IMG/VR virus record: IMGVR_UViG_3300032296_003307
Span: 204,740 to 268,739 of that record
Length of the DNA stretch: 64,000 nt
Direction: 5' to 3' (one strand)
Part shown: positions 1 through 64,000 of the stretch, piece after piece
Layout: each line of letters begins with the position of its first letter
How positions within the stretch are numbered: position 1 is the stretch's first letter
Program-made: the position numbers and the translations under genes
Notes under the pieces: generated by a model
Seen by the model: the letters and a program-made list of their open reading frames with translations, nothing else
What the model was told of the DNA's origin: nothing
Databases searched by the model: none

Positions 1-542
1 CAGTTGTTGATGTAAATGGACTATATGCTTTATTTATCGGTGATTCACATACGGCAAATCACGAAAGTGGTTGGCAAACTGTTTTGTGTGAATCTACAGG
101 AATGAAAATGAATAATATTTCCATAGGTGGTAAAACAACGTATTGGATGCAAATAACCGCAAAAACTAATGTGACATCACACTACGATTATTGTTTCATT
201 TATGGTGGTGCAAATGACATGTATTCACAAGGTATTAAACCTGAAACCGCATTACATAACGTTCAAAAAATCGTTGATTTGTGTAATCGTATGAAAGTTC
301 ATGCCGTGGTTATTACAGGGTTTGACCCCGTAAAATGCACAAGAACAAATAACCCACAATACCCATCAAGGTATTCCAAATTACAAGAGTTATTTATGGA
401 CTCAATCAAAGGTGCGGATGTTATTGACACAAGAGTTGTGGATAGAAAAGATTGTTGGGATAACCTTTGTCATATGGCTCCATCAGGACACAAGAAAATT
501 GCGGATAAAATTATTTTGGACATGAAATTTAAAAGAAAATGA
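1..542 (+). CDS. SGNH/GDSL hydrolase family protein (5'-truncated)
   Basis: The frame is open from the window start (VVDVNGLYALFIGDSHT...), giving block I GDS, block III GANDM and C-terminal DNLCH (DxxH). The ORF-track start at 84 is internal. Confidence 0.85.
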   Translation, partial: VVDVNGLYALFIGDSHTANHESGWQTVLCESTGMKMNNISIGGKTTYWMQITAKTNVTSHYDYCFIYGGANDMYSQGIKPETALHNVQKIVDLCNRMKVHAVVITGFDPVKCTRTNNPQYPSRYSKLQELFMDSIKGADVIDTRVVDRKDCWDNLCHMAPSGHKKIADKIILDMKFKRK

Positions 543-943
543 AAAAACTAATTTTCGTATTGCTCCTATTTCCAATCTTATGCTTTAGTCAACCAAGAAT
601 TTGTTGGGGAGGAACTGCGGGATATTCTACGGTTCCAACACAGGAGGTTTTTGTTTGGGGAACATTTGTAAATTACGAATTTAATAAAAAGAATTTAGTG
701 ACTCCTTTACTTGGTATTGGAATTGTAAGTTGGAATAGTCCGACAGTAAATCAAAGATACTTTATTCCTCAGGCACAAGTTGGCGTGGCAACAAAAGACG
801 GGTTAGTGTGTTTTTTTGGTATGACAGAAAAAAAAGAAGCCTCATTCGGGGTTGGGTTTTATACAGGATATCAACAATTTAGAATAGAATATAGTGAAAC
901 ATCAAAAACAATAATGTTTGGCACTGGTTACATATTGAAATAA
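539..943 (+). CDS. Secreted/outer-membrane hypothetical protein
   Basis: Signal peptide MKKLIFVLLLFPILCFSQ, then beta-strand-like alternating residues ending in FGTGYILK. Confidence 0.55.
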   Translation: MKKLIFVLLLFPILCFSQPRICWGGTAGYSTVPTQEVFVWGTFVNYEFNKKNLVTPLLGIGIVSWNSPTVNQRYFIPQAQVGVATKDGLVCFFGMTEKKEASFGVGFYTGYQQFRIEYSETSKTIMFGTGYILK

Positions 944-951
944 TTATAAAG

Positions 952-1575
952 ATGGAATATACATTAAAAGGTTATGGTTGGTCCATGGAAGCCGTGGGTA
1001 AAGCAATCACAGATGAACAGATTGAAATCATTAAGAAAAAATTAGAAGAAGAAGGTAATCCTGAACTTTGGACAATCCGACACGATTTTGACGAATTGCT
1101 CGGAATTGATATATGGGATGGCGATTTATTTCACATATCAAAACCTTTGGATAATGGTACTGCTCGTTTTGAATTAGTCGGTACAGACGATAAGGTCATT
1201 TTTGAGTTTGGTATTGAAGACGTATCAAGCATTTATGCCATTATGGACAACTACGATGAAATATATGGATTAGAAGAACAAGACGCATATCCAAAACCTA
1301 GTGGTCCAAAACACGTATATTTGTCTATTGACGAAAGTAAGGGTGGTTTGATGAGTTGGGTTTTTGAATCAGATGAAGAACCAAAAATTGAAGATTTCCA
1401 TTTTTCTACAGGATGCGTGGCAACACCTAAAGGTGATTGGGACTATCTTGATAAGGTTTTCTTTAAGGGTCAACCAATTGAAGTTTACGATTGGCTTGAT
1501 AATTGGGGTAAAGGTGCGACTATCGAGATTTACTCTTGGGATGACCAAGACGGTGATTACTCAACAATTTCTTAA
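952..1575 (+). CDS. Hypothetical acidic protein
   Basis: 207-aa ORF, co-oriented with its neighbours, A-rich leader. Confidence 0.7.
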   Translation: MEYTLKGYGWSMEAVGKAITDEQIEIIKKKLEEEGNPELWTIRHDFDELLGIDIWDGDLFHISKPLDNGTARFELVGTDDKVIFEFGIEDVSSIYAIMDNYDEIYGLEEQDAYPKPSGPKHVYLSIDESKGGLMSWVFESDEEPKIEDFHFSTGCVATPKGDWDYLDKVFFKGQPIEVYDWLDNWGKGATIEIYSWDDQDGDYSTIS

Positions 1576-2128
1576 TCAAAAATTTTGTTTCATTTTCACT
1601 TAGATTTGTAACAAAATTTTTGATACTTTCTTGTTGGACTTCGCCAATCTCCCACACTTCATCAACATCTTCATCATTAACATCACTATCGTGATAATCG
1701 GTATCAACCAAATCACCGTAGTCATCTATGTATCCTTCACTTATTAGATAAAGTAGATTTGCCTCTAATTGAGTTGAATCCATAAAATAACCGTCAATTT
1801 CTTGTTCATAATATTTTGTGGACCATTCAGATTCATCTCTTTTGATGCGAGCGCCAAATGTTTTTTTAACAGGTACTTTCATGCTGTCTACCGTTAATGT
1901 GTCATCTTCTAAACGTTCTTTGTTTTCCGCCATCATGTTGTACCAAAAAAACATATCATCCATGTCTTCAGAGTTGGCATTTATTAACTTACCTCGTTTT
2001 TGTAAAAAATAATCAAAATCAGATTCACCCAAATCCCCATAAAAATCATCAACACTGGCATCCCCGTAGTCTTTTTTCCAAAGATTGAATAAGGTTTTTA
2101 ATTCTCTAAATAATTGTTCTTTATTCAT
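1520..2128 (-). CDS. Hypothetical acidic protein
   Basis: 202-aa ORF; its start overlaps the stop of the upstream GH19 gene. Confidence 0.65.
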   Translation of the reverse strand: MNKEQLFRELKTLFNLWKKDYGDASVDDFYGDLGESDFDYFLQKRGKLINANSEDMDDMFFWYNMMAENKERLEDDTLTVDSMKVPVKKTFGARIKRDESEWSTKYYEQEIDGYFMDSTQLEANLLYLISEGYIDDYGDLVDTDYHDSDVNDEDVDEVWEIGEVQQESIKNFVTNLSENETKFLIKKLLSNHRLGHPKSKSR

Positions 2129-2922
2129 TACGCAGTTGTTGCAATATCAAATTTTGGATTCATAGCCAATGCGGCTTTTCTTGACCAATCTGACCTTCTA
2201 TTTCCGGCGTTTATATCTGTAAAATAAATTGTTGCTGATTCTTTATCTTTAAAATCAGGTAATTTTTTTGGGTCTTTACCATTCAAGAAAAATGAGATGG
2301 CAACTTTTGCAGATATTTCCGGTTTTTCCAATAATTCAGGATTGTTTTCCAAATCCACGCCCGCTAATTTACCGTAGTGTCTATAATTTGCTCTTCCGGT
2401 AATTCCATTTAAACCACGCCCAACATATTTCCACCCATCACCTGGTTGAGTATTTCCCAATGGAACACCCGAATCCTTACCGTACACACAATCAAAAAAC
2501 TTTGGGTCATCACATTTTAAAGATTTGCACTTGGTCCCTCTAGCACCAAAAATACTAACAATTCTACTATCACTTGTGGTACAATAACCAAATTCTTTAA
2601 CAGCAACAAATCCTGATTCTTTACCAATAACAGATAAAATACCAATCTGTGCATATGGGTTTGTAATACCCATTTTTTCCATTTCTTGGATAGTCATATC
2701 GACCATTTTTGCGGCTTGACCTGAATAACTGTGTTTAATTTTTCCTGTTATTTTATTTTTTCCGATTGATTCGTTTTCTTTTGTTGATGGTGATGTTCCT
2801 CCACTATTGTTAGAAAATCCAAACATTTTTTTCGCCATACCCAACAAACTATCTTCAGGTTGTTCGTTGACACTCATGAGTTCTCTAACTCTATTTACTT
2901 CTTCAATAAGATTTTGTCTCAT
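2128..2922 (-). CDS. Glycoside hydrolase family 19 (chitinase/lysozyme-like) endolysin or virion lysin
   Basis: KESG catalytic region and GNTQPGDGWKYVGRGLNGITGRANY, the GH19 phage lysozyme signature. TATTTAT motif upstream on the sense strand (2927-2933). Confidence 0.85.
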   Translation of the reverse strand: MRQNLIEEVNRVRELMSVNEQPEDSLLGMAKKMFGFSNNSGGTSPSTKENESIGKNKITGKIKHSYSGQAAKMVDMTIQEMEKMGITNPYAQIGILSVIGKESGFVAVKEFGYCTTSDSRIVSIFGARGTKCKSLKCDDPKFFDCVYGKDSGVPLGNTQPGDGWKYVGRGLNGITGRANYRHYGKLAGVDLENNPELLEKPEISAKVAISFFLNGKDPKKLPDFKDKESATIYFTDINAGNRRSDWSRKAALAMNPKFDIATTA

Positions 2923-2970
2923 AACAATAAATAGCTTGTTTGTTTAAAAAATATTCAATACCTTTGTATT

Positions 2971-3138
2971 ATGATGCCACCAAAATATCTACAAGACCTA
3001 CTTGAAATGTATGACAAGAATCTAACAATGTTCGTAGGCGACGTACCTGTTTTGTTTTTCACCACCACAATTGTACGTGAGGAAGAAGAACCAACAAAAG
3101 CACCAAAAGATAATATTTTACAATGTTCAGCGGGATAA
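2971..3138 (+). CDS. Small hypothetical protein, 55 aa (MMPPKYLQDLLEMYDK...CSAG)
   Basis: Read by eye (below the ORF-track cutoff). Preceded by a TAccTTTG -7 element at 2959-2966. Confidence 0.55.
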   Translation: MMPPKYLQDLLEMYDKNLTMFVGDVPVLFFTTTIVREEEEPTKAPKDNILQCSAG

Positions 3139-3193
3139 CTTGACGCTTTTTTAAAATTGGATATATTTATATCAAAACAAATTAAAACTTTCA

Positions 3194-3262
3194 ATGAAAA
3201 CCATTTTCATATTCGGGACACCAGCAACAGAGGGTGATACTTCCAAAGTGGAGATGGGATAA
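3194..3262 (+). CDS. Putative attenuator leader peptide MKTIFIFGTPATEGDTSKVEMG
   Basis: 22 codons after a TATTTAT motif (3164-3170) and an A-rich leader. Its 3' end overlaps the antiterminator strand GAGATGGG. Confidence 0.7.
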   Translation: MKTIFIFGTPATEGDTSKVEMG

Positions 3263-3315
3263 TATTGTCTTTAAGACCTTAAGAAAACCCATCTCAAAAA
3301 GATGGGTTTTTTTTT
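3251..3315 (+). terminator. Intrinsic terminator with competing antiterminator
   Basis: Terminator AAAACCCATCT(3284-3294)/AGATGGGTTTT(3300-3310) plus a T9 run. Alternative 8-bp helix GAGATGGG(3251-3258)/CCCATCTC(3288-3295). Confidence 0.8.
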
Positions 3316-3322
3316 GGTTTAA

Positions 3323-3354
3323 TTTGGCAAATCAAAAATAAAGTTGTAATTTTG
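3323..3354 (+). promoter_or_regulatory. Bacteroidota housekeeping-sigma promoter (-33 TTTG / -7 TAnnTTTG) for the tRNA array
   Basis: TTTG at 3323-3326, 20-nt spacer, TAATTTTG at 3347-3354. Confidence 0.75.
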
Positions 3355-3388
3355 TATCGTTGTTGAAAGAAACATCTGAAACAACAAA

Positions 3389-3400
3389 GTTCTTTGACAT
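3389..3400 (+). promoter_or_regulatory. boxA-like antitermination element
   Basis: GTTCTTTGACAT resembles rrn boxA (TGCTCTTTAACA-type) and lies 15 nt before the first tRNA. Confidence 0.65.
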
Positions 3401-3415
3401 ATTGGAAAAACACAT

Positions 3416-3487
3416 GGCCCCTTCGTCTATCGGCTAGGACATATCCCTTTCACGGATAAAAGACGGGTTCGATTCCCGTAGGGGCTA
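3416..3487 (+). tRNA. tRNA-Glu(UUC)
   Basis: Acceptor GGCCCCT/AGGGGCT, anticodon arm TATCC-CTTTCAC-GGATA, T-loop TTCGATT. Confidence 0.95.
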
Positions 3488-3493
3488 CAAAAC

Positions 3494-3628
3494 ATCTCCG
3501 TAACTGTTAAAACGGTGAGTGGGTAAATGATGGTTGATTGGTCTGACACTACTTATACTAGTTTGTAGAGAAAAGTCAGAGCACTAAACAAGTAATTTAC
3601 AAGATGGGTTCGATTCCCATCGGAGATT
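3494..3628 (+). ncRNA. tRNA-like RNA with a greatly extended central arm
   Basis: Acceptor ATCTCCG/CGGAGAT, T-arm ATGGG-TTCGATT-CCCAT, mini D-arm ACTG/CGGT, nested helices GTAAAT/ATTTAC, TCTGAC/GTCAGA and CTAC/GTAG. Confidence 0.7.
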
Positions 3629-3634
3629 CAAAAT

Positions 3635-3708
3635 GCCACCATAGCTTTAATTGGTAGAGCACCTGACTTGTAATCAGGGGGTTGGCGGTTCGAATCCGTC
3701 TGGTGGCT
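3635..3708 (+). tRNA. tRNA-Thr(UGU)
   Basis: GCCACCA/TGGTGGC acceptor, CCTGA-CTTGTAA-TCAGG anticodon arm. Confidence 0.95.
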
Positions 3709-3757
3709 CAAACTCAAGGAGTAATTAACCTTGAACTGTCAGGTTCGAAACTGACGA

Positions 3758-3849
3758 TTGATTATGGTGTAATAGGGCACACTGGCCTTAGTTGCTTCTT
3801 AACAGAAGTGGACGGGGCTGGGGATTGGGTTCGATTCCCTTTAATCAGC
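3758..3849 (+). ncRNA. tRNA-like RNA with an elongated anticodon arm
   Basis: TTGATTA/TAATCAG acceptor, D-arm GTGT-AATAGG-GCAC, long arm CTGGCC...GCTTCT-TAAC-AGAAGT...GGCTGG, T-arm GGG-TTCGATT-CCC. Confidence 0.7.
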
Positions 3850-3853
3850 AAAT

Positions 3854-4382
3854 GACCCCACAATTAACAGTAGTACTCGACTGTTATGGTGTGTGAACCC
3901 GACTTGAAGTCTTCGGGGCTATGGGGGATAGATACACTTGACGTGAAATTTGTATAACCTCTTATAAACGGGGTTAACCGACATGGGGAAGTTCAGTCGG
4001 GTACATCGGGAACAAGTATGACTGAGTCCCCCATTATGGATTAAGGGGGTTAGGGGCTTTAATTAGTCGTAATACAATCCACAAGTTGTAGAAACACTGG
4101 ACAATTCTACAATATACACTCTTCTTCCGAGTGAGACCAGACACGTAACTATGTGGTAGGGTGAAGATGTCCTGAGGGTAATATCGTTGTTAATTGTAAG
4201 GCTTATGGTCCGAAAGGATAAGTTGAAACCCAAAGGCACAACGGTATGATAGTACAGACCTACCTTGGATGGTTACTATGTTCTGACGAATCTTGGAAAT
4301 ATAGGTAGGGATATTAATTCGCCAACTATTAAAACTTAAAGGTGTTCCTATAATGGCGTAGGGATGATTCAACACCTTTTTT
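3854..4382 (+). ncRNA. Large structured non-coding RNA candidate (~520 nt)
   Basis: No credible ORF, GC content above the flanks, many helices including a long-range 10-bp pairing 3860-3869/4188-4197. Confidence 0.6.
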
Positions 4383-4386
4383 ACAT

Positions 4387-4464
4387 CGCGGGATGGACTG
4401 GAGATGGTACCAGCTGAGTCTCATAAGCTCAATCACGGGGGTTCGAATCCCTCTCCCGCTACCA
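4387..4464 (+). tRNA. tRNA-Met(CAU), atypical (C1.U72 mismatch, encoded CCA)
   Basis: CGCGGGA/TCCCGCT-A-CCA, anticodon arm TGAGT-CTCATAA-GCTCA. Confidence 0.85.
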
Positions 4465-4467
4465 AAT

Positions 4468-4538
4468 CGTGGATTGGTGTAATGGTAACATATTGGGCTC
4501 ATAACCCAAAGTTCCGAGTTCGAGTCTCGGGTCCGCAA
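4468..4538 (+). tRNA. Initiator tRNA-fMet(CAU)
   Basis: C1.A72 mismatch and three consecutive G-C pairs in TTGGG-CTCATAA-CCCAA. Confidence 0.92.
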
Positions 4539-4544
4539 CTAAAT

Positions 4545-4584
4545 GCCGGAGGACTCCCATGATAGTCCCATGGGTCCGGCTCCA
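4545..4584 (+). ncRNA. CCA-ended tRNA minihelix-like element
   Basis: GCCGGA/TCCGGC stem stacked on CCCATG/CATGGG with a 7-nt loop, followed by T-CCA. Confidence 0.55.
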
Positions 4585-4585
4585 T

Positions 4586-4657
4586 GCGGGTGTCGTATAA
4601 AGGCTATTACTTCAGCCTTCCAAGCTGAAGATGGGAGTTCGATTCTCCCCACCCGCT
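4586..4657 (+). tRNA. tRNA-Gly(UCC)
   Basis: GCGGGTG/CACCCGC-T, TCAGC-CTTCCAA-GCTGA. Confidence 0.95.
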
Positions 4658-4662
4658 CAAAA

Positions 4663-4735
4663 GCGAGAGTGGCTCAGTTGGTAGAGCATGACCTTGCCAA
4701 GGTCAGGGTCGCCAGTTCGAACCTGGTCTCTCGCT
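4663..4735 (+). tRNA. tRNA-Gly(GCC)
   Basis: GCGAGAG/CTCTCGC-T, TGACC-TTGCCAA-GGTCA. Confidence 0.95.
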
Positions 4736-4805
4736 CGAATGTGAATCTTAAAAAGGGCACTTCCGTCTCGTTGAGCGGCACGCTGAGCCCGGATTCACAT
4801 ATCAC

Positions 4806-4877
4806 GGTCTCATAGTTAATCGGCTATAATATCGCCCTGTCACGGCGAAGTGCCGGGTTCGATTCCCGGTGGGACCG
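4806..4877 (+). tRNA. tRNA-Asp(GUC)
   Basis: GGTCTCA/TGGGACC-G, TCGCC-CTGTCAC-GGCGA. Confidence 0.95.
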
Positions 4878-5075
4878 CAAAATTCAGTCAGGGTCGAGCC
4901 ACGTTGTGCCACGACTGAATGATAGGTAAGGAAGGACAAGAGGTGGCCGTGACTACTCCTTACCGTTAATTTATGTATTTATTGGTATGTTTAAACGACT
5001 ACTAAAATACTTGGAATCAATAGAACAACACAGAATGAACGCCATTATTTTTGGTGGAAAAGGGTTGTTGTAGTT

Positions 5076-5149
5076 GGGCTGTTAGCTCAGATGGCTAGAG
5101 CACCTGCCTTGCACGCAGGGGGTCGAGAGTTCGAGTCTCTCACGGTCCA
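5076..5149 (+). tRNA. tRNA-Ala(UGC)
   Basis: G3.U70 pair, CCTGC-CTTGCAC-GCAGG. Confidence 0.95.
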
Positions 5150-5233
5150 CAAGATGAGTTTCCCTACACCTTTGGGTTAGTAACTAGTTAAAGGGGGACA
5201 AAAGTGGTATACAAGTCCACGACTCATCCACTT

Positions 5234-5310
5234 CGGGATGTTGGGGAGCCCGGTCACCCCGCCTGCTTTGGGAGCAGGAGAACTCGCAGGTTCGAATCCT
5301 GCCATCCCGA
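5234..5310 (+). tRNA. tRNA-Pro(UGG)
   Basis: CGGGATG/CATCCCG-A, CCTGC-TTTGGGA-GCAGG. Confidence 0.95.
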
Positions 5311-5354
5311 CAAAATTTTTTCAATATGTCAAAAACTTTTCTTATCTTTGTAAT

Positions 5355-5663
5355 ATGAAACAAAAAATTAATAAACTCGGTGCTTTGGTATCTGTAATGA
5401 TATGGTTTGTTCTTATAACCATCTTAGGTATCTTTTTGACTTCTTGTGGTAAGCCAAAGAACAGGATTGAAAAAGGTGATATTGTTCAGAAGTGTCAGAT
5501 TGATTCTATTAATGTTTTACCACAGCATTCAACAATCGAACCTGACAGGAAGTGTGAATATTTTACAAGTTGTGGAAGTAGAATTGTGTCACATGAAGGC
5601 GCTTTCAGGGTTGGTGATACTGTGACTTACGTATATAAGAAATCTAATAGTCAGAAAAACTGA
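5355..5663 (+). CDS. Putative lipoprotein
   Basis: The likely start is ATG 5355, after TAtcTTTG at 5343-5350. Hydrophobic stretch followed by lipobox LTSC. Confidence 0.7.
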   Translation: MKQKINKLGALVSVMIWFVLITILGIFLTSCGKPKNRIEKGDIVQKCQIDSINVLPQHSTIEPDRKCEYFTSCGSRIVSHEGAFRVGDTVTYVYKKSNSQKN

Positions 5664-6300
5664 TTAACTTTTTTATACGGTTCATAGATTCTGTCATACC
5701 GTCTTGGTAATCATATTTTCCAACATAAACGTCAGGATATTGTACGGTAATTGGATATTTTTTGCCGATTCTTTCCATAATATCATCCTGAATCGCTTCA
5801 GGACTATTCTCACTTAAATCGTCAAGTTCTGATTGAAACATACTTACTTTTTCTTCAAATTCAAAATCACCAAATTCTAAATTTGGGTAATATTTTTCAA
5901 CCACTTCATCCATTTTATTTGTATTTAAATCTCCAATAGTAACTACCGTTCCGTCGGCCATTTTTACAGTGCTGTTTGGATAAATTAAAACAGAATCTAA
6001 TTCTAAATCGTACGAAATTAAAATAGATGAAGTACGTATTGGTTCAATAGCATAATTCGTAACTTTATAAATTAATTTGGCGTAAGGGGTTTCTACAATT
6101 CCGGGGTTTTCAATTACCTCAGAAATAAGTTTAAAATAGTTTTTTTCACCACCGTAATATTCAACAATATAAGGTAAAAAATCTTCCAAGCCCCAACTTT
6201 CTTTCCCTATAAATCTTGAAACTTGATTTAAATTATATACATCAACACCTCTGGCATCCCAAAGTTTAAATAGTACTTTTTTTTCTTGGTCTGTTAACAT
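5644..6300 (-). CDS. Hypothetical protein, paralog of 6302-7084
   Basis: Shares KKxLxxxWxxxG, YYGG and PxST motifs and the C-terminal ESxxRIKxLISFSDY with its neighbour. Confidence 0.75.
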   Translation of the reverse strand: MLTDQEKKVLFKLWDARGVDVYNLNQVSRFIGKESWGLEDFLPYIVEYYGGEKNYFKLISEVIENPGIVETPYAKLIYKVTNYAIEPIRTSSILISYDLELDSVLIYPNSTVKMADGTVVTIGDLNTNKMDEVVEKYYPNLEFGDFEFEEKVSMFQSELDDLSENSPEAIQDDIMERIGKKYPITVQYPDVYVGKYDYQDGMTESMNRIKKLISFSDY

Positions 6301-6301
6301 A

Positions 6302-7084
6302 TTAATAATCTGAAAAAGATATTAAATTTTTTATTCTAATTACTGACTCGTTCAGATTTCCCAAATCAAAATCAACAATTTCAACTTTTGGTATATTTGG
6401 TTTTGGTGTAGGTGATGTTTGAACAAAAAATTTTTCTCGGGCAATTTTATTTAAGTAATCACTGGCGTTTTCTTTAATAGTTTCAATTAGTTCCTTAAAA
6501 TCTCCGTATATTTCTTTTTGATATTGTATATATTCTTCGCTACCAACTTCAATTTGAGGTAAATATTTTTCCATAAGTTGTTTGATTCCTAAATTTTTGA
6601 TTTCCAAAACAGGAATATATGTTGTTTCCCTGTTAAGGGTTGTGAACTTAAGAGTTGAACTTGGATGTAAATAAATTTTTTTCAAATACATTTTTGTGTT
6701 TTTAGGAACGCCATTATCATAGTAGGTTTGTACTAATTGTATGTCACCTAATTTTAAAAAAATGGTACCCATTGGGTTAATTAACGAACGGTCTTTTTTT
6801 GTTTCCTTTTTATAGACACCAAACTCCTGTAATATTTTTTCTTTGTATTTTTCTAATCCGCCGTAGTAATCAAAAAATAAATCGGTATAATATTCAGGTT
6901 GTAATTTATCTTTTGTGTAATAACCCACAAAACGTAAATCGCTTTCTAACCTATTTGGGTCAAAACCTTTTTTATTCCAAATAATGGATAGGATTTTTTT
7001 CTGATTTGGTGTTAATCTAGGTTCTCTTAAACCAAAAATTTTTTTTAGGTCAAATTCGTTAATTAGAGAAATTTTATTACCCAT
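6302..7084 (-). CDS. Hypothetical protein, paralog of 5644-6300
   Basis: Same shared motifs as 5644-6300. TATTTAT on the sense strand at 7091-7097. Confidence 0.75.
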   Translation of the reverse strand: MGNKISLINEFDLKKIFGLREPRLTPNQKKILSIIWNKKGFDPNRLESDLRFVGYYTKDKLQPEYYTDLFFDYYGGLEKYKEKILQEFGVYKKETKKDRSLINPMGTIFLKLGDIQLVQTYYDNGVPKNTKMYLKKIYLHPSSTLKFTTLNRETTYIPVLEIKNLGIKQLMEKYLPQIEVGSEEYIQYQKEIYGDFKELIETIKENASDYLNKIAREKFFVQTSPTPKPNIPKVEIVDFDLGNLNESVIRIKNLISFSDY

Positions 7085-7149
7085 GATTTTATAAATATTT
7101 GTTTTTTTAATTAAACTGATATATATTTGTAAGGTAATGTAATAAAGAT

Positions 7150-7278
7150 ATGGGAAAGTTCAGTTATGATGACTTTAACGAGGAAGAACAACCACGTAAA
7201 GGGTCAAGAAACGACAAAAAAGAGAGCAAGAAACCTAAACTTACAGACAAAACAAAAAAACCTAAAAAACCGAAATAA
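7150..7278 (+). CDS. Small Lys-rich basic protein (42 aa)
   Basis: MGKFSYDDFNEEEQPRKG...KKPKKPK, downstream of the promoter TTTG(7098-7101)-N20-TATATTTG(7122-7129). Confidence 0.6.
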   Translation: MGKFSYDDFNEEEQPRKGSRNDKKESKKPKLTDKTKKPKKPK

Positions 7279-7280
7279 CA

Positions 7281-7481
7281 ATGTCAAACAAAGAAAAAAA
7301 ACCAATTAATGCGGAAAATCTACAGAAGATTTCAAACGGAAATGAAATCCACATTAATATTGGAAAAAAATTCTTTGATATGGGTGATGTTGAGGTCATA
7401 GAAATACAAAGACCCAAAGAACCCGTCTACGGTGAAGATGAGTGGGATAATATACACGGAGATATAGTACACTTCACCTAA
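7281..7481 (+). CDS. Small hypothetical protein
   Basis: 66-aa ORF starting 2 nt after the upstream stop. Confidence 0.6.
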   Translation: MSNKEKKPINAENLQKISNGNEIHINIGKKFFDMGDVEVIEIQRPKEPVYGEDEWDNIHGDIVHFT

Positions 7482-7488
7482 TCAATAT

Positions 7489-7562
7489 AGACGGGTGGCG
7501 CAATAGGTTAGCGCAGGATTCTTATACAATCAAGGTTACGGGTTCAAGTCCCGTCTCGTCTA
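7489..7562 (+). tRNA. tRNA-Ile(UAU)
   Basis: AGACGGG/CTCGTCT-A, anticodon loop CTTATAC, T-loop TTCAAGT. Confidence 0.88.
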
Positions 7563-7566
7563 CTTC

Positions 7567-7640
7567 GGGCCTTTAGCTCAGTCGGTCAGAGCAGGACACT
7601 CATAATGTCAAGGTCGTAGGTTCGAACCCTACAAGGCCCA
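7567..7640 (+). tRNA. tRNA-CAU (probably Ile2/lysidine type; elongator Met not excluded)
   Basis: GGGCCTT/AAGGCCC-A, anticodon loop CTCATAA, paired 1:72. Confidence 0.85.
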
Positions 7641-7691
7641 CAAATTATAATTTTATTCCTTTTTTTATTGAGTTATCCATATTTATTTATT

Positions 7692-8318
7692 ATGGATTTT
7701 ACTCAGATTATTATTACCCTGTTAACTTCAATTACTTCTGTTATTGTTGCACTTATAACCGCAGGGTTTATTCGTAGAAAAGATGACAAAGCAAAGGCGG
7801 AAAAATCTAAAAAACAATTAATAGACCAAATTCAAAAAGACGAGTTGATTCACGCAACTCTAAGGGAAATAAGAAGAAAATATAACGCTGATAGAGTATT
7901 CATAACTCAGTTCCATAACGGAGGTACGTTTTATACTAATTCACCAATGCAGAAAGCGTCGGTAACATACGAAAGATGTTCAGATGGATTAAAAAGAATT
8001 GCTGACCAATTTCAGAATTATTTGGTGAGCAATCTTTCTTGGTACGCATCTAAAGTACTTAAAAACCAAGCTTTTTTTTATGACATTGATGAAGTTGTTG
8101 ACGATATAATAATGAAAAGTGTTTTTAAAAATTACTCTACGTGGGCACACGCCGCGGTTCCAATAATGGATAATAATAAAAATCCCATAGCGGTACTTGC
8201 CATGGATTGGGTCATATCAGAACTACCTGTTGAGTATGTCGATGATGAAGATTTTAACGATGAGTTTACCGAAGAATTTACAAAAGACGGAAATTCCTTA
8301 AAAACATACTTAATGTGA
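7692..8318 (+). CDS. Membrane-anchored GAF-like protein, candidate holin
   Basis: Start MDFTQ after TATTTAT 7680-7686. One N-terminal TM helix, then a GAF-like pattern (NADRVFITQFHNG...AVPI...PIAVLAMD). Confidence 0.55.
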   Translation: MDFTQIIITLLTSITSVIVALITAGFIRRKDDKAKAEKSKKQLIDQIQKDELIHATLREIRRKYNADRVFITQFHNGGTFYTNSPMQKASVTYERCSDGLKRIADQFQNYLVSNLSWYASKVLKNQAFFYDIDEVVDDIIMKSVFKNYSTWAHAAVPIMDNNKNPIAVLAMDWVISELPVEYVDDEDFNDEFTEEFTKDGNSLKTYLM

Positions 8319-8330
8319 TATTTATAATAT

Positions 8331-8960
8331 ATGTCTGACATTATTGCAGGAAATTTTCAGTGGAAGTCTAACGGAGGTCCTCGTAATCACCCATCAGGTT
8401 CTTGGAAATTATCTAATGCGTGGGATTTAGAGTCCAGAGAGGGTAATGATGTGTTTTCCGCTGTTAATGGAATGGTAACCGAAAAACAAAGTCCGTCAAC
8501 ACCAGGTCATCTGTATGGTACATCGATAACTATAAGAGGTGAAGGTTCCTACCCAACTATTTTTTATAGTAATTTAAGTTCTGTAAATGTTAACGTAGGG
8601 TCACAAGTTAGAGTCGGTGATAAACTAGGTGAAATTGCAAACGCGCCGGCAGGTACATCCCCTTATATACACATAGCTCTACCAATTGGAAAAGATATAA
8701 CATCGATTATAAGTAACAACGGTTCTTTTGTATCTCCATCTGGTTCATCTTCAGGTGTTGAGGATGCCGCGGTCGCCGCAGGAGCCGCAGGAGCGACTGC
8801 GTTGGCTAGTGGTGATGGTAAAAAAGATAATGGAGATGGTGGAAGTTTTATGGACAAATTTTATGGTACTTTAACCAAAGGTTTATTACCCTTTGGATTA
8901 GTTACGGGTGTTGCCGGTATGAAAGAAGAGGTCGAAAGAATTAAAGAACTTATGAAATAA
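8331..8960 (+). CDS. M23 peptidase-like protein
   Basis: DL...VFSAVNGMV...YGTSITI...YSNL...VNVGSQVRVGDKLG...PYIHI matches the M23 fold pattern; the metal-binding motifs are partly degenerate. Confidence 0.7.
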   Translation: MSDIIAGNFQWKSNGGPRNHPSGSWKLSNAWDLESREGNDVFSAVNGMVTEKQSPSTPGHLYGTSITIRGEGSYPTIFYSNLSSVNVNVGSQVRVGDKLGEIANAPAGTSPYIHIALPIGKDITSIISNNGSFVSPSGSSSGVEDAAVAAGAAGATALASGDGKKDNGDGGSFMDKFYGTLTKGLLPFGLVTGVAGMKEEVERIKELMK

Positions 8961-8988
8961 AAAAACCCACTCAGAGTGGGTTTTTTTA
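8961..8988. terminator. Bidirectional intrinsic terminator
   Basis: A-run, CCCACT-CAG-AGTGGG, T-run, between convergent genes. Confidence 0.8.
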
Positions 8989-9005
8989 ATGTTGTTAATT
9001 ACTGA

Positions 9006-9191
9006 TTACTTTTTTGTTTCTTCTTTTTTTACTTCTTTAGTACACGTGTCTTTACAAGTAGAATCTTTCTTACAAGTATCAACACATTCTTTCTTCGTTG
9101 TTGTGTCTACAACGGCTTGTTCAGTTGAGTTCGAACATGAAACGAAAGTTAACATAGTAATTGTTACGAATGCGATAAATAAATTTTTCAT
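9006..9191 (-). CDS. Small Cys-rich lipoprotein
   Basis: MKNLFIAFVTITMLTFVSC lipoprotein signal, then repeated CxDT/DST units. Confidence 0.7.
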   Translation of the reverse strand: MKNLFIAFVTITMLTFVSCSNSTEQAVVDTTTKKECVDTCKKDSTCKDTCTKEVKKEETKK

Positions 9192-9282
9192 TTTTCTTTT
9201 TATTAATTATACAAAATTAAATATATAAAAAAAAGGTAAAGTTCGCCATATTTATTGTGTATAGTAAAAATATTTATCATTT

Positions 9283-9639
9283 ATGGAACATTTAAAAAAA
9301 ATTATACACGAAAGTTTGGGACGTGTTCTCAAAGAACAAATGGCTGCCCCAATGGAGGGACAAAAACAAGCGACGCAACAACCTCAAAAATCTATTAAAC
9401 CTAAAAAAGACGAAATTAAAGTTCCTGAAAATTGTTTTGGCGGACCTAAAAAACAAGCCGGTGGTTTAGTCGCTTTAATTCAAGTATTAATGAAGGATAG
9501 TGATAGAAACGGTGAAAGAGCGGTTGAGGAAATTAAAAGATTCTCAGAAGGTAAATCTAAACCTGACCCTAAAGAAGTGGTACAAATTTTAAACAAATAC
9601 AACAAACAAAAATATTTGGGATACGCAGGTTGTTTCTAA
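9283..9639 (+). CDS. Hypothetical protein
   Basis: 118 aa; TATTTAT at 9271-9277. Confidence 0.7.
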   Translation: MEHLKKIIHESLGRVLKEQMAAPMEGQKQATQQPQKSIKPKKDEIKVPENCFGGPKKQAGGLVALIQVLMKDSDRNGERAVEEIKRFSEGKSKPDPKEVVQILNKYNKQKYLGYAGCF

Positions 9640-9658
9640 TTTAAAAAATATTAAAAAG

Positions 9659-9686
9659 AAAAGGTGGTCAATGACCACCTTTTTTT
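9659..9686. terminator. Bidirectional terminator (ends the tmRNA and the convergent CDS)
   Basis: AAAAGGTGGTCA-A-TGACCACCTTTT inverted repeat with a T-run. Confidence 0.8.
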
Positions 9687-9691
9687 GTTTG

Positions 9692-10072
9692 TGGAGGTGG
9701 AGGGTATCGAACCCTCGTCCAGTCTACCTTGACTGTAAGGTACTACACGTTTAGGTTAACATTTGCTAATGTTCCAAACTTCACAATTCCCTTATTTTAT
9801 AGTGGTTCGGTTTACTGAGAACTAATCCTCCACTTGTTTCTTTTAAGATAGAAACCACACCTCTAAAGGACTTATGTTCCTAGGTTAATGTCCTCCCGAC
9901 CTGAGTGTTATAGCGATTAGGCTACAACTGAAGCCTCTTCACGGAACAAACCGCAAGCTGCCATGTTATTTAAAACGTTGCCGTCTAATTGGTTAAATCA
10001 GTTTTTAATGAGTTAATTCAGCTCATACGTGCACCTTACCTTCAAAAATACCTGTCAAATCCAGTCACCCCC
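9692..10072 (-). ncRNA. ssrA: tmRNA
   Basis: 5' GGGGGTGACTGGATTTGAC, 3' GAGGG-TTCGATA-CCCTC-CACCTCC-A with G3.U70. Tag ORF 9982-9917 encodes (A)GNVLNNMAACGLFREEASVVA. Confidence 0.92.
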
Positions 10073-10075
10073 ATA

Positions 10076-10098
10076 TTTCAAAGAACACTACAAATATA
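10076..10098 (-). promoter_or_regulatory. Host-type -7 promoter plus boxA-like element for tmRNA
   Basis: On the minus strand, TATATTTG (10098-10091) followed by GTTCTTTGAAA (10086-10076). Confidence 0.65.
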
Positions 10099-10138
10099 CT
10101 AACACTATAAATATATTCCAAGTATTTATAAGAAACAT

Positions 10139-11971
10139 ATGAAACTTTTTTCAATACTGACCGAGTCAAAAAAATCTGACGTAAAAAAAGAATTACTGTC
10201 TAAATTTCCTGAAGCCGAAATGTATATTGACCGTGCGATTAATTCTGACCCAACAGGATTCAAATATATGGATTACATTAAACGTTCATTTATTGATTTA
10301 TATCCTATTTCTAAAAGTTGGGGTAATGAAGAAAGTCTTGTTGAATATTTTGACGATATATCTTGGTTTGAAAACAATTATAAAAGATTATCTATTGATG
10401 ATATTGATTCAATATATGAAGACGCTAAGGCGGACAACGCATCGCAAAAAATGTTGAGAAGCATTGTATCAATAAATCCAAACAAAATAAGGGATATTAA
10501 TTCTTGGGACATTAGGACGTTAAAATATGTTAGGGATTATGTTAATTCTAAAAAAACAAGAAAACAAATGGAAAAAGAAGCCAAGGAAGGTGCTGACTTG
10601 GTTTATGAATCCCCAAACAAAAAAGTTTTAGTTTTCAAAGTTAAAACACATGCCGCCGCTTGTTACTATGGTAGAAATACCAAATGGTGTGTAACAACCG
10701 CAGGACAACCTGGTCATTTTCAAAGGGAAACCCAAGATTACGATATGTATTTTGTTGTTGATAGAACAGGTGAAAGGGAAAAATTGGCGGTACAGAAACC
10801 AAAAGACAGACGCAAATCAAACTTCTTGAAAGTATGGAATGAAAAAGACGTTGAAAAGGGTCCTAATCATTTATACGATTTGTATCCTGAAGTACATGAT
10901 GTATTTGTTGGTGATTCAATGAACGAAACAATTAAGTTCTTAAAATCATTAACAACAGATAATTTGGGTAAGTACCGTTGGGATTATCCTGATGATTTAA
11001 TTACTGATATGTATTTGGCGGGTTCTACTGAAGAGGGTAATTTAAGGATAATAATTGAGATTACCTTTTCAGATAAAAGTTTTTGGGAAATGTATGATAT
11101 AAATGAATATGATAGTACATTAATTCAAACTGTCTATTCTCCTTACAACAGTTGGGATTTTTGGGACACATACACAATAAAAGAAGATTTTGAAGAAGGT
11201 TATTTGTGGAACTACGCAACCAACGAGCAACAAGAAGAAATATCAAGGTTATGTCAAATTTTATTTCCATCATATCTTGTACAATTAAAACAAAATACAT
11301 TGGACGAAATGCCTAAGGAATTTAATCAGTTAGTAGAAAAAACTTTCCCAAGAAAAATTGATAGTATGGTCTATGAGTACACAGCATCAAAGAATAATGA
11401 AGCCGAACACAACGTTAGAGATGGATTAGAAAGTGAATATTGCGACATATTCAAAGAATATAATGGTAAGGTGATGTCTTGTTTTTATAGATACGCCTTT
11501 AATGTTAATGACCTTATCAGGTTATTAGAAGATTACAAAGGTGGTGATGTTTTTGATTCTTTAAGAGCATATGTAAATAGAGTGTCTGACGCACCATATG
11601 AAATTAGTGATTGGGCTTACCAAGGTGGGGGGTCATCTGACGAATACAATGGTATGGAAAACGAATTTGACTCTTTAATTAACGCGATGCAAGAATCGGT
11701 TGATAGTAGTGAAGATGTTGAAGACATTACCCGAAAAACAGAGGAGTACAACAACTTCAACAAATTTTTAGAAAAAAATAAAATAACTGTTGGAGATTGG
11801 AATACATTACCATCGGACAATAATTTTTCCTTTAGAATTAATACAATTGACTTTAAAGAGGGTAAGGTGGACCTTCAAATCAAATCAAACGATACGGGCA
11901 ACATGAAAGAATATTTCCCCACCTACGAAGAATTTACAAGTTTATTATACAATTATCAACTTTTTAGATAA
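10139..11971 (+). CDS. Large hypothetical phage protein (AACYYGRNTKWC motif)
   Basis: 610-aa ORF; TATTTAT at 10123-10129. Confidence 0.75.
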   Translation: MKLFSILTESKKSDVKKELLSKFPEAEMYIDRAINSDPTGFKYMDYIKRSFIDLYPISKSWGNEESLVEYFDDISWFENNYKRLSIDDIDSIYEDAKADNASQKMLRSIVSINPNKIRDINSWDIRTLKYVRDYVNSKKTRKQMEKEAKEGADLVYESPNKKVLVFKVKTHAAACYYGRNTKWCVTTAGQPGHFQRETQDYDMYFVVDRTGEREKLAVQKPKDRRKSNFLKVWNEKDVEKGPNHLYDLYPEVHDVFVGDSMNETIKFLKSLTTDNLGKYRWDYPDDLITDMYLAGSTEEGNLRIIIEITFSDKSFWEMYDINEYDSTLIQTVYSPYNSWDFWDTYTIKEDFEEGYLWNYATNEQQEEISRLCQILFPSYLVQLKQNTLDEMPKEFNQLVEKTFPRKIDSMVYEYTASKNNEAEHNVRDGLESEYCDIFKEYNGKVMSCFYRYAFNVNDLIRLLEDYKGGDVFDSLRAYVNRVSDAPYEISDWAYQGGGSSDEYNGMENEFDSLINAMQESVDSSEDVEDITRKTEEYNNFNKFLEKNKITVGDWNTLPSDNNFSFRINTIDFKEGKVDLQIKSNDTGNMKEYFPTYEEFTSLLYNYQLFR

Positions 11972-11993
11972 TTTTTCGTATCTTTGTATTCAA

Positions 11994-12863
11994 ATGGAAA
12001 GATTACAATTATTAAAAGACGTTCTGTCTGTACGCACTTGCACATATCAAGAAGATTATTTGGTTGAGTTTTTGAGAAATTACTTAACAGAAAAAAATTA
12101 TGATTTTTTCATTGATGAGTTCAAAAACGTATATGTCACAAAAACTTCACCTGAGTTTGAAGGTCAACATTTTCCTTGTGTGGTTGCTCATACCGACACC
12201 GTACATTGGGGAATGAAATCAATTAATATCAAAGAAGAGATTAAATTGGATTACCAAAAAAGGGAAAAATTGTCATTAAAAGCATACGATGACGAAGGCA
12301 ATCCATCAGGTATTGGTGGCGATGATAAAGCCGGTGTATTTGGATGTTTGAGTTGTTTGGAGGATTTACCACATATCAAAGTTGCGTTGTTTGTTTCAGA
12401 AGAAACAGGTTGTCACGGTTCAAAAATGGCTAATTCTGAATTTTTTTCTGATGTTGCCTACGCCATCCAATTTGACGGACCTGAAAATTATATGATTACC
12501 GAAGTTTGTTCAGGTATCAGATTGTTTGACCGTAATAGTTACTTCTTTGATGTTATTGATGGTGTTTTTACCGAAAAAATGGAATATCACCAATACATGA
12601 TTCACCCATACACAGATGTGTCAATGCTCAAAATGAAATTTGACTTCGCATGTGTGAATATATCAATTGGGTATTACAACTACCACACCGCTCATGAATA
12701 CGTTGTTTTGGACGACGTAGAACGTGGTATTGATGTTTGTAAAACAATCATTGAAAGGTTGGGTTACGAAAAACAACTTTACGAATACAAAAAACCAACT
12801 TACAATCGCCATTTCTACGTAAAAGACGAAGATGAAGATTTTGTTCAAAGGTATTTGTTCTAA
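11994..12863 (+). CDS. Zinc peptidase, M20/M28/M42 clan
   Basis: AHTDTV, GGDDKAG, EETG, QFD and YHT metal-binding motifs. TAtcTTTG promoter at 11979-11986. Confidence 0.85.
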   Translation: MERLQLLKDVLSVRTCTYQEDYLVEFLRNYLTEKNYDFFIDEFKNVYVTKTSPEFEGQHFPCVVAHTDTVHWGMKSINIKEEIKLDYQKREKLSLKAYDDEGNPSGIGGDDKAGVFGCLSCLEDLPHIKVALFVSEETGCHGSKMANSEFFSDVAYAIQFDGPENYMITEVCSGIRLFDRNSYFFDVIDGVFTEKMEYHQYMIHPYTDVSMLKMKFDFACVNISIGYYNYHTAHEYVVLDDVERGIDVCKTIIERLGYEKQLYEYKKPTYNRHFYVKDEDEDFVQRYLF

Positions 12864-12891
12864 TTAATTATTTCGGCATATTTATTTAATT

Positions 12892-14298
12892 ATGCCAAGA
12901 TTTATTCTAACAGAACAAGAAAGAAAAAGGATTCTTGAATTATATCTAAATGAACAAGTGGCTCAAATACCATACCCAACTGGTGTTACTAAAGCCGCGG
13001 TAGACAAAATACTATCTATTTCGGCACAAAATAAAAAAGGTTTAAGAGGTTCTTATTTGGCTCCTTTACAACAACAAGAAATAGACAAAGAATTTGGTAA
13101 AGATACTTTTAAGAAATTTTTTGATGGTGGCGGTAGAGACGTTTTAGACGGAAAAAAAACATTCAAAGATAGTTCTATACCGGAAATTTTAAATTGTGTA
13201 AGATTTGATGAAAAAGATGGAGACACAATGGGAACCTATACTAACGGTAAAAAATATGTTAGAGTTTTTAATCCAAACAGTATTCAAGTTTTTTGGGAGA
13301 CAGGGGCTTTTCAACAATTTGTACGTAAATCGGATAACTCTGCAGGTTCATTAACTAAAAGTGGTACATACGCATGTAACGCACAAAAGAACGATGTGGT
13401 AATTAGCGCCACCGATACAGGTGCAAATACCGGTTCAGTAAATCTTGATTGTGTAAGATTTGATGAAAAAGATGGAGACACAATGGGAACCTATACTAAC
13501 GGTAAAAAATATGTTAGAGTTTTTAATCCAAACAGTATTCAAGTTTTTTGGGAGACAGGAGAATTTCAACAATTTGTGCGTAAAGCAGACAACTCCGCAG
13601 GTCCATTAACTAAAAGCGGAAAATGGTCTTGTAACGCAACAAAAGATAACGTTGTAATAGACACCAACCAAACCGGTTCTACATCAAACAAGACTGAGTG
13701 GATGACATATTTAACTGACTCAGTTTTTAATGGTAAATCAAAACAATATCTAAAATATAAAGACCAAGACTCTGTTTATTTCCCTGATTCTAAAACATAT
13801 TATACTGAGAAAGAATGGTTTACCGTTGATGATTCAGGAAATGTGACAAAATCAGGATATTGGTTCCAAGACAAAAATAAACCTCAAAACAGCCAGTTTA
13901 CGCAAGGTGAAGGTAAAAATCCAAATGAAAAAACTGTTACAGTTGCACCTCCTTTAGAAAATGTTGCAAAAGGAACCGCAAGTATGAAACAGGGTAACCA
14001 AGGTGATTCTGTAAAAACATTACAACAAATGTTAATAGATAAAGGATATTTAAAAATCAATAATCCAACTAATTACTTTGGTAATATGACCTACAATGCG
14101 GTTCTACAGTTCCAAAAAGACAGTCTTTTGAAAAAACAAGATGGTATCGTTGGTTATGAAACATATACTGCCTTGTATAGAGCCCCTGAAGTTCAAAAAA
14201 CACCTGATGTGAACATACAACCAAAAGGAATACAAGCTCAACCACTTTCGTCCGAAACCCCAAAGACACCTACCCAAATAACAATACCCAATAGATAA
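12892..14298 (+). CDS. Protein with a tandem-duplicated domain and C-terminal peptidoglycan-binding domain
   Basis: GNQGDSVKTLQQML...FGNMTYNAVLQFQ...DGIVGYETY matches PG_binding_1; internal 85-aa-period duplication. Confidence 0.8.
   Translation: MPRFILTEQERKRILELYLNEQVAQIPYPTGVTKAAVDKILSISAQNKKGLRGSYLAPLQQQEIDKEFGKDTFKKFFDGGGRDVLDGKKTFKDSSIPEILNCVRFDEKDGDTMGTYTNGKKYVRVFNPNSIQVFWETGAFQQFVRKSDNSAGSLTKSGTYACNAQKNDVVISATDTGANTGSVNLDCVRFDEKDGDTMGTYTNGKKYVRVFNPNSIQVFWETGEFQQFVRKADNSAGPLTKSGKWSCNATKDNVVIDTNQTGSTSNKTEWMTYLTDSVFNGKSKQYLKYKDQDSVYFPDSKTYYTEKEWFTVDDSGNVTKSGYWFQDKNKPQNSQFTQGEGKNPNEKTVTVAPPLENVAKGTASMKQGNQGDSVKTLQQMLIDKGYLKINNPTNYFGNMTYNAVLQFQKDSLLKKQDGIVGYETYTALYRAPEVQKTPDVNIQPKGIQAQPLSSETPKTPTQITIPNR
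13193..13640 (+). repeat. Direct intragenic duplication, period 255 nt
   Basis: 13193-13304 is identical to 13448-13559 (112 nt); similarity continues with mostly third-position changes. Confidence 0.95.
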
Positions 14299-14299
14299 G

Positions 14300-16306
14300 T
14301 TAAACTTTTTCTATCTTAATTATTTCGTCAAATTTCAAGACGTAATTTTCACCTTCAATTACATTACCAACCAAGTATTCTTCTGAAATATAATCTTCAA
14401 CTTCATCTTGAATCGCTCTTTTAATCGGTCTGGCACCGAATGTTTCGTCAAACCCGACTTTGGCAATATGTTCAATTATGGTATCGTCAAATTCAAAGTT
14501 AAGTTTTAATTCTGTTAACCTGTCTTTAAGTTTTACTATTTCCAATTTAACAATTTTTTCAATTTCGGGTTGTTTCAAAGAGTTAAAAACAATAACTTCA
14601 TCAATACGATTTAAAAATTCAGGAGAGAAATAATTTTTCATTTCTTTTTGAAGAATTTGACGCTTGTACTCTTCTTGTGTTGAAGAGCTTGATGCGGTTG
14701 AAAAACCAATCTGAGTTCCAAAATCTTGTAATTTTTTAACCCCTAAGTTTGAAGTCATAATAATCAAACAATTTTTAAAGTTGATTTTTCTACCTAAAGA
14801 ATCAGTTAAATGACCTTCATCTAACATCTGTAACAATGTGTTAAAGATTTCTTTGTTTGCCTTTTCAACTTCATCAAACAGAATTACCGAATAAGGTTTG
14901 TTCTTAACTTGTTCGGTTAACTGTCCACCTTCATCGTAACCAACATAACCAGGAGGAGCACCAATCAATTTGGAAATGGTGTGTTTTTCTTGAAACTCAG
15001 ACATATCTACACGGATAAGATTGTCTTCACTACCAAAGATTTGTTTTGCCAATTGTTTTGCCAAGTGAGTCTTACCAACACCTGTTGAACCCAAGAAAAT
15101 GAATGAACCGATAGGTTTATTTGGGTCTTTAATTCCCAACCTATTTCTGCGAATTGATTTTGCAATTTTGGTAACCGCCTCATCTTGTCCAATAACTTTG
15201 TCCATCAGAGATTTGTCTAAGGCAATTAAGTTTGTTTTATCATCAACAGATATTTTAGAAACAGGAATTTTAGTCATAGAAGAAACGACATCCAAAACAA
15301 GTTCAGGTAAAATCTCGCGTTTCTTTTCTGACATTTCTATCTCATACCTTTCCTTTTCATTTTCTAACTTACTGGCAATTTTTTTCTCTTTGTTCCGTAA
15401 TTCTGCCGCCTCTTCATATTTTTGTCTTTTCACAACATCTTTTTTCTTTTCACTTATTTCTCTGAGTTGTGCGGTAAGTTTTTCTATGATTTCAGGTACT
15501 TTGGCCTCTACTTGTGCACGAGCACCAACCTCATCCATAATGTCAAACGCTTTGTCAGGAAACTCTCTGTCGGTAATGTATCTATCAGCCAAATTAACAC
15601 AAAGCTCAAGTACTTCATCAGAATAACTTACTTTGTGATATTCTTGATACTTTGTTCTTAGATTTTTAAGAATTAATAATGTTTCTTTTTTTGATGGTGA
15701 ATCAACAACTACTTTTTGAAATCTGCGTTCTAACGCACCGTCTTTTTCAAAGTTTGTTCTGTATTCATCTAGTGTTGTTGCTCCGATACATTGAATTTCA
15801 CCACGAGCAAGGGCGGGTTTAAATATATTAGAGGCGTCCATAGAGCCCGATGCGTTACCCGCACCAACTATAGTATGAATTTCATCGATAAAAACAATAA
15901 TTTCGGGGTTTTTTGACAATTCTTCAATAATTACTTTTAATCTTTCTTCAAACTGACCACGATATTTTGTTCCAGCAACAATTGATGTCATATCCAATAG
16001 AACAATCCTCTTACTCAATAAGTTACGTGGACAATCACCATTAAAAATTTTCATGGCGAGACCTTCAACAATTGCGGTTTTACCACAACCTGGCTCTCCT
16101 ATGATTATTGGATTGTTTTTCTTTCTTCTTGAAAGAATTTGAGCAATTCGTTGTATTTCACGTTCTCTACCAATTACAGGGTCTAATCTACCTTCTGACG
16201 CCAATTTTATTAGGTCTTTTGAGAAGTTATCCAATACGGGTGTAGATGAACTGTTACGTCTACTTTGCGGTTTTACATTTTCGTTGTCGTCCATTGATTC
16301 AATCAT
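14300..16306 (-). CDS. clpC: ClpC/ClpA-type AAA+ chaperone lacking the Clp N-terminal domain
   Basis: Two Walker A motifs (GEPGCGKT, GSTGVGKT), pore loops KYRG and GYVG, UVR-like middle domain and IGF ClpP-docking loop. Start MIES follows TATATTTG at 16318-16311. Confidence 0.92.
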   Translation of the reverse strand: MIESMDDNENVKPQSRRNSSSTPVLDNFSKDLIKLASEGRLDPVIGREREIQRIAQILSRRKKNNPIIIGEPGCGKTAIVEGLAMKIFNGDCPRNLLSKRIVLLDMTSIVAGTKYRGQFEERLKVIIEELSKNPEIIVFIDEIHTIVGAGNASGSMDASNIFKPALARGEIQCIGATTLDEYRTNFEKDGALERRFQKVVVDSPSKKETLLILKNLRTKYQEYHKVSYSDEVLELCVNLADRYITDREFPDKAFDIMDEVGARAQVEAKVPEIIEKLTAQLREISEKKKDVVKRQKYEEAAELRNKEKKIASKLENEKERYEIEMSEKKREILPELVLDVVSSMTKIPVSKISVDDKTNLIALDKSLMDKVIGQDEAVTKIAKSIRRNRLGIKDPNKPIGSFIFLGSTGVGKTHLAKQLAKQIFGSEDNLIRVDMSEFQEKHTISKLIGAPPGYVGYDEGGQLTEQVKNKPYSVILFDEVEKANKEIFNTLLQMLDEGHLTDSLGRKINFKNCLIIMTSNLGVKKLQDFGTQIGFSTASSSSTQEEYKRQILQKEMKNYFSPEFLNRIDEVIVFNSLKQPEIEKIVKLEIVKLKDRLTELKLNFEFDDTIIEHIAKVGFDETFGARPIKRAIQDEVEDYISEEYLVGNVIEGENYVLKFDEIIKIEKV

Positions 16307-16343
16307 ACCACAAATATACAACTATGTTTCATATTATCAACTA

Positions 16344-16380
16344 TGACAATTTGTCTTTATTATATGACAAAATGTCATAT
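16344..16380. promoter_or_regulatory. Tandem TGACA-N3-TGTC(A) operator-like palindromes between divergent clpC and the UVR gene
   Basis: TGACAatt TGTCT (16344-16356) and the perfect ATATGACA-aaa-TGTCATAT (16362-16380). Confidence 0.6.
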
Positions 16381-16443
16381 TTTCTTTTTTGGTATAATTT
16401 TATATAATTGTAAGGAAAATAAAAGAAATAAAAAAATAAAAAT

Positions 16444-16902
16444 ATGTTTAACAGAAATTTTAAATTAAAAGATTGGTTAAAAGAATTTGACGACATTTAT
16501 GAGTCATTAAGTAAATCCGCTTGGGAAATTAAAAACGAAATGGGTTTAGAAGAAAACACTGAATCGGGTGAAAATGAAAACGGTAAGTGGAAAAGAACTA
16601 CCTATACCACACCTGGTAAAAATGGTATAACATACACAGTGACAACTTATCATGTTGGTTCTGATAAAACCGAAACAACTGAAAAAGAAACCGAGATTTA
16701 TATGTTGAAAAAAGAACTTGCTCAGGTAGTGGAAAAACAAGATTTTGAAAAGGCGGTAGAGTTGAGAGATAAAATTAAAAAACTTGAAACATCAAACAAA
16801 GAAATCACTAAATTAGAATCTGATTTGAAATCTGCAATTGACAAAGAAGATTTTGAAACGGCAATCAAACTACGGGACAAAATCAAAAAAATGAAATCCT
16901 AA
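16444..16902 (+). CDS. Double UvrB/UvrC (UVR) motif protein, McsA-like C-terminus
   Basis: LxxxVEKQDFEKAVELRDKIK and LKSAIDKEDFETAIKLRDKIK. Confidence 0.85.
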   Translation: MFNRNFKLKDWLKEFDDIYESLSKSAWEIKNEMGLEENTESGENENGKWKRTTYTTPGKNGITYTVTTYHVGSDKTETTEKETEIYMLKKELAQVVEKQDFEKAVELRDKIKKLETSNKEITKLESDLKSAIDKEDFETAIKLRDKIKKMKS

Positions 16903-16905
16903 TTT

Positions 16906-16935
16906 TAACCCCCGACTTAGTTTCGGGGGTTTTTT
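16906..16935 (+). terminator. Intrinsic terminator
   Basis: AACCCCCGA...TCGGGGGTT followed by a T-run. Confidence 0.8.
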
Positions 16936-16948
16936 ATATTTATATTAT

Positions 16949-17323
16949 ATGAAACTTTGGGAAAAATATTTAGATACGACCAAAAAGGATTTGGCCATTC
17001 TGAATGAATACAGAAAAATGAGAAAAATTTTACAGGATTATGATACCGAAGAATGGCAATTATCTAAAGGAATTAATATCCCAACAGAAGCATATTTTAT
17101 TAGGTCTCAAATAGTTGAACGACTTACAAGCTTAAGAAGTATGTTAGAAAAATTGGGTTTAACTAACACCGAAGAAGAACAGTCGGATTTTACTACCTAC
17201 ATTATGACTAAATTTTCAGAAATAGATAAAGAAATACCTTTACAAAAAGGAAATGAACCCGATAATATAAGCGGAGAAAAAATATGGCAATCAAGAGTCA
17301 AACAATCGAAGGTACAAAGATAA
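16949..17323 (+). CDS. Hypothetical protein
   Basis: 124 aa; TATTTAT at 16937-16943. Confidence 0.65.
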   Translation: MKLWEKYLDTTKKDLAILNEYRKMRKILQDYDTEEWQLSKGINIPTEAYFIRSQIVERLTSLRSMLEKLGLTNTEEEQSDFTTYIMTKFSEIDKEIPLQKGNEPDNISGEKIWQSRVKQSKVQR

Positions 17324-17526
17324 TTAATGAAATAGTTTCAACAAACTTGGTTAAAACTACGTATGACGTAGAAGAAAACAGTTTAATTGCGGAATTTAAA
17401 AATGGTGTACAGTACATATACGAAAAAGTTCCCCATGAACTATACGTAAGGTTTAGAAACGCAGAATCGCAGGGAAATTTTTTTAATACACAAATATCTA
17501 AAAAATATAAATACAAAAAACTTTAA
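17284..17526 (+). CDS. KTSC domain protein
   Basis: STNL..TTYD.EENSLIAEFKNG.QYIYEKVP..LY..F.NAESQGNFFN..I matches the KTSC pattern. Confidence 0.85.
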   Translation: MAIKSQTIEGTKIINEIVSTNLVKTTYDVEENSLIAEFKNGVQYIYEKVPHELYVRFRNAESQGNFFNTQISKKYKYKKL

Positions 17527-17548
17527 CATTTCCTTGTATTTATTATGG

Positions 17549-18301
17549 ATGGCAATTGATAAAGAAATAATTAACTCTTTTGAACCCAAGGATAAATTAA
17601 ATCCAAAAATTTGGTATACACCAAAAGGGGAAGATACACCAAAATTACAACCTGAAGTTAGAACCGCATTACTTAAATCGGCTCAACTTTTTATTGAGTA
17701 CGTAAAAGTAGATTTTTTCTTTTCGGATATTATTATGCCTGGTTCTTTAGCAAATTACAATTGGTCAAAGTATTCAGATGCGGATGTTCACATCATTGTT
17801 AATTTAGACCAATTTGATAGAGATGAAATTCCTTTATACCAAGAGTTATTTAAAATTAAAAAAACACTTTTTAATAATACTCATAACATTAAAGTTAGGG
17901 GATATGATGTTGAAATGTATATCGAAGATAGTTCTGTCCCAAGATTTTCAGAAGGAACATACTCAATAATGTTTGATGAATGGATTTCGGTTCCAAAAAA
18001 AGAAGAATTTAAAATAGATAAAGAACTTTTAAAAAAGAAAACTAAGAATTGGATGGACCAAATTGATTTGGTAATTAGCCAAACAAAAAAAGAAGATGTT
18101 GATGATATACGTGATTTGTTTAAAAAGATTGATGATAAGTTAAAAAAATATAGAACGGAAGGTCTTAGACAAGGTGGTGAGCAATCTTATGAAAATTTAG
18201 TATTTAAAATTTTAAGAAGAAATGGGTATATTGGAAAGATGAAAGACTACGAAACTGAATTCGTTGATAAAAAGTTATCGGTTGAACAAACTGAAGAATA
18301 A
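17549..18301 (+). CDS. Pol-beta-superfamily nucleotidyltransferase
   Basis: GSLANYNWSKYSDADVH (GS...DxD) and a third acidic residue in YDVEMY. Start MAIDK follows TATTTAT at 17537-17543. Confidence 0.75.
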   Translation: MAIDKEIINSFEPKDKLNPKIWYTPKGEDTPKLQPEVRTALLKSAQLFIEYVKVDFFFSDIIMPGSLANYNWSKYSDADVHIIVNLDQFDRDEIPLYQELFKIKKTLFNNTHNIKVRGYDVEMYIEDSSVPRFSEGTYSIMFDEWISVPKKEEFKIDKELLKKKTKNWMDQIDLVISQTKKEDVDDIRDLFKKIDDKLKKYRTEGLRQGGEQSYENLVFKILRRNGYIGKMKDYETEFVDKKLSVEQTEE

Positions 18302-18341
18302 TTAAATATTCATTAAGTAACGCATATTTATATAGAAAAAA

Positions 18342-19358
18342 ATGGCTTTAGTAACATATACCATAGCACCATGTGCAGGAGGGAGCACATTAGATGTTGA
18401 ATTTAGTGGCTCATCTTTACCCGTGGTCGGCGGGAATTATTATTTAACCTTTACAGGTGCGACAACTCAAGGTTGTTATGAAATTGTTGATACTTCAGAA
18501 CCAGGAACTGGTTCGGATAAAGTTGATACTATGTCAACAAATTATGGTGATTGTGCGACTTGTTTGACGGCAAATCCAACCCCAACCCCAACACCAACAG
18601 TATCCTTGACTCCATCGGTAACCAAGACACCAACCAATACCCCGACTCAAACCAAAACACAGACACAAACACCAACTAAAACACCAACCCAAACTAAAAC
18701 ACCTACAAACACTCCAACACCTACCACAACACCTTCTACTTGCTTTTCAGCAATAACCGACACTACAAATTGGTATTATACAGATTGTTGCGGTAACTTT
18801 CAAGGAGGAAATGAAATAGGTATTACTGTTTGTGTTGATAGTACTAAACCTAATTCGGGTTTGGCAATTTTGGTAGATTTTCCGTGTAGTCAATCATGCC
18901 CTACACCAACACCAACAGCTTCAGTAACTAAAACACCAACAAACACACCAACTAATACACCAACTAAAACATCAACACCAACTAATACACCAACTAAAAC
19001 TCAAACACCTACAAAAACAACAACAAACACACCAACACCTTCACAAACACAAACTAAGACACCAACTAATACACCAACACCAACCAATACACCAACTAAA
19101 ACATCAACCCCAACAATAACACCAACTAAAACCCCTACACAAACGTCAACACCTACACCCTCATTTACTCCCTTTTATTCGATTGAAACAGGTTCTGAGT
19201 ATTTTATGTGTGTAATTTGTCCCGACGAAGGATTAACAGGTTATACCTATACACCAACAACAGTTCCACATCCAGCAGCAGCAAACGCACAGGAAAACGT
19301 AACTATATACCAAAGAGGTGCAGTCGTAATTGGCGGACCTGATGGATTAAACTCATAA
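18342..19358 (+). CDS. Thr/Pro-repeat (mucin-like) protein with small Cys-rich modules; putative virion surface protein
   Basis: Two long (TPT/TKT/TNT)n tracts separated by Cys-rich motifs. Confidence 0.7.
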   Translation: MALVTYTIAPCAGGSTLDVEFSGSSLPVVGGNYYLTFTGATTQGCYEIVDTSEPGTGSDKVDTMSTNYGDCATCLTANPTPTPTPTVSLTPSVTKTPTNTPTQTKTQTQTPTKTPTQTKTPTNTPTPTTTPSTCFSAITDTTNWYYTDCCGNFQGGNEIGITVCVDSTKPNSGLAILVDFPCSQSCPTPTPTASVTKTPTNTPTNTPTKTSTPTNTPTKTQTPTKTTTNTPTPSQTQTKTPTNTPTPTNTPTKTSTPTITPTKTPTQTSTPTPSFTPFYSIETGSEYFMCVICPDEGLTGYTYTPTTVPHPAAANAQENVTIYQRGAVVIGGPDGLNS

Positions 19359-19382
19359 TAAAATAAAATAAAAAACTATATC

Positions 19383-20720
19383 ATGGCAGATTTAAAACCA
19401 ATCGGTAGTGAAAAACTCCAAGGACAGGATAAAATTTCAAGAATTTTGCAAATTGCAAATTATAAAGAAGTCCGCCCTTCAAATATAAACGAAACATCCA
19501 AAGATGAATATAGTAGAACTTTGGCTGATGGTAATGAATACCATATTGTAAAAGAAAAATTGGGTTACGTTATCAAGAAAAAAGTTAACGAGTCTTTAGA
19601 ATACATAGACCAAATGCAAAATAGAAAGCATTACGACTCATATGGTTCCGCACTTAAAAGACTAAACTTAATGATTAAAGAACAAAACATACTCCATGGT
19701 AATGATGAGGGTATCTCTTTGTTTGGTGAACAGAAAAAATTTGTACTAAAAACACCAAAACCAAAAGCACCTGAGGGCGATGATACACCAGCACCACCAA
19801 TGGCAGATGTTCCGCCAGCACCCGCAGAACCGGGCGGAGGAACAGGTCTATCATATGGCGGAGATACACCACCAACAGGAGGAGATGATATGCCACCTCC
19901 ACCACCTGGTGACGAGATGGGCGGTGATTTAGCACCTGAACCTGGTATGGGTGATGAAGGTGATTTGGCTCCTGATATGGGTGGAGAAGAGGGAGATATT
20001 GAACCTGCGGAACCTGATGACGAAGGCGAGGTTACAATGAAAACGATTCAAAAATTAACAGGTAAACTTGGTCAAAAAATCAGAATGATTAACGATTCTG
20101 TCGGAATGACTTCTGATGACGTAAAGTATGTAATTAACTCAATATTATCGGCTTTAAATGTTTCTTTACTCGATGAAGACGACAGACAAGACATCATTGA
20201 CAGATTAGAAGAAATGCCTGAAGATATGGGCGATGAAGGAGATGAATCAGGATTGATACCTGAACCTGACGGTATGGACATTGGTGATGAAGGAGATGAA
20301 GGAGGGTTAATTCCTGAACCAGAAGGAGAAATGACTGAAGAAGTCCCTACTTACGGTAAAGGATACAAACCCGGCGACAATCATCCTTACACTACAAAAG
20401 TTAGTAAAATAATGGATTCTGTTTTTGCAGAATCTAAAGTAGATAAAGTTCTTAAATCATACTTCAATATTTCTGAGTCAGAAAAAAAATTCAAGAAAAA
20501 TATTGAGATTCAAAAGGGTGTGGAAAGAGCGGATAAAATTAAAAGAACTTTAGGTCAGATAAAGAAACTTAGTGAGACCGTTGAGCAACAAATGGCATCT
20601 GAATTTATAATTAAAGAAAATTCTGAATTTACATTAGTTGGTAAAACCAATAAAGATAATTTAATTTTTGAACACGAGGGAACTCAAATCAAAATCACAC
20701 CAAGAGGCGAAATTCTATGA
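19383..20720 (+). CDS. Hypothetical protein with a Pro/Gly/acidic disordered linker (head module)
   Basis: 445-aa ORF in the run leading to the terminase. Confidence 0.75.
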   Translation: MADLKPIGSEKLQGQDKISRILQIANYKEVRPSNINETSKDEYSRTLADGNEYHIVKEKLGYVIKKKVNESLEYIDQMQNRKHYDSYGSALKRLNLMIKEQNILHGNDEGISLFGEQKKFVLKTPKPKAPEGDDTPAPPMADVPPAPAEPGGGTGLSYGGDTPPTGGDDMPPPPPGDEMGGDLAPEPGMGDEGDLAPDMGGEEGDIEPAEPDDEGEVTMKTIQKLTGKLGQKIRMINDSVGMTSDDVKYVINSILSALNVSLLDEDDRQDIIDRLEEMPEDMGDEGDESGLIPEPDGMDIGDEGDEGGLIPEPEGEMTEEVPTYGKGYKPGDNHPYTTKVSKIMDSVFAESKVDKVLKSYFNISESEKKFKKNIEIQKGVERADKIKRTLGQIKKLSETVEQQMASEFIIKENSEFTLVGKTNKDNLIFEHEGTQIKITPRGEIL

Positions 20721-21115
20721 GTCATCTAATCTATGTAAATGGTTTAGGACCTAATTACAAAGGTGATAATATGTATGAGTTCATATTTAGTGACGAATTT
20801 GATGTTTGGGGGGAAGGATGGGATAGAAAACCGGCACACGGAGCTCCTCTTCCCCCCGAACTTAACTACATAAAAAAAGTTGGAGTTCTTAAAAATACCG
20901 AAATAATATTAGAATTAATTCAAAACTCCGATTATTTTGCGGTTACAGATGCTATGGAGGATGTAATTGCATTAGCCTGGGAAACTGATGAATCATGTGA
21001 AAACGAAAAAAGATTAGTTTTTAAGTTTGGCGATTCGGAAGATACCATAAAAGACAAGTTGTACGAAAGAGATTTGTTAATACATTTTGAAAAAGAAGAA
21101 ATCTATGAGAGCTAA
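20717..21115 (+). CDS. Hypothetical protein
   Basis: ATGA overlap with the upstream gene. Confidence 0.75.
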   Translation: MSHLIYVNGLGPNYKGDNMYEFIFSDEFDVWGEGWDRKPAHGAPLPPELNYIKKVGVLKNTEIILELIQNSDYFAVTDAMEDVIALAWETDESCENEKRLVFKFGDSEDTIKDKLYERDLLIHFEKEEIYES

Positions 21116-21965
21116 TAAAATAAAATTTTTAATGGAAAACGGATTACCGTCAAATTTCCTAATAAATTTAACTGACAGTCAGTTAAATACTTTACACAAC
21201 AGATATTTGAGTGAACAACCCCAAACTAAGGGTACTCTAAAAGTGCCTGCCGGTTCACAAGCTGAAAAAGACGCTCAAGCAAAAAAAATACCTTACATGA
21301 CTTATGAAGAAGAAATGAGAGAAACCGAAGAAGACCCAATGGACTTTGAAAAAGGGGCTAGAAGTCAAGATGCAAAACAAGTTGGTCCCGCATCTGATGA
21401 CGGGTTTGGTAACTATGACGACGGTACGGGTGAGTTCACCGAAGGTAAGAAAAAATCCAAATATAACGCTTGGGCAATCTGCACATCACAAATGGGTAAA
21501 GAGTTTAAAACCACTGAAAGAAGTCAGTGGTCAGCAAAACAAAAAAACAAATACGAAAGATGTGTAAAAGATGTTAAGCAATCGTTGAAGGAAGGAAAAG
21601 ACCCTTACGTATCTTTGTTGGAATCAAAAGTGATGAACATGGTACAATCAAATATCCTTCCTGGTATGACTAAAAATGATTTGATAAAAATGGTTAAAGA
21701 AAACATGCAAATGGTTAGTTTCAAAAAATTGGACAAACCAATTGGAAAAATGTATTCTTCTAAAAAATCAAATCCTATGGAGACAGTAATGGCGGAACCC
21801 GCAACAAAACCAAAAACAGCACCTCCTAAAATTAAACCAGGAACAAGACCAAAGACAACACCAAATCCCTACCAACCACCAAAAGAAACACCAAAAGAAA
21901 AACCAAGAGCAGAAGACTATAAGTCAATGTTTATTCAGGCATTAAATCAATTATTGGGTAAGTAA
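21105..21965 (+). CDS. Hypothetical protein
   Basis: Likely start MRANK; Pro/Lys-rich tail. Confidence 0.7.
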   Translation: MRANKIKFLMENGLPSNFLINLTDSQLNTLHNRYLSEQPQTKGTLKVPAGSQAEKDAQAKKIPYMTYEEEMRETEEDPMDFEKGARSQDAKQVGPASDDGFGNYDDGTGEFTEGKKKSKYNAWAICTSQMGKEFKTTERSQWSAKQKNKYERCVKDVKQSLKEGKDPYVSLLESKVMNMVQSNILPGMTKNDLIKMVKENMQMVSFKKLDKPIGKMYSSKKSNPMETVMAEPATKPKTAPPKIKPGTRPKTTPNPYQPPKETPKEKPRAEDYKSMFIQALNQLLGK

Positions 21966-21969
21966 TAAA

Positions 21970-23469
21970 ATGGCAAAAAAATTAAGAACTGAAGCACCTA
22001 TGGATTTTGGGGATATGCCCGAAAGACCCGCAAGAGGAATCCAAAGAAGATTGGCTAGCGGAGAAACTATTTTCCAAGGTAATCCCGCAATTCCTCAAAC
22101 AGGTGGGGATACTTCTTACCTTGAGAAAAATGCAAGTCAAAGATTTGCTGAAGTTATTCAAATGGCGCGTAGATTTACAGGTAGGGATGACCTATCGTCA
22201 AGTGCGGTAATCAATATGTTGGCAATGCAATTGATGAGAGATGTTCAAACAGTGATTAACTTAGAAACATCAAATCAACAAACCGCACAAGAATTGATTA
22301 ATTATGCTATAGATATTATCCAAAAAGAGTATAAGATAACCGATTGTTCTTACTTGTTTGATGTTGGTTTTGTTGATTTATATGGAATCCCTTCGTCAAC
22401 ATTTAGAACAAGACCTGAACCAAGAAGACAACAACCTGAACCGGAACCTGAGGATGACGAAGAAGAACAAAATGAACCTAATTTTGATTTCCCTTCTTTT
22501 GAAACTCCCGAGATAGAAAGAACCGATGAAGATTTTGTATTGGAAAAACACAAAAGACAAATTATTAACTCTTTAATTCAGGGAGCTGCAAAAAAATTCC
22601 ATTGGATAATATTAGACCCAGAAGTTGCCACGGCATTAAATGCCATTAGCCCTCAATTACAACCCGCATACACAAGAATTATGGCAATAAACGATTTGTT
22701 GTATTGGACTATGGACGATATGATACAACAAATGTCGGGTTCAGGTGAAGGCGCTGGCGGTTCTTCTGAAGCTAATTATGACGAAGAAGAAGGATATCCT
22801 GAATGGAGAGCCGGTCAAACATACAACAAAAGAGACATTGTTCAATTTAATGGTGCGGAATATTTGTGTAAGACAGAACAAGTAACATCAAATATAAATC
22901 CTGAAGATGATGACACAAATTGGTGTCCAAAACCAGGTGTTAAATTAACTGTTAGGGCAACGACATTTGTAATTATGGTTCACGAATTAGGTAAGGCGGT
23001 TGAGTCTGCGTTGGGTAGATTTGGATTACCTGAAAATCCTATATTAGCGGCGGATGTTATGGGTCAAACTGATACTATGATGGCAGAACCTGACCAATTA
23101 AGATTGGGTCCAAAAATGGTTGAGAAGTTAAGGAGTTTATTGCCAAATGAACTATATGATGAAGATGCGGGAGATTTGATGAACTGGTTTAAAATGTATT
23201 TTTACAAAAAACCCGCACAGGAATTCTTAGAATTGGTTAAAAATGTTTTGTCTGACAATCCAAGAGATAATGATAAGGCGAAACGAGAGTTTGAATATGT
23301 TTTAAGGGATGCTAAAAAGGCTCGTGAGACTTATTTAAGTGGTGGAGACGATGAAGAAGACTACTATGGTGATGATGACGATGAAACACCACCATCAGGT
23401 CCTGATGATGAAGGTTTTGATGACTTGGATTCAATGTTAAAAGGTCTCGGAATAGATACCTCCAAATAA
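21970..23469 (+). CDS. Hypothetical protein with an inserted CBM5/12-like (chitin-binding type 3) module
   Basis: YPEWRAGQTYNKRDIVQFNGAEYLC...P....NW matches the CBM5/12 aromatic pattern. Confidence 0.65.
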   Translation: MAKKLRTEAPMDFGDMPERPARGIQRRLASGETIFQGNPAIPQTGGDTSYLEKNASQRFAEVIQMARRFTGRDDLSSSAVINMLAMQLMRDVQTVINLETSNQQTAQELINYAIDIIQKEYKITDCSYLFDVGFVDLYGIPSSTFRTRPEPRRQQPEPEPEDDEEEQNEPNFDFPSFETPEIERTDEDFVLEKHKRQIINSLIQGAAKKFHWIILDPEVATALNAISPQLQPAYTRIMAINDLLYWTMDDMIQQMSGSGEGAGGSSEANYDEEEGYPEWRAGQTYNKRDIVQFNGAEYLCKTEQVTSNINPEDDDTNWCPKPGVKLTVRATTFVIMVHELGKAVESALGRFGLPENPILAADVMGQTDTMMAEPDQLRLGPKMVEKLRSLLPNELYDEDAGDLMNWFKMYFYKKPAQEFLELVKNVLSDNPRDNDKAKREFEYVLRDAKKARETYLSGGDDEEDYYGDDDDETPPSGPDDEGFDDLDSMLKGLGIDTSK

Positions 23470-23476
23470 TAAGAAT

Positions 23477-23507
23477 AACCCTATATTTATTGATATAGGG
23501 TTTTTTT
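23477..23507 (+). terminator. Terminator-like hairpin containing the TATTTAT motif, directly abutting the terminase ATG
   Basis: AACCCTATAT-ttattg-ATATAGGGTT plus a T-run ending at 23507. Confidence 0.7.
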
Positions 23508-25280
23508 ATGGCAATAACTAAAGAACAGTTACTTTTAGAGAAAGCGAGATGTATTAAAAGTACATACTACGCACTTAAAACGTACTTACAAACTTACGAC
23601 AACACACAATCAAAATATGTTCCGTTGGAACTATTTCCTGACCAACAAAGGTTAATTGAAGATTATGATAAATATAACGAAAACATTGCGTTAAAGTATC
23701 GTCAGGCGGGTGTGTCTACGGTAACCGCCGCTTGGGTGTCTAAAAAATTAGTCTTCGCTAATTCACAACAACCTGAAAAAATATTGATAATCGCCAACAA
23801 GCTTGACACCGCAGTGGAAATGGCAAACAAAGTTAGAGAATTTACCGAACAATGGCCCAAGTGGTTGAATGTTGGTTTTTCTCCTGAAAAAAATGCAGCA
23901 AGACATTTTAAGTTAACAAATAAGTGTGAAGTAAAAGCGGTGGCAACATCAAAAGACGCACTTCGTGGTTATACCCCAACCATACTTATATTTGATGAGG
24001 CGGCTTATATAGACGCTGACGATGATTTTTGGGCGGCTTGTATGGCATCACTTTCCACAGGTGGTAAAGTGATTGTAATTTCAACCCCAAACGGATATGA
24101 CCCAATTTATTACAGTATTTACGAACAAGCAAACAAAGGGGTTAACGAATTTAAAATTTCCGACATGTATTGGTACCGTGACCCAAGATACACGAGGGAT
24201 TTATACATGGTAAAAACAGAAAGTTTGGTTGATTATCTATTAGATAGAAACAATTTTCCAAACACAGAAATACTGGATTTAAGTGGTAATCCATTTGAAA
24301 GGGATATTGAAAAGGTTCAAGAGTTAATTTCCCAAGGGTACAAACCATGTTCGGCTTGGTTCGAATCCATGGTTAAAAAACTTAAATTTGACAAAAGAAA
24401 AATATCACAGGAATTAGAATGTAATTTTTTGGGTTCAGGTGATAACGTATTTGATTCTAATTTGCTTCACAAAATTTCCGAAACTATGATAAAAGAACCG
24501 TCATCAAAAATGATGACAAATAGTTTGTGGATTTGGAAAGAACCTATTATGGGTCACAAATATGTTATGGGTGTCGACGTATCTCGTGGCGACTCTGAAG
24601 ACTTTTCATCAATCCAAATTATCGATTTTGATGAAAGAGAACAAGTATTGGAGTATGTTGGAAAAACACCTCCTGATATGTTGGCTGAAATTGCCTACAA
24701 ATGGGCTACTATGTATTCGGCGTATATTGTAGTCGATATTACCGGTGGTATGGGGGTTGCCACATCAAGAAAACTACAAGAACTTGGATATAGGGATTTA
24801 TATGTTGATGGTGTTGAAATGGGAAATAAATGGAAATACGACCCAAAGACCGCTGATAAAATACCTGGCATCAACTTCAATTCTAAACGTGTTCAAATTA
24901 TCAGTTCGTTTGAAGAAGGAATTAGACATGGTTTTAAAATCTATTCATTAAGATTATTGAATGAAATGAACACGTTTGTTTATATAAATGGAAGACCCGA
25001 CCACATGAAAGGTCAGCATGATGACTTGTTAATGAGTTTGGCAATGGCGATTTATGTAAGTGAAATGTCATTCACTCAATTGAAAAAAGTGGACGATTTA
25101 ACAAAAGTTATGTTAGAATCTTGGACAGTAAATAAACACGATAATTCCGCAATAACCGATTTTAATCCAAATATACCGGTATTTGTTAATGACGATAATA
25201 AGAATATTTTTAGAAATCAACCGACAAGACAAGATTATCAAGATTATAGATGGGTCTTCGGAGGAATGGGGTTTAAATAA
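23508..25280 (+). CDS. terL: Terminase large subunit (T4 gp17-like)
   Basis: LKYRQAGVST ATPase motif, ILIFDEAA Walker B, ISTPNG coupling motif, nuclease motifs GVDVSRG and HDDL. Confidence 0.95.
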   Translation: MAITKEQLLLEKARCIKSTYYALKTYLQTYDNTQSKYVPLELFPDQQRLIEDYDKYNENIALKYRQAGVSTVTAAWVSKKLVFANSQQPEKILIIANKLDTAVEMANKVREFTEQWPKWLNVGFSPEKNAARHFKLTNKCEVKAVATSKDALRGYTPTILIFDEAAYIDADDDFWAACMASLSTGGKVIVISTPNGYDPIYYSIYEQANKGVNEFKISDMYWYRDPRYTRDLYMVKTESLVDYLLDRNNFPNTEILDLSGNPFERDIEKVQELISQGYKPCSAWFESMVKKLKFDKRKISQELECNFLGSGDNVFDSNLLHKISETMIKEPSSKMMTNSLWIWKEPIMGHKYVMGVDVSRGDSEDFSSIQIIDFDEREQVLEYVGKTPPDMLAEIAYKWATMYSAYIVVDITGGMGVATSRKLQELGYRDLYVDGVEMGNKWKYDPKTADKIPGINFNSKRVQIISSFEEGIRHGFKIYSLRLLNEMNTFVYINGRPDHMKGQHDDLLMSLAMAIYVSEMSFTQLKKVDDLTKVMLESWTVNKHDNSAITDFNPNIPVFVNDDNKNIFRNQPTRQDYQDYRWVFGGMGFK

Positions 25281-25306
25281 ATCAATATCAAATTATATTT
25301 AAAGAT

Positions 25307-27124
25307 ATGAGCGATAATTTAACAATATGGCAAAGGCTGAGTCAGACATTTGGTCCTGATTCACTTCTTGGTCAAGATTCACCAGTATACAAATACGATA
25401 AGAAAGAATTACTTAGAACTACAGATAGAGCTCAATATGAGTTAGAAAAACTACAGGCACAACAAACTGCGTTTCTATCTAATCAATGGGCGAAGATTGA
25501 AAACAATCTGTATCAACAAGCCGTATATTACGAACCAACAAGACTTTCTGCGTTTTATGACTACGAAAGTATGGAATATACTCCTGAAATTTCTGCGGCG
25601 TTAGATGCGTACGCCGAAGAATCTACTACTGTAGATGAAGATGGTTACATGTTACAGATTTATTCCGAATCAAAAAGAATAAAATCAATATTAACCGATT
25701 TGTTTAACAATGTAATGGACATTAACACCAACTTACCTATGTGGACAAGAAACACATGTAAGTATGGTGATAATTTTGTGTTCTTAAAATTGGACCCTGA
25801 AAAAGGAATTGTGGGTTGTTTCCAACTACCTAATATTGAAATGGAGCGTATTGAGAGAGGTATGACACCACAAACAGTGGCAACCGCAGAGAACGAACAA
25901 AAAGCCCTTAAGTTTGCGTGGAAGAACAAACAAATGGAATACCAATCTTGGGAGGTTGCTCACTTCCGTTTATTGGGTGACGATAGAAGATTGCCTTACG
26001 GAACATCTATGTTGGAAAAAGGAAGAAGAACATGGAAACAGTTAGTATTGGCTGAGGACGCAATGTTAATTTACAGAACATCAAGAGCACCTGAAAGACG
26101 TGTATTCAAGGTTTACGTTGGTAACATGGATGACAAAGACGTTCAACCATATGTTCAAAAATTTGCAAACAACTTTAAAAGAGACCAAGTTACCGATTCA
26201 AAAACAGGTAACGTAGACATGAGATTTAACCAAATGGCGGTTGACCAAGATTATTTTGTACCTGTACGTGACCCTGCCGCGCCAAGTCCAATCGATACTT
26301 TACCAGGAGCGCAGAACTTGGCAGAAATTGCTGATATTGAATACATTCAGAAAAAATTATTAACCGCATTAAGAATTCCTAAAGCGTTTTTAGGTTTTGA
26401 AGAAGTTGTGGGTGACGGTAAGAATTTGTCTTTGTTAGATATTCGTTTTGCTCGTACAATTAACAGAATACAAAAATCCATGATTGCAGAACTTAATAAA
26501 ATAGCAATTATACATTTATTCTTGTTAGGGTTCGAAGATGAATTAGGTAACTTTACTTTAGGGTTGACAAACCCATCTAAACAGGCAGACTTGTTAGCGA
26601 TTGATGTTTGGAAAGAAAAAATGTTACTTTATAAAGATGCGGTAACACCAATTGAAGGTATTGCACCAACATCACAATCTTGGGCTAAAAAACATATACT
26701 TGGTTTTTCTGACGATGAGATAAAATTAGATTTACAACAACAAAGATTAGAAAAGGCAGTTTCTGCTGAACTCACAAATACCGCAACTGCAATTCCAAAA
26801 ACAGGTTTATTTGATAATGTTGACAAACTGTACGGTCAACTTAGCGGTAAAACAGGTGGAGCGGTTCCAACACCGGGAGCGGAATTAGGTGGAGCACCTC
26901 CTGATTTAGGTGGCGGAGCACCACCACCACCTCCGCCTCCACCTCCTCCTGGTGGTGAGGAACTTGCTGCGGGTGGCGGAACGTTACCCGAAGAGAAAAT
27001 GGATAAAATAAACATTCTATTGGAAGGAGACTTTTTGACCCCAAATGATTTCTTAGATTTGGGTAAAGCTAAAAATTCTCTGAATGAAATGGATGACGAA
27101 TTAAACAGAATATTAAAATCGTAA
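25307..27124 (+). CDS. Portal protein (T4 gp20-like)
   Basis: LAEDAMLIYRTSRAPERRVFKVYVGNM, DYFVP, IDTLPG and ALRIP are gp20 motifs. Confidence 0.95.
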   Translation: MSDNLTIWQRLSQTFGPDSLLGQDSPVYKYDKKELLRTTDRAQYELEKLQAQQTAFLSNQWAKIENNLYQQAVYYEPTRLSAFYDYESMEYTPEISAALDAYAEESTTVDEDGYMLQIYSESKRIKSILTDLFNNVMDINTNLPMWTRNTCKYGDNFVFLKLDPEKGIVGCFQLPNIEMERIERGMTPQTVATAENEQKALKFAWKNKQMEYQSWEVAHFRLLGDDRRLPYGTSMLEKGRRTWKQLVLAEDAMLIYRTSRAPERRVFKVYVGNMDDKDVQPYVQKFANNFKRDQVTDSKTGNVDMRFNQMAVDQDYFVPVRDPAAPSPIDTLPGAQNLAEIADIEYIQKKLLTALRIPKAFLGFEEVVGDGKNLSLLDIRFARTINRIQKSMIAELNKIAIIHLFLLGFEDELGNFTLGLTNPSKQADLLAIDVWKEKMLLYKDAVTPIEGIAPTSQSWAKKHILGFSDDEIKLDLQQQRLEKAVSAELTNTATAIPKTGLFDNVDKLYGQLSGKTGGAVPTPGAELGGAPPDLGGGAPPPPPPPPPPGGEELAAGGGTLPEEKMDKINILLEGDFLTPNDFLDLGKAKNSLNEMDDELNRILKS

Positions 27125-27135
27125 TATTTATTATC

Positions 27136-27843
27136 ATGAACTTCGGAGAAAAATTTAGTAAAATAGAGTTTTTGTTGTCAGAATCTTACGTTAACAAAAA
27201 CTTAAAAAATGATATCAAAAAATTCCAAAAATTAGTTTTGGAAAATAAAAACGTTGCAAAAATGTATTTTTTGTATTCGGAGCTATCTAAACAACAAGGA
27301 TTTGATAAGAATTTTGCTGAAGATTTTATTACGGAATCTCTTTCACAAATTAAAGATTTATCATCTAAAACAAACTTCAAATCAATCAATCCTTGGATTT
27401 CTAAAGTTGTTTGTGAGAATAGATATTCTGATATAGATAATTTGATAAACAATGACCCTCTGAAATTAAAAGAAAAAATATTAGCAAAATCAAAAATAGT
27501 TGAGTCGTTGACCAAAAAATCAATTCAAAAAGAAAGTGTTAATATTCCTTTAAGTTCAGTTGAGGTTATCAGAAAAAATGTGGTAAAAAACTATATCGAT
27601 TCATTAGATGAATCCACTCAGAATAGTTTAAAAAATCTTTTATCTAAAGACGACAAAGAATTAAAAAATTTATTTGAAGATGTTAAGTCAAAAACTTTAG
27701 ATAAATTAATGGTCGTTTCTGAAGGTAACCACGACGAACTTACCAAGAACAAAATCAACGAAACTATTACGCATGTTAAGAAAGAAGAGTACAACAAATT
27801 CAACTACGTTAGATTAAAGAATCTATACGAAAATTTAGGTTGA
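27136..27843 (+). CDS. Hypothetical protein (head module)
   Basis: 235 aa; TATTTAT at 27125-27131. Confidence 0.75.
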   Translation: MNFGEKFSKIEFLLSESYVNKNLKNDIKKFQKLVLENKNVAKMYFLYSELSKQQGFDKNFAEDFITESLSQIKDLSSKTNFKSINPWISKVVCENRYSDIDNLINNDPLKLKEKILAKSKIVESLTKKSIQKESVNIPLSSVEVIRKNVVKNYIDSLDESTQNSLKNLLSKDDKELKNLFEDVKSKTLDKLMVVSEGNHDELTKNKINETITHVKKEEYNKFNYVRLKNLYENLG

Positions 27844-28032
27844 TTAGTCGTTACTCTGTTTTGATTGTTTGTATTTCGCCTTTTTCATTTTTTCACGTTT
27901 CAAGGTCGTCTTTTTAACGTATTCTGTACGTTTTCTCAACTCCTCATTTTGTTTGGTTTTAATAACCTTACCTTTTAACGTTTTTAAGGCTTTTTCTAAA
28001 TTAGTGTTTTTGTCTATGTTTACTACTAGCAT
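27844..28032 (-). CDS. rpsU: Ribosomal protein bS21 (Bacteroidota type)
   Basis: MLVV..NLEKALKTLKGKV.KTK..EELRKR.EYVK.T..KR...KKAKYKQ matches the bS21 pattern. Confidence 0.9.
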   Translation of the reverse strand: MLVVNIDKNTNLEKALKTLKGKVIKTKQNEELRKRTEYVKKTTLKREKMKKAKYKQSKQSND

Positions 28033-28129
28033 ATATACTAAATAATACGAAAAGTGGAAAAAGTTTGACTGATGAATATACTATGTGTATATTTTTAAAA
28101 AATAAACTTTTCTATTATGATATTTTTTA

Positions 28130-28573
28130 ATGAAAAAAGGCAAAACAGCAAAAATAATAGGTTTTGAATCTATTAAAGTTATTTATGGTACAGTTGATTC
28201 GAAAAACCTAAAATCCGTTTATCTAAACATTCAAACATGGGCAAATCCAATACAGACATCAGAAAATTGGGACAGAGTTGTAGCGAATTTAAGTAGAAAC
28301 ATAAAATTAAACATTTCAGATATTTTAGATACAACATTATTTAATACAAATTTTATTGTTGATTTAGATTTAAGAACAAGCGGAATACAAACAGGTAAAA
28401 AAAGTTTTACAAATTTAGAGGTTACTTTTTTCTTAAATAAAGAAATTGATTTTAAATCTACAGAACTAAAAGACAAATTAAAAAAATTGACAAAATACAT
28501 TTATCAAGAAAATTTAAAGAAAAACACTCACTTTGATTTTACTATTTCTAAATCCGAAAAACAAACAATTTAA
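28130..28573 (+). CDS. Hypothetical protein
   Basis: 147 aa, divergent from bS21. Confidence 0.75.
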   Translation: MKKGKTAKIIGFESIKVIYGTVDSKNLKSVYLNIQTWANPIQTSENWDRVVANLSRNIKLNISDILDTTLFNTNFIVDLDLRTSGIQTGKKSFTNLEVTFFLNKEIDFKSTELKDKLKKLTKYIYQENLKKNTHFDFTISKSEKQTI

Positions 28574-28601
28574 TCTTCCATTATATTTATAACTAAAAGT
28601 T

Positions 28602-29312
28602 ATGAAGATTTTAGGACCAAACGATACGGGGCGTGGTATTTTGATTGAGTACGATGCGGGATACATTTCCCCAACCGAAAAACACAACCTTCATTTGATG
28701 GAGCAAATGAAGAAGGACATGTTAGATTATTCAAAACCATTTGAATTCTATGCCGTACTACAAAAATACAACACACCAAATAGAAACGGAAGAATATATC
28801 CTGAAAGGATTTTGAAAAGAGAATCGGAAAATTATAAAAAGATGATTCAAAAAGGTACCTCTTTATCAGAGTTGAACCACCCTGAATCATCTTTAATTGA
28901 TTTGGACCGTGTATCACACATTATCACTGACATTTGGTGGGATGGTATAATTTTGATGGGTAAATTAAAATTATTGACTTCGCCAGGTTTTCATGAAAGA
29001 GGTATTGTTTCAACCAAGGGAGACCAAGCGGCTAACTTACTAAGACAGGGGGTTACTTTAGGTATTTCTTCTCGTGGAGTTGGTTCGTTAAAAAAAGTAG
29101 GTGAAAGAAATGAAGTGCAAGACGATTTTGAATTAATTTGTTTTGATTTAGTATCGTCACCGTCTACACCTGGCGCGTATCTATTCTTGGACCCAAAAGA
29201 AAGAAGTAATTTTGAAGAAAATTTGGAAGAAGAAATACAAAGGAAATCGCAAGGCTCAATTGATAAATCAGTTGACTTAATGAAGAAATTAACCGATTAT
29301 TTATCAAAATAA
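28602..29312 (+). CDS. Prohead core protease (T4 gp21-like)
   Basis: NRNGRIYP, ELNHP, VSH, GISSRGVGS and FDLVSSPSTPGA motifs. Confidence 0.95.
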   Translation: MKILGPNDTGRGILIEYDAGYISPTEKHNLHLMEQMKKDMLDYSKPFEFYAVLQKYNTPNRNGRIYPERILKRESENYKKMIQKGTSLSELNHPESSLIDLDRVSHIITDIWWDGIILMGKLKLLTSPGFHERGIVSTKGDQAANLLRQGVTLGISSRGVGSLKKVGERNEVQDDFELICFDLVSSPSTPGAYLFLDPKERSNFEENLEEEIQRKSQGSIDKSVDLMKKLTDYLSK

Positions 29313-29322
29313 ATTAATTGAC

Positions 29323-29535
29323 ATGGACGAAAAATATTTTGTAGCAAAAATCACTTATGATTTACCCGATGAAGAATCAGGAAAGATTAAAAAAATTAGA
29401 GAAGAAAAACTCGTTAAAGCATTCTCTGTTACTGATGTAGAAGCTAAAGTAACAAGTAGATACCAAGGGTTTCAACACGATTGGAGAATAACATCGGTAT
29501 CTGAAAGTAAAATTGACGAAGTGATAGAAGCGTAA
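29323..29535 (+). CDS. DUF4494-like small protein
   Basis: YFVAKITY...KKIREEKLVKAFSVTDVEAKV...ITSVSESKIDEV resembles Bacteroidota DUF4494 (from recall). Confidence 0.6.
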   Translation: MDEKYFVAKITYDLPDEESGKIKKIREEKLVKAFSVTDVEAKVTSRYQGFQHDWRITSVSESKIDEVIEA

Positions 29536-29537
29536 TC

Positions 29538-29563
29538 AAAACCCCTCGAATCGAGGGGTTTTT
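29538..29563 (+). terminator. Intrinsic terminator
   Basis: AAAACCCCTCGA-A-TCGAGGGGTTTT inverted repeat with a T-run. Confidence 0.8.
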
Positions 29564-29646
29564 TGTTTTTATTGGGTTCTTAAATCAAAGAATCTAACTT
29601 TTTTCAAGTTGGGGTATATTTATTATATACAATTTAATAACTTGAA

Positions 29647-31290
29647 ATGACTGAAAAAGATTTAGTTCAGGAAGCATTACAACAAATGAAAAATTTGGAG
29701 GACGTAGTGCAAGAAAATGCAAAAGGAATACTTGGAGCAACAATGGCTCAAGAAATCTCAGAATTAGTAAAAGAGTCTTTAATTAAAGAGACTAAGAAAA
29801 AAGAGTCAATGGAACAGGATGAAGACGAAATGCCTGATGACACGGATGACATGGATGACACTATGGATTCATTATCACCTGAAGGTGACGATGATGATTT
29901 AGGTGCTGATGATGACGACGTAGATTCGATGGGAATGTCACCTGATTCGATGATGGAACCAGAAGATGATGATGTAATTGACGCAACAGGATTAGACGGC
30001 GAAAAACTTTGGAACTTATTTAAGAAAATCGACCCTAACAAAGACCAAATTTTAGTTCAAAATGATGGTGACAACATTCACATTAAAGATGATGAAAACG
30101 ATGTTGAATACATCCTTAGAATGAACGAAAGTTATGACGATGTTTATGAAGATGATTATTCTAATGTAGATGATATTTATTCTGAAGTATTCAACGAAGA
30201 CATGGGATATGATTTAGAAGAAGATGAAGACGGAATGGGTATTGAAGATGCCAATGTTGATATATTCAGCGAAGACATGGGATATGACCCCGAAGATTCA
30301 GAAACCGTTTACGAAATCACTATGGACGAAGAAATGGACGAGGAAATGGATGAAGACATGGGTTATGACTCAGGTGAGTTTGATGAAACCATCTATGAAA
30401 TTACCATGGACGAAGAAATGGACGAAGAAATGTACGAAGAAATGGATGAGGAAATGGACGAGGAAATGGACGAAATGTACCACGATGATGTCAATGAAGC
30501 AAAATACATGATAAAACCTGTTATGGGTAAAATGAAGAATAAGGGCGAAGCTAAAGAAAATAAAACCATGAAATCAGCAATGAGAGGTTTGAAGAAAGGT
30601 GAAACAAAAGAAGGTAATTATATGTCAAAACCAATAAAACCAACTAAACAAACCAAAGTTGATGGATATAAAAAAGAAACTTTACCCGAAAAAGGAATCA
30701 GTAACGTTGTAAAGAAAGAAACTAAAGAAGGGTCATTTGTAACAAAACCAAAAGGTGTTGGTATGAAACCTGGACAAAAGAAATTCGAATACAAAGAAGC
30801 TGCAAGAACTTACGGTAATGGTTCTAAAGAAGGTCGTGGTTTAAGAAAAGGAATTACACCAAATAGAAATTTTGTTTATGAAAATGAAGTTTTACAACAA
30901 GAGATTGAGACTCTAAGAGAAAAAAATGAAGAGTACAGAAAAGCACTCAACGTTTTTAGAGAAAAACTTAATGAAGTTGCGGTGTTTAATTCAAACTTAG
31001 CATACGCGACTAGGTTGTTTACAGAACATTCAACATCTAAAACTGAAAAGATTAATATTCTTAGAAGATTTGATGATGTAGAAACACTTAAAGAATCTAA
31101 ATCGTTGTATTCCGCTATTAAAAACGAGTTGTCACAAACAACAAACAATAAAGTTGTTACAGAATCTATCGAAAGAAAGATTGAAAAAACAGCATCAACA
31201 GGCTCAGCAACTAATTTGATTGAGTCTAAAACTTACGAAAATCCTCAGTTTTTAAGAATGAAAGATTTGATGGGTAAGTTACAAAAATAA
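29647..31290 (+). CDS. Prohead core/scaffolding protein (gp22-like by position)
   Basis: Located between protease and MCP; highly acidic (EMDE)n repeats and a C-terminal coiled coil. Confidence 0.75.
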   Translation: MTEKDLVQEALQQMKNLEDVVQENAKGILGATMAQEISELVKESLIKETKKKESMEQDEDEMPDDTDDMDDTMDSLSPEGDDDDLGADDDDVDSMGMSPDSMMEPEDDDVIDATGLDGEKLWNLFKKIDPNKDQILVQNDGDNIHIKDDENDVEYILRMNESYDDVYEDDYSNVDDIYSEVFNEDMGYDLEEDEDGMGIEDANVDIFSEDMGYDPEDSETVYEITMDEEMDEEMDEDMGYDSGEFDETIYEITMDEEMDEEMYEEMDEEMDEEMDEMYHDDVNEAKYMIKPVMGKMKNKGEAKENKTMKSAMRGLKKGETKEGNYMSKPIKPTKQTKVDGYKKETLPEKGISNVVKKETKEGSFVTKPKGVGMKPGQKKFEYKEAARTYGNGSKEGRGLRKGITPNRNFVYENEVLQQEIETLREKNEEYRKALNVFREKLNEVAVFNSNLAYATRLFTEHSTSKTEKINILRRFDDVETLKESKSLYSAIKNELSQTTNNKVVTESIERKIEKTASTGSATNLIESKTYENPQFLRMKDLMGKLQK

Positions 31291-31324
31291 AAAAAATAAA
31301 CATAAAAATTAAATAAAAATAAAA

Positions 31325-33208
31325 ATGGGAGCATTATTAGATTCAGGTCTTGTAGGTAACATTGGTCTTAAGCATCTTAAGGTTATCAAAGAAGACACTA
31401 TTAACAAATGGGATAAACTAGGTTTCTTAGAAGGTCTAAGAGGTCACTTAAAAGAAAATGTTGCGCAGTTGTACGAAAACCAAGCGTCTTTCTTAATTAA
31501 CGAAGCGGCTTCAACCACAGATTCAGGTTCTTTTGAAACAGTTGTATTCCCAATCGTGAGAAGAGTATTCTCTAAACTTTTGGCTAACGACATCGTTTCT
31601 GTACAAGCAATGAACTTACCTATCGGTAAATTGTTCTACTTTGTACCTAAAATTCAAGGTTACTCAGGTGGTACTTTGACATCTCCAGCATGGGGTGATG
31701 CACAATCAGGTCAGCACTACGCACCAATGGGGTCTCCAGGAAACTACCCAGGTAATCCTGATTCAGGTTATTTGGCGGCAGACAGCACAGGTGACTACAA
31801 TCCTTACTACAAGAAAAATCTTTACGATTTATTCTATGAAGGTAACGAAGCTGACTTGGACCCTCCAGGGTTGTTTGACTACTCTAAAGGTAGATGGTCC
31901 GCAATCACTTCAACTACTTTGACTCAGAGATGGGTTGGTAGCAACTTAGTTGATTGGGGTGTAAGTGCTAGCACAGAATATAGAAAAATTATTCTTAAGA
32001 TGTGTGGATTTGCTGATACAGGCGCAGGTAAATTAATCGGTCCTAACGGTAACGAAATGGACACTGAAGAATTCTTGGCTAGTTTACAAATCAGAACTTT
32101 GAAATCTGCAGGTTCTTCAGGAACAGGTTCTTTCTCAGGTCTTTCTATGTCAGACATCAATGGTGTTTCTAACCCATTGTTATTCAGAGTTGTAACTCAA
32201 ATCTACGGTCAAGGTATTGTACAGTACGGAGGTTACGCATCAACTTCATGGGCTTCTACAGGTTCAGGTGGAAAATTCTGGAATACTTGTGACGCTAACG
32301 GTTGTATTTACTTGGAAGTTGATTTACAACAACCAGTATGTATTGATTGTGCAACTAACTCACTTGATGGTTACTCAGGTTACACTACAGGTGGTGAAGG
32401 GTTAGCACCTGACGCTTCATTCTTCGCAGTATTTAGAAGATATGAAGAGTTAGAATTTGAAGATAAAATTGGTGAAGTTTCTTTTGATTTGGAATCTGTA
32501 ACAGTTTCCGTAACTGAAAGAAAATTGAGAGCTCAGTGGTCTCCTGAATTAGCACAGGACGTTGCAGCATTCCATAACATCGACGCTGAGGCTGAATTAA
32601 CAGCTTTATTGTCAGAACAAATCGCGGCTGAAATCGACAGAGAAATCTTAAGAGATTTGAGAAAAGGTGCGGCTTGGAACTTAAGATGGGATTACAACGG
32701 ATGGAAGAGACTTTCTCAGACTACATCATACACACAAAAAGATTGGAACCAAACTTTGATTACCGCAGTTAACCAAATCTCAGCACAGATTCACAAATCT
32801 ACTTTGAGAGGTGGAGCTAACTGGATTGTTGTGTCTTCTGAAATTAGTGCAATTTTTGATGATTTGGAATACTTCCACGTGTCAAACGCAGCACCTGAAC
32901 AGGACCAATATAACATGGGTATTGAAAGAGTAGGTACTTTGGCAGGTAGATACCAAGTTTACAGAGACCCTTACTTCCCAGCTAACCAAGTGTTGTTGGG
33001 TCACAAAGGAACATCTTTGTTAGACACAGGTTACATATACGCACCATATGTACCTCTACAATTAACTCCAACAATGTATAACCCATTCAACTTCACACCT
33101 ATCAAGGGTATCATGACAAGATACGCTAAGAAGATGGTTAACAACCGTTTCTATGGTAGAATTACAGTTGACGGCGTAAGAACATTTGACTTGAGAGAAT
33201 TGAGATAA
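31325..33208 (+). CDS. Major capsid protein (T4 gp23-like)
   Basis: PIVRRVF, VSVQAMNLP, RKLRAQWSPELAQD, DAEAELT, EIDREI, YAPYVPL and P.KGIMTRY motifs. Confidence 0.97.
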   Translation: MGALLDSGLVGNIGLKHLKVIKEDTINKWDKLGFLEGLRGHLKENVAQLYENQASFLINEAASTTDSGSFETVVFPIVRRVFSKLLANDIVSVQAMNLPIGKLFYFVPKIQGYSGGTLTSPAWGDAQSGQHYAPMGSPGNYPGNPDSGYLAADSTGDYNPYYKKNLYDLFYEGNEADLDPPGLFDYSKGRWSAITSTTLTQRWVGSNLVDWGVSASTEYRKIILKMCGFADTGAGKLIGPNGNEMDTEEFLASLQIRTLKSAGSSGTGSFSGLSMSDINGVSNPLLFRVVTQIYGQGIVQYGGYASTSWASTGSGGKFWNTCDANGCIYLEVDLQQPVCIDCATNSLDGYSGYTTGGEGLAPDASFFAVFRRYEELEFEDKIGEVSFDLESVTVSVTERKLRAQWSPELAQDVAAFHNIDAEAELTALLSEQIAAEIDREILRDLRKGAAWNLRWDYNGWKRLSQTTSYTQKDWNQTLITAVNQISAQIHKSTLRGGANWIVVSSEISAIFDDLEYFHVSNAAPEQDQYNMGIERVGTLAGRYQVYRDPYFPANQVLLGHKGTSLLDTGYIYAPYVPLQLTPTMYNPFNFTPIKGIMTRYAKKMVNNRFYGRITVDGVRTFDLRELR

Positions 33209-33220
33209 TCATTCTTAACT

Positions 33221-33253
33221 TAAAAAAAGGGTCCAAAAAGGACCCTTTTTTTT
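33221..33253. terminator. Bidirectional terminator after the major capsid gene
   Basis: AAAAAAAGGGTCC-aaaaa-GGACCCTTTTTTT. Confidence 0.85.
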
Positions 33254-33492
33254 TATTCTTTTTTTTCTTCATTATCAACATTTTCTTGATAAGAAATTTT
33301 TCTAATTAATTTAGAAACAATTTCGCTTTCTATCAAAGTAAACGCACCTCGAGTAAATGAAGATTCTAACGCTTTAATTATTAAAAATCTAACTTGTTCG
33401 TCATCCATGTTATCGATTAATTTATTTAACTGAGTTGACGATTCCCAACTAATTGTATCGAATAACATATTTATATTTTTTTTATTGCTCAT
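33253..33492 (-). CDS. Small hypothetical protein
   Basis: The likely start is MSNKKNINML at 33492; the longer ORF-track call overlaps the divergent gene. Confidence 0.65.
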   Translation of the reverse strand: MSNKKNINMLFDTISWESSTQLNKLIDNMDDEQVRFLIIKALESSFTRGAFTLIESEIVSKLIRKISYQENVDNEEKKE

Positions 33493-33517
33493 AATCTGAT
33501 ATTTATTAATATAAGAA

Positions 33518-34195
33518 ATGTCTAACAAAAAAACAATATCAGAGATAACGGGCACGGGCGGTTCAGGTTCTTTCAAAATTCCTTTGAATTTGGCACCTAG
33601 AATGTGGACAAAAGAACAGATGGGTGCGTTTACAGAACCAGTATCACACTACTTAAACCCAAACGTCGCATATGATAGTTATGACGGGACATTAAAAATG
33701 AGTAAACAGGAAATAAACAAACAAGAAAAAAAGGCTAAAAAAATGGCTAATTTTATGAAAAAAATTGAAAACGAGTTACCAAAGGGGACTCCTAAGTACA
33801 TACAAACCCAAGCTAATTTACCCAAAGACGAATATAAACCCGTACTACAAGAAGATTTAGCGGTTTGGTTCGGTAAAAAGAAAAAAGGTAAAGGTAGCTC
33901 CCAACCACAAGGACCATGGGTTAATATTTGTAGAAAAAAAGAAGGCGGTGGTCATCCACCTTGTGGCAGACCAGATGCCGACCCTAAAGGATACCCAAAG
34001 TGTAGAGCTGCCGGAGTGGCGGCAAAAATGACAGATTCGCAAAAAAAATCCGCATGTGCTCAAAAAAGAAGAGAAGAAAAAAAGGACACACAATCAGGTA
34101 AAGGTCAAAAACCGGTTATGACCTCATACAAACCTAAAAATGAATCTTTAAGAGAAATTATTGTTTCTATTCTTAGAGAAGAAACTTCTATTTAA
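33518..34195 (+). CDS. Hypothetical protein with a Cys-containing basic C-terminal module
   Basis: WF...WVNIC...PCGR...YPKCR...CAQKR; TATTTAT at 33500-33506. Confidence 0.7.
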   Translation: MSNKKTISEITGTGGSGSFKIPLNLAPRMWTKEQMGAFTEPVSHYLNPNVAYDSYDGTLKMSKQEINKQEKKAKKMANFMKKIENELPKGTPKYIQTQANLPKDEYKPVLQEDLAVWFGKKKKGKGSSQPQGPWVNICRKKEGGGHPPCGRPDADPKGYPKCRAAGVAAKMTDSQKKSACAQKRREEKKDTQSGKGQKPVMTSYKPKNESLREIIVSILREETSI

Positions 34196-34598
34196 TATTA
34201 TCCGAAATAGTTTTAAGTGAGTGCTTAATGTTTGAAGTTATTTCGCTTTCAAATTTTTGTCTTCTTGTTTCTAACTCCGTATTAAATAAATTAGTAACCA
34301 CCTCTATACCTTTTCCTTCTATTACTAAAGAATAACTATAAACGTGATTAATTATGTTTACATGCCTACCCTCAATAATTACATATATATCTAATTCATC
34401 ATTTCTTATATACCTTTTGTTTGATAAGGGCGTTATTAATAACGTAGTTTGTTCTAATGGTATTAGTTTTTTACATATTTCAACACATTGACGTTCGTGT
34501 TGACTTTTAACCAATCTTGTTGGGTCACTAATTTTGTGTAGTTTAATCCCTTGTTTCTGTACAAACCTTTTTAGTTTGTGAAGTATATTTCTTGACAT
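34188..34598 (-). CDS. Hypothetical protein
   Basis: 136 aa; host-type TACATTTG at 34617-34610. Confidence 0.7.
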   Translation of the reverse strand: MSRNILHKLKRFVQKQGIKLHKISDPTRLVKSQHERQCVEICKKLIPLEQTTLLITPLSNKRYIRNDELDIYVIIEGRHVNIINHVYSYSLVIEGKGIEVVTNLFNTELETRRQKFESEITSNIKHSLKTISDNIK

Positions 34599-34639
34599 AT
34601 GTTTAAAAACAAATGTAAATATAAGATAAAAAAATTAGA

Positions 34640-35119
34640 TTAACAATATGTACCTGAACATCTTTTTTTTCCATCTAAACCAGGCATTTTTCCTTTACAT
34701 ACTTGAACCGCATATCCGTTTGCGTAAGCCGAAGGGTATACGTCAAATTTGGCTTTAGCTGCAGATTTACCTCTTGCACATAACTTAGTGCCTGTTTTTT
34801 TTCTACCCTCAGTCATAGTATCAATCATTTGGTCATCCATTTCTTCATCATCGGAACCTTCCGTTTCATTCATTAAAAAATCAAATACTTGGTCCATATT
34901 GTTTTTTGCTTCGGCAATATGGTCTTGAGCCCAATCATGACCATTATCTAAAATACCTTCAATTACGGATTTATCCATATCAAGAAGTATTTCGCACTGT
35001 CTTTTCATTTGTTCTAAATTGGAAAAAAACATATACCTGTTTGATTCTACACCACCACCTTCATTAAGAAGTTTATTTATTATTCTTTTTAAATCGTTTT
35101 CTGATAATTTTGTTCTCAT
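34640..35119 (-). CDS. Hypothetical protein (C-terminal CARG...YPSAYANG...C motif)
   Basis: 159-aa ORF overlapping the upstream stop. Confidence 0.7.
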   Translation of the reverse strand: MRTKLSENDLKRIINKLLNEGGGVESNRYMFFSNLEQMKRQCEILLDMDKSVIEGILDNGHDWAQDHIAEAKNNMDQVFDFLMNETEGSDDEEMDDQMIDTMTEGRKKTGTKLCARGKSAAKAKFDVYPSAYANGYAVQVCKGKMPGLDGKKRCSGTYC

Positions 35120-36627
35120 TTTGAGTTTACTATTTGGAATTTTAATTGTTTTTTATAAGTATCTACTTGACCACTAGAATTAACTTTTATATCTATAAAA
35201 TATTCGTTTGGTATTTTGTCTCTAGTGTCAAAAATAAAATAATACTCATTTGGTGTTCTGTTTATATTTGTCCAATCTTGAACTAATACTTCAGTAGTGC
35301 CTTCCATTACGTATACCCTATACTGTGCGGATATCTTTTGTAATGTCTCTTGAGCCGAGTATGCTTTTTTAATTGTTACCCCAACTTTTCTGACATCTGT
35401 ATCTAATATTTTTTCACTTTGTTTTATACCGTAAAAATCAAACCCAAAGATTGATGGGTCTTTACTGTATTGACCAACAATACCAAAAGTAGTTATGGCT
35501 TTTAACGCAAATTGGTTTTCAATTGTCCCTAAATTCGCACCATCTAAAATAACATCTGACCATTTGTCGTAAAATAAACATGGTGTTGTGTACCCTGTAA
35601 TTGCCGGTACAGTTACTTCGTAAACCCCCTTTGTCTTTAGACATGTTGTGAGTCCACTTAAATAAGAAGGTATATCTCCATAAGGGTCTTCAATATTAAC
35701 AACAGGTTCAGTGTCTAAATTTGACAATTCTCCCGCATCATTATAAACATACAAATACAATTTATTTTGTTTTTTTTCTACAAAATTATTTCTGTCATCG
35801 TCTATTAAGTCATCGTAAGTGGTTAAAAGATACGGTTCATAAAAAGTTTGTGTGTACTTAGTAAAAAAACCAACAGAATAATTTGTGGTTAAACCCGTGA
35901 TTATTTCAAAAGCGGGTTTGTAAGCGATTATCCAACCAGTAACACCTGTTAAAGAACCGTTTAAAATGGAATTTATTTCGTTGGACATATCAAACTCAAT
36001 ATCCTCATTTCCTAATTCAAAATGTTGTGTATCAACAATTGTTAGGTTTTCATAATTCTGACCTGAAAAAGACGATGTGTTTAAATTGCTGTAAATTCCC
36101 GGTGTTTGCCAATTTTCAATCGTACTCCTTTGGAAAAAATTACTTGGTCTGTCAGAATAAGTGTCTGTATCAAAAAAAGTGTTGTTAGTAAATGACGCTA
36201 AATAATTATTGTTTGTTTTTGTCAAATTATTAAAGTCGTATCCAACACCCTCGTCCCACGTTTGTGTGGTTCCACTACTTGTTAGTGGTATTCTGATTAA
36301 TACTAAATCAAATGATGTTGCTCTTTGTGAACCTGTCGAAGTTGTGGTATTTAATAAAGCCTCGTCAAAAGAAGAGGTGTTTCTCATTTTTAATGTATGT
36401 GTCATAGAAGAAAAAGAGGTACATCCTGTTGAAATTTCTCCTGACGCAATTTTTTCTTCTAATAAAGTTAAATCAATATCAAAAATAAATCTAGTGTAAC
36501 TAATCGGTTCTAATGCGAGTTGATTTGACCCAAAAGTTAATTCAGTTACGGGGTTTCTAGCCGTATTGGTATATGCGCCAAATATGATAGTATTATTTCT
36601 GTTAAAATATGAATTTAAAATTGACAT
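35116..36627 (-). CDS. Putative virion structural protein (beta-rich)
   Basis: 503 aa, Thr/Asn-rich, next to the baseplate spike gene; TATTTAT at 36639-36633. Confidence 0.6.
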   Translation of the reverse strand: MSILNSYFNRNNTIIFGAYTNTARNPVTELTFGSNQLALEPISYTRFIFDIDLTLLEEKIASGEISTGCTSFSSMTHTLKMRNTSSFDEALLNTTTSTGSQRATSFDLVLIRIPLTSSGTTQTWDEGVGYDFNNLTKTNNNYLASFTNNTFFDTDTYSDRPSNFFQRSTIENWQTPGIYSNLNTSSFSGQNYENLTIVDTQHFELGNEDIEFDMSNEINSILNGSLTGVTGWIIAYKPAFEIITGLTTNYSVGFFTKYTQTFYEPYLLTTYDDLIDDDRNNFVEKKQNKLYLYVYNDAGELSNLDTEPVVNIEDPYGDIPSYLSGLTTCLKTKGVYEVTVPAITGYTTPCLFYDKWSDVILDGANLGTIENQFALKAITTFGIVGQYSKDPSIFGFDFYGIKQSEKILDTDVRKVGVTIKKAYSAQETLQKISAQYRVYVMEGTTEVLVQDWTNINRTPNEYYFIFDTRDKIPNEYFIDIKVNSSGQVDTYKKQLKFQIVNSK

Positions 36628-36639
36628 CTATTATAAATA

Positions 36640-38163
36640 TCAATTCATTCTAATATTTTCATTCAGTATGGTTTGGTTTGCATTGTTTAATTCAAATAAA
36701 ATTTGTTGGACTGTTGTACCATCAGTACCTACGGGTACCGCAGCCAATCCATGATATGAGTGAACGTGAGATATCATAAATTTTATGACCAAATTAAGAA
36801 GACTTATTAATTCTTCACCTCTTACCATAGAACTTGTATTTGGTAAAATATTGTCTAAAATTTGTGATTGGTTAATTCCATATATTGTGTTTTCAATATC
36901 TAACTCTTTTGCCAAGTGTGATAATAATAAAACATTATCGGCACCTAAAATTCCGTAAGTTACAGGGTTTGTTGTGTTTTCAGTTTCTTGGATTTCACTA
37001 AAAACCGTTTTTGTTGGTTTTCCGGTTGCGTTTTCACTTAACACAATACCAAAACCATTGTCTTGATTACTTGGGTTATCGTAGTCGGCATCTAAAAAAG
37101 AAATGTTGTTGTAAAATCTATTAAAATTATTCTCAGATACATTACCATCTACAGAAGTAATTGTTGTAATATTTGGTTTAAAAATAAAAGGAAATCTATT
37201 TTCTGATAAATCGGGACCGCTTTCACCTGTATCAGGAATTGTTAAATTATTCCAAGCAACATCAGATATAAAATTATTTATTATTTCTACCGCATCGTCA
37301 AAACTTTCATTTTTAAATTGTTGTGTATAATATATTTGAGAAATAGAACTTAAATCAGAATTAAAAACTATTGTTTCTGTGGTTGCACTTCTTGATAATG
37401 GTAATTTATATAAATTTACACTACCTGTAAACCTACCCAATAAATTATCTAAATTTTGTATATCCCATTCTACCAAATATCTAACAAATAATTCATCATC
37501 TTCTAATCTAAACGTTTTTCTTGGGGGTTGTTTAATTAAAGTTTCCTTAAAATTTGTTAGTTGTAAAAATGACCTCCTCGTGTACCCTATTGGGTAATCA
37601 TGAACAGATAGATTTTGTGTTTTACCTGCTCTAACTAATACTTCTTCTGCCTTTACAATTACATCCGCAGAACCTCTGCCTATAATACCGTAATCCTCAG
37701 GTTGAGGAAAGATTCCCTCTGATTGGGGGTTGTTGTATTCCCCTTCACTATTTTTAAGTTCTAATGTTGGTAAAATTTGAGGACCTTCACCTGTTTGTTG
37801 TTTCATCGCTTGGAAGTTCTCAAAAGGAATTGCCATTGGAGAGGAATATTGACCAGGAACATAATAAGCGTCTTGCCAAGGATACAATGAGTTTTGATAA
37901 AAAATGTTAATCCTTTCACCCTCAATCATGGGTAAACTTAAAAACAGTGGAACCAAAGGTCTTACCACCAAAGGGTCTATGGGACCTTTTCTTGGGTCTG
38001 TATTCCATTTGTATTTTCCATCAATACCATAAGCCTCAATAACCGCTAATATTGATTTATCTTCAGGTTCGGCTCTTACCCTACCCAAATCCAATGGGTC
38101 TTGAACATCAACGACCAAAGCGGGAAATATTATTCGGTATTCGTTTTTAACTATATCAGGCAT
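36640..38163 (-). CDS. Baseplate hub/central spike protein (gp5/VgrG-like)
   Basis: N-terminal OB-fold motif VVDVQDPLDLGRVRA and C-terminal HVHSYHG metal-binding tip motif. Confidence 0.7.
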   Translation of the reverse strand: MPDIVKNEYRIIFPALVVDVQDPLDLGRVRAEPEDKSILAVIEAYGIDGKYKWNTDPRKGPIDPLVVRPLVPLFLSLPMIEGERINIFYQNSLYPWQDAYYVPGQYSSPMAIPFENFQAMKQQTGEGPQILPTLELKNSEGEYNNPQSEGIFPQPEDYGIIGRGSADVIVKAEEVLVRAGKTQNLSVHDYPIGYTRRSFLQLTNFKETLIKQPPRKTFRLEDDELFVRYLVEWDIQNLDNLLGRFTGSVNLYKLPLSRSATTETIVFNSDLSSISQIYYTQQFKNESFDDAVEIINNFISDVAWNNLTIPDTGESGPDLSENRFPFIFKPNITTITSVDGNVSENNFNRFYNNISFLDADYDNPSNQDNGFGIVLSENATGKPTKTVFSEIQETENTTNPVTYGILGADNVLLLSHLAKELDIENTIYGINQSQILDNILPNTSSMVRGEELISLLNLVIKFMISHVHSYHGLAAVPVGTDGTTVQQILFELNNANQTILNENIRMN

Positions 38164-38374
38164 TGTTTCTATTTCTGAATTCTTTATGTATTATATCATA
38201 CATTGTTTCGATGTTGTCCAAATGATGTGTCAATTGAACTATGGTTTCTTTTGTTTGGTCAAAGTCTTCTCTTAAAAAGTCCATCGCCTTTATTAAGTCA
38301 GAGTTTGGTCTATCGTTAACTTCTTTGACAATTGTTGTCAATTCTTCCACTGTTATTTTTCCTAAGTCAATCAT
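38156..38374 (-). CDS. Small coiled-coil protein
   Basis: 72 aa, overlapping both neighbours. Confidence 0.65.
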   Translation of the reverse strand: MIDLGKITVEELTTIVKEVNDRPNSDLIKAMDFLREDFDQTKETIVQLTHHLDNIETMYDIIHKEFRNRNNA

Positions 38375-40296
38375 AATATTATTCCTGATTTTGTTACAAA
38401 CCCAACTTGGCTTATCAAACCTATATCTGCCGCGGTTATTAATTGTTTTGTTACTGAATTGGCATCTCTTTCCGCTTCAACGCCGGTGATTTCTGCTAAT
38501 TTAGCCAAAAGACCAATATTTGGAGAACCATCGGGCATCGGTCCAGTTGGTATTCCAATTTTTTGATATTCTTCTAAAACATTCAAAAACGCTCTTGTGT
38601 TATCAAAACCTCCTCTGGCATCCGCCAACGCTAGAAGTGGTGCAGGTACGTTTATCAGACCTTGCCTTAGAGCAAGTCGTATTGCGTTTAGTATACTATC
38701 AATTAAATTTTTACACTTTCTATAATCACTAATAACGCCAGCAACAAGAACCCCCGCATCTATAATCTGTAGTAATTGTAATATAACTTTTACTTTTTTG
38801 TTTTTTTTATTTTTTAAAATGTCTTTTGCAATGACTCTTAAAAGGTCCTTAATGTCTTTTATTATTAAATCGTATAAAATTTTCACAAATAATGCACCCA
38901 ATTTAGAAACGACATTTATAACAAGTGTTTTGAATTTTTTAGAAAAATCAACTAACCCTGTTATAGTGTCGACTACTGATTGTTGTAACGATTTTAACAT
39001 AATCATCATAGGTAATAACACCTTGGGTGATAACATTGCCTTAAATATTGATATCGCAACTTCTTTAATAAATTTTGTATTGATAGATATTTTTAATGTC
39101 TCTTGCTTGGGCCAACCGGGACTATCTCCTATATTATCAAACACTTTATTAACTAATTCGTCTAACTTTCCTGGTGCCGCTTGGTCATCTAATAGTGTTA
39201 AATTTTTATAGATACCTTGTGTGTTTACCGGTAAATTTACAACGTCGCAGTCTTGAAACTGTATTACACCTAATTTTACATCGTTTATTGTTGCGTCTAT
39301 GTCACGTAAATCTATATCAGTCATTTCAAAAAACTGCTCATCAACACCATCTAATTCAGGTACTTTTGACGTTCCTGCAACGTCTATTTCTTTTCTATCA
39401 TCAAAACATAATCCTAACACTCTTTGAAGAATTAAACTGAATTTTTTTTCTTCTTGTATTTTTTCAGAAGGGGCGTCCGAAACTATATAATCAAAATTTA
39501 ATAGATTATTCAGAATAGATGTCCAAAGAGCTCTCATATCTAATATTTTAATTGTTTGAAAATAGTCATTTATAAAATCACTAATTAAATTTTCGGAACC
39601 AATTCTGTCCTTTAAAGTGACTCTATAACTTTCAATTGAGTCTATGTATTGAATATCAAATAACTCTCTACCTGTAAATCCATAATATATTTGTCCGTTG
39701 GTTACGGAGTATTCTTGTCCGGTCATGATTAACTCAAACAATTCACGATTCATCGCAAACGGTGTTTGTTGTACCACAATAGGATAAGTTTCGTAATGTA
39801 ATGCGCCCACTTTAGAATCAGGAGCGTCGTATAACGCTCCGAAAAGGTCAATAGATTTAATTGGTATATCTAAGACTTGTGAGTTGTATTTTTGTTGTTG
39901 GTCACACCCTAATAATTTTTTTAATTCTTGTAGAAATATTGTTTCCGCCTGTCCTTGGACCCTATTAACAGCCTCTACGTATTTATTTCTCAAAAAATTA
40001 GTGGTCTCACCCATGGTTTTTCCACTTACGTTGCCAGGTGCGCCTTGTAATTTCAATAAGTCAAAAAGTCTGTCTGATTGGGTTTTGACATCCCTCTCAA
40101 ATCTTTTTTTTCCTGTCGCTTTTTGTAATTGGTCTATTTGAGTAACTAACTTTGTTTTAGATTCTTGAAACTCTTTTTGTTTTCCGTTAGCATCTTCAAT
40201 AGCCTCTTTATACGCAACTTTAACCTCCTTATAGGTTTTTGATGCAACTACTTTGGATTCTACTTCACCATATGTTTCTTTTAAATCTATTGGCAT
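38371..40296 (-). CDS. Large helical hypothetical protein (possible tail/baseplate component)
   Basis: 641-aa ORF in the same operon as the spike gene. Confidence 0.7.
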   Translation of the reverse strand: MPIDLKETYGEVESKVVASKTYKEVKVAYKEAIEDANGKQKEFQESKTKLVTQIDQLQKATGKKRFERDVKTQSDRLFDLLKLQGAPGNVSGKTMGETTNFLRNKYVEAVNRVQGQAETIFLQELKKLLGCDQQQKYNSQVLDIPIKSIDLFGALYDAPDSKVGALHYETYPIVVQQTPFAMNRELFELIMTGQEYSVTNGQIYYGFTGRELFDIQYIDSIESYRVTLKDRIGSENLISDFINDYFQTIKILDMRALWTSILNNLLNFDYIVSDAPSEKIQEEKKFSLILQRVLGLCFDDRKEIDVAGTSKVPELDGVDEQFFEMTDIDLRDIDATINDVKLGVIQFQDCDVVNLPVNTQGIYKNLTLLDDQAAPGKLDELVNKVFDNIGDSPGWPKQETLKISINTKFIKEVAISIFKAMLSPKVLLPMMIMLKSLQQSVVDTITGLVDFSKKFKTLVINVVSKLGALFVKILYDLIIKDIKDLLRVIAKDILKNKKNKKVKVILQLLQIIDAGVLVAGVISDYRKCKNLIDSILNAIRLALRQGLINVPAPLLALADARGGFDNTRAFLNVLEEYQKIGIPTGPMPDGSPNIGLLAKLAEITGVEAERDANSVTKQLITAADIGLISQVGFVTKSGIIL

Positions 40297-40297
40297 A

Positions 40298-40660
40298 TTA
40301 TTTCATTTTAAAAGAGGTGTTTATGTCATCCAAATCTTTTTGAAGTAATGTTTTGAGCATTTCTTCATCGGAATCAGTTAACATTAACGATTCTTCTTGT
40401 TTTGATTTCTCCCAAATTGATGTTTGTAATTTAGCTAAAGTTAATTTTTTTTCTACAACTTCATTTATTATTTTTTGTTGTTTTTCTAAAACAGGACCAA
40501 TAAGAGTCATATCTTCAGGTTCCTTTAGAAATGCTAACATTTTATTTTGAACTCTTAATGCGGTTGTTCTTTGTTCAACAAGTTCATTATATACTTCTTG
40601 AAGTAATGACAATATTGAGTCCTTTGAGGTATCAATTTCTTTCTTTTTTGGTCTTGGCAT
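40298..40660 (-). CDS. Hypothetical coiled-coil protein
   Basis: 120 aa; TATTTAT at 40671-40665. Confidence 0.7.
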   Translation of the reverse strand: MPRPKKKEIDTSKDSILSLLQEVYNELVEQRTTALRVQNKMLAFLKEPEDMTLIGPVLEKQQKIINEVVEKKLTLAKLQTSIWEKSKQEESLMLTDSDEEMLKTLLQKDLDDINTSFKMK

Positions 40661-40686
40661 ATCTATAAATACTTTTCCTACGATTT

Positions 40687-41430
40687 TTAATCTAACATAC
40701 CATTTAAAACAAAGTAGTACATTTTTTTGAACTTTTTAATTGAGCCTCTTATTTCTTTGGTTGATAAGTTAGTCATTTCTCTTAAAGACAACAATATAAC
40801 ATTTTTATTAAACTTGTTATTCTCATTCCCTAAAAATATTTCTTTGTAATTCTCAAAAAGGTCTTGAAGTGCAAATCCTAATTTTTTTTCATTTTCAGTC
40901 AATTCATTTTGGTCCATCATTCTTTTTAATTCGTCTACAAATTTACCTATTACGTCTTGAGCATCAACAATTTCATACTCCAAATAATAAACCATGTCAG
41001 GTCTATTTTCTAAATTTGTTGATATGTCTTCATACGATACTTTACGATTAGTTTCTTTTTGGTCCTTAATGATTTGACCCATTAAATAATTCTTGCAAAT
41101 TGTACCAAAATATGAATAAGCCTTCTTTTCTTTAGAAGGCTTAAACTTATCAATTTTGGTCATTAAAAAAGAGTGAGTATCCGTATGAATTTCCTTAAAG
41201 TCCATGTCTTTACGATATAACTTGTATCTTCTTATTATTGAAGATATCATTTTATCTAATGGACCTCTTAGGTATTGATTGTAAATCTCGTTCTTTTCGT
41301 TAAATGTTGTTGCGGTTAGATACATTCTAACCGCCATTTCTTCTTCTACATCAAAGTAGTTTTCTTTTGTGGCTTTACGCCCCCTTTTTCTCGAAAGAAC
41401 TGTCGTTGTAGTCGTTTCATACGTGGACAT
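40687..41430 (-). CDS. Phage sigma factor (T4 gp55-like late sigma)
   Basis: ENYF...KIDKFKPSKEKKAYSYFGTICKNYLMGQIIKDQK resembles sigma region 2 and gp55 (NF...AYxTQxxxNAFxxRIKKE). Confidence 0.65.
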   Translation of the reverse strand: MSTYETTTTTVLSRKRGRKATKENYFDVEEEMAVRMYLTATTFNEKNEIYNQYLRGPLDKMISSIIRRYKLYRKDMDFKEIHTDTHSFLMTKIDKFKPSKEKKAYSYFGTICKNYLMGQIIKDQKETNRKVSYEDISTNLENRPDMVYYLEYEIVDAQDVIGKFVDELKRMMDQNELTENEKKLGFALQDLFENYKEIFLGNENNKFNKNVILLSLREMTNLSTKEIRGSIKKFKKMYYFVLNGMLD

Positions 41431-41432
41431 TA

Positions 41433-42233
41433 TTATACTTGAGGTTCATATTTTATGCCTCTATCGTCTGTAAAATAAAATTCTTTCTTAGATGTTTCAA
41501 TCCAAAATTTAACTTCATTTTCAGTCATGGGTTGAGTTCCGTTTTTGTAGTTCCAAAAAATACTACCCTCTCTCATGTTCAAGTGTTTGTACCCAAACTT
41601 AGGTATTGTCATAATACGTAAAGAATGATATGTCATTCTCAAGAAGAATTCATATCCAAAAGTCAATTTTACACTAGGCTTTAGTTTTCCGAATTCGACA
41701 AATTTATTTTTTTTCATAACCGCACCTGAGATTTGAAAGTTTTGATAACTTTGTAAAATATCATTAGACAATATCCCTATTTCCTGTGCAAAATTAGCCG
41801 CAAATGTGGCTTCATTTGTAAAACCAGCAAAAGTACCTTTTGTATCTACGTCAATTACGATAGGTAAAAAAATGTCAGTTTGTTCGTAGAAATTGTAATA
41901 TTTTTCTACATTGTCCAACCAAATTGGTGATAATTCGTCATCAAATTCTAAAATAGTAAACCACTCTGAGTTGCAATTTTCGACACCAAAATTAACTTGA
42001 GAACAAAAATTAGGTTCATCAGAATACTCTAATAGGTTTACCGTTAAACCTGAATAATCAAATGATTTTAATTTTTCAATTAATGGTTCTTCTTTAGTAT
42101 GTACAATTACTAACTCTTTAGGTTGTTTTCTTTGTTGTAAAACCGAGTTAACACAACTTTGTAAATAATCATCAAAACCTTTGGTTAATGCGGATTTTAT
42201 GGGTAGTATAACTGAAATATCTATATTTTTCAT
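41433..42233 (-). CDS. Glycosyltransferase, GT2 family
   Basis: ISVILPI...SVLQQ...ELVIV...NFGV...ILEFDD. Confidence 0.8.
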   Translation of the reverse strand: MKNIDISVILPIKSALTKGFDDYLQSCVNSVLQQRKQPKELVIVHTKEEPLIEKLKSFDYSGLTVNLLEYSDEPNFCSQVNFGVENCNSEWFTILEFDDELSPIWLDNVEKYYNFYEQTDIFLPIVIDVDTKGTFAGFTNEATFAANFAQEIGILSNDILQSYQNFQISGAVMKKNKFVEFGKLKPSVKLTFGYEFFLRMTYHSLRIMTIPKFGYKHLNMREGSIFWNYKNGTQPMTENEVKFWIETSKKEFYFTDDRGIKYEPQV

Positions 42234-42237
42234 AATC

Positions 42238-43296
42238 TTAGTTTGTTTCTTTAATTCTGTTTAATTGTTCTTGGAAATTATTAAGTCTTGCGTCAAAAAT
42301 ATTCATAAAACAATCTAATACTTTTTCCTCAAAAACATTTTTATCCGAAAATTTATTTGCGGTTTCTTTTCCGTCTTGAATTAGTTTCGGTGAAATATTA
42401 TCCTCCAACCAATTTAGGGTAAAATCTGCAATTACGTCTGTAAAATTTATTGGGTTGTCTATCCACACTCCATTCTCTTCGGTCATCCAGTCATGTTTCA
42501 AATAAGGTATTTTACCAATTACAGGAACTCCAACTTTCATACTTTCCAAAGGAAATGAGCCCCAAGTACTTGTTGGGTCAATCCAAACAGACAAGAATGA
42601 TTCTTTGATAGAAGTGGCGAAATCTTGTTCAGATAAACCTCTTAAATCTCTAAAAGTAATCCATCTATACTGAGGAAATTTTAAATAAAACTCTTTAATC
42701 AAGTTTATTGCATCTCTTTGGTCTCTTGAGTGTACACCAATTATTGGTTTTGCGGGAACCACCTGCTCTTCAAATTTATCTGAAATCAAAGGTTCAATAA
42801 TGTCGTAAGAAACATTTCTCATTACCTTAGATATTTGTGACTTAGCACTTTCACTTGTGGTAATACATTTTAAGAAACCAAAATCAGGCCAAGTGGCACC
42901 TGGTTGTAATGTTTCTAAAACATGGTCGTAAGCCTGAGCAATCACTATTTTACCACAAGGTAGGTTTTTTACCTGTTCCATTACGAAACCAAATATTTCG
43001 GGTAGAACTAACAAATCTTCAGGTGCCACTGACAAATTACCCCCCTCAATTGGTTGATGAGGTAAGTCATCATATTTAGCGTCTAACCAAGAAGACACAG
43101 GTGTGTAGTCAGGTTTTTCAGTCAACATTATTGCGTTGTAACCGTTGTTTTTTAATGTAAGTGCAAAATCATAAATGTATCTTATTGATGCCTTTGCGTT
43201 ACCTTTTGTTTCTTGAACGAAGAAATAAATCCTTGCGTTTTTATTTACGATTTGTTCAATTGATTTTTCTAACTTTAAAACTAATTCGTTTTCCAT
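42238..43296 (-). CDS. Glycosyltransferase, GT-B fold
   Basis: DLLVLPE and WGSFPLESMKVGVPVIG (GT4-like nucleotide-binding motif). Confidence 0.75.
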   Translation of the reverse strand: MENELVLKLEKSIEQIVNKNARIYFFVQETKGNAKASIRYIYDFALTLKNNGYNAIMLTEKPDYTPVSSWLDAKYDDLPHQPIEGGNLSVAPEDLLVLPEIFGFVMEQVKNLPCGKIVIAQAYDHVLETLQPGATWPDFGFLKCITTSESAKSQISKVMRNVSYDIIEPLISDKFEEQVVPAKPIIGVHSRDQRDAINLIKEFYLKFPQYRWITFRDLRGLSEQDFATSIKESFLSVWIDPTSTWGSFPLESMKVGVPVIGKIPYLKHDWMTEENGVWIDNPINFTDVIADFTLNWLEDNISPKLIQDGKETANKFSDKNVFEEKVLDCFMNIFDARLNNFQEQLNRIKETN

Positions 43297-43297
43297 A

Positions 43298-43570
43298 TTA
43301 TAAACTTTGTATCATTTTGTGTTTAAGAAGTGTGTTCCAAGCAATTCTGAATGGGATTGTTAAGTTATTAGATGCTCTTGACCCCAACATTTCGTCCGTC
43401 TCTTCTTGTTCTGTAAGAACAATCTCCATCATCATTTTTACCAATTCATATCTTACGATGGAAATACTTTGTTCTGTTTCACCTGTTGTAGGCTCTTTCG
43501 ATTCAATATTCAAATACTCGTTGATATTGTTTAAATCGAAATAATAATTTTCACCCATTAACTGTATCAT
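43298..43570 (-). CDS. Hypothetical protein
   Basis: 90 aa within the operon. Confidence 0.65.
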   Translation of the reverse strand: MIQLMGENYYFDLNNINEYLNIESKEPTTGETEQSISIVRYELVKMMMEIVLTEQEETDEMLGSRASNNLTIPFRIAWNTLLKHKMIQSL

Positions 43571-44156
43571 GTTCTGTTATTTTTTCTAAAATAATATCTA
43601 ATTCCTTAAAATTAGAAATAGTAAATTCGGTATCAATGTCTTTATTATAGACCATATCATATTTAATCATGGTTTTCCCATGATTATTTTGTAATAAATT
43701 TGGATTTGTAGTTACAATAACATCCATTTCAGACCAAACTTCATTTTCATTAAATTTGTTTATGAATATTATTTTATCACACTGACACGCAAATTTTGAG
43801 ATAAAAAATAATGTTGCGGGTTTCGCTTTACCGATGTCATCTGAAAACAAAATGAATCTATGTTTTTCTTTGTATTTTTGATAGATTTCGTCATAATCAT
43901 AAAAAGTTGACATTTCAGTCGATGGGGCGTGACCAAATATCTGCATTACAAATTCTTCATATAAAAAACTATAAAATTCTTCGTCGTCTTTGAAGTTGAA
44001 ATGATTACCGAATTCAAATGATGTTACAGGTAAATTCATCTCATAAACAAACTCAGGTTCTTCACCCATTTCATCAATTAAGTATTTTTGATAAACTTGT
44101 TCTATTTTGGCAACAACGTCCCTTAGAACCCCATTTATTTCTATTGCGATGTTCAT
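43551..44156 (-). CDS. HAD/NT5C-like 5'-nucleotidase homologue with a degenerate motif I
   Basis: MNIAIEINGVLRD (canonical IxIDxDGVLxD) and C-terminal YN motif. Confidence 0.6.
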   Translation of the reverse strand: MNIAIEINGVLRDVVAKIEQVYQKYLIDEMGEEPEFVYEMNLPVTSFEFGNHFNFKDDEEFYSFLYEEFVMQIFGHAPSTEMSTFYDYDEIYQKYKEKHRFILFSDDIGKAKPATLFFISKFACQCDKIIFINKFNENEVWSEMDVIVTTNPNLLQNNHGKTMIKYDMVYNKDIDTEFTISNFKELDIILEKITEHDTVNG

Positions 44157-44878
44157 TCTTCGTATCTTTTAAGAATTTTAGTTATAAGAGGATTTCTTAC
44201 AATATCTTTTTCATTAAATTCAAAGACACCTATATCATCCATATCTTTAAATTTATTTATTGCATCCCATAAACCTGATTGAGTTTTATCTTTGTACCTA
44301 TCCGTCTGTTCCAAATCTCCTGAAATAAAAAATTTACTATTAAAACCAATCCTTGTTAACAATAATTTCATTTGATTAGGTGTACTATTCTGACCTTCTT
44401 CAAAAATCAAAATTGTGTTATCTATGTTCCAACCTCTTATGTATGCCAACGCTTGAACTTCTATAAAATCAGATTGTATTAATCTTTCTCGTGTTTCTTT
44501 ACCTATTAATTTATTTAAAAGATAATACGAGGGACTGATGTATGGGTCTAATTTTTCTTCTAACGAACCGGGTAACGAACCTAACTTTTCTTCCGCTTCA
44601 ACCGCAGGTCGTACAATCATTAATTTTTCATAAGGACTGTTTGGGTCTGATAATAAATCTACAGCGGCTTTCATGGCTATGTATGATTTTCCTACACCGG
44701 CGGGACCAGAACAAATAGTGATTTGATTCTTTCTAAGAATATCATAATAAATTTTTTGATTTTCTGTTAAGAATTTTTCTTTTGTTTGTTTTTTTAGAAT
44801 TGTGACTAAAAGTTCTTTTTTATTTTTTTGTGATAATTCTTGTACAATCGGAGTTGTTACTTTTTTCTTTTTTTCCAT
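44153..44878 (-). CDS. phoH: PhoH family ATPase
   Basis: GPAGVGKS, RPAVE..EKLGSLPG, AYIRG, EEGQN, LTRIG, GDLEQ and DIVRN motifs. Confidence 0.95.
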   Translation of the reverse strand: MEKKKKVTTPIVQELSQKNKKELLVTILKKQTKEKFLTENQKIYYDILRKNQITICSGPAGVGKSYIAMKAAVDLLSDPNSPYEKLMIVRPAVEAEEKLGSLPGSLEEKLDPYISPSYYLLNKLIGKETRERLIQSDFIEVQALAYIRGWNIDNTILIFEEGQNSTPNQMKLLLTRIGFNSKFFISGDLEQTDRYKDKTQSGLWDAINKFKDMDDIGVFEFNEKDIVRNPLITKILKRYEE

Positions 44879-44879
44879 T

Positions 44880-45875
44880 TTAGTTAGTTATTATTTTATT
44901 TTGATTTTGATTATAAAATTCAAACCAATAATCAATCATTTCATTCAACATCGTTTCAAAGTTGTACTTGGGTTCCCACCCTGTATGGTTTTTTAATTTT
45001 TCAGGACTACCTTTTAAATTGTTTAGTTCTTCCGGTCTTAAAAATTTTTCATCAATTACTACATAATCTTGATAAGATAAATTAAGTCTGTGGAACACGT
45101 ATTCGCACAAATCTCGAACGGTATGTGAAACGCCCGTTGCACAAACATAATCGTCAGGAGATTCTAATTGTAGTATCATCCACATCGCTTCAACATAATC
45201 TTTAGCGTGACCCCAATCACGACTGGCATCTAAATTACCTAACGCTAATTTATTTGACAATCCTAATTTTATCTTAACGGCTTCTTTCACCACTTTATTA
45301 GTAACAAAATTAGTTCCTCTCCTTGGCGATTCGTGGTTAAAAAGAATGCCGTTCGATATGAACATGTCGTAAGAATTTCTATAGTTTCTTGATATGTTAT
45401 ATGAAAATACTTTTGCACATCCATATGGAGATACTGGGTTCATCTGTGTTGTTTCTCTTTGGAACCCGTCAGGGTCTATAGAGTTTCCAAACATTTCAGA
45501 TGATGATGCTTGGTATATTTTTGTGTTGGGTTTTATTAATCTTACCGCCTCTAAAAGATTTAATGTTCCTAAACCAGTTACGTTTGCGGTGTATATGGGT
45601 TGGTCAAAAGATATTCTAACGTGTGACTGAGCAGCCAAATTATATATTTCATCTGGTTGTGTTTTTTTGATTACTGTCATTAATGATGAAAGGTCAGTCA
45701 TATCCGCATAAAATAATTTAACATCATCGTAAACATTTCCAAGTCTTGCTGTTTGATTCTCTGCAACTGAATTTCTTTTTAAAGTACCAAAAACTTCGTA
45801 ATTTTTTTCTAATAATAATTCGGCCAAATAAGAACCGTCTTGTCCATTAATGCCGGTAATCAAAGCTTTTTTCAT
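44880..45875 (-). CDS. gmd: GDP-mannose 4,6-dehydratase
   Basis: ALITGINGQDGSYLAE, YNLAAQSHV, QASSSE, SPYGCAK, NHESPRRG and RDWGHA. Confidence 0.95.
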   Translation of the reverse strand: MKKALITGINGQDGSYLAELLLEKNYEVFGTLKRNSVAENQTARLGNVYDDVKLFYADMTDLSSLMTVIKKTQPDEIYNLAAQSHVRISFDQPIYTANVTGLGTLNLLEAVRLIKPNTKIYQASSSEMFGNSIDPDGFQRETTQMNPVSPYGCAKVFSYNISRNYRNSYDMFISNGILFNHESPRRGTNFVTNKVVKEAVKIKLGLSNKLALGNLDASRDWGHAKDYVEAMWMILQLESPDDYVCATGVSHTVRDLCEYVFHRLNLSYQDYVVIDEKFLRPEELNNLKGSPEKLKNHTGWEPKYNFETMLNEMIDYWFEFYNQNQNKIITN

Positions 45876-47023
45876 ATTGTTTCGTTCACTATTTCTATTA
45901 TGTAATCTAATTCACCTTTAGTCATTTGGTGGTTATTTGGTAGATAAAGACCATATTTATGAACCTTAAACGCCTTTGGCAATTCTTGTTTATCGTACCT
46001 TTCAAACCAAAATGGGTGTTCGTTTATTGAACCACATATCAAAGGTCTACACTCGACACCCTTAACATTTAGGTTATGAACCAATAACTCTAATTTACTT
46101 GTTATTATTGGATAAGAAAAATTAGATATAAATGTATTTTCACTTGGTTTAATTTTCCATTCATGATTTATGATACCCTCATGATAAATTTTATAATTTT
46201 TATTCCTGTTACTCACTATAGAATCTAACTTTTTTAGTTGTTCTAATCCAATAAATGCTTGTAAATCTGTTGCTCTTAGATTAAATCCCGGATAATAAAA
46301 TGTGTACAAAGAACGAAAATCAGAAATTTTATATTTGTTTCTTAATTCTTCTTGTTTTTGTTTTGGTAAATCTCTGTCCCACCCATGAGAACGAATTGAT
46401 AAAAGTATATGGTATAACTCCTCGTCATCTGTAGATATCATACCACCTTCAATTGTTGACATATGATGACCAAAATAAAAAGAAAATGTGGACATGTCCC
46501 CAAACGTACCTAATTTTTTTTCCTCATATTCAGAACCAATCGATTCACAAGTATCTTCAATAAGTTTAATATCGTGTTTTACACACAAATCAACTATTTC
46601 TTTCATGTGGTTTGGAAAACCTAAAACATGAACTAAAATAATACTGGAAGGGTTGTGTTGTTCTATTATTTTTTTTAAGTGTTCAATATCTAAACCCAAG
46701 TTATCTTCATCACATTCGCACATTATTGGTTCTAACCCAAGTTGTATTGCTGGTGTTACTGTGGTTACCCAAGAAACTGAAGGAACAACAATTTTTTTAT
46801 TTCTTAATTTACCTGAGATAAGTAATGCGTATACAGATGCTAAATTTGCCGAAGAGCCTGAGTTTACAAAAACCGAGAATTTTCTACCTAACCATTCAGA
46901 CCATTTTTTTTCAAACTCTACAGTTAAATCACCTTTTGTTAATTTTGGGTTATGTTGCAACCATTCAATCAACTTGGATATGTCCTGATTGTCTATTGTG
47001 TCTTTAACCAATTTTATATTCAT
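45872..47023 (-). CDS. PLP-dependent DegT-family enzyme of the ColD/E1 3-dehydratase type
   Basis: VNSGSSAN, EDTCES and SFYFGHHMSTIEGG, with His at the position where aminotransferases have the Schiff-base Lys. Confidence 0.8.
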   Translation of the reverse strand: MNIKLVKDTIDNQDISKLIEWLQHNPKLTKGDLTVEFEKKWSEWLGRKFSVFVNSGSSANLASVYALLISGKLRNKKIVVPSVSWVTTVTPAIQLGLEPIMCECDEDNLGLDIEHLKKIIEQHNPSSIILVHVLGFPNHMKEIVDLCVKHDIKLIEDTCESIGSEYEEKKLGTFGDMSTFSFYFGHHMSTIEGGMISTDDEELYHILLSIRSHGWDRDLPKQKQEELRNKYKISDFRSLYTFYYPGFNLRATDLQAFIGLEQLKKLDSIVSNRNKNYKIYHEGIINHEWKIKPSENTFISNFSYPIITSKLELLVHNLNVKGVECRPLICGSINEHPFWFERYDKQELPKAFKVHKYGLYLPNNHQMTKGELDYIIEIVNETI

Positions 47024-47798
47024 AGATGTCTTTTTTTGTTAGGTTTAAAAGCTCATTATAATCAGATGTTTTTATACAAGAATAATAACTATTACGTTTG
47101 TTTAATAAATTGTTAGAGTCGTCATACTCCAAATATTCTTCGATATTTTTTCCTGTTTGTGTGTATAAATCTACAATAAATTGTTTTACATTATATAATT
47201 CTCCGCTTCCGATAATTAGGTCTGATTCTGCACTTATAGATTTTTCTACAACAATTTTTGGGTGTATCAAGTCCCTTTCAAAGTCGATGTTACCTATTTT
47301 TATTTTTTGATTAAGTATTAATGAGTCAAATATTTTCTTAAATAGAAACCCGTCTTTTCTAAATGGTGAATTGAAATTAAACGGATATATTATTACAACG
47401 TTATTGTAATCTTTTTTATTTTTGTTTATTTCGTTGCACATCATTTCTTTGGATTTTATGTATGGAGTCTCAAAATAATTGTAAGGTGTTTCTAAATTTA
47501 TACACCCGTCATGTTTGTTCCATAATTCCGATGTTGAATAAACAACTATTTTTCTGCAAAAATCTTTCAATCTGTTTATAACATCTAAAGTATATGATAC
47601 GTTAACTTGAAAAAACAAAGAATCATTATCCTTTAAAAAAGTTCTTTGTTCGGCAAACAATAAAAAAATCTTATCGTATTTTTTTTTCTGTATTTTTTCA
47701 AAATCTAAATTTCTTGATGAAATAAAATCAAAATTATTTTTTGGAAAGTACGTTGAAAGTTGTGATGTGTTACCAATCACTAAGTTTTGATTGGTCAT
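47004..47798 (-). CDS. NAD-dependent epimerase/reductase (extended SDR)
   Basis: Degenerate GxxSQL Rossmann motif, STSE, PYIKSK (YxxxK) and RDLIH. Confidence 0.7.
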   Translation of the reverse strand: MTNQNLVIGNTSQLSTYFPKNNFDFISSRNLDFEKIQKKKYDKIFLLFAEQRTFLKDNDSLFFQVNVSYTLDVINRLKDFCRKIVVYSTSELWNKHDGCINLETPYNYFETPYIKSKEMMCNEINKNKKDYNNVVIIYPFNFNSPFRKDGFLFKKIFDSLILNQKIKIGNIDFERDLIHPKIVVEKSISAESDLIIGSGELYNVKQFIVDLYTQTGKNIEEYLEYDDSNNLLNKRNSYYSCIKTSDYNELLNLTKKDIYEYKIG

Positions 47799-48397
47799 AA
47801 TTTAAACGTTTCGTTATACGGGCTTTTTTTGTTTACGTATATTTCATGTGAATTTGCGACTATTCCCTTTCTTTCAAAACCTAAGTGTTCAAGAAACGAA
47901 AAATCTTGGTCAACTCCTAATGCTTTGTGATTTTCTACATCCAAAACATGAATAAAAACATCATCAAAATTAATCCCCTTTAACACCTGATTTTCATAAC
48001 CCTCAACGTCTAAACACATAAAATGCACCTCAGTGATGTTGTGTTTATTTAATAATTTAGACAATTGTATTGCGGGATGCGGTTTAGGATTCCAAGACTT
48101 GTTATGAATATTAAGTACACCACCAATCATATAATGACTAAAATCCCCTTCAATATAATCTAATTTGTAATCATCAGATACTAATACATAGTTTTCTACT
48201 ATTGTGTTTGGTCTGTAAATTTTGTACTTGTGGTTAAAATCCATTTTAGGTTCTACAACTAAACCAGTCCATCCGTTCCTTTCTAACGTTGCCGTATTAT
48301 TTTGGTCTTCAGGGTCTGAACCGCCCGCTTCAACAAAAAATTTATTTGTACCTAAATTTTTTATTATAATACCATCAATTCCAAATTGAGCTCCCAT
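47795..48397 (-). CDS. FkbM family methyltransferase
   Basis: FFVEAGG...SNT-like NNT..LE..GWTGLVVEP and LDVEGYE. Confidence 0.85.
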   Translation of the reverse strand: MGAQFGIDGIIIKNLGTNKFFVEAGGSDPEDQNNTATLERNGWTGLVVEPKMDFNHKYKIYRPNTIVENYVLVSDDYKLDYIEGDFSHYMIGGVLNIHNKSWNPKPHPAIQLSKLLNKHNITEVHFMCLDVEGYENQVLKGINFDDVFIHVLDVENHKALGVDQDFSFLEHLGFERKGIVANSHEIYVNKKSPYNETFKL

Positions 48398-48440
48398 ATA
48401 AAATAATTTAATTAAAAATCAAAAATTATCAATCTAAGAA

Positions 48441-49454
48441 TTATTTTCTTCTATATTTTACATTTGACTTGTCGTAGATATTATCAATCAAAGAAATTAC
48501 ATTTAGAGTTTCTTTCATTTTAAATTCCTCCAAGTTTTGATATACAAAAGGGTGATTTGGACATGACCCTTCATATGACCCATAGTTATTTGGTTCATTA
48601 GATATTTTGTATTTTTTTCTTATTTTTTCAAATTCAGATTGTGAACCTTGTGACAATAAGTTTGCTGACTCAACAATATTCATTGCTTTACCACCAATCT
48701 TGACAAATCCGTTTGAACCTATTACTGATAGTGAGCATTCTAAATTTCTAGGTTCTGCAGCAATTGTTATTTCACACGTACCACCAAAAGAACCAAAATC
48801 AAATATGGAATAAATGGTGTCCTCAATATCCACATTTGAATGTTTCATATTATATAACTTAGAACTATGAACCTCTGGTAACCCAAAAACAAATTGTAAA
48901 ATGTCTAAATAATGTATTCCTACTTCGTAAAGAGTGCCTCCACCAACAGATGGAATTGCTCTCCACCCACTGAAATATTCTAGTGGTCTTTGCCATCTTT
49001 GAACTAAGTTCACCGAACGGATATCACCTAATAAATTATTCTCTATTGTTTCTTTTAACAGTTGTACTGTTGGATTTAATCTAACTTGTAAAACACAATA
49101 TGCATCTCTATTGTATTTTTCACTCACCGAGATAATTTTTTCAACTTCATCAACAGAAAAAGAAACAGGTTTTTCAACTAAAACATCACAATTATTTTCT
49201 AACGCAAAAATAGATTGGGTGGTATGTAGTGAATTTGGTGTTGCTATGGTCACAAAATCAACTTTACCTGATTTAATCATTTCTTTATAATCAACAAACC
49301 AATCCACACCAAACTTTTCGCCAATTTCTTGTGCGATGTGTTCTTGTATGTCACACACCGCAACTAATTTAAAATTTTTATTTGCCTCAATCGATTCAAT
49401 ATGTCGTGGTAGTATAGCACCACATCCTATTATCCCTACTTTTTTTGTTTTCAT
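48441..49454 (-). CDS. Gfo/Idh/MocA oxidoreductase (WbpB/WlbA-like sugar 3-dehydrogenase)
   Basis: VGIIGCGAI, ATPNSLH, VEKP and GIHYLD motifs; likely start MKTKK. Confidence 0.85.
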   Translation of the reverse strand: MKTKKVGIIGCGAILPRHIESIEANKNFKLVAVCDIQEHIAQEIGEKFGVDWFVDYKEMIKSGKVDFVTIATPNSLHTTQSIFALENNCDVLVEKPVSFSVDEVEKIISVSEKYNRDAYCVLQVRLNPTVQLLKETIENNLLGDIRSVNLVQRWQRPLEYFSGWRAIPSVGGGTLYEVGIHYLDILQFVFGLPEVHSSKLYNMKHSNVDIEDTIYSIFDFGSFGGTCEITIAAEPRNLECSLSVIGSNGFVKIGGKAMNIVESANLLSQGSQSEFEKIRKKYKISNEPNNYGSYEGSCPNHPFVYQNLEEFKMKETLNVISLIDNIYDKSNVKYRRK

Positions 49455-49455
49455 A

Positions 49456-49932
49456 TTATAATATTTTTCTAACAACTTTAATTGGATTTCCGTAAGCTAA
49501 AACCGAATCAGGTACGTTTTTTGAAACCACACTTCCAGCACCAACTAAAGAATTTTCACCAATTATTACACCGCAAATTATAACTGAATTTGCACCGATA
49601 GAACACCCATCTTTAAATATTGTTTTTTTAAACCGATATGGTTTTTTCCAATCCCCGTTTACTTTCGGATATAAATCATTTGTTGTTACTGTGTTTGGAC
49701 CTAAAAAAACATTATTACCAATTTCAACACCTTCGTAAATTAACGAATGATTTTGTATTTTGCAGTTATCCCCAATTACAACATTAGGTCCTATGTGAAC
49801 ACCCTCTCCAATTACACAGTTTTTACCTATGGTTGAATTTTCACAGATGTGGCTAAATGCCCAAATTTTTGTATTTTCCCCAACGTTTTTTGTTTCTACT
49901 ATTGCGGTATCATGTATAAAAACATTTTCCAT
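49456..49932 (-). CDS. Hexapeptide-repeat N-acetyltransferase (WbpD/WlbB-like)
   Basis: FIHDTAIV, TKIWAFSHI, CKIQN, TNDLYP, SIGANS and YGNP. Confidence 0.88.
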   Translation of the reverse strand: MENVFIHDTAIVETKNVGENTKIWAFSHICENSTIGKNCVIGEGVHIGPNVVIGDNCKIQNHSLIYEGVEIGNNVFLGPNTVTTNDLYPKVNGDWKKPYRFKKTIFKDGCSIGANSVIICGVIIGENSLVGAGSVVSKNVPDSVLAYGNPIKVVRKIL

Positions 49933-49933
49933 A

Positions 49934-50722
49934 TTATTTAACTTTTTTATTTATTTGGTCAATCCAATATTCGTAATCAATCAATTCTTTACTGTTGTTT
50001 TTAACTTTTCGTATTTCTTTTTTAACAAGTTCAATATTATTTAAATCTATCGGGTTGTTCAAGAAAACTATTGGTAAAAATTTATACAGGGCGTTATATA
50101 TGGCGTCATACTTTGTCCTGTCACCAACACAAACAGGAATGCAGTCCAAATAAAGCGCCTCATAGGTTCTGATACACTCTAATCCGTTACCTGTTGGGGA
50201 AACCACTCCAATATACTCTTTCATTTTTTTAACGTATTCACGGTATGTTAATCCATACTCAAAGTCTATATTTTGTGATACCATGCAAATTTGTTTTATT
50301 AAATTCCTATAGTTTGGGTTGGTATAAACATTAAAATTTGCATACAATTTTTCATAAATTGGTTCTTGGTTTATTATCTCTTCTCCAGTTAAAAACGGTA
50401 ATTTTTCAAAAATGGCGTCGTTAATCATACCGTGACCTTCTCTTTTAGGTGCGTATTGATTTTCAACACCAATTGGTATTGGTGTTACAATGCTATTGTA
50501 TACGGTAGAATTTGTTGCAAATATGTGTTTTACGTTGTGTGGTTTTTGTTTAAGAATTTCTTCAGTAAAACTTATATCACCATTCATAATTAACATTACA
50601 ACCTTGTGAGGTATTGTTGACACCCTTCTGAATTCAGGTATTACATGGTCTATCTTACAAAAAACAATTCTTTCATCGTCGTGTAACTCAGAAAACCTGT
50701 TCATTTGAATTAAATTGTTCAT
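49934..50722 (-). CDS. Exostosin/GT47-like glycosyltransferase
   Basis: PIPIG and VSPTGNGLECIRTYEALYLDCIPV; likely start MNNLIQ. Confidence 0.65.
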   Translation of the reverse strand: MNNLIQMNRFSELHDDERIVFCKIDHVIPEFRRVSTIPHKVVMLIMNGDISFTEEILKQKPHNVKHIFATNSTVYNSIVTPIPIGVENQYAPKREGHGMINDAIFEKLPFLTGEEIINQEPIYEKLYANFNVYTNPNYRNLIKQICMVSQNIDFEYGLTYREYVKKMKEYIGVVSPTGNGLECIRTYEALYLDCIPVCVGDRTKYDAIYNALYKFLPIVFLNNPIDLNNIELVKKEIRKVKNNSKELIDYEYWIDQINKKVK

Positions 50723-50723
50723 C

Positions 50724-51512
50724 TTATATAAAGTAGGGTATTTTATCAAATAAAGTATCTAAATAATTTTTGTGTTCACTGTATGGTCTTACAGAATGGC
50801 ACTCTATATAAAAATTTTTATTTAAAAGAATTTCGTTGTAGGGTACCTCAATATTTCTGTAACAATCGACTCTCCTCTTTAAAAAATCCGATGATTTACT
50901 AAGTGCGGATATTCTTTTTCTATAAGGAAAATTCATTAGTTTTTTACAACTGTATGCCTCGTCCATACCCCACTTATCACCCCACATTGTGATTACACCA
51001 CTATTTTCTAATTTTAATATTTCTTCTTCAAAAGTATCTTCAAAATCATAAACATCCCAAAACGTACTACCTTTTGCAATGTGATATGCGGAAGGGCTGT
51101 ATCCATTTTCATACCATGTTAATTTAGATTTACCCTCTAATTTATATTGGTCGTCTATCAACATAACATAGTTATCATCAGGAACGTCTTTTATAGTATC
51201 TCTTAAGAAGTAGGTACCTAAAGGTATTTGGTCAATACCCATAATAGCACAAACATCATCCTCAAAAAATTTTGTAAAATAAAATAAACCCCAAGTATAT
51301 TGCCAAGGTTTGATATCAGGAACCGATGGTTGTACTAAAATTTCCCCATATTCAGTAGATAAATTAATTTCATCTAATTCTTCTTGTGTTCCGAAAAATA
51401 TTAAGGTTGGTTTAATACCAAACTTTTCTTTATACGTAAAAGAAAGTTTGTTCCAAAAATCATAATACAATGGATTGTTATTTGTTGATAATATAACTCT
51501 ATCTACTTTCAT
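50724..51512 (-). CDS. Putative glycosyltransferase
   Basis: Cluster context, GIDQIPL (DxD-like) and WGMDE. Confidence 0.5.
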   Translation of the reverse strand: MKVDRVILSTNNNPLYYDFWNKLSFTYKEKFGIKPTLIFFGTQEELDEINLSTEYGEILVQPSVPDIKPWQYTWGLFYFTKFFEDDVCAIMGIDQIPLGTYFLRDTIKDVPDDNYVMLIDDQYKLEGKSKLTWYENGYSPSAYHIAKGSTFWDVYDFEDTFEEEILKLENSGVITMWGDKWGMDEAYSCKKLMNFPYRKRISALSKSSDFLKRRVDCYRNIEVPYNEILLNKNFYIECHSVRPYSEHKNYLDTLFDKIPYFI

Positions 51513-51515
51513 AAC

Positions 51516-52325
51516 TTAATTAATTGTTGTTCTGTGACTTCCGTGATAATACGAAATGTCTTTATTTTCCTCATAGTTTTTATTGTCTATTAGTGTTGAT
51601 AATATAACACCCCAAACAGGTAAGTCACCCCACCTATTACTATAAATCCCGTGTGAATCGTCCACCTCATCTAAAAACATACATACAATGTCATTATCTA
51701 AAAAGTATTGAATGTCTACTATCATAAAGTTGGTATACGGACACTTAATTTCTTCAAATGATTTATATGGAGAAATACCGTTAACTGAAATAAAACTCTC
51801 CCAAAGATTTTTTAAACCAACAATGACATAATCCTCGTCTTGTCCTTGAAACATTGGTGAGGAGAAATATATTTCATTCTCCGTCATACGTTTTATTGTA
51901 TTTGGGTCAAACTTGGTTACGACACAATCTTCATCAATTCTTATGATGTATTTGTAATTGGATAAATAATCCAAAAAATCCATAGACCAAAAATGACACA
52001 TGTGTTTGTATCCTAATGGAAAGGCCATTGACTGTGGTGTTGGTGGGCATAACAACATATTTATTTTGTTTTTCTTGTCGTCAAAAGCTGTTTTTGGGTA
52101 TGCCTTTTTAATATCAATAAACGTTAAGTTTAACCCTTTGCTATTGGACGAAATAAATGTTTGGTGTTCTTTGGTTATATTTCCTTCGTGAAAAAGTATT
52201 ATGTCATATTTTTCACTTGTTTTAGAAATAATGTTATCGTATATACTTTTGTTTCTAAGTATAAGATTTTGATATCCATTTAAGTCTTGATATCCTCTAG
52301 TTAATGCAACTATAGCGTTTTTCAT
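51516..52325 (-). CDS. GT15 (Kre2/Mnt1-like alpha-1,2-mannosyltransferase) homologue
   Basis: GYKHMCHFWS, YKYIIRIDED, YTNF and GIYSNRWGDLP match the GT15 signatures (YRHMCRF, YYWRVEP, RWGDA). Confidence 0.75.
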   Translation of the reverse strand: MKNAIVALTRGYQDLNGYQNLILRNKSIYDNIISKTSEKYDIILFHEGNITKEHQTFISSNSKGLNLTFIDIKKAYPKTAFDDKKNKINMLLCPPTPQSMAFPLGYKHMCHFWSMDFLDYLSNYKYIIRIDEDCVVTKFDPNTIKRMTENEIYFSSPMFQGQDEDYVIVGLKNLWESFISVNGISPYKSFEEIKCPYTNFMIVDIQYFLDNDIVCMFLDEVDDSHGIYSNRWGDLPVWGVILSTLIDNKNYEENKDISYYHGSHRTTIN

Positions 52326-52330
52326 AAAAA

Positions 52331-53761
52331 TTATGACATGTTGTTTGTTGTGAGTTTACCCATAATAGATTCGGTATCAACATAATGACCTTGAGTCTTG
52401 TGAGAATCCATTTGAAAATGTTTTAGAAAATTTGCAGTCAAGGCCATTTTTTTTCTATTGAATAATGAAAACAACGTTATTGAGCGCTCGTGATAGTGTC
52501 CTGCGTTTTTATCGTTTCTGAACTTAGTAACCAAAGGAACTACCCAATTCATGTACTTATCAAACACGTCTTTTCTAAATGTGGTATTGGATGTTGCAGA
52601 CCAATGTTGAACTGTTCCTTTTTGAACTGCTGCTTCAACACTGTTTTTTAAATCTAACCCATAGACTGATTTCATTGCTTCGTCCAAACCATTTATAAAT
52701 GGGGCGTGTTTGATAAACATGTTGTGATTTGCAGGGTATGGTATATACCCAATCATGTCTGTTTTTTCATAATAAAACTTAAACATGTTTGTTTCAAAAT
52801 CAGGTACATAGTTAATATCATACTCAAAAAGATTAACATATTCACTGTCAATTAAGTTGTGTTTCCATAAAGTATACCAACCAGTGAAAGAAGTTAATTG
52901 AGGATAGTTTTCCAAATTGCCTTCATAATTTCTAGAAATAATTATGTTTGGAACGTCCGTTAATTTGTCTATAGGTCTGTTCCCAACAAAAACATACTTG
53001 TAACTACTAAAACCAATAAATTTTTTTATTCTTTCAAACTCCAATAATAAATCTTGGTCGTGAATAAAAATAAAAGTTTTGACATATTTTTCAGGTTCGG
53101 TAATGTCTATAGGAAGTTTTTCTGAAAATTTTTCAACAAAAGATTCCCTATTAGATTCCCACTGTTCATTTGTTTGACCCACTGACAAATGAGTTACTCT
53201 AATGTCAGTACATATACCTATTTGAACGTTTTTAATGTAGTTTCTAAAACAGAAATCAATATCATAGAAATGAAATCCTTTTACAGACTCATCAAAATTT
53301 TCAACTATGTTTTTTTTGTTTACCGCAAAAAACAATCCATCCACAATAATTGTGGGTTCTAATTTGTTACCAATATCTTTAGAGTATTTGGACTCCCACT
53401 TCTTACCTTCCGATTCATGATTTACGATACCATACATGGCAGATGTCATTTCCCACCACCTACCTGTTTCGGGTAGATATTTTGTCCCTGCTAAACCTAT
53501 AATCCCATATTCAGGGTTTTTGTTGAAGTGTGATTTTAGTTTGTGAGCCCAACCATTAGTATCAAATTTTAAGTCGTCGTGACAAAAAACAACAATATCA
53601 TATTCAGATTGTTCTAAAATTTTGTTATAGACTTCCGTCAAAGAATATTGACCATTATTTTCTATCGGAATAATTTGAATTTTTTTATTACCAGATGTTT
53701 TCTTTAATTGTTCGATGTATTTTTCATCGATTTTACGAGTGCTATATCCTATTGTAATCAT
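52331..53761 (-). CDS. Two-domain glycosyltransferase (GT2-like N-domain plus a second GT-A-like domain)
   Basis: SLTEVYN, VFCHDD, GIIGLAG, VDGLF and FHFYDID; the second half has FEYD and HER. Confidence 0.8.
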   Translation of the reverse strand: MITIGYSTRKIDEKYIEQLKKTSGNKKIQIIPIENNGQYSLTEVYNKILEQSEYDIVVFCHDDLKFDTNGWAHKLKSHFNKNPEYGIIGLAGTKYLPETGRWWEMTSAMYGIVNHESEGKKWESKYSKDIGNKLEPTIIVDGLFFAVNKKNIVENFDESVKGFHFYDIDFCFRNYIKNVQIGICTDIRVTHLSVGQTNEQWESNRESFVEKFSEKLPIDITEPEKYVKTFIFIHDQDLLLEFERIKKFIGFSSYKYVFVGNRPIDKLTDVPNIIISRNYEGNLENYPQLTSFTGWYTLWKHNLIDSEYVNLFEYDINYVPDFETNMFKFYYEKTDMIGYIPYPANHNMFIKHAPFINGLDEAMKSVYGLDLKNSVEAAVQKGTVQHWSATSNTTFRKDVFDKYMNWVVPLVTKFRNDKNAGHYHERSITLFSLFNRKKMALTANFLKHFQMDSHKTQGHYVDTESIMGKLTTNNMS

Positions 53762-53764
53762 ATT

Positions 53765-54490
53765 TTAATTATACATAAAATCTCTTGCTAATGTATCTTC
53801 AACATCACAAAAATCAAATTTAGTTTGATGCCACTGCTCAGGTTTTTTAGTAGGACCATTATCTGACTGACCTCTTTCACACCTGATTATCCAATCTTCT
53901 AATGTTTTGTGATGGTAATGATTTAATTGTGCGGTGTCAATAGTTCCCTTATCATTGTAAGGACCAACAAAAAATTTTTTATTCGTATCCATTAAAGGAA
54001 CATTTGGATTGTGAGGAAGTACCATACGACCTCCTGATGACATTTTTAATATTGTTTTAACATGTCTATCAACATCTTTTTGTTTAATAGTAAATTGTTT
54101 TAATAGAGAATTAGAATTTTCGTCTCGTTTTAATTTACCATTAGCACCAAAAAATTGCCAGTTTATTCCAATTCCGCTTGGGTTATTATATTCTTCTAAA
54201 AATGAGTTAATGTTTTCGTGTTTTTTTAACACTAGAAATTCGTCGCAATCAAAAAAAGCCGCCCACTCGTATTCTGTTTTATATGTGTTTATAAAATGAT
54301 TATAAACTTCCATCTGTTTACGGTGCCCGTCATATTGTATTTTTTTTAAGTAAGGACGATTTATCTTACATCTCCAATCATTTTCATAGATTACAATTTC
54401 ATCAAATCCTAATTTATGATTGTAATCAATCCATTCTTCAATGTAATTGTCTTCGTCTTTCGCAATACAAATTAGTGCCGATTTTTTCAT
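53765..54490 (-). CDS. Glycosyltransferase (GT92/GT2_4-like)
   Basis: CIAKDE..YIEEWI.Y...LGFD and WAAFFDCDEFL. Confidence 0.8.
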   Translation of the reverse strand: MKKSALICIAKDEDNYIEEWIDYNHKLGFDEIVIYENDWRCKINRPYLKKIQYDGHRKQMEVYNHFINTYKTEYEWAAFFDCDEFLVLKKHENINSFLEEYNNPSGIGINWQFFGANGKLKRDENSNSLLKQFTIKQKDVDRHVKTILKMSSGGRMVLPHNPNVPLMDTNKKFFVGPYNDKGTIDTAQLNHYHHKTLEDWIIRCERGQSDNGPTKKPEQWHQTKFDFCDVEDTLARDFMYN

Positions 54491-55080
54491 AATCCCGTAC
54501 TCCCAAATCCATTTTCACCTCTTTCTCCACTGTCTATGTTTTTACTTTCTTTTATTACCACAACCTCACCATCCAAAACAGGTGACAAAACCGCTTGAGC
54601 TATTTTATCTCCTGATTTAATATGATAGTCTTCTTTATTTGTGTTAAAAATTATCACCATAACCTCTCCCGTATAACCTCTGTCTACAGTACCGGGAGAA
54701 TTTAAAACCATTAATCCTTTTTTAGACGCCAAACCGCTTTTAGAACGAATTTGCATTTCGTATCCAACAGGTATCTTGAATTTTAATCCTGTACCAACAA
54801 CCGCTCTTCCTAGTCCTGGTATGTTAACATCGTTAATTGCGTGTAAATCAAATCCACTATCAGACGGATAATTGTACAATGGTGTTACTGCGTTATCTTT
54901 AATTTTTTCATAGACTAATGTATGTCTATATCTGTCAACTTTAAAATTCCTTTCAAGTTCTTCTAAGTCTAAACCATCTAATAGTTGAGCATCACTTTCA
55001 GATATATCTTCTTTTATGGTTTGTTCTAACTCCTCTAGTAATTTTTTTAGTTCTTTTTCTAATTCGTCTCCGTAAATCAT
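54487..55080 (-). CDS. dut: Trimeric dUTPase with an acidic N-terminal extension
   Basis: SGFDL, RSKSG, NSPGTVDRGYTGE, KIAQ and RGENGFGSTG. Confidence 0.95.
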   Translation of the reverse strand: MIYGDELEKELKKLLEELEQTIKEDISESDAQLLDGLDLEELERNFKVDRYRHTLVYEKIKDNAVTPLYNYPSDSGFDLHAINDVNIPGLGRAVVGTGLKFKIPVGYEMQIRSKSGLASKKGLMVLNSPGTVDRGYTGEVMVIIFNTNKEDYHIKSGDKIAQAVLSPVLDGEVVVIKESKNIDSGERGENGFGSTGL

Positions 55081-55781
55081 TATCTTAAATTTTTTAATTT
55101 ATCTATTAGTTTAACCAACACAAGGACATCTCTTTCACAGTATTGACAAATCGCATCTAACATATCGTCTAACCAATATGCGTCATGTACTCGGTTACCG
55201 GTAACTTCACCTTCCTTTGATGACTCAACACCCATGGCGGCACACATTAATTCCAAAGACGCCAATCCCCAAGGATTACCCGCTCTCCACACTTCTAATG
55301 TGTCAATTGCTTTAACTTCCCATGGTTTTGTATCATGACGAGGTAATAGTTTTGAAGGTTCAATACCATTAATCATCATTCGTTTAATCATTACAGGGAT
55401 GTCAAAGTTTTTAATATTGTGACCACACATCCAAAAATTCAAATTGTGACACCTTTCAAAAAGATGGTTAACTTCTTTTAACAATTCATATTCATTATGG
55501 TTTTTAAGGACCTGAGAACGAACTTTACCTTCCTTATCAACAAACGCCATACACACACAAACAATCTTAGAAAATTCAGGAACCAATGCCGCTCTATTGT
55601 GGTAAACATCTTTCGATGGTAAACCCGCATCTTCAGGATAACGCTTCAAAAACCAATCAAAATAATTGTGAAATTGTTTGTGAAGCATTGGGTATTTTTC
55701 CTGTAAGTCTTCGTATGTTGATGTTATTCCGACAGTTTCTATGTCTAAGAATAAAATGTTTTGTAATGGTATGTCTATCAT
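55080..55781 (-). CDS. DEDDy 3'-5' exonuclease (PolB-exo-like)
   Basis: FLDIET, GHNIKNFDIP, IDT and YCERD. Confidence 0.88.
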   Translation of the reverse strand: MIDIPLQNILFLDIETVGITSTYEDLQEKYPMLHKQFHNYFDWFLKRYPEDAGLPSKDVYHNRAALVPEFSKIVCVCMAFVDKEGKVRSQVLKNHNEYELLKEVNHLFERCHNLNFWMCGHNIKNFDIPVMIKRMMINGIEPSKLLPRHDTKPWEVKAIDTLEVWRAGNPWGLASLELMCAAMGVESSKEGEVTGNRVHDAYWLDDMLDAICQYCERDVLVLVKLIDKLKNLR

Positions 55782-56992
55782 AAAATTGATTTGTAAAACT
55801 CTGCTCTTGTTTTTGTTACTGTATTTAAATCGTAAGTGTCTTTTACCGTTTCATATAATCTTTCACCCATATCTTTAACCATATTGGGATTATTGATTAA
55901 TTTTTTAATGAACTTATACCAATCACCATGATTTCTGTTTTCATCAACTAAAAGTGCGTTTCCGTCAACAAAGTTACCATTTTTTAGACAATGTTTCAAA
56001 TCAATAGTGTAGGGACCTACATTTGATGCGATAAGAGCCTTTTTGTAAAATCCCGCTTCAATAACTTTTAATTGAGACTTCATTCTGTTGAATACGTGAT
56101 TTTTAATTGGTGCTAATGACACATCAAATTTTGAGTAATTTTTTGCGTATGAAGTTACAGGTCTTGTCCAAACCCTTTGGTAAAAATTATTATCCCATTT
56201 AGTTGGACCTTCAAATTCTTTCCATTTCATAAGTTCAGTTTTATAGTCCGCCTCAACCATTTTATAATTGTTTGTAACAATTTCTTCATATCTAGCCCAA
56301 ACAGTTTCATGAGGTTCAATTGGTCTTCTTTTCTGTTCTCCCGTGTCTTTGTTAATTTCAGTTACAACTCCTCTAATGTCAAAACCACATAAATAAAACT
56401 GTGTTTCGTTTCTATGAGACTCCAAGTAATTACCTAACCCCTCTATTAACGCCATGTCGTGTAAATGTGAAGAACCTCCTAACCAACCAATTCTTAATTT
56501 ATCGGACTCTAAAGTAGGTTCCATAAACTGACCTTCCTTTGGATTAATTGCGTTAGGAAAAACAACAACATTTTTATTTAATTTACTAATTTCATCTGCG
56601 AAAATTTTTGTAGTTGTCATGACATAACCCGCAACCTTTAAATTTGCCATAATTTTTTCGTGAATTTTTTGTTGCACAATAATTTGATGTATTGGGTGTT
56701 CTTTTGTAGGTAACCAATAATCATCTAAATCCATGATAGTTTTAATTCCCATCATGTTTAGTATTTCTATAAATGTTTTTGCTTTATCATAATCACCACC
56801 TATAGTTCTATGAAAATGAACTATTTGATAGTTAGACCAAAAAGACAAATCGTCCATATTTGGTTCATACTCAATATCTACGTGAAAATCGTTTGGATAT
56901 AAGTTTTGTAAAAAAATGTGAGGGTCGACCGACCTAAACTTACCTACGCCTGTTTTATCTGAAGGCACTACTAAAACTTTAATTTTTGACAT
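55778..56992 (-). CDS. Glycosyltransferase, GT-B fold
   Basis: MDLDD, IGWLGGSSH and DVSLAPI...FNRMKSQLKVIEAG. Confidence 0.8.
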   Translation of the reverse strand: MSKIKVLVVPSDKTGVGKFRSVDPHIFLQNLYPNDFHVDIEYEPNMDDLSFWSNYQIVHFHRTIGGDYDKAKTFIEILNMMGIKTIMDLDDYWLPTKEHPIHQIIVQQKIHEKIMANLKVAGYVMTTTKIFADEISKLNKNVVVFPNAINPKEGQFMEPTLESDKLRIGWLGGSSHLHDMALIEGLGNYLESHRNETQFYLCGFDIRGVVTEINKDTGEQKRRPIEPHETVWARYEEIVTNNYKMVEADYKTELMKWKEFEGPTKWDNNFYQRVWTRPVTSYAKNYSKFDVSLAPIKNHVFNRMKSQLKVIEAGFYKKALIASNVGPYTIDLKHCLKNGNFVDGNALLVDENRNHGDWYKFIKKLINNPNMVKDMGERLYETVKDTYDLNTVTKTRAEFYKSIL

Positions 56993-57041
56993 CTTATTCT
57001 TTTCAGAAAAAGATACAAAAAATTACGTAAAAATCAAAAGA

Positions 57042-57632
57042 TTACTTAAGTTTTTTAATTTTAGAGATTTTTCCTTCAAAAATATGTTGACCAACTCTGA
57101 ATGAAAATAAATCATTTGATTTTGATGTTGACTCAACTAATAAACCGCTTTCAGATAAAATCTCACGTACGGCTTCTTTTACCATCTTTTTAATGTTTTG
57201 TGTTTCAGAGACATTTTGTCTTTGAGGTTGTCCTTGAGGTTGTTTCTTTACGGTTGTTTCTTCTTCTGAAAACAAATCTTTTTTCATTAATCTCGCCGCT
57301 TTGTTAACCAATTCATCACTTATTGATGGTCCCGCCATGGACGCAGGAGGTGCGATTGGATGCTCAATCATCAGTCTTTTTATTTCGTCAGGTAATTTAG
57401 AACTCATAATTCTATCCTTAGTTTGTGGAACTGGTGTTGAATTTTGTTTTTGTATTACCGCTTGTTCTGACATTAAAAAATCTTGTGGTATATTATACGA
57501 AGCTTGAGGTGTGTCAAAGTTTTCTACTATTGGATTAGAAACTGATTTATTGGCTCTAGGTGTATCGTTGTGTCTATCCATTATTTTTTTAGACACCATT
57601 AATTTCTGCATTAAAGAATTTTCGTCCATCAT
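57042..57632 (-). CDS. Hypothetical protein
   Basis: 196-aa ORF. Confidence 0.7.
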   Translation of the reverse strand: MMDENSLMQKLMVSKKIMDRHNDTPRANKSVSNPIVENFDTPQASYNIPQDFLMSEQAVIQKQNSTPVPQTKDRIMSSKLPDEIKRLMIEHPIAPPASMAGPSISDELVNKAARLMKKDLFSEEETTVKKQPQGQPQRQNVSETQNIKKMVKEAVREILSESGLLVESTSKSNDLFSFRVGQHIFEGKISKIKKLK

Positions 57633-57644
57633 ATTACTATATTA

Positions 57645-58025
57645 TCAAAATTTACTATTAATTATAACACGATTCATGCTTTTGTCACCATTAAAATTGT
57701 ATCCTGGTCTTGGAGTGTTAAATTTTTCTGTTGTTGGTTTAAACGACATTATTTTATCTAATCTAAATAATCTCCAAGAAGGTAAAGGTAAAACACCTAA
57801 GTACGCTTTGTGAGACGAGCCTTCATAGTCCCAAGCTCTTAAAACCAAGTTATTCGCCTTAGAATACCCTAAACATACAGGTTCTATTAAACGCAGACCT
57901 TTACCGCCAGGTTCGTCCCCGTCATAATAGATTACCGTGATATCTTTGTTTTTTATTGCTTTTTGAACGTCATTCAAATTAGCAACCTCCAACAGAATAC
58001 CTTTTAAGGTGTTTGTTAATTTCAT
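57645..58025 (-). CDS. Stand-alone WYL-domain protein
   Basis: AI.....V.IYY......G.R.IEP..LG......LRAW......WRLFRLDKI. Confidence 0.75.
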   Translation of the reverse strand: MKLTNTLKGILLEVANLNDVQKAIKNKDITVIYYDGDEPGGKGLRLIEPVCLGYSKANNLVLRAWDYEGSSHKAYLGVLPLPSWRLFRLDKIMSFKPTTEKFNTPRPGYNFNGDKSMNRVIINSKF

Positions 58026-58315
58026 TAAAAATCGGGATACCTTTTATTCTTATTGTATTTGTTTATTTTTATTTCAAGTTTTCTTTCAACTACATCTATA
58101 CTAGTACCCGCATCTTCATTGAAGATATCTAAAAATACTCCTGTACCCCTACCCAAAGTATCTCCATCGGCAATTGCGTCAGGTGAAGTAACTGAGTATT
58201 CGTCTGCTTTAGGCGTGTAGTCGTTTTTAACTTGGTTTACAACTCTTTGTCTGTCAGCAATTGCGGTTAACAAGTTAGTTGGTTGTGAATAATCTAAAGG
58301 GATTAAAGTTGCCAT
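58025..58315 (-). CDS. Hypothetical protein
   Basis: 96 aa, overlapping both neighbours. Confidence 0.65.
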   Translation of the reverse strand: MATLIPLDYSQPTNLLTAIADRQRVVNQVKNDYTPKADEYSVTSPDAIADGDTLGRGTGVFLDIFNEDAGTSIDVVERKLEIKINKYNKNKRYPDF

Positions 58316-58779
58316 AAATTTTCCATTAATTGATTTATCCTTTTGAGGCTGTTTAGTGCTTGCTCATTCATGTGTTTATCAACACCTGATTTGTGCGATT
58401 TTGATGGGGAATTGTTCATGTTTGATAATTGAGGTGAATAGTCTCTGTCCATTTGCATTCCCGTTTCTCTTTTGTTTCTGTCGGTCATTTCTAAACCTCT
58501 ACGAGCACCTGATAAGATAGATTCAACAAATTGTTTCATTTTAAGACCCCCATTTAAATTAAATTCAGGTCCATTTTGGTCACCTTTAAAAGAATCGAAA
58601 AAATTTTTAATTCTTTTTGCTTGTTGATATGTCATAGAGGTAGACCCTTGTAATTGTCTATTTCTTTCAAACCCGTCCTTACCTTGACCCGCAGCGCCGT
58701 GTTGTCGATACATATCTATAAGATGTTTTCTAACATCTTCAGGCATTTCGAATTTTTGACCATATAAATTACTATTCAT
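58303..58779 (-). CDS. Hypothetical protein
   Basis: 158 aa. Confidence 0.7.
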   Translation of the reverse strand: MNSNLYGQKFEMPEDVRKHLIDMYRQHGAAGQGKDGFERNRQLQGSTSMTYQQAKRIKNFFDSFKGDQNGPEFNLNGGLKMKQFVESILSGARRGLEMTDRNKRETGMQMDRDYSPQLSNMNNSPSKSHKSGVDKHMNEQALNSLKRINQLMENLWQL

Positions 58780-59620
58780 TCTTTAATAACATCATTAAAT
58801 CTCTAACAGACAAACCTTCCTTATTTGCCATTTTTTTCAACGCTTTAATATTCCTTCTTAACATAGAACTCGCGTCAATATCTTTTTTAGATATTTCGTG
58901 GTCATCCGTTTTTTTATGTAACAAATCTTCAATCATCTTCATCATCTTTTGTTTTTGTATTTCTGATAAAGTTGCTTTTGTTACAAAATTTTTATCTTTA
59001 TAATATTTTGAGCTTTTATCTCTTTTACCTGAAGGGTCTTTACCAAACTGTTTTGTTCTGTTATACGCCTCTTCGGGTTCCATTTCCATCTTATCTTTTA
59101 AGTACTTAAATGTTTCTTTTCCGTCTAATTCTTCGGTTTCTTCATATCCAAAGGCGTCCGAATAATCAACTTCTTGGATTGTTGGTTCGTCTTCTGTTGA
59201 TTCTCCATAATACACACGATAAGTTCCTGTGTATGGTGGTTTTGGCGTTCTTGTCGCTCTTACTGTTTGGTCCATAGTTTTTCTCGGATGCATTGACATA
59301 TCTAAAATTGGTGTAGAAGAGTCACTCATGGTTCCGTCAAAATCAATTAACTCTGAAACTTCTCCATTTTTTTTACTAACACGTGTAATAATTTTTTTCA
59401 AATCATCTATTGTGTATTTTTTGTCTTTTTGTTTACCCAAGTTAGAAACAACTTTTTTTAATTCCTTTTGATTTTTTTTAGGAACAGAAATTTTTTCGTC
59501 TTTTTTTCTTGCTTCAGAAAGTGTTCTTTGTACTGAAAAATAGACATCAATAGTATTTGCATTCTCCTTTAAGAAGAAGTAATACGGTTCAGCATAATAT
59601 TCTTTATTAAGTTCTATCAT
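58772..59620 (-). CDS. Hypothetical protein
   Basis: 282 aa; TATTTAT on the minus strand at 59638-59632. Confidence 0.7.
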   Translation of the reverse strand: MIELNKEYYAEPYYFFLKENANTIDVYFSVQRTLSEARKKDEKISVPKKNQKELKKVVSNLGKQKDKKYTIDDLKKIITRVSKKNGEVSELIDFDGTMSDSSTPILDMSMHPRKTMDQTVRATRTPKPPYTGTYRVYYGESTEDEPTIQEVDYSDAFGYEETEELDGKETFKYLKDKMEMEPEEAYNRTKQFGKDPSGKRDKSSKYYKDKNFVTKATLSEIQKQKMMKMIEDLLHKKTDDHEISKKDIDASSMLRRNIKALKKMANKEGLSVRDLMMLLKNE

Positions 59621-59663
59621 AATTACTAACTATAAATACATCATTAAAGGTATTTATTTTATA

Positions 59664-62291
59664 ATGGCTTATCAAAACATCAATCAATACGTCTATAACA
59701 AGTGGTATTTATTGGGAGTATACACTGGTGATGACATCTCCTTAGCGTCCGACGAAAGAAATTACAACGAAGAAGTTGTTTTTTCTACCGACATTATAGG
59801 CGTTGATGATGGTAATCTTCTACCAATAAATATCAACTTTAACAGTACTGCAAATACTCAGACTTTTGATATTTCTTATAATTCATACAACTTTAACAAT
59901 ATTATAGTCTCGTCCAATTATTGGACGCCTGAAAATTTTGACCCGAATTGTATAACAGCACAAACAATTTGTGACATTGGTTTGACAGGCACTGATAACG
60001 GTTTGGTTACCGGAATGACAGGTCAATCCATTACTATAACAAATGGGGTATTGACCGGCTCATCAAAATTTAATAGATATACTTTTGGTAGACAAATGAA
60101 GTTTCACCAAGTTACAGGATATACTGCAAGTCCAAACGTTAGATTTTCAGGTGTTCCTTCAGGTGCGACATATGCGATTGTAACAAAATCAGCCAGTACA
60201 ATAGGGACTTATCAAGAATTTTATGGTGGTTTTTATCAAGGTTTTTATTCTTTATTTGGATACGAATATGACGTATTACCATACAGACAACATAGAGGTT
60301 GGACTGTTGAAATGTTGTTAAAGCCGAGATTATCTGATGAATATTCTCCGCCGTCAGGATATGCAACTTTAAACGGATTTTATCCGCAAAACAAAAATAT
60401 TTTCTTTTACTTAGGAACTAGAGCGGAAAACAAATATTGGCATCACGCTGACGGAACAAATTCTGGTGATACAGGTTACACAAGAGTAACTTCGGGTCTA
60501 ACAACTCTTCTTACTTGTGCTTGTGCAGACACGGGAGTTACCAACTCAAGCTGTATTCATGTATACCCCCCAACAGGATATACAACCGCACATACCACTT
60601 GTGATTGTGTGTGTACTTGTGGGTATTGTAACACACTTGTTCCCGAACCCGAAGACGACCCGTTATACGATTCAATGTCAAACGCTCTTGCGTTGAGATT
60701 GAGTGGTGACCCAGGAAACCCACATATATGTGTTAGGGTACTTAGGATGACAGGTGATTGTGTAACCACCGGTACTTGTGTCACAGGTGAAACTTCTTTA
60801 ACAGGTTATACGTTTGAGGAATTTTGTTCTTCTAAAGGAATATACGATTACTGTACAGGAACGACTTATTTAGAACAGGAACACTGGTTTCAGGTAGACG
60901 CCGTTTTTGAAAGAAAATATTGGTTTGACGAATGTGATTTATATTATAGGGGTGGTTTAGGAACGATTACATCATATCCTTTTTCCGCAACTGTTGTAAA
61001 TCAAACACTATCGTTAATCCAACCACCAACAACACATGAGAATATTGTCCCCCCAAAATTAGAAATTGTTGAATTAAATAATATGTGGTTACTTGAAAAG
61101 GACTACAGAAAAGGTACATTTAAAATTTACGTAAATGGAATGCACATTTTTTCTATTGAGGATTTTGAGGAAATCATACCTAGAGGATTATCAACAAGAA
61201 AAGAAAGACAAGTAGGTGTTCCTTTTAATATATCAATTGGGGGAGGAACACAAGGTCTACACGATAATTTAGTATTCAGTGGTTTACCCACAGGAATTAC
61301 AAACAACTATATTCAAGACCCTGAGTTATTTCCTGACAATATTCTTAGTGCCACTACCTTGAGTGGTCTTAACACTAATATTTTAATTGAAAAATATTTT
61401 GCGGGAAATTTTGAGGGGGGTATTTCTCAGTTTAGGTTTTACAACAAACCTTTATCTGTACCTGAAATACAACACAATTACAGAATATTAAATACTGACT
61501 ACGAATTATTTAATGAGTTCTGTCCAACTTGCCCACCAGTTCCAACACCTACACCAACCCCAACTGTAACTCAAACCCAAACTTCAACTCCAACACCAAC
61601 ACCTACCGAAACTGTAACACCAACAGTAACTCAGACACCGACAACAACACCAACGCCTTCAGTTACACCGGGAATTACACCTACAATGACATCGTCACCA
61701 ACACCAACACCGTCTTCAACTCCTGTGTTCGATTTCGGATACTTGTTCATAGAACCACAATCAGGTTCAACAAATATTGGTCAATACTTGTACGATTTGG
61801 GTCTAAACTTCTTCGGATTTACAAACTTGTCATCTCCAGATACTTCTGATGCATCTCAATTTAACATAGATATGAATAGATATGTTGACTTCAGTGGTTG
61901 GACTTCAGGACTGTTCCCATCTGTAAGAAGTCAGTTTATACCTCAAACATCAGGTGGTGTTGATGGATATGGAAATGCAATAGTTGCTTACAACTTCACA
62001 ACACACGAAGTTCCTGCTAACACAGTAATCGGTCCTGCTTGGTTTATTTGGATACTTCCTGTTGATTCAACTAATAACCAAATCCAAACCATGATTGATT
62101 ACAATAACAGTGGTAATCCAAATGATTTGACTGGCGTTAATACCGAAGGAACATTAAGAGCAAATACATTTACATACTCAGGTAGTACAATACCGCCTGA
62201 TACATATAGAGTTTACACAACATTTACTGACGTTGCGTTCTATCTAAACAATACCGATGATATTTATTTCAAAGGAAACTCAGTTTCATAA
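59664..62291 (+). CDS. Large beta-rich putative virion protein (LamG/ConA-like features, Cys cluster, PT-repeat linker)
   Basis: WTVEMLLK, KIYVNG and FEGGISQFRFYNKPLS.PEI..NY are LamG-like; a (PT)n tract precedes the C-terminal domain. Confidence 0.65.
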   Translation: MAYQNINQYVYNKWYLLGVYTGDDISLASDERNYNEEVVFSTDIIGVDDGNLLPININFNSTANTQTFDISYNSYNFNNIIVSSNYWTPENFDPNCITAQTICDIGLTGTDNGLVTGMTGQSITITNGVLTGSSKFNRYTFGRQMKFHQVTGYTASPNVRFSGVPSGATYAIVTKSASTIGTYQEFYGGFYQGFYSLFGYEYDVLPYRQHRGWTVEMLLKPRLSDEYSPPSGYATLNGFYPQNKNIFFYLGTRAENKYWHHADGTNSGDTGYTRVTSGLTTLLTCACADTGVTNSSCIHVYPPTGYTTAHTTCDCVCTCGYCNTLVPEPEDDPLYDSMSNALALRLSGDPGNPHICVRVLRMTGDCVTTGTCVTGETSLTGYTFEEFCSSKGIYDYCTGTTYLEQEHWFQVDAVFERKYWFDECDLYYRGGLGTITSYPFSATVVNQTLSLIQPPTTHENIVPPKLEIVELNNMWLLEKDYRKGTFKIYVNGMHIFSIEDFEEIIPRGLSTRKERQVGVPFNISIGGGTQGLHDNLVFSGLPTGITNNYIQDPELFPDNILSATTLSGLNTNILIEKYFAGNFEGGISQFRFYNKPLSVPEIQHNYRILNTDYELFNEFCPTCPPVPTPTPTPTVTQTQTSTPTPTPTETVTPTVTQTPTTTPTPSVTPGITPTMTSSPTPTPSSTPVFDFGYLFIEPQSGSTNIGQYLYDLGLNFFGFTNLSSPDTSDASQFNIDMNRYVDFSGWTSGLFPSVRSQFIPQTSGGVDGYGNAIVAYNFTTHEVPANTVIGPAWFIWILPVDSTNNQIQTMIDYNNSGNPNDLTGVNTEGTLRANTFTYSGSTIPPDTYRVYTTFTDVAFYLNNTDDIYFKGNSVS

Positions 62292-62302
62292 GTAATAGTA
62301 TA

Positions 62303-64000
62303 ATGAGTAATTTACCATATAAGAATCCGTTAACCGCACTTCAGTTAAACAGTCAACAATCAATACCAAGAAACGTAAATAGAGGTGTATCTTTTTCCGT
62401 GCTCAATACGGGTGGATATATGGAAGTGTACACTCTTGGTGATTTAATATGGAATTACTCGGGTGAAACTCTTCAAACAATTACCGGTTCAACAATACCA
62501 ATAGATTTTTATAAAGGGGGAAACACAGCATTTCAACCCGATGTGTTAACTCTTAACTCGGACAACATATCTACAGGTCGTAGAAAATTGGGTATGTTAG
62601 CATATGTTTATGAAACGGATTTAATATATCAGTTTCACATTGACAATTATGATGCGTTATGGAGTGGTGCCACAGGAGCGACAGGTGTAGGTGGTCCAAC
62701 TGTGATTCAAAATCAATTTGGAACTACGGTTAAAAATAATTCTGTTGCGGGTCAAAATTTTATTAATGCATGGACCGCATCTACTATTGAAGGTGTTGGG
62801 GGAGTGTCAAGAAGTAATGCAAGGTGGAGAGTATTTAGCGGGTCACTTGCGGTAATAACAGGTGGAACGGTTAGTGGTGGAACCACACTTATTTTAGATA
62901 CTAACTACGGTACTCAAATAGAAGTAACAGGATTTACTTCAGGTACTACTGTAACGGGTGGCACATATGACTATACCACAGGAAATTTAACATTAGACAA
63001 TTCTAACGGTACATTTGAAATAATTTCGGGTGTGACCGGTGTTTTAATAACAGGAGGCACATATTTTAGCGGGACCTCCACATTAGATTTGTTTGATTCA
63101 ACAGGAGGCACCATATCAATAACAGGTGTTACCGCAGGTACTTCAGGTACTTCAGGCACTTCGGGTACAAGTGGTACTTCGGGTACTTCCGGTACAAGCG
63201 GTACTTCAGGCACTTCGGGTACAAGTGGTACTTCGGGTACAAGTGGCACTTCAGGAAGTTCAGGAACAAGTGGGTCTTCGGGAAGTTCAGGTTCAAGTGG
63301 TACTGATGGTAGCTCAGGTACTTCAGGAACTAGCGGAACAAGCGGCACAAGCGGTTCTTCAGGAAGTTCAGGAACAAGCGGTTCTTCAGGAAGTTCAGGA
63401 ACAAGTGGTACTTCGGGAAGTTCGGGTTCTTCGGGATTGAGTGGTGTTGATGGAACTTCAGGTACATCAGGTTCAAGCGGAACTAGCGGAACAAGTGGTA
63501 TAAGTGGTTCTTCGGGAAGTTCAGGTACTAGTGGTTCTTCAGGCTCTTCCGGAACTAGCGGAACATCGGGAACTAGCGGAACAAGCGGCACAAGTGGTTC
63601 TTCAGGAAGTTCAGGAACAAGTGGTTCTTCAGGAAGTTCAGGTTCATCAGGAACATCAGGGACTAGCGGAACATCAGGTTCATCAGGAACATCAGGAACT
63701 AGCGGAACATCAGGTTCTTCAGGTACTAGTGGTTCTTCAGGTACTAGTGGTTCATCAGGCACTAGTGGTTCATCAGGCACTAGTGGTTCTTCAGGAAGTT
63801 CAGGTTCATCAGGAACATCAGGTTCTTCAGGCTCAAGCGGTACTAGTGGTACATCGGGAACTAGCGGAACAAGTGGTACAAGCGGCACATCAGGTTCTTC
63901 AGGGAGTTCAGGTTCTTCAGGTTCAAGTGGTACTAGCGGAACAAGCGGCACTTCAGGAACAAGTGGCACATCAGGTTCTTCAGGAAGTTCAGGTTCTTCA
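62303..64000 (+). CDS. Putative fibre protein with Gly-(Ser/Thr)-Ser triplet repeats (3'-truncated)
   Basis: Frame reads open from ATG 62303 (MSNLPYKNP...) to the window end. It is absent from the ORF track because it has no stop in the window. Confidence 0.85.
   Translation, partial: MSNLPYKNPLTALQLNSQQSIPRNVNRGVSFSVLNTGGYMEVYTLGDLIWNYSGETLQTITGSTIPIDFYKGGNTAFQPDVLTLNSDNISTGRRKLGMLAYVYETDLIYQFHIDNYDALWSGATGATGVGGPTVIQNQFGTTVKNNSVAGQNFINAWTASTIEGVGGVSRSNARWRVFSGSLAVITGGTVSGGTTLILDTNYGTQIEVTGFTSGTTVTGGTYDYTTGNLTLDNSNGTFEIISGVTGVLITGGTYFSGTSTLDLFDSTGGTISITGVTAGTSGTSGTSGTSGTSGTSGTSGTSGTSGTSGTSGTSGTSGSSGTSGSSGSSGSSGTDGSSGTSGTSGTSGTSGSSGSSGTSGSSGSSGTSGTSGSSGSSGLSGVDGTSGTSGSSGTSGTSGISGSSGSSGTSGSSGSSGTSGTSGTSGTSGTSGSSGSSGTSGSSGSSGSSGTSGTSGTSGSSGTSGTSGTSGSSGTSGSSGTSGSSGTSGSSGTSGSSGSSGSSGTSGSSGSSGTSGTSGTSGTSGTSGTSGSSGSSGSSGSSGTSGTSGTSGTSGTSGSSGSSGSS
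63137..64000 (+). repeat. 9-nt-period coding repeat (GTS/GSS)n
   Basis: About 95 consecutive Gly-X-Y triplets with varied synonymous codons. Confidence 0.95.

What the first reader, a model, noticed from the sequence alone, without database searches (positions are those of the whole stretch)
3389..10098. rrn-style boxA elements ahead of both stable-RNA units
Seen: GTTCTTTGACAT (3389-3400) lies between the promoter and the first tRNA, and GTTCTTTGAAAT (minus strand, 10086-10075) lies between the promoter and the tmRNA. Established: boxA recruits the NusB/NusE/NusG/SuhB complex on rRNA operons. Inference: the phage uses the host rRNA antitermination and folding machinery to transcribe a ~2-kb untranslated array that contains a terminator-like hairpin (4338-4382).
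Basis: partly seen in the sequence, partly recalled or inferred. Interest (0 to 1): 0.6.

Follow-up and report, generated by a model that had tools for sequence, protein, structure and literature searches.

The report
Host rRNA-type boxA on phage stable-RNA genes
A 269-kb freshwater phage of Bacteroidota carries exact copies of its host phylum's ribosomal-RNA "boxA" antitermination signal in front of its tRNA arrays and its tmRNA gene, so it probably borrows the host's rRNA transcription mode to make its own stable RNAs.

Summary
GTTCTTTGAMAT occurs three times in the 268,739-bp phage genome. Each copy is in sense orientation, 3-15 nt before a stable-RNA gene: tRNA-Glu array, tmRNA, and a tRNA-Phe array outside the window.

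A matrix built from Bacteroidota rrn boxA sites ranks these three first. The fourth hit heads another stable-RNA unit.

The extended 17-mer GTTCTTTGACATATTGG equals the 16S-23S spacer boxA of Sphingobacteriia and Chitinophagia. In 301 sampled Bacteroidota genomes, 20 of its 22 exact copies are shown between tRNA-Ala and 23S.

The motif is conserved before the tmRNA of related phages. In relatives it also heads GOLLD RNA, in a promoter, covarying hairpin, boxA layout. More than 115 viral contigs hold the exact 17-mer, and 38 of 117 sites have a tRNA starting 6-23 nt downstream.

About a third of sampled Bacteroidota tmRNA genes carry the motif too.

The phage encodes no detectable NusB, NusG or RNA polymerase.

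The "terminator-like hairpin" is the covarying 3' stem of an unclassified, structured ~540-nt RNA that is abundant in lake metatranscriptomes.

Binding of Nus factors and antitermination remain inferred. I file this as a new member of a known kind, in a context I found no paper describing.

The parts
3323..3354 (+). Bacteroidota-type promoter of the array: -33 TTTG (3323-3326), 20-nt spacer, -7 TAATTTTG (3347-3354). Predicted start near 3360.
   Evidence: Read. The same consensus recurs before other RNA units. The full pattern occurs 34 times in the genome against 16.2 +/- 3.7 in simulations.
3360..3387 (+). Leader hairpin (TTGTTG ... CAACAA), in the position of boxB, 1 nt before boxA.
   Evidence: MFE fold; the z-score is not significant. 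Equivalent hairpins before boxA covary in relatives' GOLLD leaders and are common in host rrn leaders.
3389..3405 (+). boxA, extended 17-mer GTTCTTTGACATATTGG, 10 nt before tRNA-Glu.
   Evidence: Top matrix hit in the genome, 31.3 bits. Identical to the Bacteroidota 16S-23S spacer boxA. Unpaired in the fold.
3416..5311 (+). Untranslated array of about 1.9 kb: 10 tRNAs (Glu, Thr, Leu, Met, Met, Gly, Gly, Asp, Ala, Pro), a 137-nt tRNA-like insert and a ~540-nt structured RNA.
   Evidence: ARAGORN and Rfam. Only short ORFs overlap the RNA genes.
3850..4386 (+). Conserved structured non-coding RNA of unknown class inside the array.
   Evidence: No Rfam match. Homologues lie in 20 viral contigs. 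97 predicted pairs, 22 with compensatory changes in 15 sequences. Metatranscriptome contigs reach depth of about 5000 while flanking genes show 0.
4338..4382 (+).
   Evidence: -12.5 kcal/mol. The stem covaries at several pairs. The U-run is kept in most relatives but not in L341.
10073..10086 (-). boxA of the tmRNA leader, GTTCTTTGAAATAT, ending directly before the mature tmRNA 5' end.
   Evidence: Matrix hit of 19.6 bits. Conserved in 6 of 7 related phages as GTTCTTTGAAAATAT, GTTTTTTGAAATAT or GTTCTTTAACATAT.
10091..10121 (-). Promoter of the tmRNA gene: -33 TTG (10121-10119), 20-nt spacer, -7 TATATTTG (10098-10091). Only 4 nt separate the -7 box from boxA.
   Evidence: Read. The layout is the same in relatives and in host tmRNA genes.
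9689..10072 (-). tmRNA gene.
   Evidence: Rfam RF00023, 99.5 bits, E 1.2e-37. ARAGORN did not call it.
9659..9683 (-). Intrinsic terminator right after the tmRNA.
   Evidence: 11-pair stem followed by a T-run.

Best explanation
These are genuine rrn-type boxA RNA elements. The phage is T4-like and has no detectable RNA polymerase or Nus factors of its own, so host RNA polymerase transcribes its stable-RNA units from Bacteroidota sigma-A promoters.

Proposed mechanism:
1. The nascent leader exposes a single-stranded boxA, GUUCUUUGA(C/A)AUAU(U)GG. This sequence is identical to the host phylum's rrn leader and spacer boxA.
2. Host NusB-S10 binds boxA. Together with NusG, NusA and probably SuhB, it converts the polymerase into the rRNA-type antitermination complex.
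3. That complex resists Rho on long untranslated RNA, elongates fast and helps co-transcriptional folding.
4. The phage can therefore complete its 1.9-kb array of tRNAs plus a structured RNA, and its tmRNA. In relatives the same applies to GOLLD RNA.

Shown here: the sequence identity, placement, conservation, and absence of phage Nus factors or polymerase.
Inferred: Nus binding, Rho resistance and folding help.
For: Placement and statistics
- 3 of 3 exact 12-mers, and the four best hits of a host-derived boxA matrix in 269 kb, precede stable-RNA units.
- The count is 3 against 0.24 expected, and the positional P is about 5e-9.

Match to the host signal
- Host rrn leaders and spacers carry the same core and the same ATATTG extension.
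- In 301 Bacteroidota genomes the exact 17-mer occurs 22 times against 1 for the reversed control. 20 of the 22 copies are shown between tRNA-Ala and 23S; one further locus was too short to show a 23S match.
- The positions critical for NusB-NusE in solved complexes (G2, C5, U6) are kept. The G at position 9 is the tolerated purine (PMC3177189).
- The motif matches 10 of 11 positions of GYTCTTTAANA (PMC5725501).

Conservation
- The motif survives while its flanks diverge. This holds for the tmRNA leaders of relatives, including a TTTA variant identical to the E. coli-type consensus.
- In phage G003 it precedes the tRNA-Glu, tRNA-Pro and tRNA-Leu units.
- In GOLLD leaders, promoter, covarying hairpin and boxA all keep their places.

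Spread in viruses
- More than 115 viral contigs hold the 17-mer and none has 23S downstream.
- 38 of 117 sites have a sense tRNA 6-23 nt downstream.
- An E. coli-type boxA 14-mer used as a control gave 1 of 119.
- 17 sites sit between two tRNAs with 5-15 nt upstream. That leaves no room for a separate promoter, so the motif is transcribed there.

Other support
- An RNA-library contig of a relative runs from a tRNA through a hairpin into boxA.
- boxA is unpaired in the leader fold.
- No NusB, NusG, RNAP-beta or T7-RNAP domain was found in the phage. B. thetaiotaomicron has NusB and NusG.
- The NusB:S10:NusG interface is reported as conserved in Bacteroidota (PMC13753749).
Against:
- At several units (tRNA-Phe here; Glu and Pro in G003; several viral contigs) boxA directly follows a terminator-like hairpin with a U-run. 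Those units then depend on read-through from upstream, which is unexplained.
- The narrow 6-13 nt spacing to the next tRNA is not required for a Nus-loading site. It hints at an added or different role.
- For the tmRNA, the predicted start falls at or inside the first bases of the motif.
- The leader hairpin is not thermodynamically distinctive (z = 0.57).
- Other tRNA units of this phage (Leu-taa, Arg-tct, Leu-Leu-Asn, Ile-Met) and Bacteroides phage DAC19 lack the motif.
- Contigs from RNA libraries cannot prove a single transcript.
Confidence: 0.7

Rival explanations
1. The motif is a DNA promoter element. It would be a -7-box-like TTCTTTG, or a phage-specific promoter, with transcription starting at the conserved GG about 6-8 nt downstream. 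That would give the tmRNA its mature 5' end and the tRNAs a 10-nt leader.
For: - The spacing to the downstream RNA is fixed at 6-13 nt.
- The motif often follows a terminator directly, as a new transcription unit would.
- TTTG is the key part of the Bacteroidota -7 box.
Against: - GTTCTTTG misses both T and A of TAnnTTTG, and no -33 element lies at the right distance.
- Relatives carry TTTA at this place.
- Canonical promoters sit 4, 12 or 35 nt upstream, at variable distance.
- 17 viral sites lie 5-15 nt after another tRNA.
- The motif is never seen before protein genes of this phage.
- Exact identity with the host spacer boxA would be a coincidence.
- An RNA-library contig extends upstream of the motif.
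Confidence: 0.08
2. The motif is an RNA processing or maturation signal rather than a Nus loading site. It would be a leader recognised by an RNase or a chaperone, so that the precursor is cut or folded correctly next to each tRNA or tmRNA.
For: - The spacing to the mature 5' ends is tight: 2 nt for the tmRNA and 6-13 nt for tRNAs.
- The motif occurs between tRNAs inside arrays.
- In rrn operons, boxA regions lie near processing stems (established knowledge).
Against: - In hosts the same 17-mer lies 50-160 nt before the 23S-homologous region, and leader copies lie 40-300 nt before 16S. It is not next to a mature end there.
- In GOLLD units it lies about 450 nt before the start of the Rfam GOLLD match.
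- No pairing partner was seen.
- Most tRNAs of this phage mature without it.
Confidence: 0.1
3. The copies have no transcription function. They would be relics of DNA captured from host rrn spacers, or shared boundaries at which tRNA cassettes recombine between phages.
For: - The sequence is identical to the host spacer, where it also lies next to tRNA genes.
- It flanks many different tRNA genes in many phages.
Against: - The downstream tRNAs (Glu, Phe, Pro, Gln, Lys, Leu, Ser) are not the spacer tRNAs Ile and Ala.
- The motif stays fixed while flanks diverge by 25% or more.
- It always has the sense orientation.
- It also heads tmRNA and GOLLD, behind promoters and covarying hairpins.
Confidence: 0.06

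Closest known systems
boxA of bacterial rrn operons (leader and 16S-23S spacer), the loading site of the rRNA antitermination complex NusB-S10-NusG-NusA-SuhB-S4
   Same: - The sequence is the same. It is identical to the Bacteroidota spacer boxA over 17 nt and fits GYTCTTTAANA at 10 of 11 positions.
- The layout is the same: promoter, hairpin, boxA.
- It lies on the sense strand before long untranslated structured RNA.
   Different: - It lies in a phage genome.
- It heads tRNA arrays, tmRNA and, in relatives, GOLLD rather than rRNA.
- It lies only 2-13 nt before the first mature RNA.
- In other phages it is repeated between tRNAs.
- No boxC was recognised.
nut sites of lambdoid phages (boxA + boxB + N protein)
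   Same: A phage uses a host boxA and Nus factors to make its own transcription termination-resistant. A hairpin lies next to boxA.
   Different: - In lambda the order is boxA then boxB, its boxA deviates from the rrn consensus, and it needs phage protein N bound to boxB.
- Here the hairpin comes before boxA, as in rrn leaders, and the boxA is the full host rrn type.
- No N-like protein was looked for or found.
- The cargo is stable RNA, not delayed-early mRNA.
boxA elements outside rrn in Gammaproteobacteria (suhB leader and other genes; PMC5725501)
   Same: An rrn-consensus boxA alone, placed in a leader outside rrn operons, recruits Nus factors.
   Different: - Those act on protein-coding genes of the bacterium itself, with repression in suhB.
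- Here the targets are phage stable RNAs in another phylum.
- I also saw the motif before about a third of sampled Bacteroidota tmRNA genes.

Membership tests
rrn-type boxA (Nus-factor loading site) | Matches the boxA consensus, including the bases contacted by NusB-NusE (G2, C5, U6; purine at 9). | tested here: met
   GTTCTTTGA(C/A)A matches GYTCTTTAANA at 10 of 11 positions (PMC5725501). G2, C5 and U6 are kept, and G9 is as in Aquifex and is tolerated (PMC3177189)..
rrn-type boxA (Nus-factor loading site) | Same sequence as the boxA of the host's own rrn operons. | tested here: met
   The host species is unknown, so the test was at phylum level. 51 boxA-core sites were found across the 73 leaders examined, and 32 of 38 spacers share the core. 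The exact 17-mer equals the spacer boxA of Sphingobacteriia and Chitinophagia. 20 of 22 genomic copies lie between tRNA-Ala and 23S.
rrn-type boxA (Nus-factor loading site) | Lies on the transcribed strand, downstream of a promoter, in the leader of a long untranslated RNA. | tested here: met
   Consensus promoters lie at 3323-3354 and 10091-10121. The orientation is sense at all units. An RNA-library contig contains the motif. Starts were not mapped.
rrn-type boxA (Nus-factor loading site) | Placed non-randomly and conserved in relatives. | tested here: met
rrn-type boxA (Nus-factor loading site) | Single-stranded in the nascent RNA, with a neighbouring boxB-like hairpin; boxC downstream. | tested here: inconclusive
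   boxA is unpaired and a hairpin lies 1 nt upstream, but the fold is not distinctive. The hairpin covaries in GOLLD leaders of relatives. No boxC was identified. A conserved ATATTGG extension follows instead.
rrn-type boxA (Nus-factor loading site) | Binds NusB-S10 and confers resistance to Rho-dependent termination. | not testable with these tools
   Needs binding assays and reporters. Only the factor inventory was checked: none in the phage, while NusB and NusG are present in B. thetaiotaomicron.
lambdoid nut site | boxA followed by a boxB hairpin bound by a phage N protein. | tested here: not met
   The hairpin precedes boxA, in rrn order. No hairpin follows it before the tRNA. An N-like protein was not searched for.
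Bacteroidota sigma-A promoter (-33 TTTG / -7 TAnnTTTG) | The motif itself fits the -7 box and has a -33 element 19-21 nt upstream. | tested here: not met
   GTTCTTTG lacks the TA. No TTTG or TTG lies at the right distance at the array sites. Relatives have TTTA.

The most novel reading that the evidence does not exclude
In Bacteroidota and their phages, the rrn boxA may be a general tag for stable RNA rather than an rRNA-only signal. Host tmRNA genes carry it. Phages place it before, and between, tRNA genes, and before tmRNA, GOLLD and a new ornate ~500-nt RNA. All this RNA cargo would then be made and folded by the hijacked rRNA antitermination complex. The many phage copies might also draw NusB-S10 away from host rrn operons during infection.
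Probability: 0.3. Interest if true: 0.75.

Novelty: new member of a known kind. Interest (0 to 1): 0.62.

Why it matters
boxA and the Nus factors are textbook for rRNA operons and for lambda. In four full-text searches of the held paper library I found no paper on a host-type boxA in front of phage tRNA arrays, phage or bacterial tmRNA genes, or GOLLD RNA.

If it works as proposed:
- It explains how large phages get long untranslated, highly structured RNA operons past Rho using the host polymerase.
- It links the unexplained GOLLD RNA, and a new structured RNA, to the rRNA-style transcription and folding machinery.
- It gives a simple 17-nt marker for finding stable-RNA units, and for predicting a Bacteroidota host, in viral metagenomes.

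It is directly testable with NusB-S10 binding assays and boxA-mutant reporters.

Tried and rejected
- Near-identity search of the region against isolated phages found only tRNA-sized hits and no close relative.
- Relatives cannot be drawn for a virus record. An 'of' value must be a G handle.
- The phylum-wide boxA survey of Arnvig 2008 is not held. I derived the Bacteroidota boxA directly from 80 rrn loci instead.
- The sigma-70 scan gave no more sites than shuffles, and this phylum uses another consensus.
- The promoter reading of the motif was rejected for the reasons listed under the rival explanations.
- The 11-mer is not strikingly over-represented across whole bacterial genomes, and most copies there are in coding DNA. 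The signal is positional, not a matter of count.
- Bacteroides phage DAC19, an isolate with a related tRNA-Met, has no boxA before its tRNAs.
- An E. coli-type boxA 14-mer in viral contigs has a tRNA downstream in 1 of 119 sites. I used this as a control.
- Rfam gave nothing for 3850-4386, even at E <= 10.
- MFE z-scores of the leader hairpin, of the hairpin at 4338-4382 and of the 537-nt RNA are not significant. The structure claim rests on covariation only.
- GOLLD is absent from this genome.
No spliced or joined model was used.

Full report
**What the window is.** The window is the last 64 kb of a 268,739-bp viral record with 32.4% G+C.
- The genome has 30 ARAGORN tRNAs and a tmRNA.
- It encodes a T4-type terminase, portal and major capsid protein.
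- Near-identical DNA occurs in freshwater metagenomes of at least nine studies.
- No close isolate exists. The nearest portal proteins are about 35-39% identical: a Microcystis phage, an uncultured phage and a Flavobacterium phage.
- Hundreds of IMG/VR contigs encode portals 71-86% identical.
- Bacteroidota-type promoters (TTTG, 18-21 nt, TAnnTTTG) occur 34 times against 16.2 +/- 3.7 expected, and they stand before the RNA genes.

**Observation.**
- The array unit reads: -33 TTTG 3323-3326, -7 TAATTTTG 3347-3354, hairpin 3360-3387, boxA 3389-3405, tRNA-Glu from 3416.
- The tmRNA unit, on the minus strand, reads: -33 TTG 10121-10119, -7 TATATTTG 10098-10091, boxA 10086-10073, tmRNA 10072-9689, terminator 9683-9659.
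- In the whole genome the 12-mer occurs three times against 0.24 expected.
- The third copy precedes tRNA-Phe, the first of an 11-tRNA array 5 kb before the window.
- The two array sites share 17 nt, GTTCTTTGACATATTGG, each 10 nt before the tRNA.
- The chance that three random sites all fall within 30 nt upstream, in sense, of one of 31 stable-RNA starts is about 5e-9.

**Is it the host's boxA?** I fetched 80 Bacteroidota rrn loci using a 16S pattern.
- 73 leaders had at least 150 nt of upstream sequence. Across them, 51 G[AT]TC[AT]TTGA sites lie 40-300 nt before 16S. The usual order is -7 box, hairpin, A-rich stretch, then the motif followed by ATTG(G/A).
- In the 16S-23S spacer, 32 of 38 loci carry the motif, mostly as G[TA]TC[TA]TTGACATATTG. 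Flavobacteriia have GTTCATTGACATATTG. Pedobacter, Mucilaginibacter, Flavihumibacter and a Chitinophagia MAG have exactly the phage 17-mer.
- In 301 genomes sampled across the phylum, the 17-mer occurs 22 times against 1 for the reversed control. 20 of the 22 copies are shown between tRNA-Ala and 23S; one further locus was too short to show a 23S match.
- A 23-nt matrix built from these host sites was scanned over both strands of the phage genome. It ranks the three sites first, at 31.3, 22.5 and 19.6 bits.
- The fourth hit (15.4 bits, genome 203590) heads yet another unit: -7 box, strong hairpin, GTTCTTTGAAA, then about 200 nt of unknown RNA and three long tRNA-like genes.
- The 9-mer core occurs eight times in the genome. 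The four copies away from RNA units lack the extension.
- The motif keeps the bases that matter in solved NusB-NusE-boxA complexes (PMC3177189) and fits GYTCTTTAANA at 10 of 11 positions (PMC5725501).

**Conservation.**
- Six of seven related phages keep the motif right before their tmRNA, while the promoter-to-motif distance changes from 4 to 12 nt. One lineage has GTTCTTTAACATAT, the E. coli-type consensus. That argues against a TTTG promoter box.
- Phage G003 has the motif before its tRNA-Glu, tRNA-Pro and tRNA-Leu units as well as its tmRNA.
- Six of 16 relatives' contigs encode GOLLD RNA. Each GOLLD gene has a promoter, a hairpin that covaries (TCGGA/TCCGA against TGAGG/CCTCA), 4 nt, then boxA, about 450 nt before the start of the Rfam GOLLD match.
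- Among the 117 sites, none has 23S downstream. 38 have a sense tRNA starting 6-23 nt after the 17-mer (all but one within 13 nt), 21 have a tRNA ending 5-32 nt before it, and 17 lie between two tRNAs.
- An E. coli-type 14-mer used as a control gave 1 of 119.

**Host tmRNA genes.** In a phylum sample, 10 of 29 tmRNA genes have a core with at most one mismatch in the 30 nt before the mature 5' end. Only 5 of 1888 control windows do. The motif often sits right after a -7 box. The phage tmRNA leader therefore copies a host arrangement that I did not find described.

**Mechanism.**
- The phage has no detectable NusB, NusG, RNAP-beta or T7-type polymerase domain. B. thetaiotaomicron has NusB and NusG.
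- boxA-NusB-S10-NusG is the established core of the rrn antitermination complex, and its interfaces are reported as conserved in Bacteroidota (PMC13753749).
- I therefore infer that host polymerase starting at the phage promoters is converted by boxA into the rRNA mode. That would protect 0.4-2 kb of untranslated RNA from Rho and aid folding.
- boxA is unpaired in the predicted leader.
- A freshwater RNA-library contig of a relative runs from a tRNA through a small hairpin into boxA, at depth 30. Flanking protein genes have depth 0. This is weak support that the motif is transcribed from upstream.

**Open points.**
- Several units have boxA right behind a terminator-like hairpin with a U-run, so they depend on read-through.
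- The narrow spacing to the next tRNA is unexplained.
- Not all tRNA units carry the motif.

**The 'terminator-like hairpin'.** Positions 3850-4386 are a conserved structured RNA with no Rfam match.
- Homologues occur in 20 viral contigs.
- In 15 sequences, 97 pairs are predicted and 22 show compensatory changes. Only 2.3% of cells are non-canonical. Two variable insertions are present.
- The hairpin at 4338-4382 is this RNA's covarying 3' stem-loop. The U-run is kept in most relatives but not all.
- Metatranscriptome contigs cover 3840-4320 at summed depths up to about 5000.
- The hairpin may still act as a partial terminator that a boxA-modified polymerase reads through, but that is not shown.

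**Known or new.** The element is a canonical boxA, so I file it as a new member of a known kind. In four full-text searches of the held paper library I found no paper on boxA before phage tRNA arrays, tmRNA or GOLLD. The library covers open-access papers and bioRxiv preprints only.

Noticed in passing
window 3850-4386 (+): A conserved, structured ~420-540-nt RNA lies directly after a long-arm tRNA. It has no Rfam match. Homologues occur in 20 viral contigs, and 22 of 97 predicted pairs covary in 15 sequences. It is very abundant in freshwater metatranscriptome contigs. It may be a new large 'ornate' phage RNA, in the same tRNA-adjacent context as GOLLD and ROOL.
   Followed up: partly
L225:8640-9562 (relative G012); also L443, L445, L440: In relatives, GOLLD RNA (RF02032, 306-327 bits) is headed by promoter, covarying hairpin and boxA. 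This genome has no GOLLD.
   Followed up: partly
L261, L263, L265, L267, L269, L270, L272, L277, L279, L280 (bacterial tmRNA loci): 10 of 29 sampled Bacteroidota tmRNA genes carry a boxA-like core in the 30 nt before the mature 5' end, against 0.26% of control windows.
   Followed up: partly
G000:C1:199300-199520 (L001:1310-1530), outside the window: The tRNA-Phe unit reads: -7 box TATCTTTG, a 31-codon ORF, then a segment (GTGAGTTCGGGT) that can pair with the 5' arm of the terminator-like hairpin, then U-run, boxA and tRNA-Phe. It looks like an attenuator. Not analysed.
   Followed up: no
G000:C1:203520-204400 (L007:700-1560), about 400 nt before the window: A fourth boxA-led unit: promoter, GC-rich hairpin, GTTCTTTGAAA, about 200 nt of unknown RNA and three unusually long tRNA-like genes of 90-106 nt. 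ARAGORN misses them; the Rfam tRNA model scores them 38-41 bits.
   Followed up: partly
window 3493-3629 (+): A 137-nt element with tRNA-like ends (acceptor ATCTCCG/CGGAGAT and a T-arm) lies between tRNA-Glu and tRNA-Thr. No tRNA tool calls it. An RNA-library contig of a relative lacks exactly this stretch.
   Followed up: no
G000:C1 about 182450-182461 (-), outside the window: A one-mismatch variant, TGTTCTTTAAAT (E. coli-like A at position 8), lies 12 nt before the tRNA-Ser pair.
   Followed up: no
L287, L293, L298, L300, L301 and about 10 more; also L297, L304, L321 and L296, L306, L336: In other viral contigs, the 17-mer is followed by recurring conserved sequences that are neither tRNA nor 23S. 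One group starts TAAAATGGTGTTTTGGAAGCC. These may be further boxA-led RNAs or operons.
   Followed up: no
L449 (IMG/VR contig), around 1132-1145 (-): This is the only case among 119 sites where an E. coli-type boxA (TGCTCTTTAACAAT) lies 8 nt before a tRNA. It hints that the arrangement may exist outside Bacteroidota phages.
   Followed up: no
window 14300-16321 (-); 23508-33208 (+): A ClpB/ClpA-like double AAA+ ATPase is encoded. T4-type terminase, portal (Gp20) and major capsid (Gp23) genes mark this as a T4-like jumbo phage.
   Followed up: no
window 9689-10072 (-): ARAGORN did not report the tmRNA that Rfam finds at 99.5 bits. The tag peptide was not worked out.
   Followed up: no

What the first reader, a model, noticed from the sequence alone, without database searches (positions are those of the whole stretch)
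3494..3628. 135-nt tRNA-shaped RNA with a ~85-nt arm in place of the anticodon arm
Seen: a perfect 7-bp acceptor stem, a canonical T-arm and a small D-arm, but the centre is a long interrupted helix (GTAAAT/ATTTAC, TCTGAC/GTCAGA, CTAC/GTAG). Inference: RNase P and 3' processing would release it like a tRNA. It could be a tRNA mimic or nuclease decoy, a carrier for a small RNA, or a tRNA with a non-self-splicing insert. The intact pairing argues against simple decay.
Basis: partly seen in the sequence, partly recalled or inferred. Interest (0 to 1): 0.7.

Follow-up and report, generated by a model that had tools for sequence, protein, structure and literature searches.

The report
tRNA-shaped long-armed RNA in phage
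A giant freshwater T4-like phage carries, inside its tRNA gene array, a conserved 135-base RNA that keeps the top half of a tRNA but has a long hairpin where the anticodon arm should be; it is a new structured RNA family of unknown job, comparable to the unexplained "species 1" RNA of phage T4.

Summary
Window 3494-3628 folds into a 7-bp acceptor stem, a canonical T-arm, a small hairpin at the D position and a 78-nt interrupted central arm. It sits 5-6 nt from tRNA-Glu and tRNA-Thr in the tRNA array of a 269-kb T4-like phage. ARAGORN and Rfam do not call it.

It is not chance or decay. Two diverged homologues exist in other IMG/VR phage contigs (L112, L113/L114), and near-identical copies occur in at least seven freshwater or estuary metagenome runs. 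Seven to eight base pairs changed on both sides and stayed paired, in the acceptor, T-stem and two helices of the long arm. The closing helix, a linker and an internal loop are invariant.

Its 3' third is collinear with a tRNA, closest to tRNA-Lys(UUU) (19/23 identities; 0 of 1000 shuffles). The old anticodon hairpin is not conserved and U33 is lost, so it cannot decode. An intron reading fails.

Best reading: a tRNA-derived scaffold RNA cut out by tRNA-processing enzymes, with the conserved arm as the working part, probably binding a factor. That function is inferred. The closest known analogue is T4 rnaC, which is not a homologue and has no known role. No transcript ends were obtained. Interest is moderate to high.

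The parts
3416..3488 (+). Flanking tRNA-Glu(UUC). The spacer AAAAC (3489-3493) follows it.
   Evidence: ARAGORN; Rfam tRNA 56.5 bits.
3494..3500 (+). Acceptor stem, 5' strand (AUCUCCG).
   Evidence: Pairs perfectly with 3621-3627. In L113 it is GGCUCUA/UAGAACC: four pairs changed on both sides, one C.A mismatch.
3501..3502 (+). U8 A9, invariant in all homologues.
3503..3516 (+). Small hairpin at the D-arm position (ACUGU-UAAA-ACGGU). It is not a canonical D-arm.
   Evidence: Pair probability 0.92-0.99. It is replaced by larger hairpins of 26 and 29 nt in L112 and L113.
3517..3522 (+). Linker GAGUGG, invariant in sequence.
3523..3528 (+). P1 5' strand (GUAAAU), the closing helix of the long arm.
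   Evidence: Pairs with 3595-3600, probability 0.88-0.98. Invariant in all four sequences (helix 4).
3529..3541 (+). Internal-loop strand GAUG, then the P2 5' strand GUUGAUUG, then G. The sequence is conserved as GAKG-GUUGAKUUG-G.
   Evidence: P2 is a partly mismatched helix in the window and a continuous 8-bp helix in L112.
3542..3547 (+). P3 5' strand (UCUGAC).
   Evidence: Pairs with 3575-3580, probability 0.98-1.0. L113 keeps it through two double changes; L112 has two A.C mismatches.
3549..3568 (+). Apical hairpin: P4 CUAC (3549-3552), loop UUAUACUAGUUU, GUAG (3565-3568).
   Evidence: CUCC/GGAG in L113 gives one double change. The pairing has low probability in the single-sequence fold. 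UACUAG in the loop is shared by all copies.
3575..3580 (+). P3 3' strand (GUCAGA).
3582..3589 (+). P2 3' strand (CACUAAAC). It includes the former D-stem end, position 26 and the anticodon-stem 5' strand of the parent tRNA. It varies among homologues.
   Evidence: Collinear with tRNA-Lys of L105. Variants are CACUGAAC, CAAUUGAC and CAUUUACAAC.
3590..3594 (+). Internal-loop strand AAGUA, invariant. It derives from the former anticodon loop.
3595..3600 (+). P1 3' strand (AUUUAC). It is the former anticodon-stem 3' strand, now paired to a new partner.
3601..3603 (+). Three-nt variable region AAG, invariant.
3604..3620 (+). T-arm: AUGGG, UUCGAUU, CCCAU.
   Evidence: The first pair runs A-U, G.U, G-C across the three lineages.
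3621..3628 (+). Acceptor 3' strand CGGAGAU plus discriminator U. CCA is not encoded.
   Evidence: The discriminator is U, A and A in the three lineages.
3635..3709 (+). Flanking tRNA-Thr(UGU). The spacer CAAAAU (3629-3634) precedes it. The element is also followed by tRNA-Thr in L112.

Best explanation
The element is a gene for a stable, non-decoding, tRNA-derived RNA, and a member of a small, previously undescribed family in freshwater T4-like jumbo phages.

Shown:
- It keeps a tRNA 'top half': a 7-bp acceptor stem, a T-arm, and U8 A9.
- The anticodon arm is replaced by a roughly 78-nt four-helix arm (P1-P4). The closing helix of that arm reuses the 3' strand of the old anticodon stem.
- Helices covary across three lineages. 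A linker (GAGUGG), P1, an internal loop (GAKG/AAGUA) and one strand of P2 are fixed in sequence.
- The acceptor sequence and the discriminator are free to change.

Inferred:
- It is co-transcribed with tRNA-Glu and tRNA-Thr.
- It is cut out by RNase P at its 5' end and by the tRNA 3'-end machinery, and it receives CCA from the host enzyme.
- It accumulates as a tRNA-scaffolded hairpin RNA of about 138 nt.
- The acceptor/T-arm minihelix serves as a processing and stability handle. The sequence-conserved core and arm are the working part.
- The working part most likely binds a protein, either a host tRNA-directed factor or a phage factor, as a mimic or sponge rather than acting by antisense pairing.
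- It is probably not aminoacylated by a dedicated synthetase, because no acceptor identity set is conserved.
For: - Fold and statistics.
- Placement in the array with 5-6 nt spacers and no terminator between neighbours.
- Homologues: L112 at 161.7 bits and L113/L114 at 123.2 bits with model R2, whose seed alignment included them. They were first found by pattern scans, and each folds into the same architecture on its own.
- Covariation: RNAalifold recovers the same structure with 7 compensatory pairs. 94.5% of cells are paired. Seven pairs have both-side changes against 2.5 +/- 1.3 in shuffles (0/500) and 0-2 when partners are slid. A manual parse gives acceptor 4, P3 2, P4 1 and T-stem 1.
- Constraint in strains: 1 of 135 differences against 6.1% in non-tRNA sequence and 1.9% in tRNAs of the same contig. 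Only three variable sites were listed across seven metagenome runs.
- tRNA descent: 19/23 ungapped identity with a relative's tRNA-Lys(UUU) at the homologous offset, 0 of 1000 shuffles reaching 18 or more.
- Not decoding: no ARAGORN or Rfam tRNA call. The old anticodon hairpin is not conserved.
- No antisense target in the phage beyond chance 10-mers.
- Present in one true metatranscriptome as a 158-nt contig, with no cover of the flanking protein genes.
- Precedent: T4 rnaC in the T4 tRNA cluster has an acceptor-like stem, a long hairpin and a T-arm.
Against: - No read-level RNA data: mature ends, CCA and abundance are unverified. The one RNA-library contig has depth 3.8 and could be DNA carry-over.
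- Only three independent lineages exist, and nearly all compensatory changes come from one of them (L113).
- L112 has two A.C mismatches in P3. A strain variant, G3545A, also breaks a P3 pair.
- The element is absent from the arrays of several relatives with about 74% portal identity. It is possibly absent in one co-occurring strain (weak joint), so it is dispensable for the clade.
- No binding partner is identified. TROVE/Ro60, RtcB and CCA-enzyme genes are absent from the phage.
Confidence: 0.6

Rival explanations
1. It is an anti-defence decoy aimed at tRNA-directed host nucleases. The RNA mimics the body of a Lys/Thr/Asn-type tRNA and soaks up an anticodon nuclease or similar effector (PrrC, RloC or PARIS AriB type), protecting the real tRNAs.
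For: - It descends from a tRNA of the Lys/Asn/Thr group.
- It lies next to tRNA-Thr(UGU) in two lineages.
- Phage tRNA-Lys, tRNA-Thr and tRNA-Asn variants are known to neutralise PARIS, whose AriB cleaves exactly these host tRNAs (PMC11464382, PMC12409363).
- The neighbouring tRNA-like RNA at 3758-3849 is hypervariable between strains, as expected in an arms race.
Against: - The anticodon stem-loop, the part such nucleases cut and read, is gone.
- The host and its defence systems are unknown.
- The known counter-measure is a cleavage-resistant working tRNA, not a decoy.
Confidence: 0.15
2. It is a decaying tRNA pseudogene that took up an insertion. It is still cut out of the precursor but has no function.
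For: - Patchy distribution in the clade.
- Loss of U33, of the D-arm G18G19 and of the anticodon.
- Mismatches in P3 in L112 and in a strain variant.
- Possible presence/absence polymorphism.
Against: - Seven to eight pairs carry compensatory double changes, including in the new arm, which never belonged to a tRNA.
- Non-tRNA sequence blocks are invariant over lineages whose acceptor stems differ at 5 of 7 pairs.
- In L110 it is as conserved as the working tRNAs of the same array.
Confidence: 0.08
3. It is one part of a larger RNA assembly encoded in the array. It would work together with the adjacent tRNA-like RNA (3758-3849) and the roughly 535-nt structured non-coding RNA (3850-4386), as tRNAs are linked to GOLLD-type ornate RNAs in phage tRNA islands.
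For: - The element, tRNA-Thr, the 3758-3849 region and the 535-nt region occur together in G000 and in G011/L112.
- Phage tRNA islands are typical homes of GOLLD and ROOL, and tRNAs lie in the GOLLD linker (10.1101/2024.12.08.627333).
Against: - There is no Rfam match to GOLLD or ROOL.
- L110 keeps the element and the 535-nt region but lacks 3758-3849.
- Nothing shows a physical association.
Confidence: 0.1
4. It is a working tRNA carrying an insert, in the D region or as an intron, that is removed or tolerated.
For: A remnant anticodon-like hairpin, CUAAA-CAAGUAA-UUUAC, can be drawn.
Against: - That hairpin costs about 9 kcal/mol relative to the MFE.
- It has A33 and a C.C pair, and falls to 3/5 and 2/5 pairs in the homologues without compensation.
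- ARAGORN with intron search finds nothing.
- At 70-80 nt the insert is far too short for a group I intron.
- No RtcB ligase is found in the phage.
Confidence: 0.03

Closest known systems
Phage T4 species 1 RNA (rnaC, 139 nt) and species 2 RNA (rnaD), stable RNAs of the T4 tRNA gene cluster
   Same: - It is encoded inside the tRNA cluster of a T4-type phage, beside tRNAs with short spacers.
- It has about the same length.
- rnaC has an acceptor-like terminal stem, a canonical T-arm (CCGGGUUCGAAUCCCGG) and a roughly 70-nt long hairpin in the body.
- Its function is unknown after 50 years (PMC3014915, PMC12685909).
   Different: - There is no detectable homology. Model R2 scores the rnaC region at 14.5 bits, E 0.45, like any tRNA.
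- rnaC has no hairpin at the D position, has a second hairpin before the T-arm, and its acceptor stem has two U.U mismatches.
- The present element is recognisably derived from a class I tRNA.
Canonical tRNA (Rfam RF00005), in particular tRNA-Lys(UUU) of related phages
   Same: - Seven-bp acceptor stem, U8 A9, 5-bp T-stem with a UUCGAUU loop, and array position.
- The 3' 50 nt are collinear with tRNA-Lys of relative G006.
   Different: - There is no anticodon loop and no D-arm with G18G19.
- The variable region is 3 nt, and a 78-nt arm replaces the anticodon arm.
- It is not called by ARAGORN or Rfam.
tRNA-like domain of tmRNA
   Same: It has an acceptor stem plus T-arm, a reduced D region, and a long helix leaving where the anticodon stem would be. 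The phage also encodes a true tmRNA.
   Different: - There is no G3.U70 (C3-G70, or C.A in L113), no pseudoknots and no tag reading frame of note.
- The only Rfam tmRNA match is a 17-nt T-arm stretch at 13.3 bits.
Bacterial Y RNA-like YrlA (tRNA mimic bound by Rsr/Ro60)
   Same: It is a non-coding RNA that combines a tRNA-like module with a long protein-binding helix.
   Different: - The topology is the reverse. As I recall, the ends of YrlA lie in the long helix and the acceptor-like stem is capped.
- The phage has no TROVE/Ro60 gene.
- Rfam YrlA matches are noise: 16.9 bits against a gathering score of 69.
Engineered 'tRNA scaffold' RNAs (a foreign hairpin placed in the anticodon arm of a tRNA to obtain processing and stability in bacteria). 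This comparison is from my own knowledge and is not checked against a paper here.
   Same: The design is the same: an intact acceptor/T top half with the cargo hairpin replacing the anticodon arm.
   Different: This one is natural and conserved, and its D-arm is replaced as well.

Membership tests
tRNA (RF00005) | Recognised by tRNA covariance or heuristic models | tested here: not met
   There is no ARAGORN call, even with introns allowed and lowered thresholds. There is no Rfam tRNA hit at E <= 10.
tRNA (RF00005) | Seven-bp acceptor stem and 5-bp T-stem with a T-loop | tested here: met
tRNA (RF00005) | Five-bp anticodon stem with a 7-nt loop, U33 and purine 37 | tested here: not met
   The remnant loop CAAGUAA has A33. 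Its stem is not conserved (4/5, 4/5, 3/5, 2/5 pairs) and has zero pair probability.
tRNA (RF00005) | D-arm with G18 G19 | tested here: not met
   The hairpin loop is UAAA, and the hairpin's size and sequence vary.
tRNA with intron (group I, or bulge-helix-bulge) | Removing the insert restores a cloverleaf with an anticodon loop, and intron hallmarks are present | tested here: not met
   ARAGORN -i finds nothing. The arm is 78 nt, there is no Rfam intron hit, and there is no RtcB in the phage.
T4 rnaC / species 1 RNA | Stable RNA gene inside a T4-type phage tRNA cluster, with an acceptor-like stem, T-arm and long hairpin | tested here: met
   Stability of the RNA itself was not tested.
T4 rnaC / species 1 RNA | Sequence and structure homology to rnaC | tested here: not met
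   R1 gives 16.6 bits, E 0.14. R2 gives 14.5 bits, E 0.45, on L096. Both are at the level of unrelated tRNAs.
tmRNA (RF00023) | tRNA-like domain with G3.U70, a tag reading frame and pseudoknots | tested here: not met
   Position 3:70 is C-G. Rfam gives only a 13.3-bit T-arm fragment. The true tmRNA is elsewhere, at 9689-10072.
YrlA / Y RNA | Match to RF02553 and a partner Ro60/Rsr (TROVE) gene | tested here: not met
   RF02553 scores 16.9 bits against a gathering score of 69. No TROVE gene is in the genome, and the control genomes were positive.
Conserved structured RNA (generic) | Homologues with compensatory base-pair changes above controls | tested here: met
   The set is small: four sequences from three lineages.
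Conserved structured RNA (generic) | Discrete transcript with defined ends | tested here: inconclusive
   One 158-nt contig of depth 3.8 in a metatranscriptome.

The most novel reading that the evidence does not exclude
Freshwater T4-like jumbo phages use the tRNA top half as a natural expression scaffold. This element would be one of a set that also includes the hypervariable 3758-3849 RNA and the 8-bp-acceptor RNAs upstream of the window, whose bodies differ completely between relatives. Each would be cut out by the tRNA-processing machinery and would display a different 'cargo' arm. Together they would form a diversifying toolkit of protein-binding RNAs aimed at host tRNA-directed immunity or at translation factors.
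Probability: 0.2. Interest if true: 0.8.

Novelty: new variant of a known kind. Interest (0 to 1): 0.6.

Why it matters
Phage tRNA islands are increasingly seen as counter-defence loci, yet the non-tRNA RNAs in them have no known function. These include T4 species 1 and 2 and the GOLLD and ROOL RNAs.

This element gives a compact, covariation-supported family with three clear features:
- a traceable evolutionary origin in a class I tRNA;
- a visible remodelling step, in which the old anticodon-stem strand was captured by a new partner to build a long arm;
- a conservation pattern that points to the arm and core, not the acceptor end, as the functional surface.

That makes the question of what tRNA-shaped non-tRNAs do in phages directly testable by processing assays, probing and pull-downs. 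The element is also a natural counterpart of the tRNA scaffolds used to express recombinant RNAs.

Tried and rejected
- Intron-containing tRNA: ARAGORN with introns finds nothing, and the remnant anticodon hairpin decays among homologues.
- Repeated or mobile insert: the element is single-copy in the 269-kb genome. The insert has no significant similarity to any of 133 tRNAs.
- Known RNA families: there are no Rfam hits, including at E <= 10.
- Cultured phages: BLAST against 50,697 records finds only T-arm fragments.
- Bacterial genomes: the first structural pattern gave no hits. The second gave 22, about the number I estimate for chance, and none scores with model R2.
- Arrays of relatives G001, G006-G010: only ordinary tRNAs score. 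In G001, tRNA-Glu is followed by a small ORF instead.
- Exact-seed scans that found nothing because of single substitutions in the homologues.
- Neighbour protein 2128-2922 as an anchor: it gave only two remote short contigs.
- Antisense targets in the phage: only chance 9-10-mers.
- Small peptide: a 13-codon AUG..UAG frame exists in the arm, but both listed strain substitutions in it are non-synonymous and there is no other support. I read this from the sequence.
- Partner genes: TROVE, RtcB and a CCA-adding enzyme are absent from the phage.
- CRISPR-repeat mimic: there is no CRISPR-DR hit on the element.
- Specific tRNA-Lys parentage for the whole family: it holds for the window copy only. 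The L112 copy is equally close to Asn, Thr and Lys.

Full report
**Context.** The window is the last 64 kb of a 268,739-bp IMG/VR virus record, estimated complete. It encodes a T4-type portal, large terminase and Gp23 capsid protein. Its nearest cultured relatives are only 35-37% identical in the portal: a Microcystis phage and Flavobacterium phages. The genome has 30 canonical tRNA genes and a tmRNA. The element lies in an array on the + strand, between tRNA-Glu(UUC) at 3416-3488 and tRNA-Thr(UGU) at 3635-3709. The spacers are AAAAC and CAAAAU. A bidirectional terminator lies upstream at 3281-3313, and no terminator separates the three genes.

**Observation.**
- The minimum-free-energy fold is a cloverleaf whose central arm runs from 3523 to 3600: -38.4 kcal/mol, z = -3.1.
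- The two 6-bp helices have pair probabilities of 0.88-1.0.
- The hairpin at the D position is not a true D-arm: its loop is UAAA, with no GG.
- ARAGORN does not call the element even with introns allowed. Rfam's tRNA model does not match at E <= 10.

**Origin.**
- A BLAST hit in two related phage records turned out to be a normal tRNA-Lys(UUU).
- From the 3' strand of the D-stem to the 3' end, the element is collinear with that tRNA. AGAGCACUAAAC is identical. Three loop bases differ (UUU to AAG). UAAUUUA is identical. The last stem base is C instead of G. The variable loop is shortened. The T-stem is identical.
- Over the 23 nt before the variable loop the identity is 19/23 at the homologous offset. 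None of 1000 shuffles reached 18.
- The acceptor stem differs from the tRNA-Lys genes at four positions, and all changes keep or improve pairing, including G1-C72 to A1-U72.
- The 76 nt that replace the D-arm resemble no tRNA and occur once in the genome.
- So the element is a remodelled class I tRNA. For homologue L112 the nearest tRNAs are Asn, Thr and Lys about equally. Lys is therefore the best guess rather than a certainty.

**Relatives and conservation.**
- Near-identical copies occur in a JGI contig (L110) and in seven DNA or probably-DNA freshwater or estuary runs. Only three variable sites were listed in 135 nt: 3536, 3545 and 3586.
- In L110 the element differs at 1 of 135 positions. 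The working tRNAs of the same contig differ by 1.9% and non-tRNA sequence by 6.1%, although that divergence is concentrated in a hot spot.
- Two diverged homologues came from pattern scans of IMG/VR.
  - L112 is 147 nt, in a 195-kb contig whose portal is 78% identical. There the element lies between tRNA-Leu and tRNA-Thr.
  - L113/L114 is 162 nt.
- Each homologue folds on its own into the same architecture.
- Arrays of relatives with about 74% portal identity lack the element.
- No cultured phage and no bacterial genome has it.

**Structure test.**
- On the model-fitted alignment, 94.5% of cells pair. Seven pairs changed on both sides, against 2.5 +/- 1.3 in shuffles (0/500) and 0-2 when partners are slid.
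- A helix-by-helix parse gives:
  - acceptor AUCUCCG/CGGAGAU becomes GGCUCUA/UAGAACC (four double changes, one C.A);
  - P3 UCUGAC/GUCAGA becomes UUAGAC/GUCUAA (two double changes);
  - P4 CUAC/GUAG becomes CUCC/GGAG (one double change);
  - the first T-stem pair runs A-U, G.U, G-C.
- Against the structure, L112 has two A.C mismatches in P3, and a strain variant breaks one P3 pair.
- The alternative fold that keeps the old anticodon hairpin is about 9 kcal/mol worse. It decays from 4/5 to 2/5 pairs with no compensation, while its 3' strand stays invariant together with its new partner GUAAAU. The long arm, not the old anticodon arm, is what selection maintains.

**What is conserved.** Invariant in sequence are U8 A9, the linker GAGUGG, P1, the internal loop GAKG/AAGUA, the 5' strand of P2, the 3-nt variable region and the T-loop. 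Free to vary are the acceptor sequence, the discriminator (U, A, A), the size of the D-position hairpin and the 3' strand of P2. From this I infer two things:
- The acceptor stem is needed only as a helix, serving as a handle for processing and stability.
- The core and arm carry the function.

Because no acceptor identity set is conserved, a dedicated aminoacylation seems unlikely. No antisense target exists in the phage genome, so a protein or other structured partner is more likely than base pairing.

**Expression.** One true metatranscriptome (X29) holds a 158-nt contig covering 3509-3633 at depth 3.8. That run shows no cover of the flanking protein genes. This is compatible with a stable RNA but proves nothing. 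The contig continues from 3633 through AA into 3489-3517, a head-to-tail junction that I cannot explain. It could be a tandem copy in a strain, a circular or concatenated RNA, or an assembly artefact. The other 'RNA' runs are probably DNA.

**Comparison with known systems.** The nearest known thing is T4 species 1 RNA (rnaC).
- It lies in the T4 tRNA cluster, is 139 nt long, and folds into an acceptor-like stem, a long hairpin, a second hairpin and a canonical T-arm.
- Reviews and a 2025 paper state that the roles of rnaC and rnaD are unknown (PMC3014915, PMC12685909).
- It is an analogue, not a homologue.

tmRNA, YrlA and intron-bearing tRNAs each fail defining tests. Phage tRNAs for Lys, Thr and Asn are known counter-measures to the PARIS nuclease (PMC11464382, PMC12409363). 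That makes a decoy role thinkable, but the part such nucleases read is missing here.

**Verdict.** The finding is real, and the structure is supported by covariation from a small set. The element is a new family of tRNA-derived, tRNA-shaped non-coding RNA in a clade of freshwater jumbo phages. Processing and function are inferred, not shown.

Noticed in passing
window 3758-3849: A second tRNA-shaped RNA of 92 nt, with an acceptor stem, D-arm, T-arm and a central arm of 6 bp + internal loop + 8 bp + UAAC loop. ARAGORN calls it tRNA-Leu(UAG), or Val with an intron. Rfam gives no hit. Strains that are otherwise almost identical differ here at about 20 positions, including U-A to C-G double changes that keep the inner helix. 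Other strains lack the segment entirely (joint 3711 to 3854 in X5 and X12; L110).
   Followed up: partly
window 3850-4386: A roughly 535-nt non-coding stretch inside the tRNA array with no Rfam match. It is 85% identical in contig L112 and 94% in L110. The consensus fold has 163 pairs, 11 of them with compensatory changes. There is a variable hot spot at 3929-4028 and a terminator-like hairpin at the end. It is a candidate large structured RNA, in the kind of place where GOLLD and ROOL RNAs are found.
   Followed up: partly
L002 17045-18376 (genome 203045-204374, just upstream of the window): Four more non-canonical tRNA-like genes. A is 135 nt with an 8-bp acceptor stem and is conserved with covariation in five related phages. 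B and C share an 8-bp acceptor (UAGUCAGG/CCUGACUA) and a T-arm, and carry about 40 nt where the anticodon loop (B) or the whole anticodon arm (C) should be. In relatives the same ends enclose completely different bodies. D is 90 nt with 25 nt in the D-loop.
   Followed up: partly
window 3489-3633 in run X29: A metatranscriptome contig joins the 3' spacer of the element through AA to its 5' spacer, giving a head-to-tail junction at depth 3.8. A weak joint 3489 to 3630 in DNA run X2 may be a strain without the element. Both end points lie in the A-rich spacers.
   Followed up: no
window 9689-10072 (- strand): A phage-encoded tmRNA, 99.5 bits over the full-length model.
   Followed up: no
window 3281-3354: A bidirectional terminator at 3281-3313. 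TAATTTTG at 3347-3354 fits the Bacteroidota -7 promoter element TAnnTTTG as I recall it. This hints at a Bacteroidota host and at the start of the array transcript.
   Followed up: no
window 14300-16321 (- strand): A 673-aa ClpB/Hsp104-type double AAA+ protein encoded by the phage: AAA_2 at 228 bits, plus AAA_lid_9 and ClpB_D2-small domains.
   Followed up: no

What the first reader, a model, noticed from the sequence alone, without database searches (positions are those of the whole stretch)
3714..3849. Second elongated tRNA-like RNA, preceded by an orphan two-hairpin unit with a T-loop
Seen: 3758-3849 has acceptor, D- and T-arms, but its anticodon arm is about twice normal length and capped by CTTCT-TAAC-AGAAG, with no standard 7-nt anticodon loop. 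Upstream, TCAAGG/CCTTGA (3714-3734) and GTCAG-GTTCGAAA-CTGAC (3738-3755) look like an isolated arm plus T-arm. Inference: these belong to a family of non-decoding tRNA mimics interleaved with real tRNAs.
Basis: partly seen in the sequence, partly recalled or inferred. Interest (0 to 1): 0.6.

Follow-up and report, generated by a model that had tools for sequence, protein, structure and literature searches.

The report
Conserved non-decoding tRNA-like phage RNA
Inside the tRNA gene array of a 269-kb freshwater phage lies a conserved RNA of about 140 bases, two small hairpins fused to a tRNA look-alike with no anticodon loop; it recurs in at least 59 sequence variants in other large uncultured phages and matches no catalogued RNA family, and its function is unknown.

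Summary

Window 3714-3849 is one unit:
- hairpin H1 (3714-3734)
- hairpin H2 (3738-3755)
- a GA linker
- a 92-nt tRNA-like RNA "E" (3758-3849), with acceptor, D and T arms and a 40-nt hairpin in place of the anticodon stem-loop

Pattern scans plus a covariance model recovered 59 distinct copies. All lie in tRNA arrays of large uncultured phages, mostly freshwater, with one copy in each genome searched that has it.

On the 59-sequence alignment, 96% of cells pair, against 26-49% when the partners are slid. 17 of 30 pairs show compensatory changes.

The H1 and H2 stems covary freely. These features are nearly fixed:
- the palindromic H1 loop UAAUUA (58/59)
- the H2 loop GUUCGAAA (53/59)
- the acceptor and D-stem sequences of E
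- discriminator C (59/59)

The "anticodon arm" ranges from 15 to 80 nt and shows no consistent anticodon.

It is neither a decoding tRNA nor a pseudogene. It matches no Rfam family, no GenBank phage and no prokaryotic genome.

Its acceptor end most resembles tRNA-His but lacks G-1.

Most likely it is a non-decoding tRNA mimic processed with the array. What it binds is unknown.

The parts
3714..3734 (+). Hairpin H1: stem 3714-3719 with 3729-3734, and a 9-nt loop AGUAAUUAA (3720-3728) that holds the palindrome UAAUUA.
   Evidence: Sequence and fold. All 7 modelled pairs show compensatory changes across 59 homologues. The loop contains UAAUUA in 58/59.
3735..3737 (+). Short H1-H2 linker (ACU). 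The last two bases are CU in 44/59 and AU in 13/59.
   Evidence: Alignment A7.
3738..3755 (+). Hairpin H2: 5-bp stem (3738-3742 with 3751-3755) and an 8-nt loop GUUCGAAA resembling a T-loop.
   Evidence: Fold. Homologues have 14 different stem sequences, and 4 of 5 pairs show compensatory changes. The loop is GUUCGAAA in 53/59.
3756..3757 (+). GA linker joining H2 to the 5' end of the acceptor stem. The A is position -1 of the tRNA-like part.
   Evidence: GA in 57/59 members.
3758..3764 (+). E, 5' strand of the acceptor stem (UUGAUUA). It pairs with 3842-3848, and the first pair is U.G.
   Evidence: The sequence is UUGAUUA in 44/59. Pair 5-68 shows U-A, C-G and U.G.
3767..3780 (+). E, D arm: stem GUGU/GCAC (3767-3770 with 3777-3780) and a loop carrying GG.
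   Evidence: The stem is paired in 100% of cells and almost invariant in sequence. One G-C to A-U compensatory change occurs, for example in L004.
3782..3821 (+). E, elongated arm in place of the anticodon stem-loop. Lower stem 3782-3789 with 3814-3821. Internal loop AG/AC. Upper stem 3792-3799 with 3804-3811. Tetraloop UAAC at 3800-3803.
   Evidence: Fold. The closest relative L004 has compensatory changes in the lower stem and a different apical hairpin. Across the family the arm is 15-80 nt and has at least four architectures.
3825..3841 (+). E, T arm: three G-C pairs flanked by U.U oppositions, with the canonical T-loop UUCGAUU (3830-3836).
   Evidence: In the family, pairs 52-62 and 53-61 are invariant G-C and pair 51-63 covaries (A-U, U-A, G-C). 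Pair 49-65 is unpaired in 31/59. An extra U or C follows the T stem in 54/59.
3842..3849 (+). E, 3' strand of the acceptor stem (UAAUCAG) plus discriminator C (3849). It is followed by AAA, and no CCA is encoded.
   Evidence: The discriminator is C in 59/59. The 34 members found without any constraint on this base (alignment A6) are among those 59.

Best explanation
Window 3714-3849 encodes one RNA unit. A fixed 5' module of two hairpins, H1 and H2, is joined by GA to a tRNA-shaped RNA, E. There is one copy in each genome searched that has it.

**What E keeps and what it has lost**
- E keeps what tRNA-handling enzymes read: a 7-bp acceptor stem, U8, a 4-bp D stem, the GG of the D loop, a canonical T-loop and a single-stranded 3' tail.
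- It has swapped the anticodon stem-loop for a hairpin that varies between lineages, so it cannot decode.

**Most likely mechanism (inferred)**
1. It is transcribed with the phage tRNA array.
2. It is handled by the same RNase P, RNase Z and CCA-adding machinery as its neighbours.
3. It then acts as a tRNA mimic. It occupies a factor that reads the acceptor end and elbow of a tRNA, while staying off the ribosome.

Its acceptor stem and invariant discriminator C are closest to tRNA-His. The most specific version is therefore a tRNA-His look-alike that lacks the G-1 needed for normal charging.

The invariant palindromic H1 loop (UAAUUA) and the T-loop-like H2 loop give a second, sequence-specific contact surface. 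That surface could serve self-pairing (a kissing dimer) or a partner.

**Shown:** the anatomy, the conservation, the covariation, the array context and the lack of any consistent anticodon.
**Inferred:** the processing, the binding partner and the benefit to the phage.
For: **Structure and family**
- 59 distinct homologues. 96.0% of cells pair, against 26-49% with slid partners. 17 of 30 pairs show compensatory changes. 0 of 500 shuffles reach the observed score.
- Three independent scans, by H2, by the 5' part of E and by the 3' end of E, converge on the same composite.

**Not a decoding tRNA**
- The arm is 15-80 nt.
- ARAGORN gives no consistent anticodon.
- Rfam tRNA scores E at 20 bits, below the 29-bit cut-off.
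- The genome already has all 20 specificities.

**tRNA core retained**
- The D-stem, T-loop, U8 and GG positions are conserved.

**Pattern of constraint**
- The H1 and H2 stems vary freely with compensation.
- The acceptor stem (UUGAUUA in 44/59), the D stem and C73 (59/59) are fixed in sequence, as expected for identity-type recognition.

**tRNA-His likeness**
- Among 380 tRNAs from these phages, tRNA-His is nearest in acceptor plus discriminator: mean 7.7 of 15 identical, maximum 13. The next best is Pro at 5.9.
- C73 is otherwise almost confined to tRNA-His.

**Context and distribution**
- It is always on the tRNA strand inside arrays, usually starting a few bases after a tRNA 3' end, with varying neighbours.
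- It is accessory: absent from G002 and G003, relatives with 73% terminase identity, although their tRNAs are about 84% identical to those of this genome.
- No phage protein tracks it, which points to a host partner or an RNA-only role.

**Precedent**
- Phage tRNAs are proposed to act as supplements or decoys against tRNA-cleaving host defences (PMC13096335).
Against: - There is no direct evidence of processing, stability, CCA addition, charging or binding.
- In four freshwater metatranscriptome assemblies the composite is barely covered, at summed contig depth 2-7, so strong expression is not shown. Structured small RNAs are poorly captured by such libraries, and contigs cannot show RNA ends.
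- The tRNA-His likeness rests on about 15 bases. E lacks both G-1 (it has A at -1) and G1-C72.
- A structured hairpin two bases upstream of the acceptor stem may hinder RNase P, so the assumed 5' processing is uncertain.
- The roles of H1 and H2 are guesses.
- The protein co-occurrence test used only six genomes and BLASTP.
Confidence: 0.45

Rival explanations
1. Processing or punctuation element. E serves mainly as a handle for RNase P and RNase Z. Their cuts release the roughly 45-nt H1-H2 piece as the functional small RNA, or define the ends of neighbouring RNAs. Known parallels are mascRNA at the MALAT1 3' end and sRNAs derived from tRNA-operon spacers.
For: - The H1 and H2 loops are the most conserved single-stranded sequences of the unit.
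- H1-H2 lies exactly between a tRNA 3' end and the 5' end of E.
- In this window E ends a few bases before a separate, abundant large RNA.
Against: - Any ordinary tRNA could provide the cuts. That leaves unexplained why E is so idiosyncratic and so fixed in sequence at its acceptor stem, D stem and C73.
- What lies downstream varies from 4 to 1043 nt and is unrelated between phages.
- The large RNA occurs without the composite in L118-L121.
Confidence: 0.2
2. Aminoacylated carrier outside translation. E is charged, most plausibly by HisRS or another synthetase that ignores the anticodon, and donates the amino acid to a non-ribosomal reaction.
For: - Discriminator C is invariant, and the acceptor stem is His-like and fixed in sequence.
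- The T stem is weak: pair 49-65 is mostly U.U, 50-64 is A-U and 51-63 is A-U or U-A. From established work on T-stem pairs and EF-Tu affinity, this would lower delivery to the ribosome. The non-proteinogenic tRNA-Gly of Staphylococcus is the known example.
Against: - E has no G-1 (A at -1) and no G1-C72, which are the main bacterial HisRS determinants (own knowledge).
- No aminoacyl-transferase or any other tRNA-related protein co-occurs with the element.
Confidence: 0.12
3. A genuine decoding tRNA whose anticodon loop carries an intron or expansion that is removed or tolerated.
For: ARAGORN can force a reading of Leu(tag), or of Val(gac) with a 21-nt intron. In L004 the same conceptual splice would give Val(aac).
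Against: - Across 35 members ARAGORN gives a call for only 3 in plain mode and 7 in intron mode, with six different specificities.
- Members with 19-20-nt arms have 4-6-nt loops, not U33 in a 7-nt loop.
- The arm has a 2x2 internal loop, not a bulge-helix-bulge.
- A 21-27-nt insert is far too short for a group I intron.
- No RtcB is encoded in five near-complete genomes that carry the element.
- The genome already has all 20 specificities.
Confidence: 0.04
4. A decaying tRNA pseudogene, or a DNA-level element such as a protein-binding palindrome or a recombination site.
For: - H1 and H2 are inverted repeats at the DNA level, and their loops hold palindromes (TAATTA, TTCGAA).
- The element is missing from some relatives.
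Against: - It is conserved in phages that share only 22-31 proteins with this one at about 40% identity.
- It evolves at the same rate as the real tRNAs: core identity 65-79%, against a median of 68-76% for tRNAs.
- The stems change by compensation while the loops stay fixed. That is the signature of a folded RNA, not of a DNA operator.
Confidence: 0.04

Closest known systems
Phage T4 stable RNAs of the tRNA cluster (rnaC / species 1, 139 nt; rnaD / species 2, 119 nt)
   Same: - Non-coding RNAs encoded among phage tRNA genes on the same strand.
- rnaC has a canonical T arm near its 3' end and long extra hairpins.
- To my knowledge their function is still unknown.
   Different: - No sequence or model similarity. 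Model R1 gives no hit on rnaC or rnaD, and its best T4 hits are ordinary tRNA pairs at 15 bits or less.
- T4 has no H1-H2 module.
- The architecture differs.
- The window's other element, 3489-3634, looks more like rnaC than E does.
YrlA / bacterial Y RNAs (Rfam RF02553)
   Same: tRNA mimics with a real D/T elbow, in which a long helix replaces the anticodon stem. They do not decode. Some are phage-encoded (own knowledge of Chen et al. 2014 and Wang et al. 2018).
   Different: - YrlA is permuted. Its ends lie in the long helix and the acceptor-like stem is closed by a loop. E has a free acceptor end and a closed long arm.
- YrlA works with Rsr/Ro60. No TROVE protein and no RtcB is encoded in five near-complete genomes carrying the element.
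- The Rfam YrlA model does not hit E.
tRNA-like domain of tmRNA
   Same: An acceptor stem plus T arm, with the anticodon arm replaced by a long irregular helix.
   Different: - E has no mRNA-like part and no pseudoknots.
- E has G3-C70, not G3.U70, and it has a full D stem.
- The phage has a separate tmRNA at window 9689-10072.
- Presence of tmRNA does not track the element.
tRNA-His
   Same: The acceptor stem (U2-A71, G3-C70, G/A4, U/C5, U6, A7) and discriminator C73 are closest to the phages' own tRNA-His, up to 13 of 15 bases.
   Different: - Position -1 is A, not G.
- Pair 1-72 is U.G, not G-C.
- There is no GUG anticodon and no anticodon loop at all.
- There is an extra nucleotide after the T stem.
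Eukaryotic and viral non-decoding tRNA-like RNAs (mascRNA; MHV68 vtRNAs)
   Same: tRNA-shaped, cut out by tRNA-processing enzymes, and not used in decoding (own knowledge).
   Different: A different domain of life, no homology, no 5' two-hairpin module and different downstream uses.
Candidate structured RNAs catalogued from IMG/VR (Fremin et al. 2023, PMC10690425)
   Same: That survey lists tRNA-like candidates. [quoted passage not shown] My first two IMG/VR scans gave a similar count of contigs, and the composite often follows tRNA-Asp.
   Different: Identity could not be checked, because no supplementary sequences are held. That paper proposes no anatomy or function for the candidate.

Membership tests
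Canonical decoding tRNA (Rfam RF00005) | Scores at or above the family's gathering threshold of 29 bits. | tested here: not met
   20.0 bits, with a 27-nt insertion in the anticodon loop. No hit in the wider scan.
Canonical decoding tRNA (Rfam RF00005) | A 5-bp anticodon stem with a 7-nt loop (U33, anticodon, purine 37), and one anticodon identity kept among orthologues. | tested here: not met
   The arm is 15-80 nt. ARAGORN calls a tRNA in 3/35 members in plain mode and 7/35 in intron mode, with six different specificities.
Canonical decoding tRNA (Rfam RF00005) | Acceptor stem, D arm and T arm carrying the elbow nucleotides (U8, A14, G18-G19, T-loop UUCRANY). | tested here: met
   Sequence and alignment.
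Intron-containing tRNA (archaeal-type BHB intron or bacterial group I intron) | A bulge-helix-bulge at the exon-intron junctions, or a group I intron core of 200 nt or more. Removing the intron restores a 7-nt anticodon loop with a conserved anticodon. | tested here: not met
   The arm has a 2x2 internal loop and no 3-nt bulges. The insert is 21-27 nt here. No consistent anticodon emerges. No RtcB ligase is encoded in five genomes.
YrlA / Y RNA | Match to the Rfam model. Permuted topology with the ends in the long helix. Partnership with Rsr/Ro60 (TROVE domain). | tested here: not met
   No YrlA hit on E. The ends of E lie in the acceptor stem. No TROVE protein is found in G000 or G017-G020.
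tmRNA | Match to the Rfam model. G3.U70. A tag reading frame and pseudoknots. | tested here: not met
   Only a 13-nt T-loop fragment matches, at 9 bits. E has G3-C70. It is 92 nt and has no ORF.
T4 rnaC / rnaD-type stable RNAs | Sequence or structure homology to the T4 RNAs. | tested here: not met
   Model R1 finds nothing at T4 rnaC or rnaD (L126 1909-2172). Only the general resemblance holds: a tRNA-cluster-encoded RNA with a T arm.
tRNA-His | Discriminator C73 and the His-type acceptor stem. | tested here: met
   C73 in 59/59. tRNA-His is the nearest isotype among 380 phage tRNAs.
tRNA-His | G-1 paired to C73, G1-C72 and a GUG anticodon. | tested here: not met
   The linker is GA in 57/59, so -1 is A. 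Pair 1-72 is U.G in 51/59. There is no anticodon loop.
Functional tRNA mimic (binds a tRNA-handling factor; processed by RNase P and Z; receives CCA) | Demonstrated processing, or binding to a tRNA-recognising protein. | not testable with these tools
   Only assembled metatranscriptome contigs were available, with low coverage and no ends.

The most novel reading that the evidence does not exclude
The composite is a new class of phage counter-measure or host-manipulation RNA. It would be a tRNA-His look-alike that cannot be charged normally and cannot decode. Through its fixed acceptor end it would trap or divert a host factor that reads tRNA acceptor ends: HisRS, an acceptor-end-modifying defence toxin, or a tRNA nuclease. 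The invariant palindromic H1 loop would pair two copies, or pair with a partner RNA, into a higher-order complex, and the T-loop-like H2 would add a docking surface. The arm that varies between lineages would then reflect an arms race, or adaptation to different hosts.
Probability: 0.2. Interest if true: 0.8.

Novelty: new variant of a known kind. Interest (0 to 1): 0.62.

Why it matters
- **An old open question.** RNAs of unknown role have been known in phage tRNA clusters since the T4 species 1 and 2 RNAs of the 1970s, but there has been little comparative data on them.
- **What this family adds.** It has 59 or more variants, and they separate what is constrained by shape from what is constrained by sequence.
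  - Constrained by shape: the H1 and H2 stems.
  - Constrained by sequence: the two loops, the acceptor stem, the D stem and C73.
  - Free to vary: the anticodon arm.
- **A testable target.** This points to a concrete question: what reads a His-like acceptor end that has no G-1?
- **Link to current work.** If the RNA is a decoy or modulator of tRNA-handling enzymes or of tRNA-targeting defences, it adds an RNA-only tool to the phage-host conflict over tRNAs, an active field.
- **A practical point for annotation.** tRNA finders label such elements inconsistently, here as Leu, Val, Thr, Pro, Gly or Phe. That inflates and distorts the tRNA inventories reported for large phages.

Tried and rejected
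1. **Real tRNA or intron-bearing tRNA.** Rejected.
2. **Private insertion or pseudogene.** Rejected by conservation and covariation.
3. **Part of the large conserved RNA just downstream (3853-4385).** The two are adjacent only in this phage and in L004. By BLASTN the other composite-bearing loci have unrelated sequence downstream. The large RNA occurs without the composite in L118-L121.
4. **Y RNA with Rsr and RtcB.** No TROVE or RtcB gene is found.
5. **Link to tmRNA.** Presence does not correlate: G002 has tmRNA without the element, and G018 has the element without a clear tmRNA.
6. **A dedicated phage protein partner.**
   - I compared all ORFs of G000 with four near-complete genomes that carry the element and one relative that lacks it.
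   - Only thymidylate synthase fits the presence pattern in all five.
   - The next best fits are a non-specific endonuclease, a clamp loader and DNA polymerase B.
   - Nothing tRNA-related turned up.
7. **H1 loop pairing with the 5' strand of E's acceptor stem.** They are complementary in most members, but the loop does not change when the acceptor stem does (L097, L107, L123, L243), so this is not a conserved pairing.
8. **Extra copies of H1-type hairpins.** Hairpins with TAATTA loops are common by chance in these AT-rich genomes, and only one per genome is the H1-H2 module.
9. **Hammerhead or other small ribozyme.** The GAAA and CUGACGA strings are adjacent, which leaves no room for the required stems. 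Rfam gives no hit.
10. **Cultured phage or bacterial carrier.**
    - There is no BLASTN match in 50,697 GenBank phage records.
    - The one 20-mer match among 185,579 prokaryotic genomes is a chance hit inside a coding region.
11. **Expression.** RNA-seq contigs cover the composite only thinly, so they neither support nor exclude it.
12. **Literature.** Searches found no description of this element. One catalogue entry may be the same motif but could not be checked.

Full report
**Setting.** The window is the last 64 kb of a 268.7-kb IMG/VR virus record rated complete, about 32% G+C. It carries terminase, portal and major head genes and a tmRNA. It also holds part of a tRNA array that supplies all 20 amino-acid specificities across the genome. 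Near-identical DNA occurs in lake, reservoir and other freshwater metagenomes from ten studies.

**The observation.**
- Positions 3758-3849 fold into a cloverleaf whose anticodon arm is a continuous 40-nt hairpin capped by CUUCU-UAAC-AGAAG (-30.7 kcal/mol, z = -2.8).
- The acceptor stem has 7 pairs, the first a U.G.
- The D arm has a GUGU/GCAC stem with GG in its loop.
- The T-loop is UUCGAUU, on three G-C pairs flanked by U.U.
- The discriminator is C, and no CCA is encoded.
- Upstream, 3714-3734 and 3738-3755 form two hairpins (z = -2.9).

The tools disagree on what E is. ARAGORN says tRNA-Leu(tag), or in intron mode tRNA-Val(gac) with a 21-nt intron. The Rfam tRNA model gives 20.0 bits, under its 29-bit threshold, with a 27-nt insertion in the anticodon loop. 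No other Rfam family matches.

**Relatives.**
- An exact-match scan with the 3' end of E found one other IMG/VR contig, L004 (195 kb).
  - There the two hairpins are identical.
  - The D stem and the lower arm carry compensatory changes.
  - The apical hairpin is replaced by a different one.
- A scan with the H2 hairpin found 23 contigs, and 22 of them carry the whole composite.
- A scan with the 5' part of E found 25 contigs, including H2 variants.
- A metagenome scan added 22 more members.
- I ran a further scan to test whether the apparent invariance was an artefact of my search patterns. It used only the last 23 bases of E.
  - It gave 43 contigs, 31 of them new.
  - 24 of the 25 new distinct sequences have H1 and H2 upstream.
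  - The exception, L266, is not an E homologue.
- A covariance model of the composite (R1) scores all members at 84-161 bits and ordinary tRNA pairs at 30 bits or less.

**Distribution.**
- The element is single-copy in G000 and G001.
- It is absent from G002 and G003, which are 73% identical in terminase and about 84% identical in their tRNAs.
- It is absent from 50,697 GenBank phage records.
- It is effectively absent from 185,579 prokaryotic genomes. The one 20-mer match lies inside a coding region.

**Structure support.** On 59 distinct sequences:
- 96.0% of cells form standard pairs, against 26-49% when partners are slid by 1-3 columns.
- 17 of 30 pairs have changes on both sides, in 227 cells.
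- No shuffle of 500 reaches the observed pairing, cell count or covariation score.

The pattern of constraint is the most informative result.

| Feature | Behaviour across 59 members |
|---|---|
| H1 stem | all 7 pairs covary |
| H2 stem | 4 of 5 pairs covary; 14 different stem sequences |
| H1 loop | contains UAAUUA in 58/59 |
| H2 loop | GUUCGAAA in 53/59, AUUCGAAG in 3 |
| H2-E linker | GA in 57/59 |
| E acceptor 5' strand | UUGAUUA in 44/59 |
| E D stem | GUGU/GCAC in 56/59 |
| Discriminator | C in 59/59 |
| Nucleotide after the T stem | an extra U or C in 54/59 |
| T-stem pair 49-65 | unpaired in 31/59 |

The first two stems matter only as helices. The loops, the acceptor end and the D stem of E are read by sequence.

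**The arm.** The "anticodon arm" is the opposite case. It runs from 15 to 80 nt and has at least four designs:
- plain Watson-Crick hairpins, as here;
- arms with a purine-rich internal loop followed by an AGUA/GAAA motif, which resembles a bulged-G (S-turn) module on my reading of the sequence;
- short 19-20-nt arms with 4-6-nt loops;
- arms that contain an extra hairpin resembling a T arm.

**Not a decoding tRNA, not a pseudogene.**
- ARAGORN recognises a tRNA in only 3 of 35 members, and in 7 of 35 if introns are allowed. The assignments are Thr, Leu, Phe, Pro, Gly and Val.
- The arm has no bulge-helix-bulge.
- The insert is far too short for a group I intron.
- No RtcB ligase is encoded.
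- The genome already has normal Leu(tag) and Val(tac).
- The composite is kept in phages that share only 22-31 proteins with this one at about 40% identity.
- Its core diverges at the same rate as the real tRNAs, 65-79% identity against a median of 68-76%. That fits a gene under tRNA-like purifying selection.

**Context.**
- The element is always on the tRNA strand inside an array.
- It usually starts a few bases after the 3' end of a tRNA, and that tRNA differs between phages: Asp, Met, Glu, Ser, Arg or Thr.
- It is followed by anything from another tRNA 4 nt away to more than 1 kb of other sequence.

It is therefore an autonomous unit, not a leader or trailer of a particular neighbour.

**What it resembles.**
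- Among 380 tRNAs from these phages, tRNA-His is the closest in acceptor stem plus discriminator: mean 7.7 of 15 identical, best 13. Pro is next at 5.9.
- Discriminator C is otherwise almost restricted to tRNA-His.
- E has A at -1 and U1.G72 where bacterial tRNA-His has G-1 and G1-C72.
- From established knowledge, G-1:C73 is the main HisRS determinant. T-stem pairs 49-65, 50-64 and 51-63 set EF-Tu affinity, and E has weak pairs there.

This makes a tRNA-His look-alike that is poorly chargeable and kept off the ribosome a reasonable lead. It is not a proven reading.

**Partners.**
- No TROVE/Ro60 and no RtcB gene is present in five near-complete genomes carrying the element.
- tmRNA presence does not track it.
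- In an all-ORF comparison, the only protein found in every carrier and absent from the non-carrier relative is thymidylate synthase.

A dedicated phage protein partner is therefore unlikely. A host factor or an RNA-only role is favoured.

**Expression.** Contigs from four freshwater metatranscriptomes cover the composite only thinly, at depth 2-7. One contig comes from a relative with a different arm. This neither proves nor excludes expression, and contigs give no RNA ends.

**Conclusion.**
- The "orphan" hairpins are an integral, conserved 5' module.
- The element is its own family, distinct from the other elongated tRNA-like RNAs nearby.
- The best-supported mechanism is a non-decoding tRNA mimic made and processed with the array. 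Its fixed, His-like acceptor end and two fixed loops engage partners still unknown.
- The main rival is that E is a processing handle and H1-H2 is the active small RNA.
- The closest precedents are the T4 rnaC and rnaD RNAs, YrlA and the tRNA-like domain of tmRNA. The element is not a member of any of these families.

Noticed in passing
window 3853-4385 (+): A large conserved non-coding RNA starts a few bases after E and ends in a terminator-like hairpin.
- It is about 90% identical in L004, and it is present in L118-L121 without the composite.
- It has two optional insert domains and visible compensatory changes.
- It matches no Rfam family and holds no ORF of 60 aa or more on the + strand.
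- Contigs matching 3868-4324 reach summed depths of hundreds to about 5,800 in four freshwater metatranscriptomes from at least three studies, far above the flanking sequence.
- Adapter read-through in run X16 marks fragment ends at 3868 and 4324.

It looks like an abundant, undescribed large phage RNA.
   Followed up: partly
- It has an acceptor-like stem AUCUCCG/CGGAGAU, a canonical T arm and a long central hairpin (z = -2.9).
- G001 has a homologue at 88% identity, with an insertion in one hairpin.
- It has no Rfam hit and is not related to E by model R1.
- Its architecture recalls T4 rnaC.
   Followed up: partly
G000:C1:203841-204375 (just upstream of the window; L095 8841-9375): Three more odd tRNA-like genes of 107, 106 and 93 nt are seen only in ARAGORN's intron mode.
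- Two of them have a tRNA-Leu-type acceptor and D arm plus long inserts.
- A similar element in another phage (L096 876-1010) passes the Rfam tRNA threshold at 39 bits, with a 23-nt insertion in the anticodon loop and a 45-nt variable arm.
- In several phages the composite directly follows an element that ends ...CCUGUCCUGACUAC.
   Followed up: partly
G000:C1:200495-200572 (outside the window), and the tRNA-His genes of G002, G017, G018 and G020: The tRNA-His genes of G000 and G002 have C73 and an encoded CCA, but T rather than G at position -1. Those of G017, G018 and G020 encode G at -1. How the first two obtain G-1, or whether they need it, is open.
   Followed up: no
window 4468-4539 (+): This tRNA-Met(cat) has a C1 x A72 mismatch and three G-C pairs at the base of the anticodon stem. 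These are the marks of a bacterial initiator tRNA. The window holds three further tRNA-Met(cat) calls and a tRNA-Ile(tat) at 7489-7563.
   Followed up: no
window 9689-10072 (-): A phage-encoded tmRNA scoring 99.5 bits lies on the strand opposite the tRNA array. tmRNA clears the family cut-off in four of the six other large phage records searched, with a weaker near-threshold match in a fifth.
   Followed up: partly
L108 8570-8723; L226 876-1030; L251, L252, L260: In these members the variable arm of E itself contains a hairpin with a T-arm sequence (for example ACGGUUCGAGUCCGU), so the RNA carries three T-loop-like hairpins.
   Followed up: no
L264 2633-2768: This is the only member whose H1 loop lacks UAAUUA; its loop reads AAGUUGCUAU. 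It is a natural variant useful for testing what the palindrome does.
   Followed up: no
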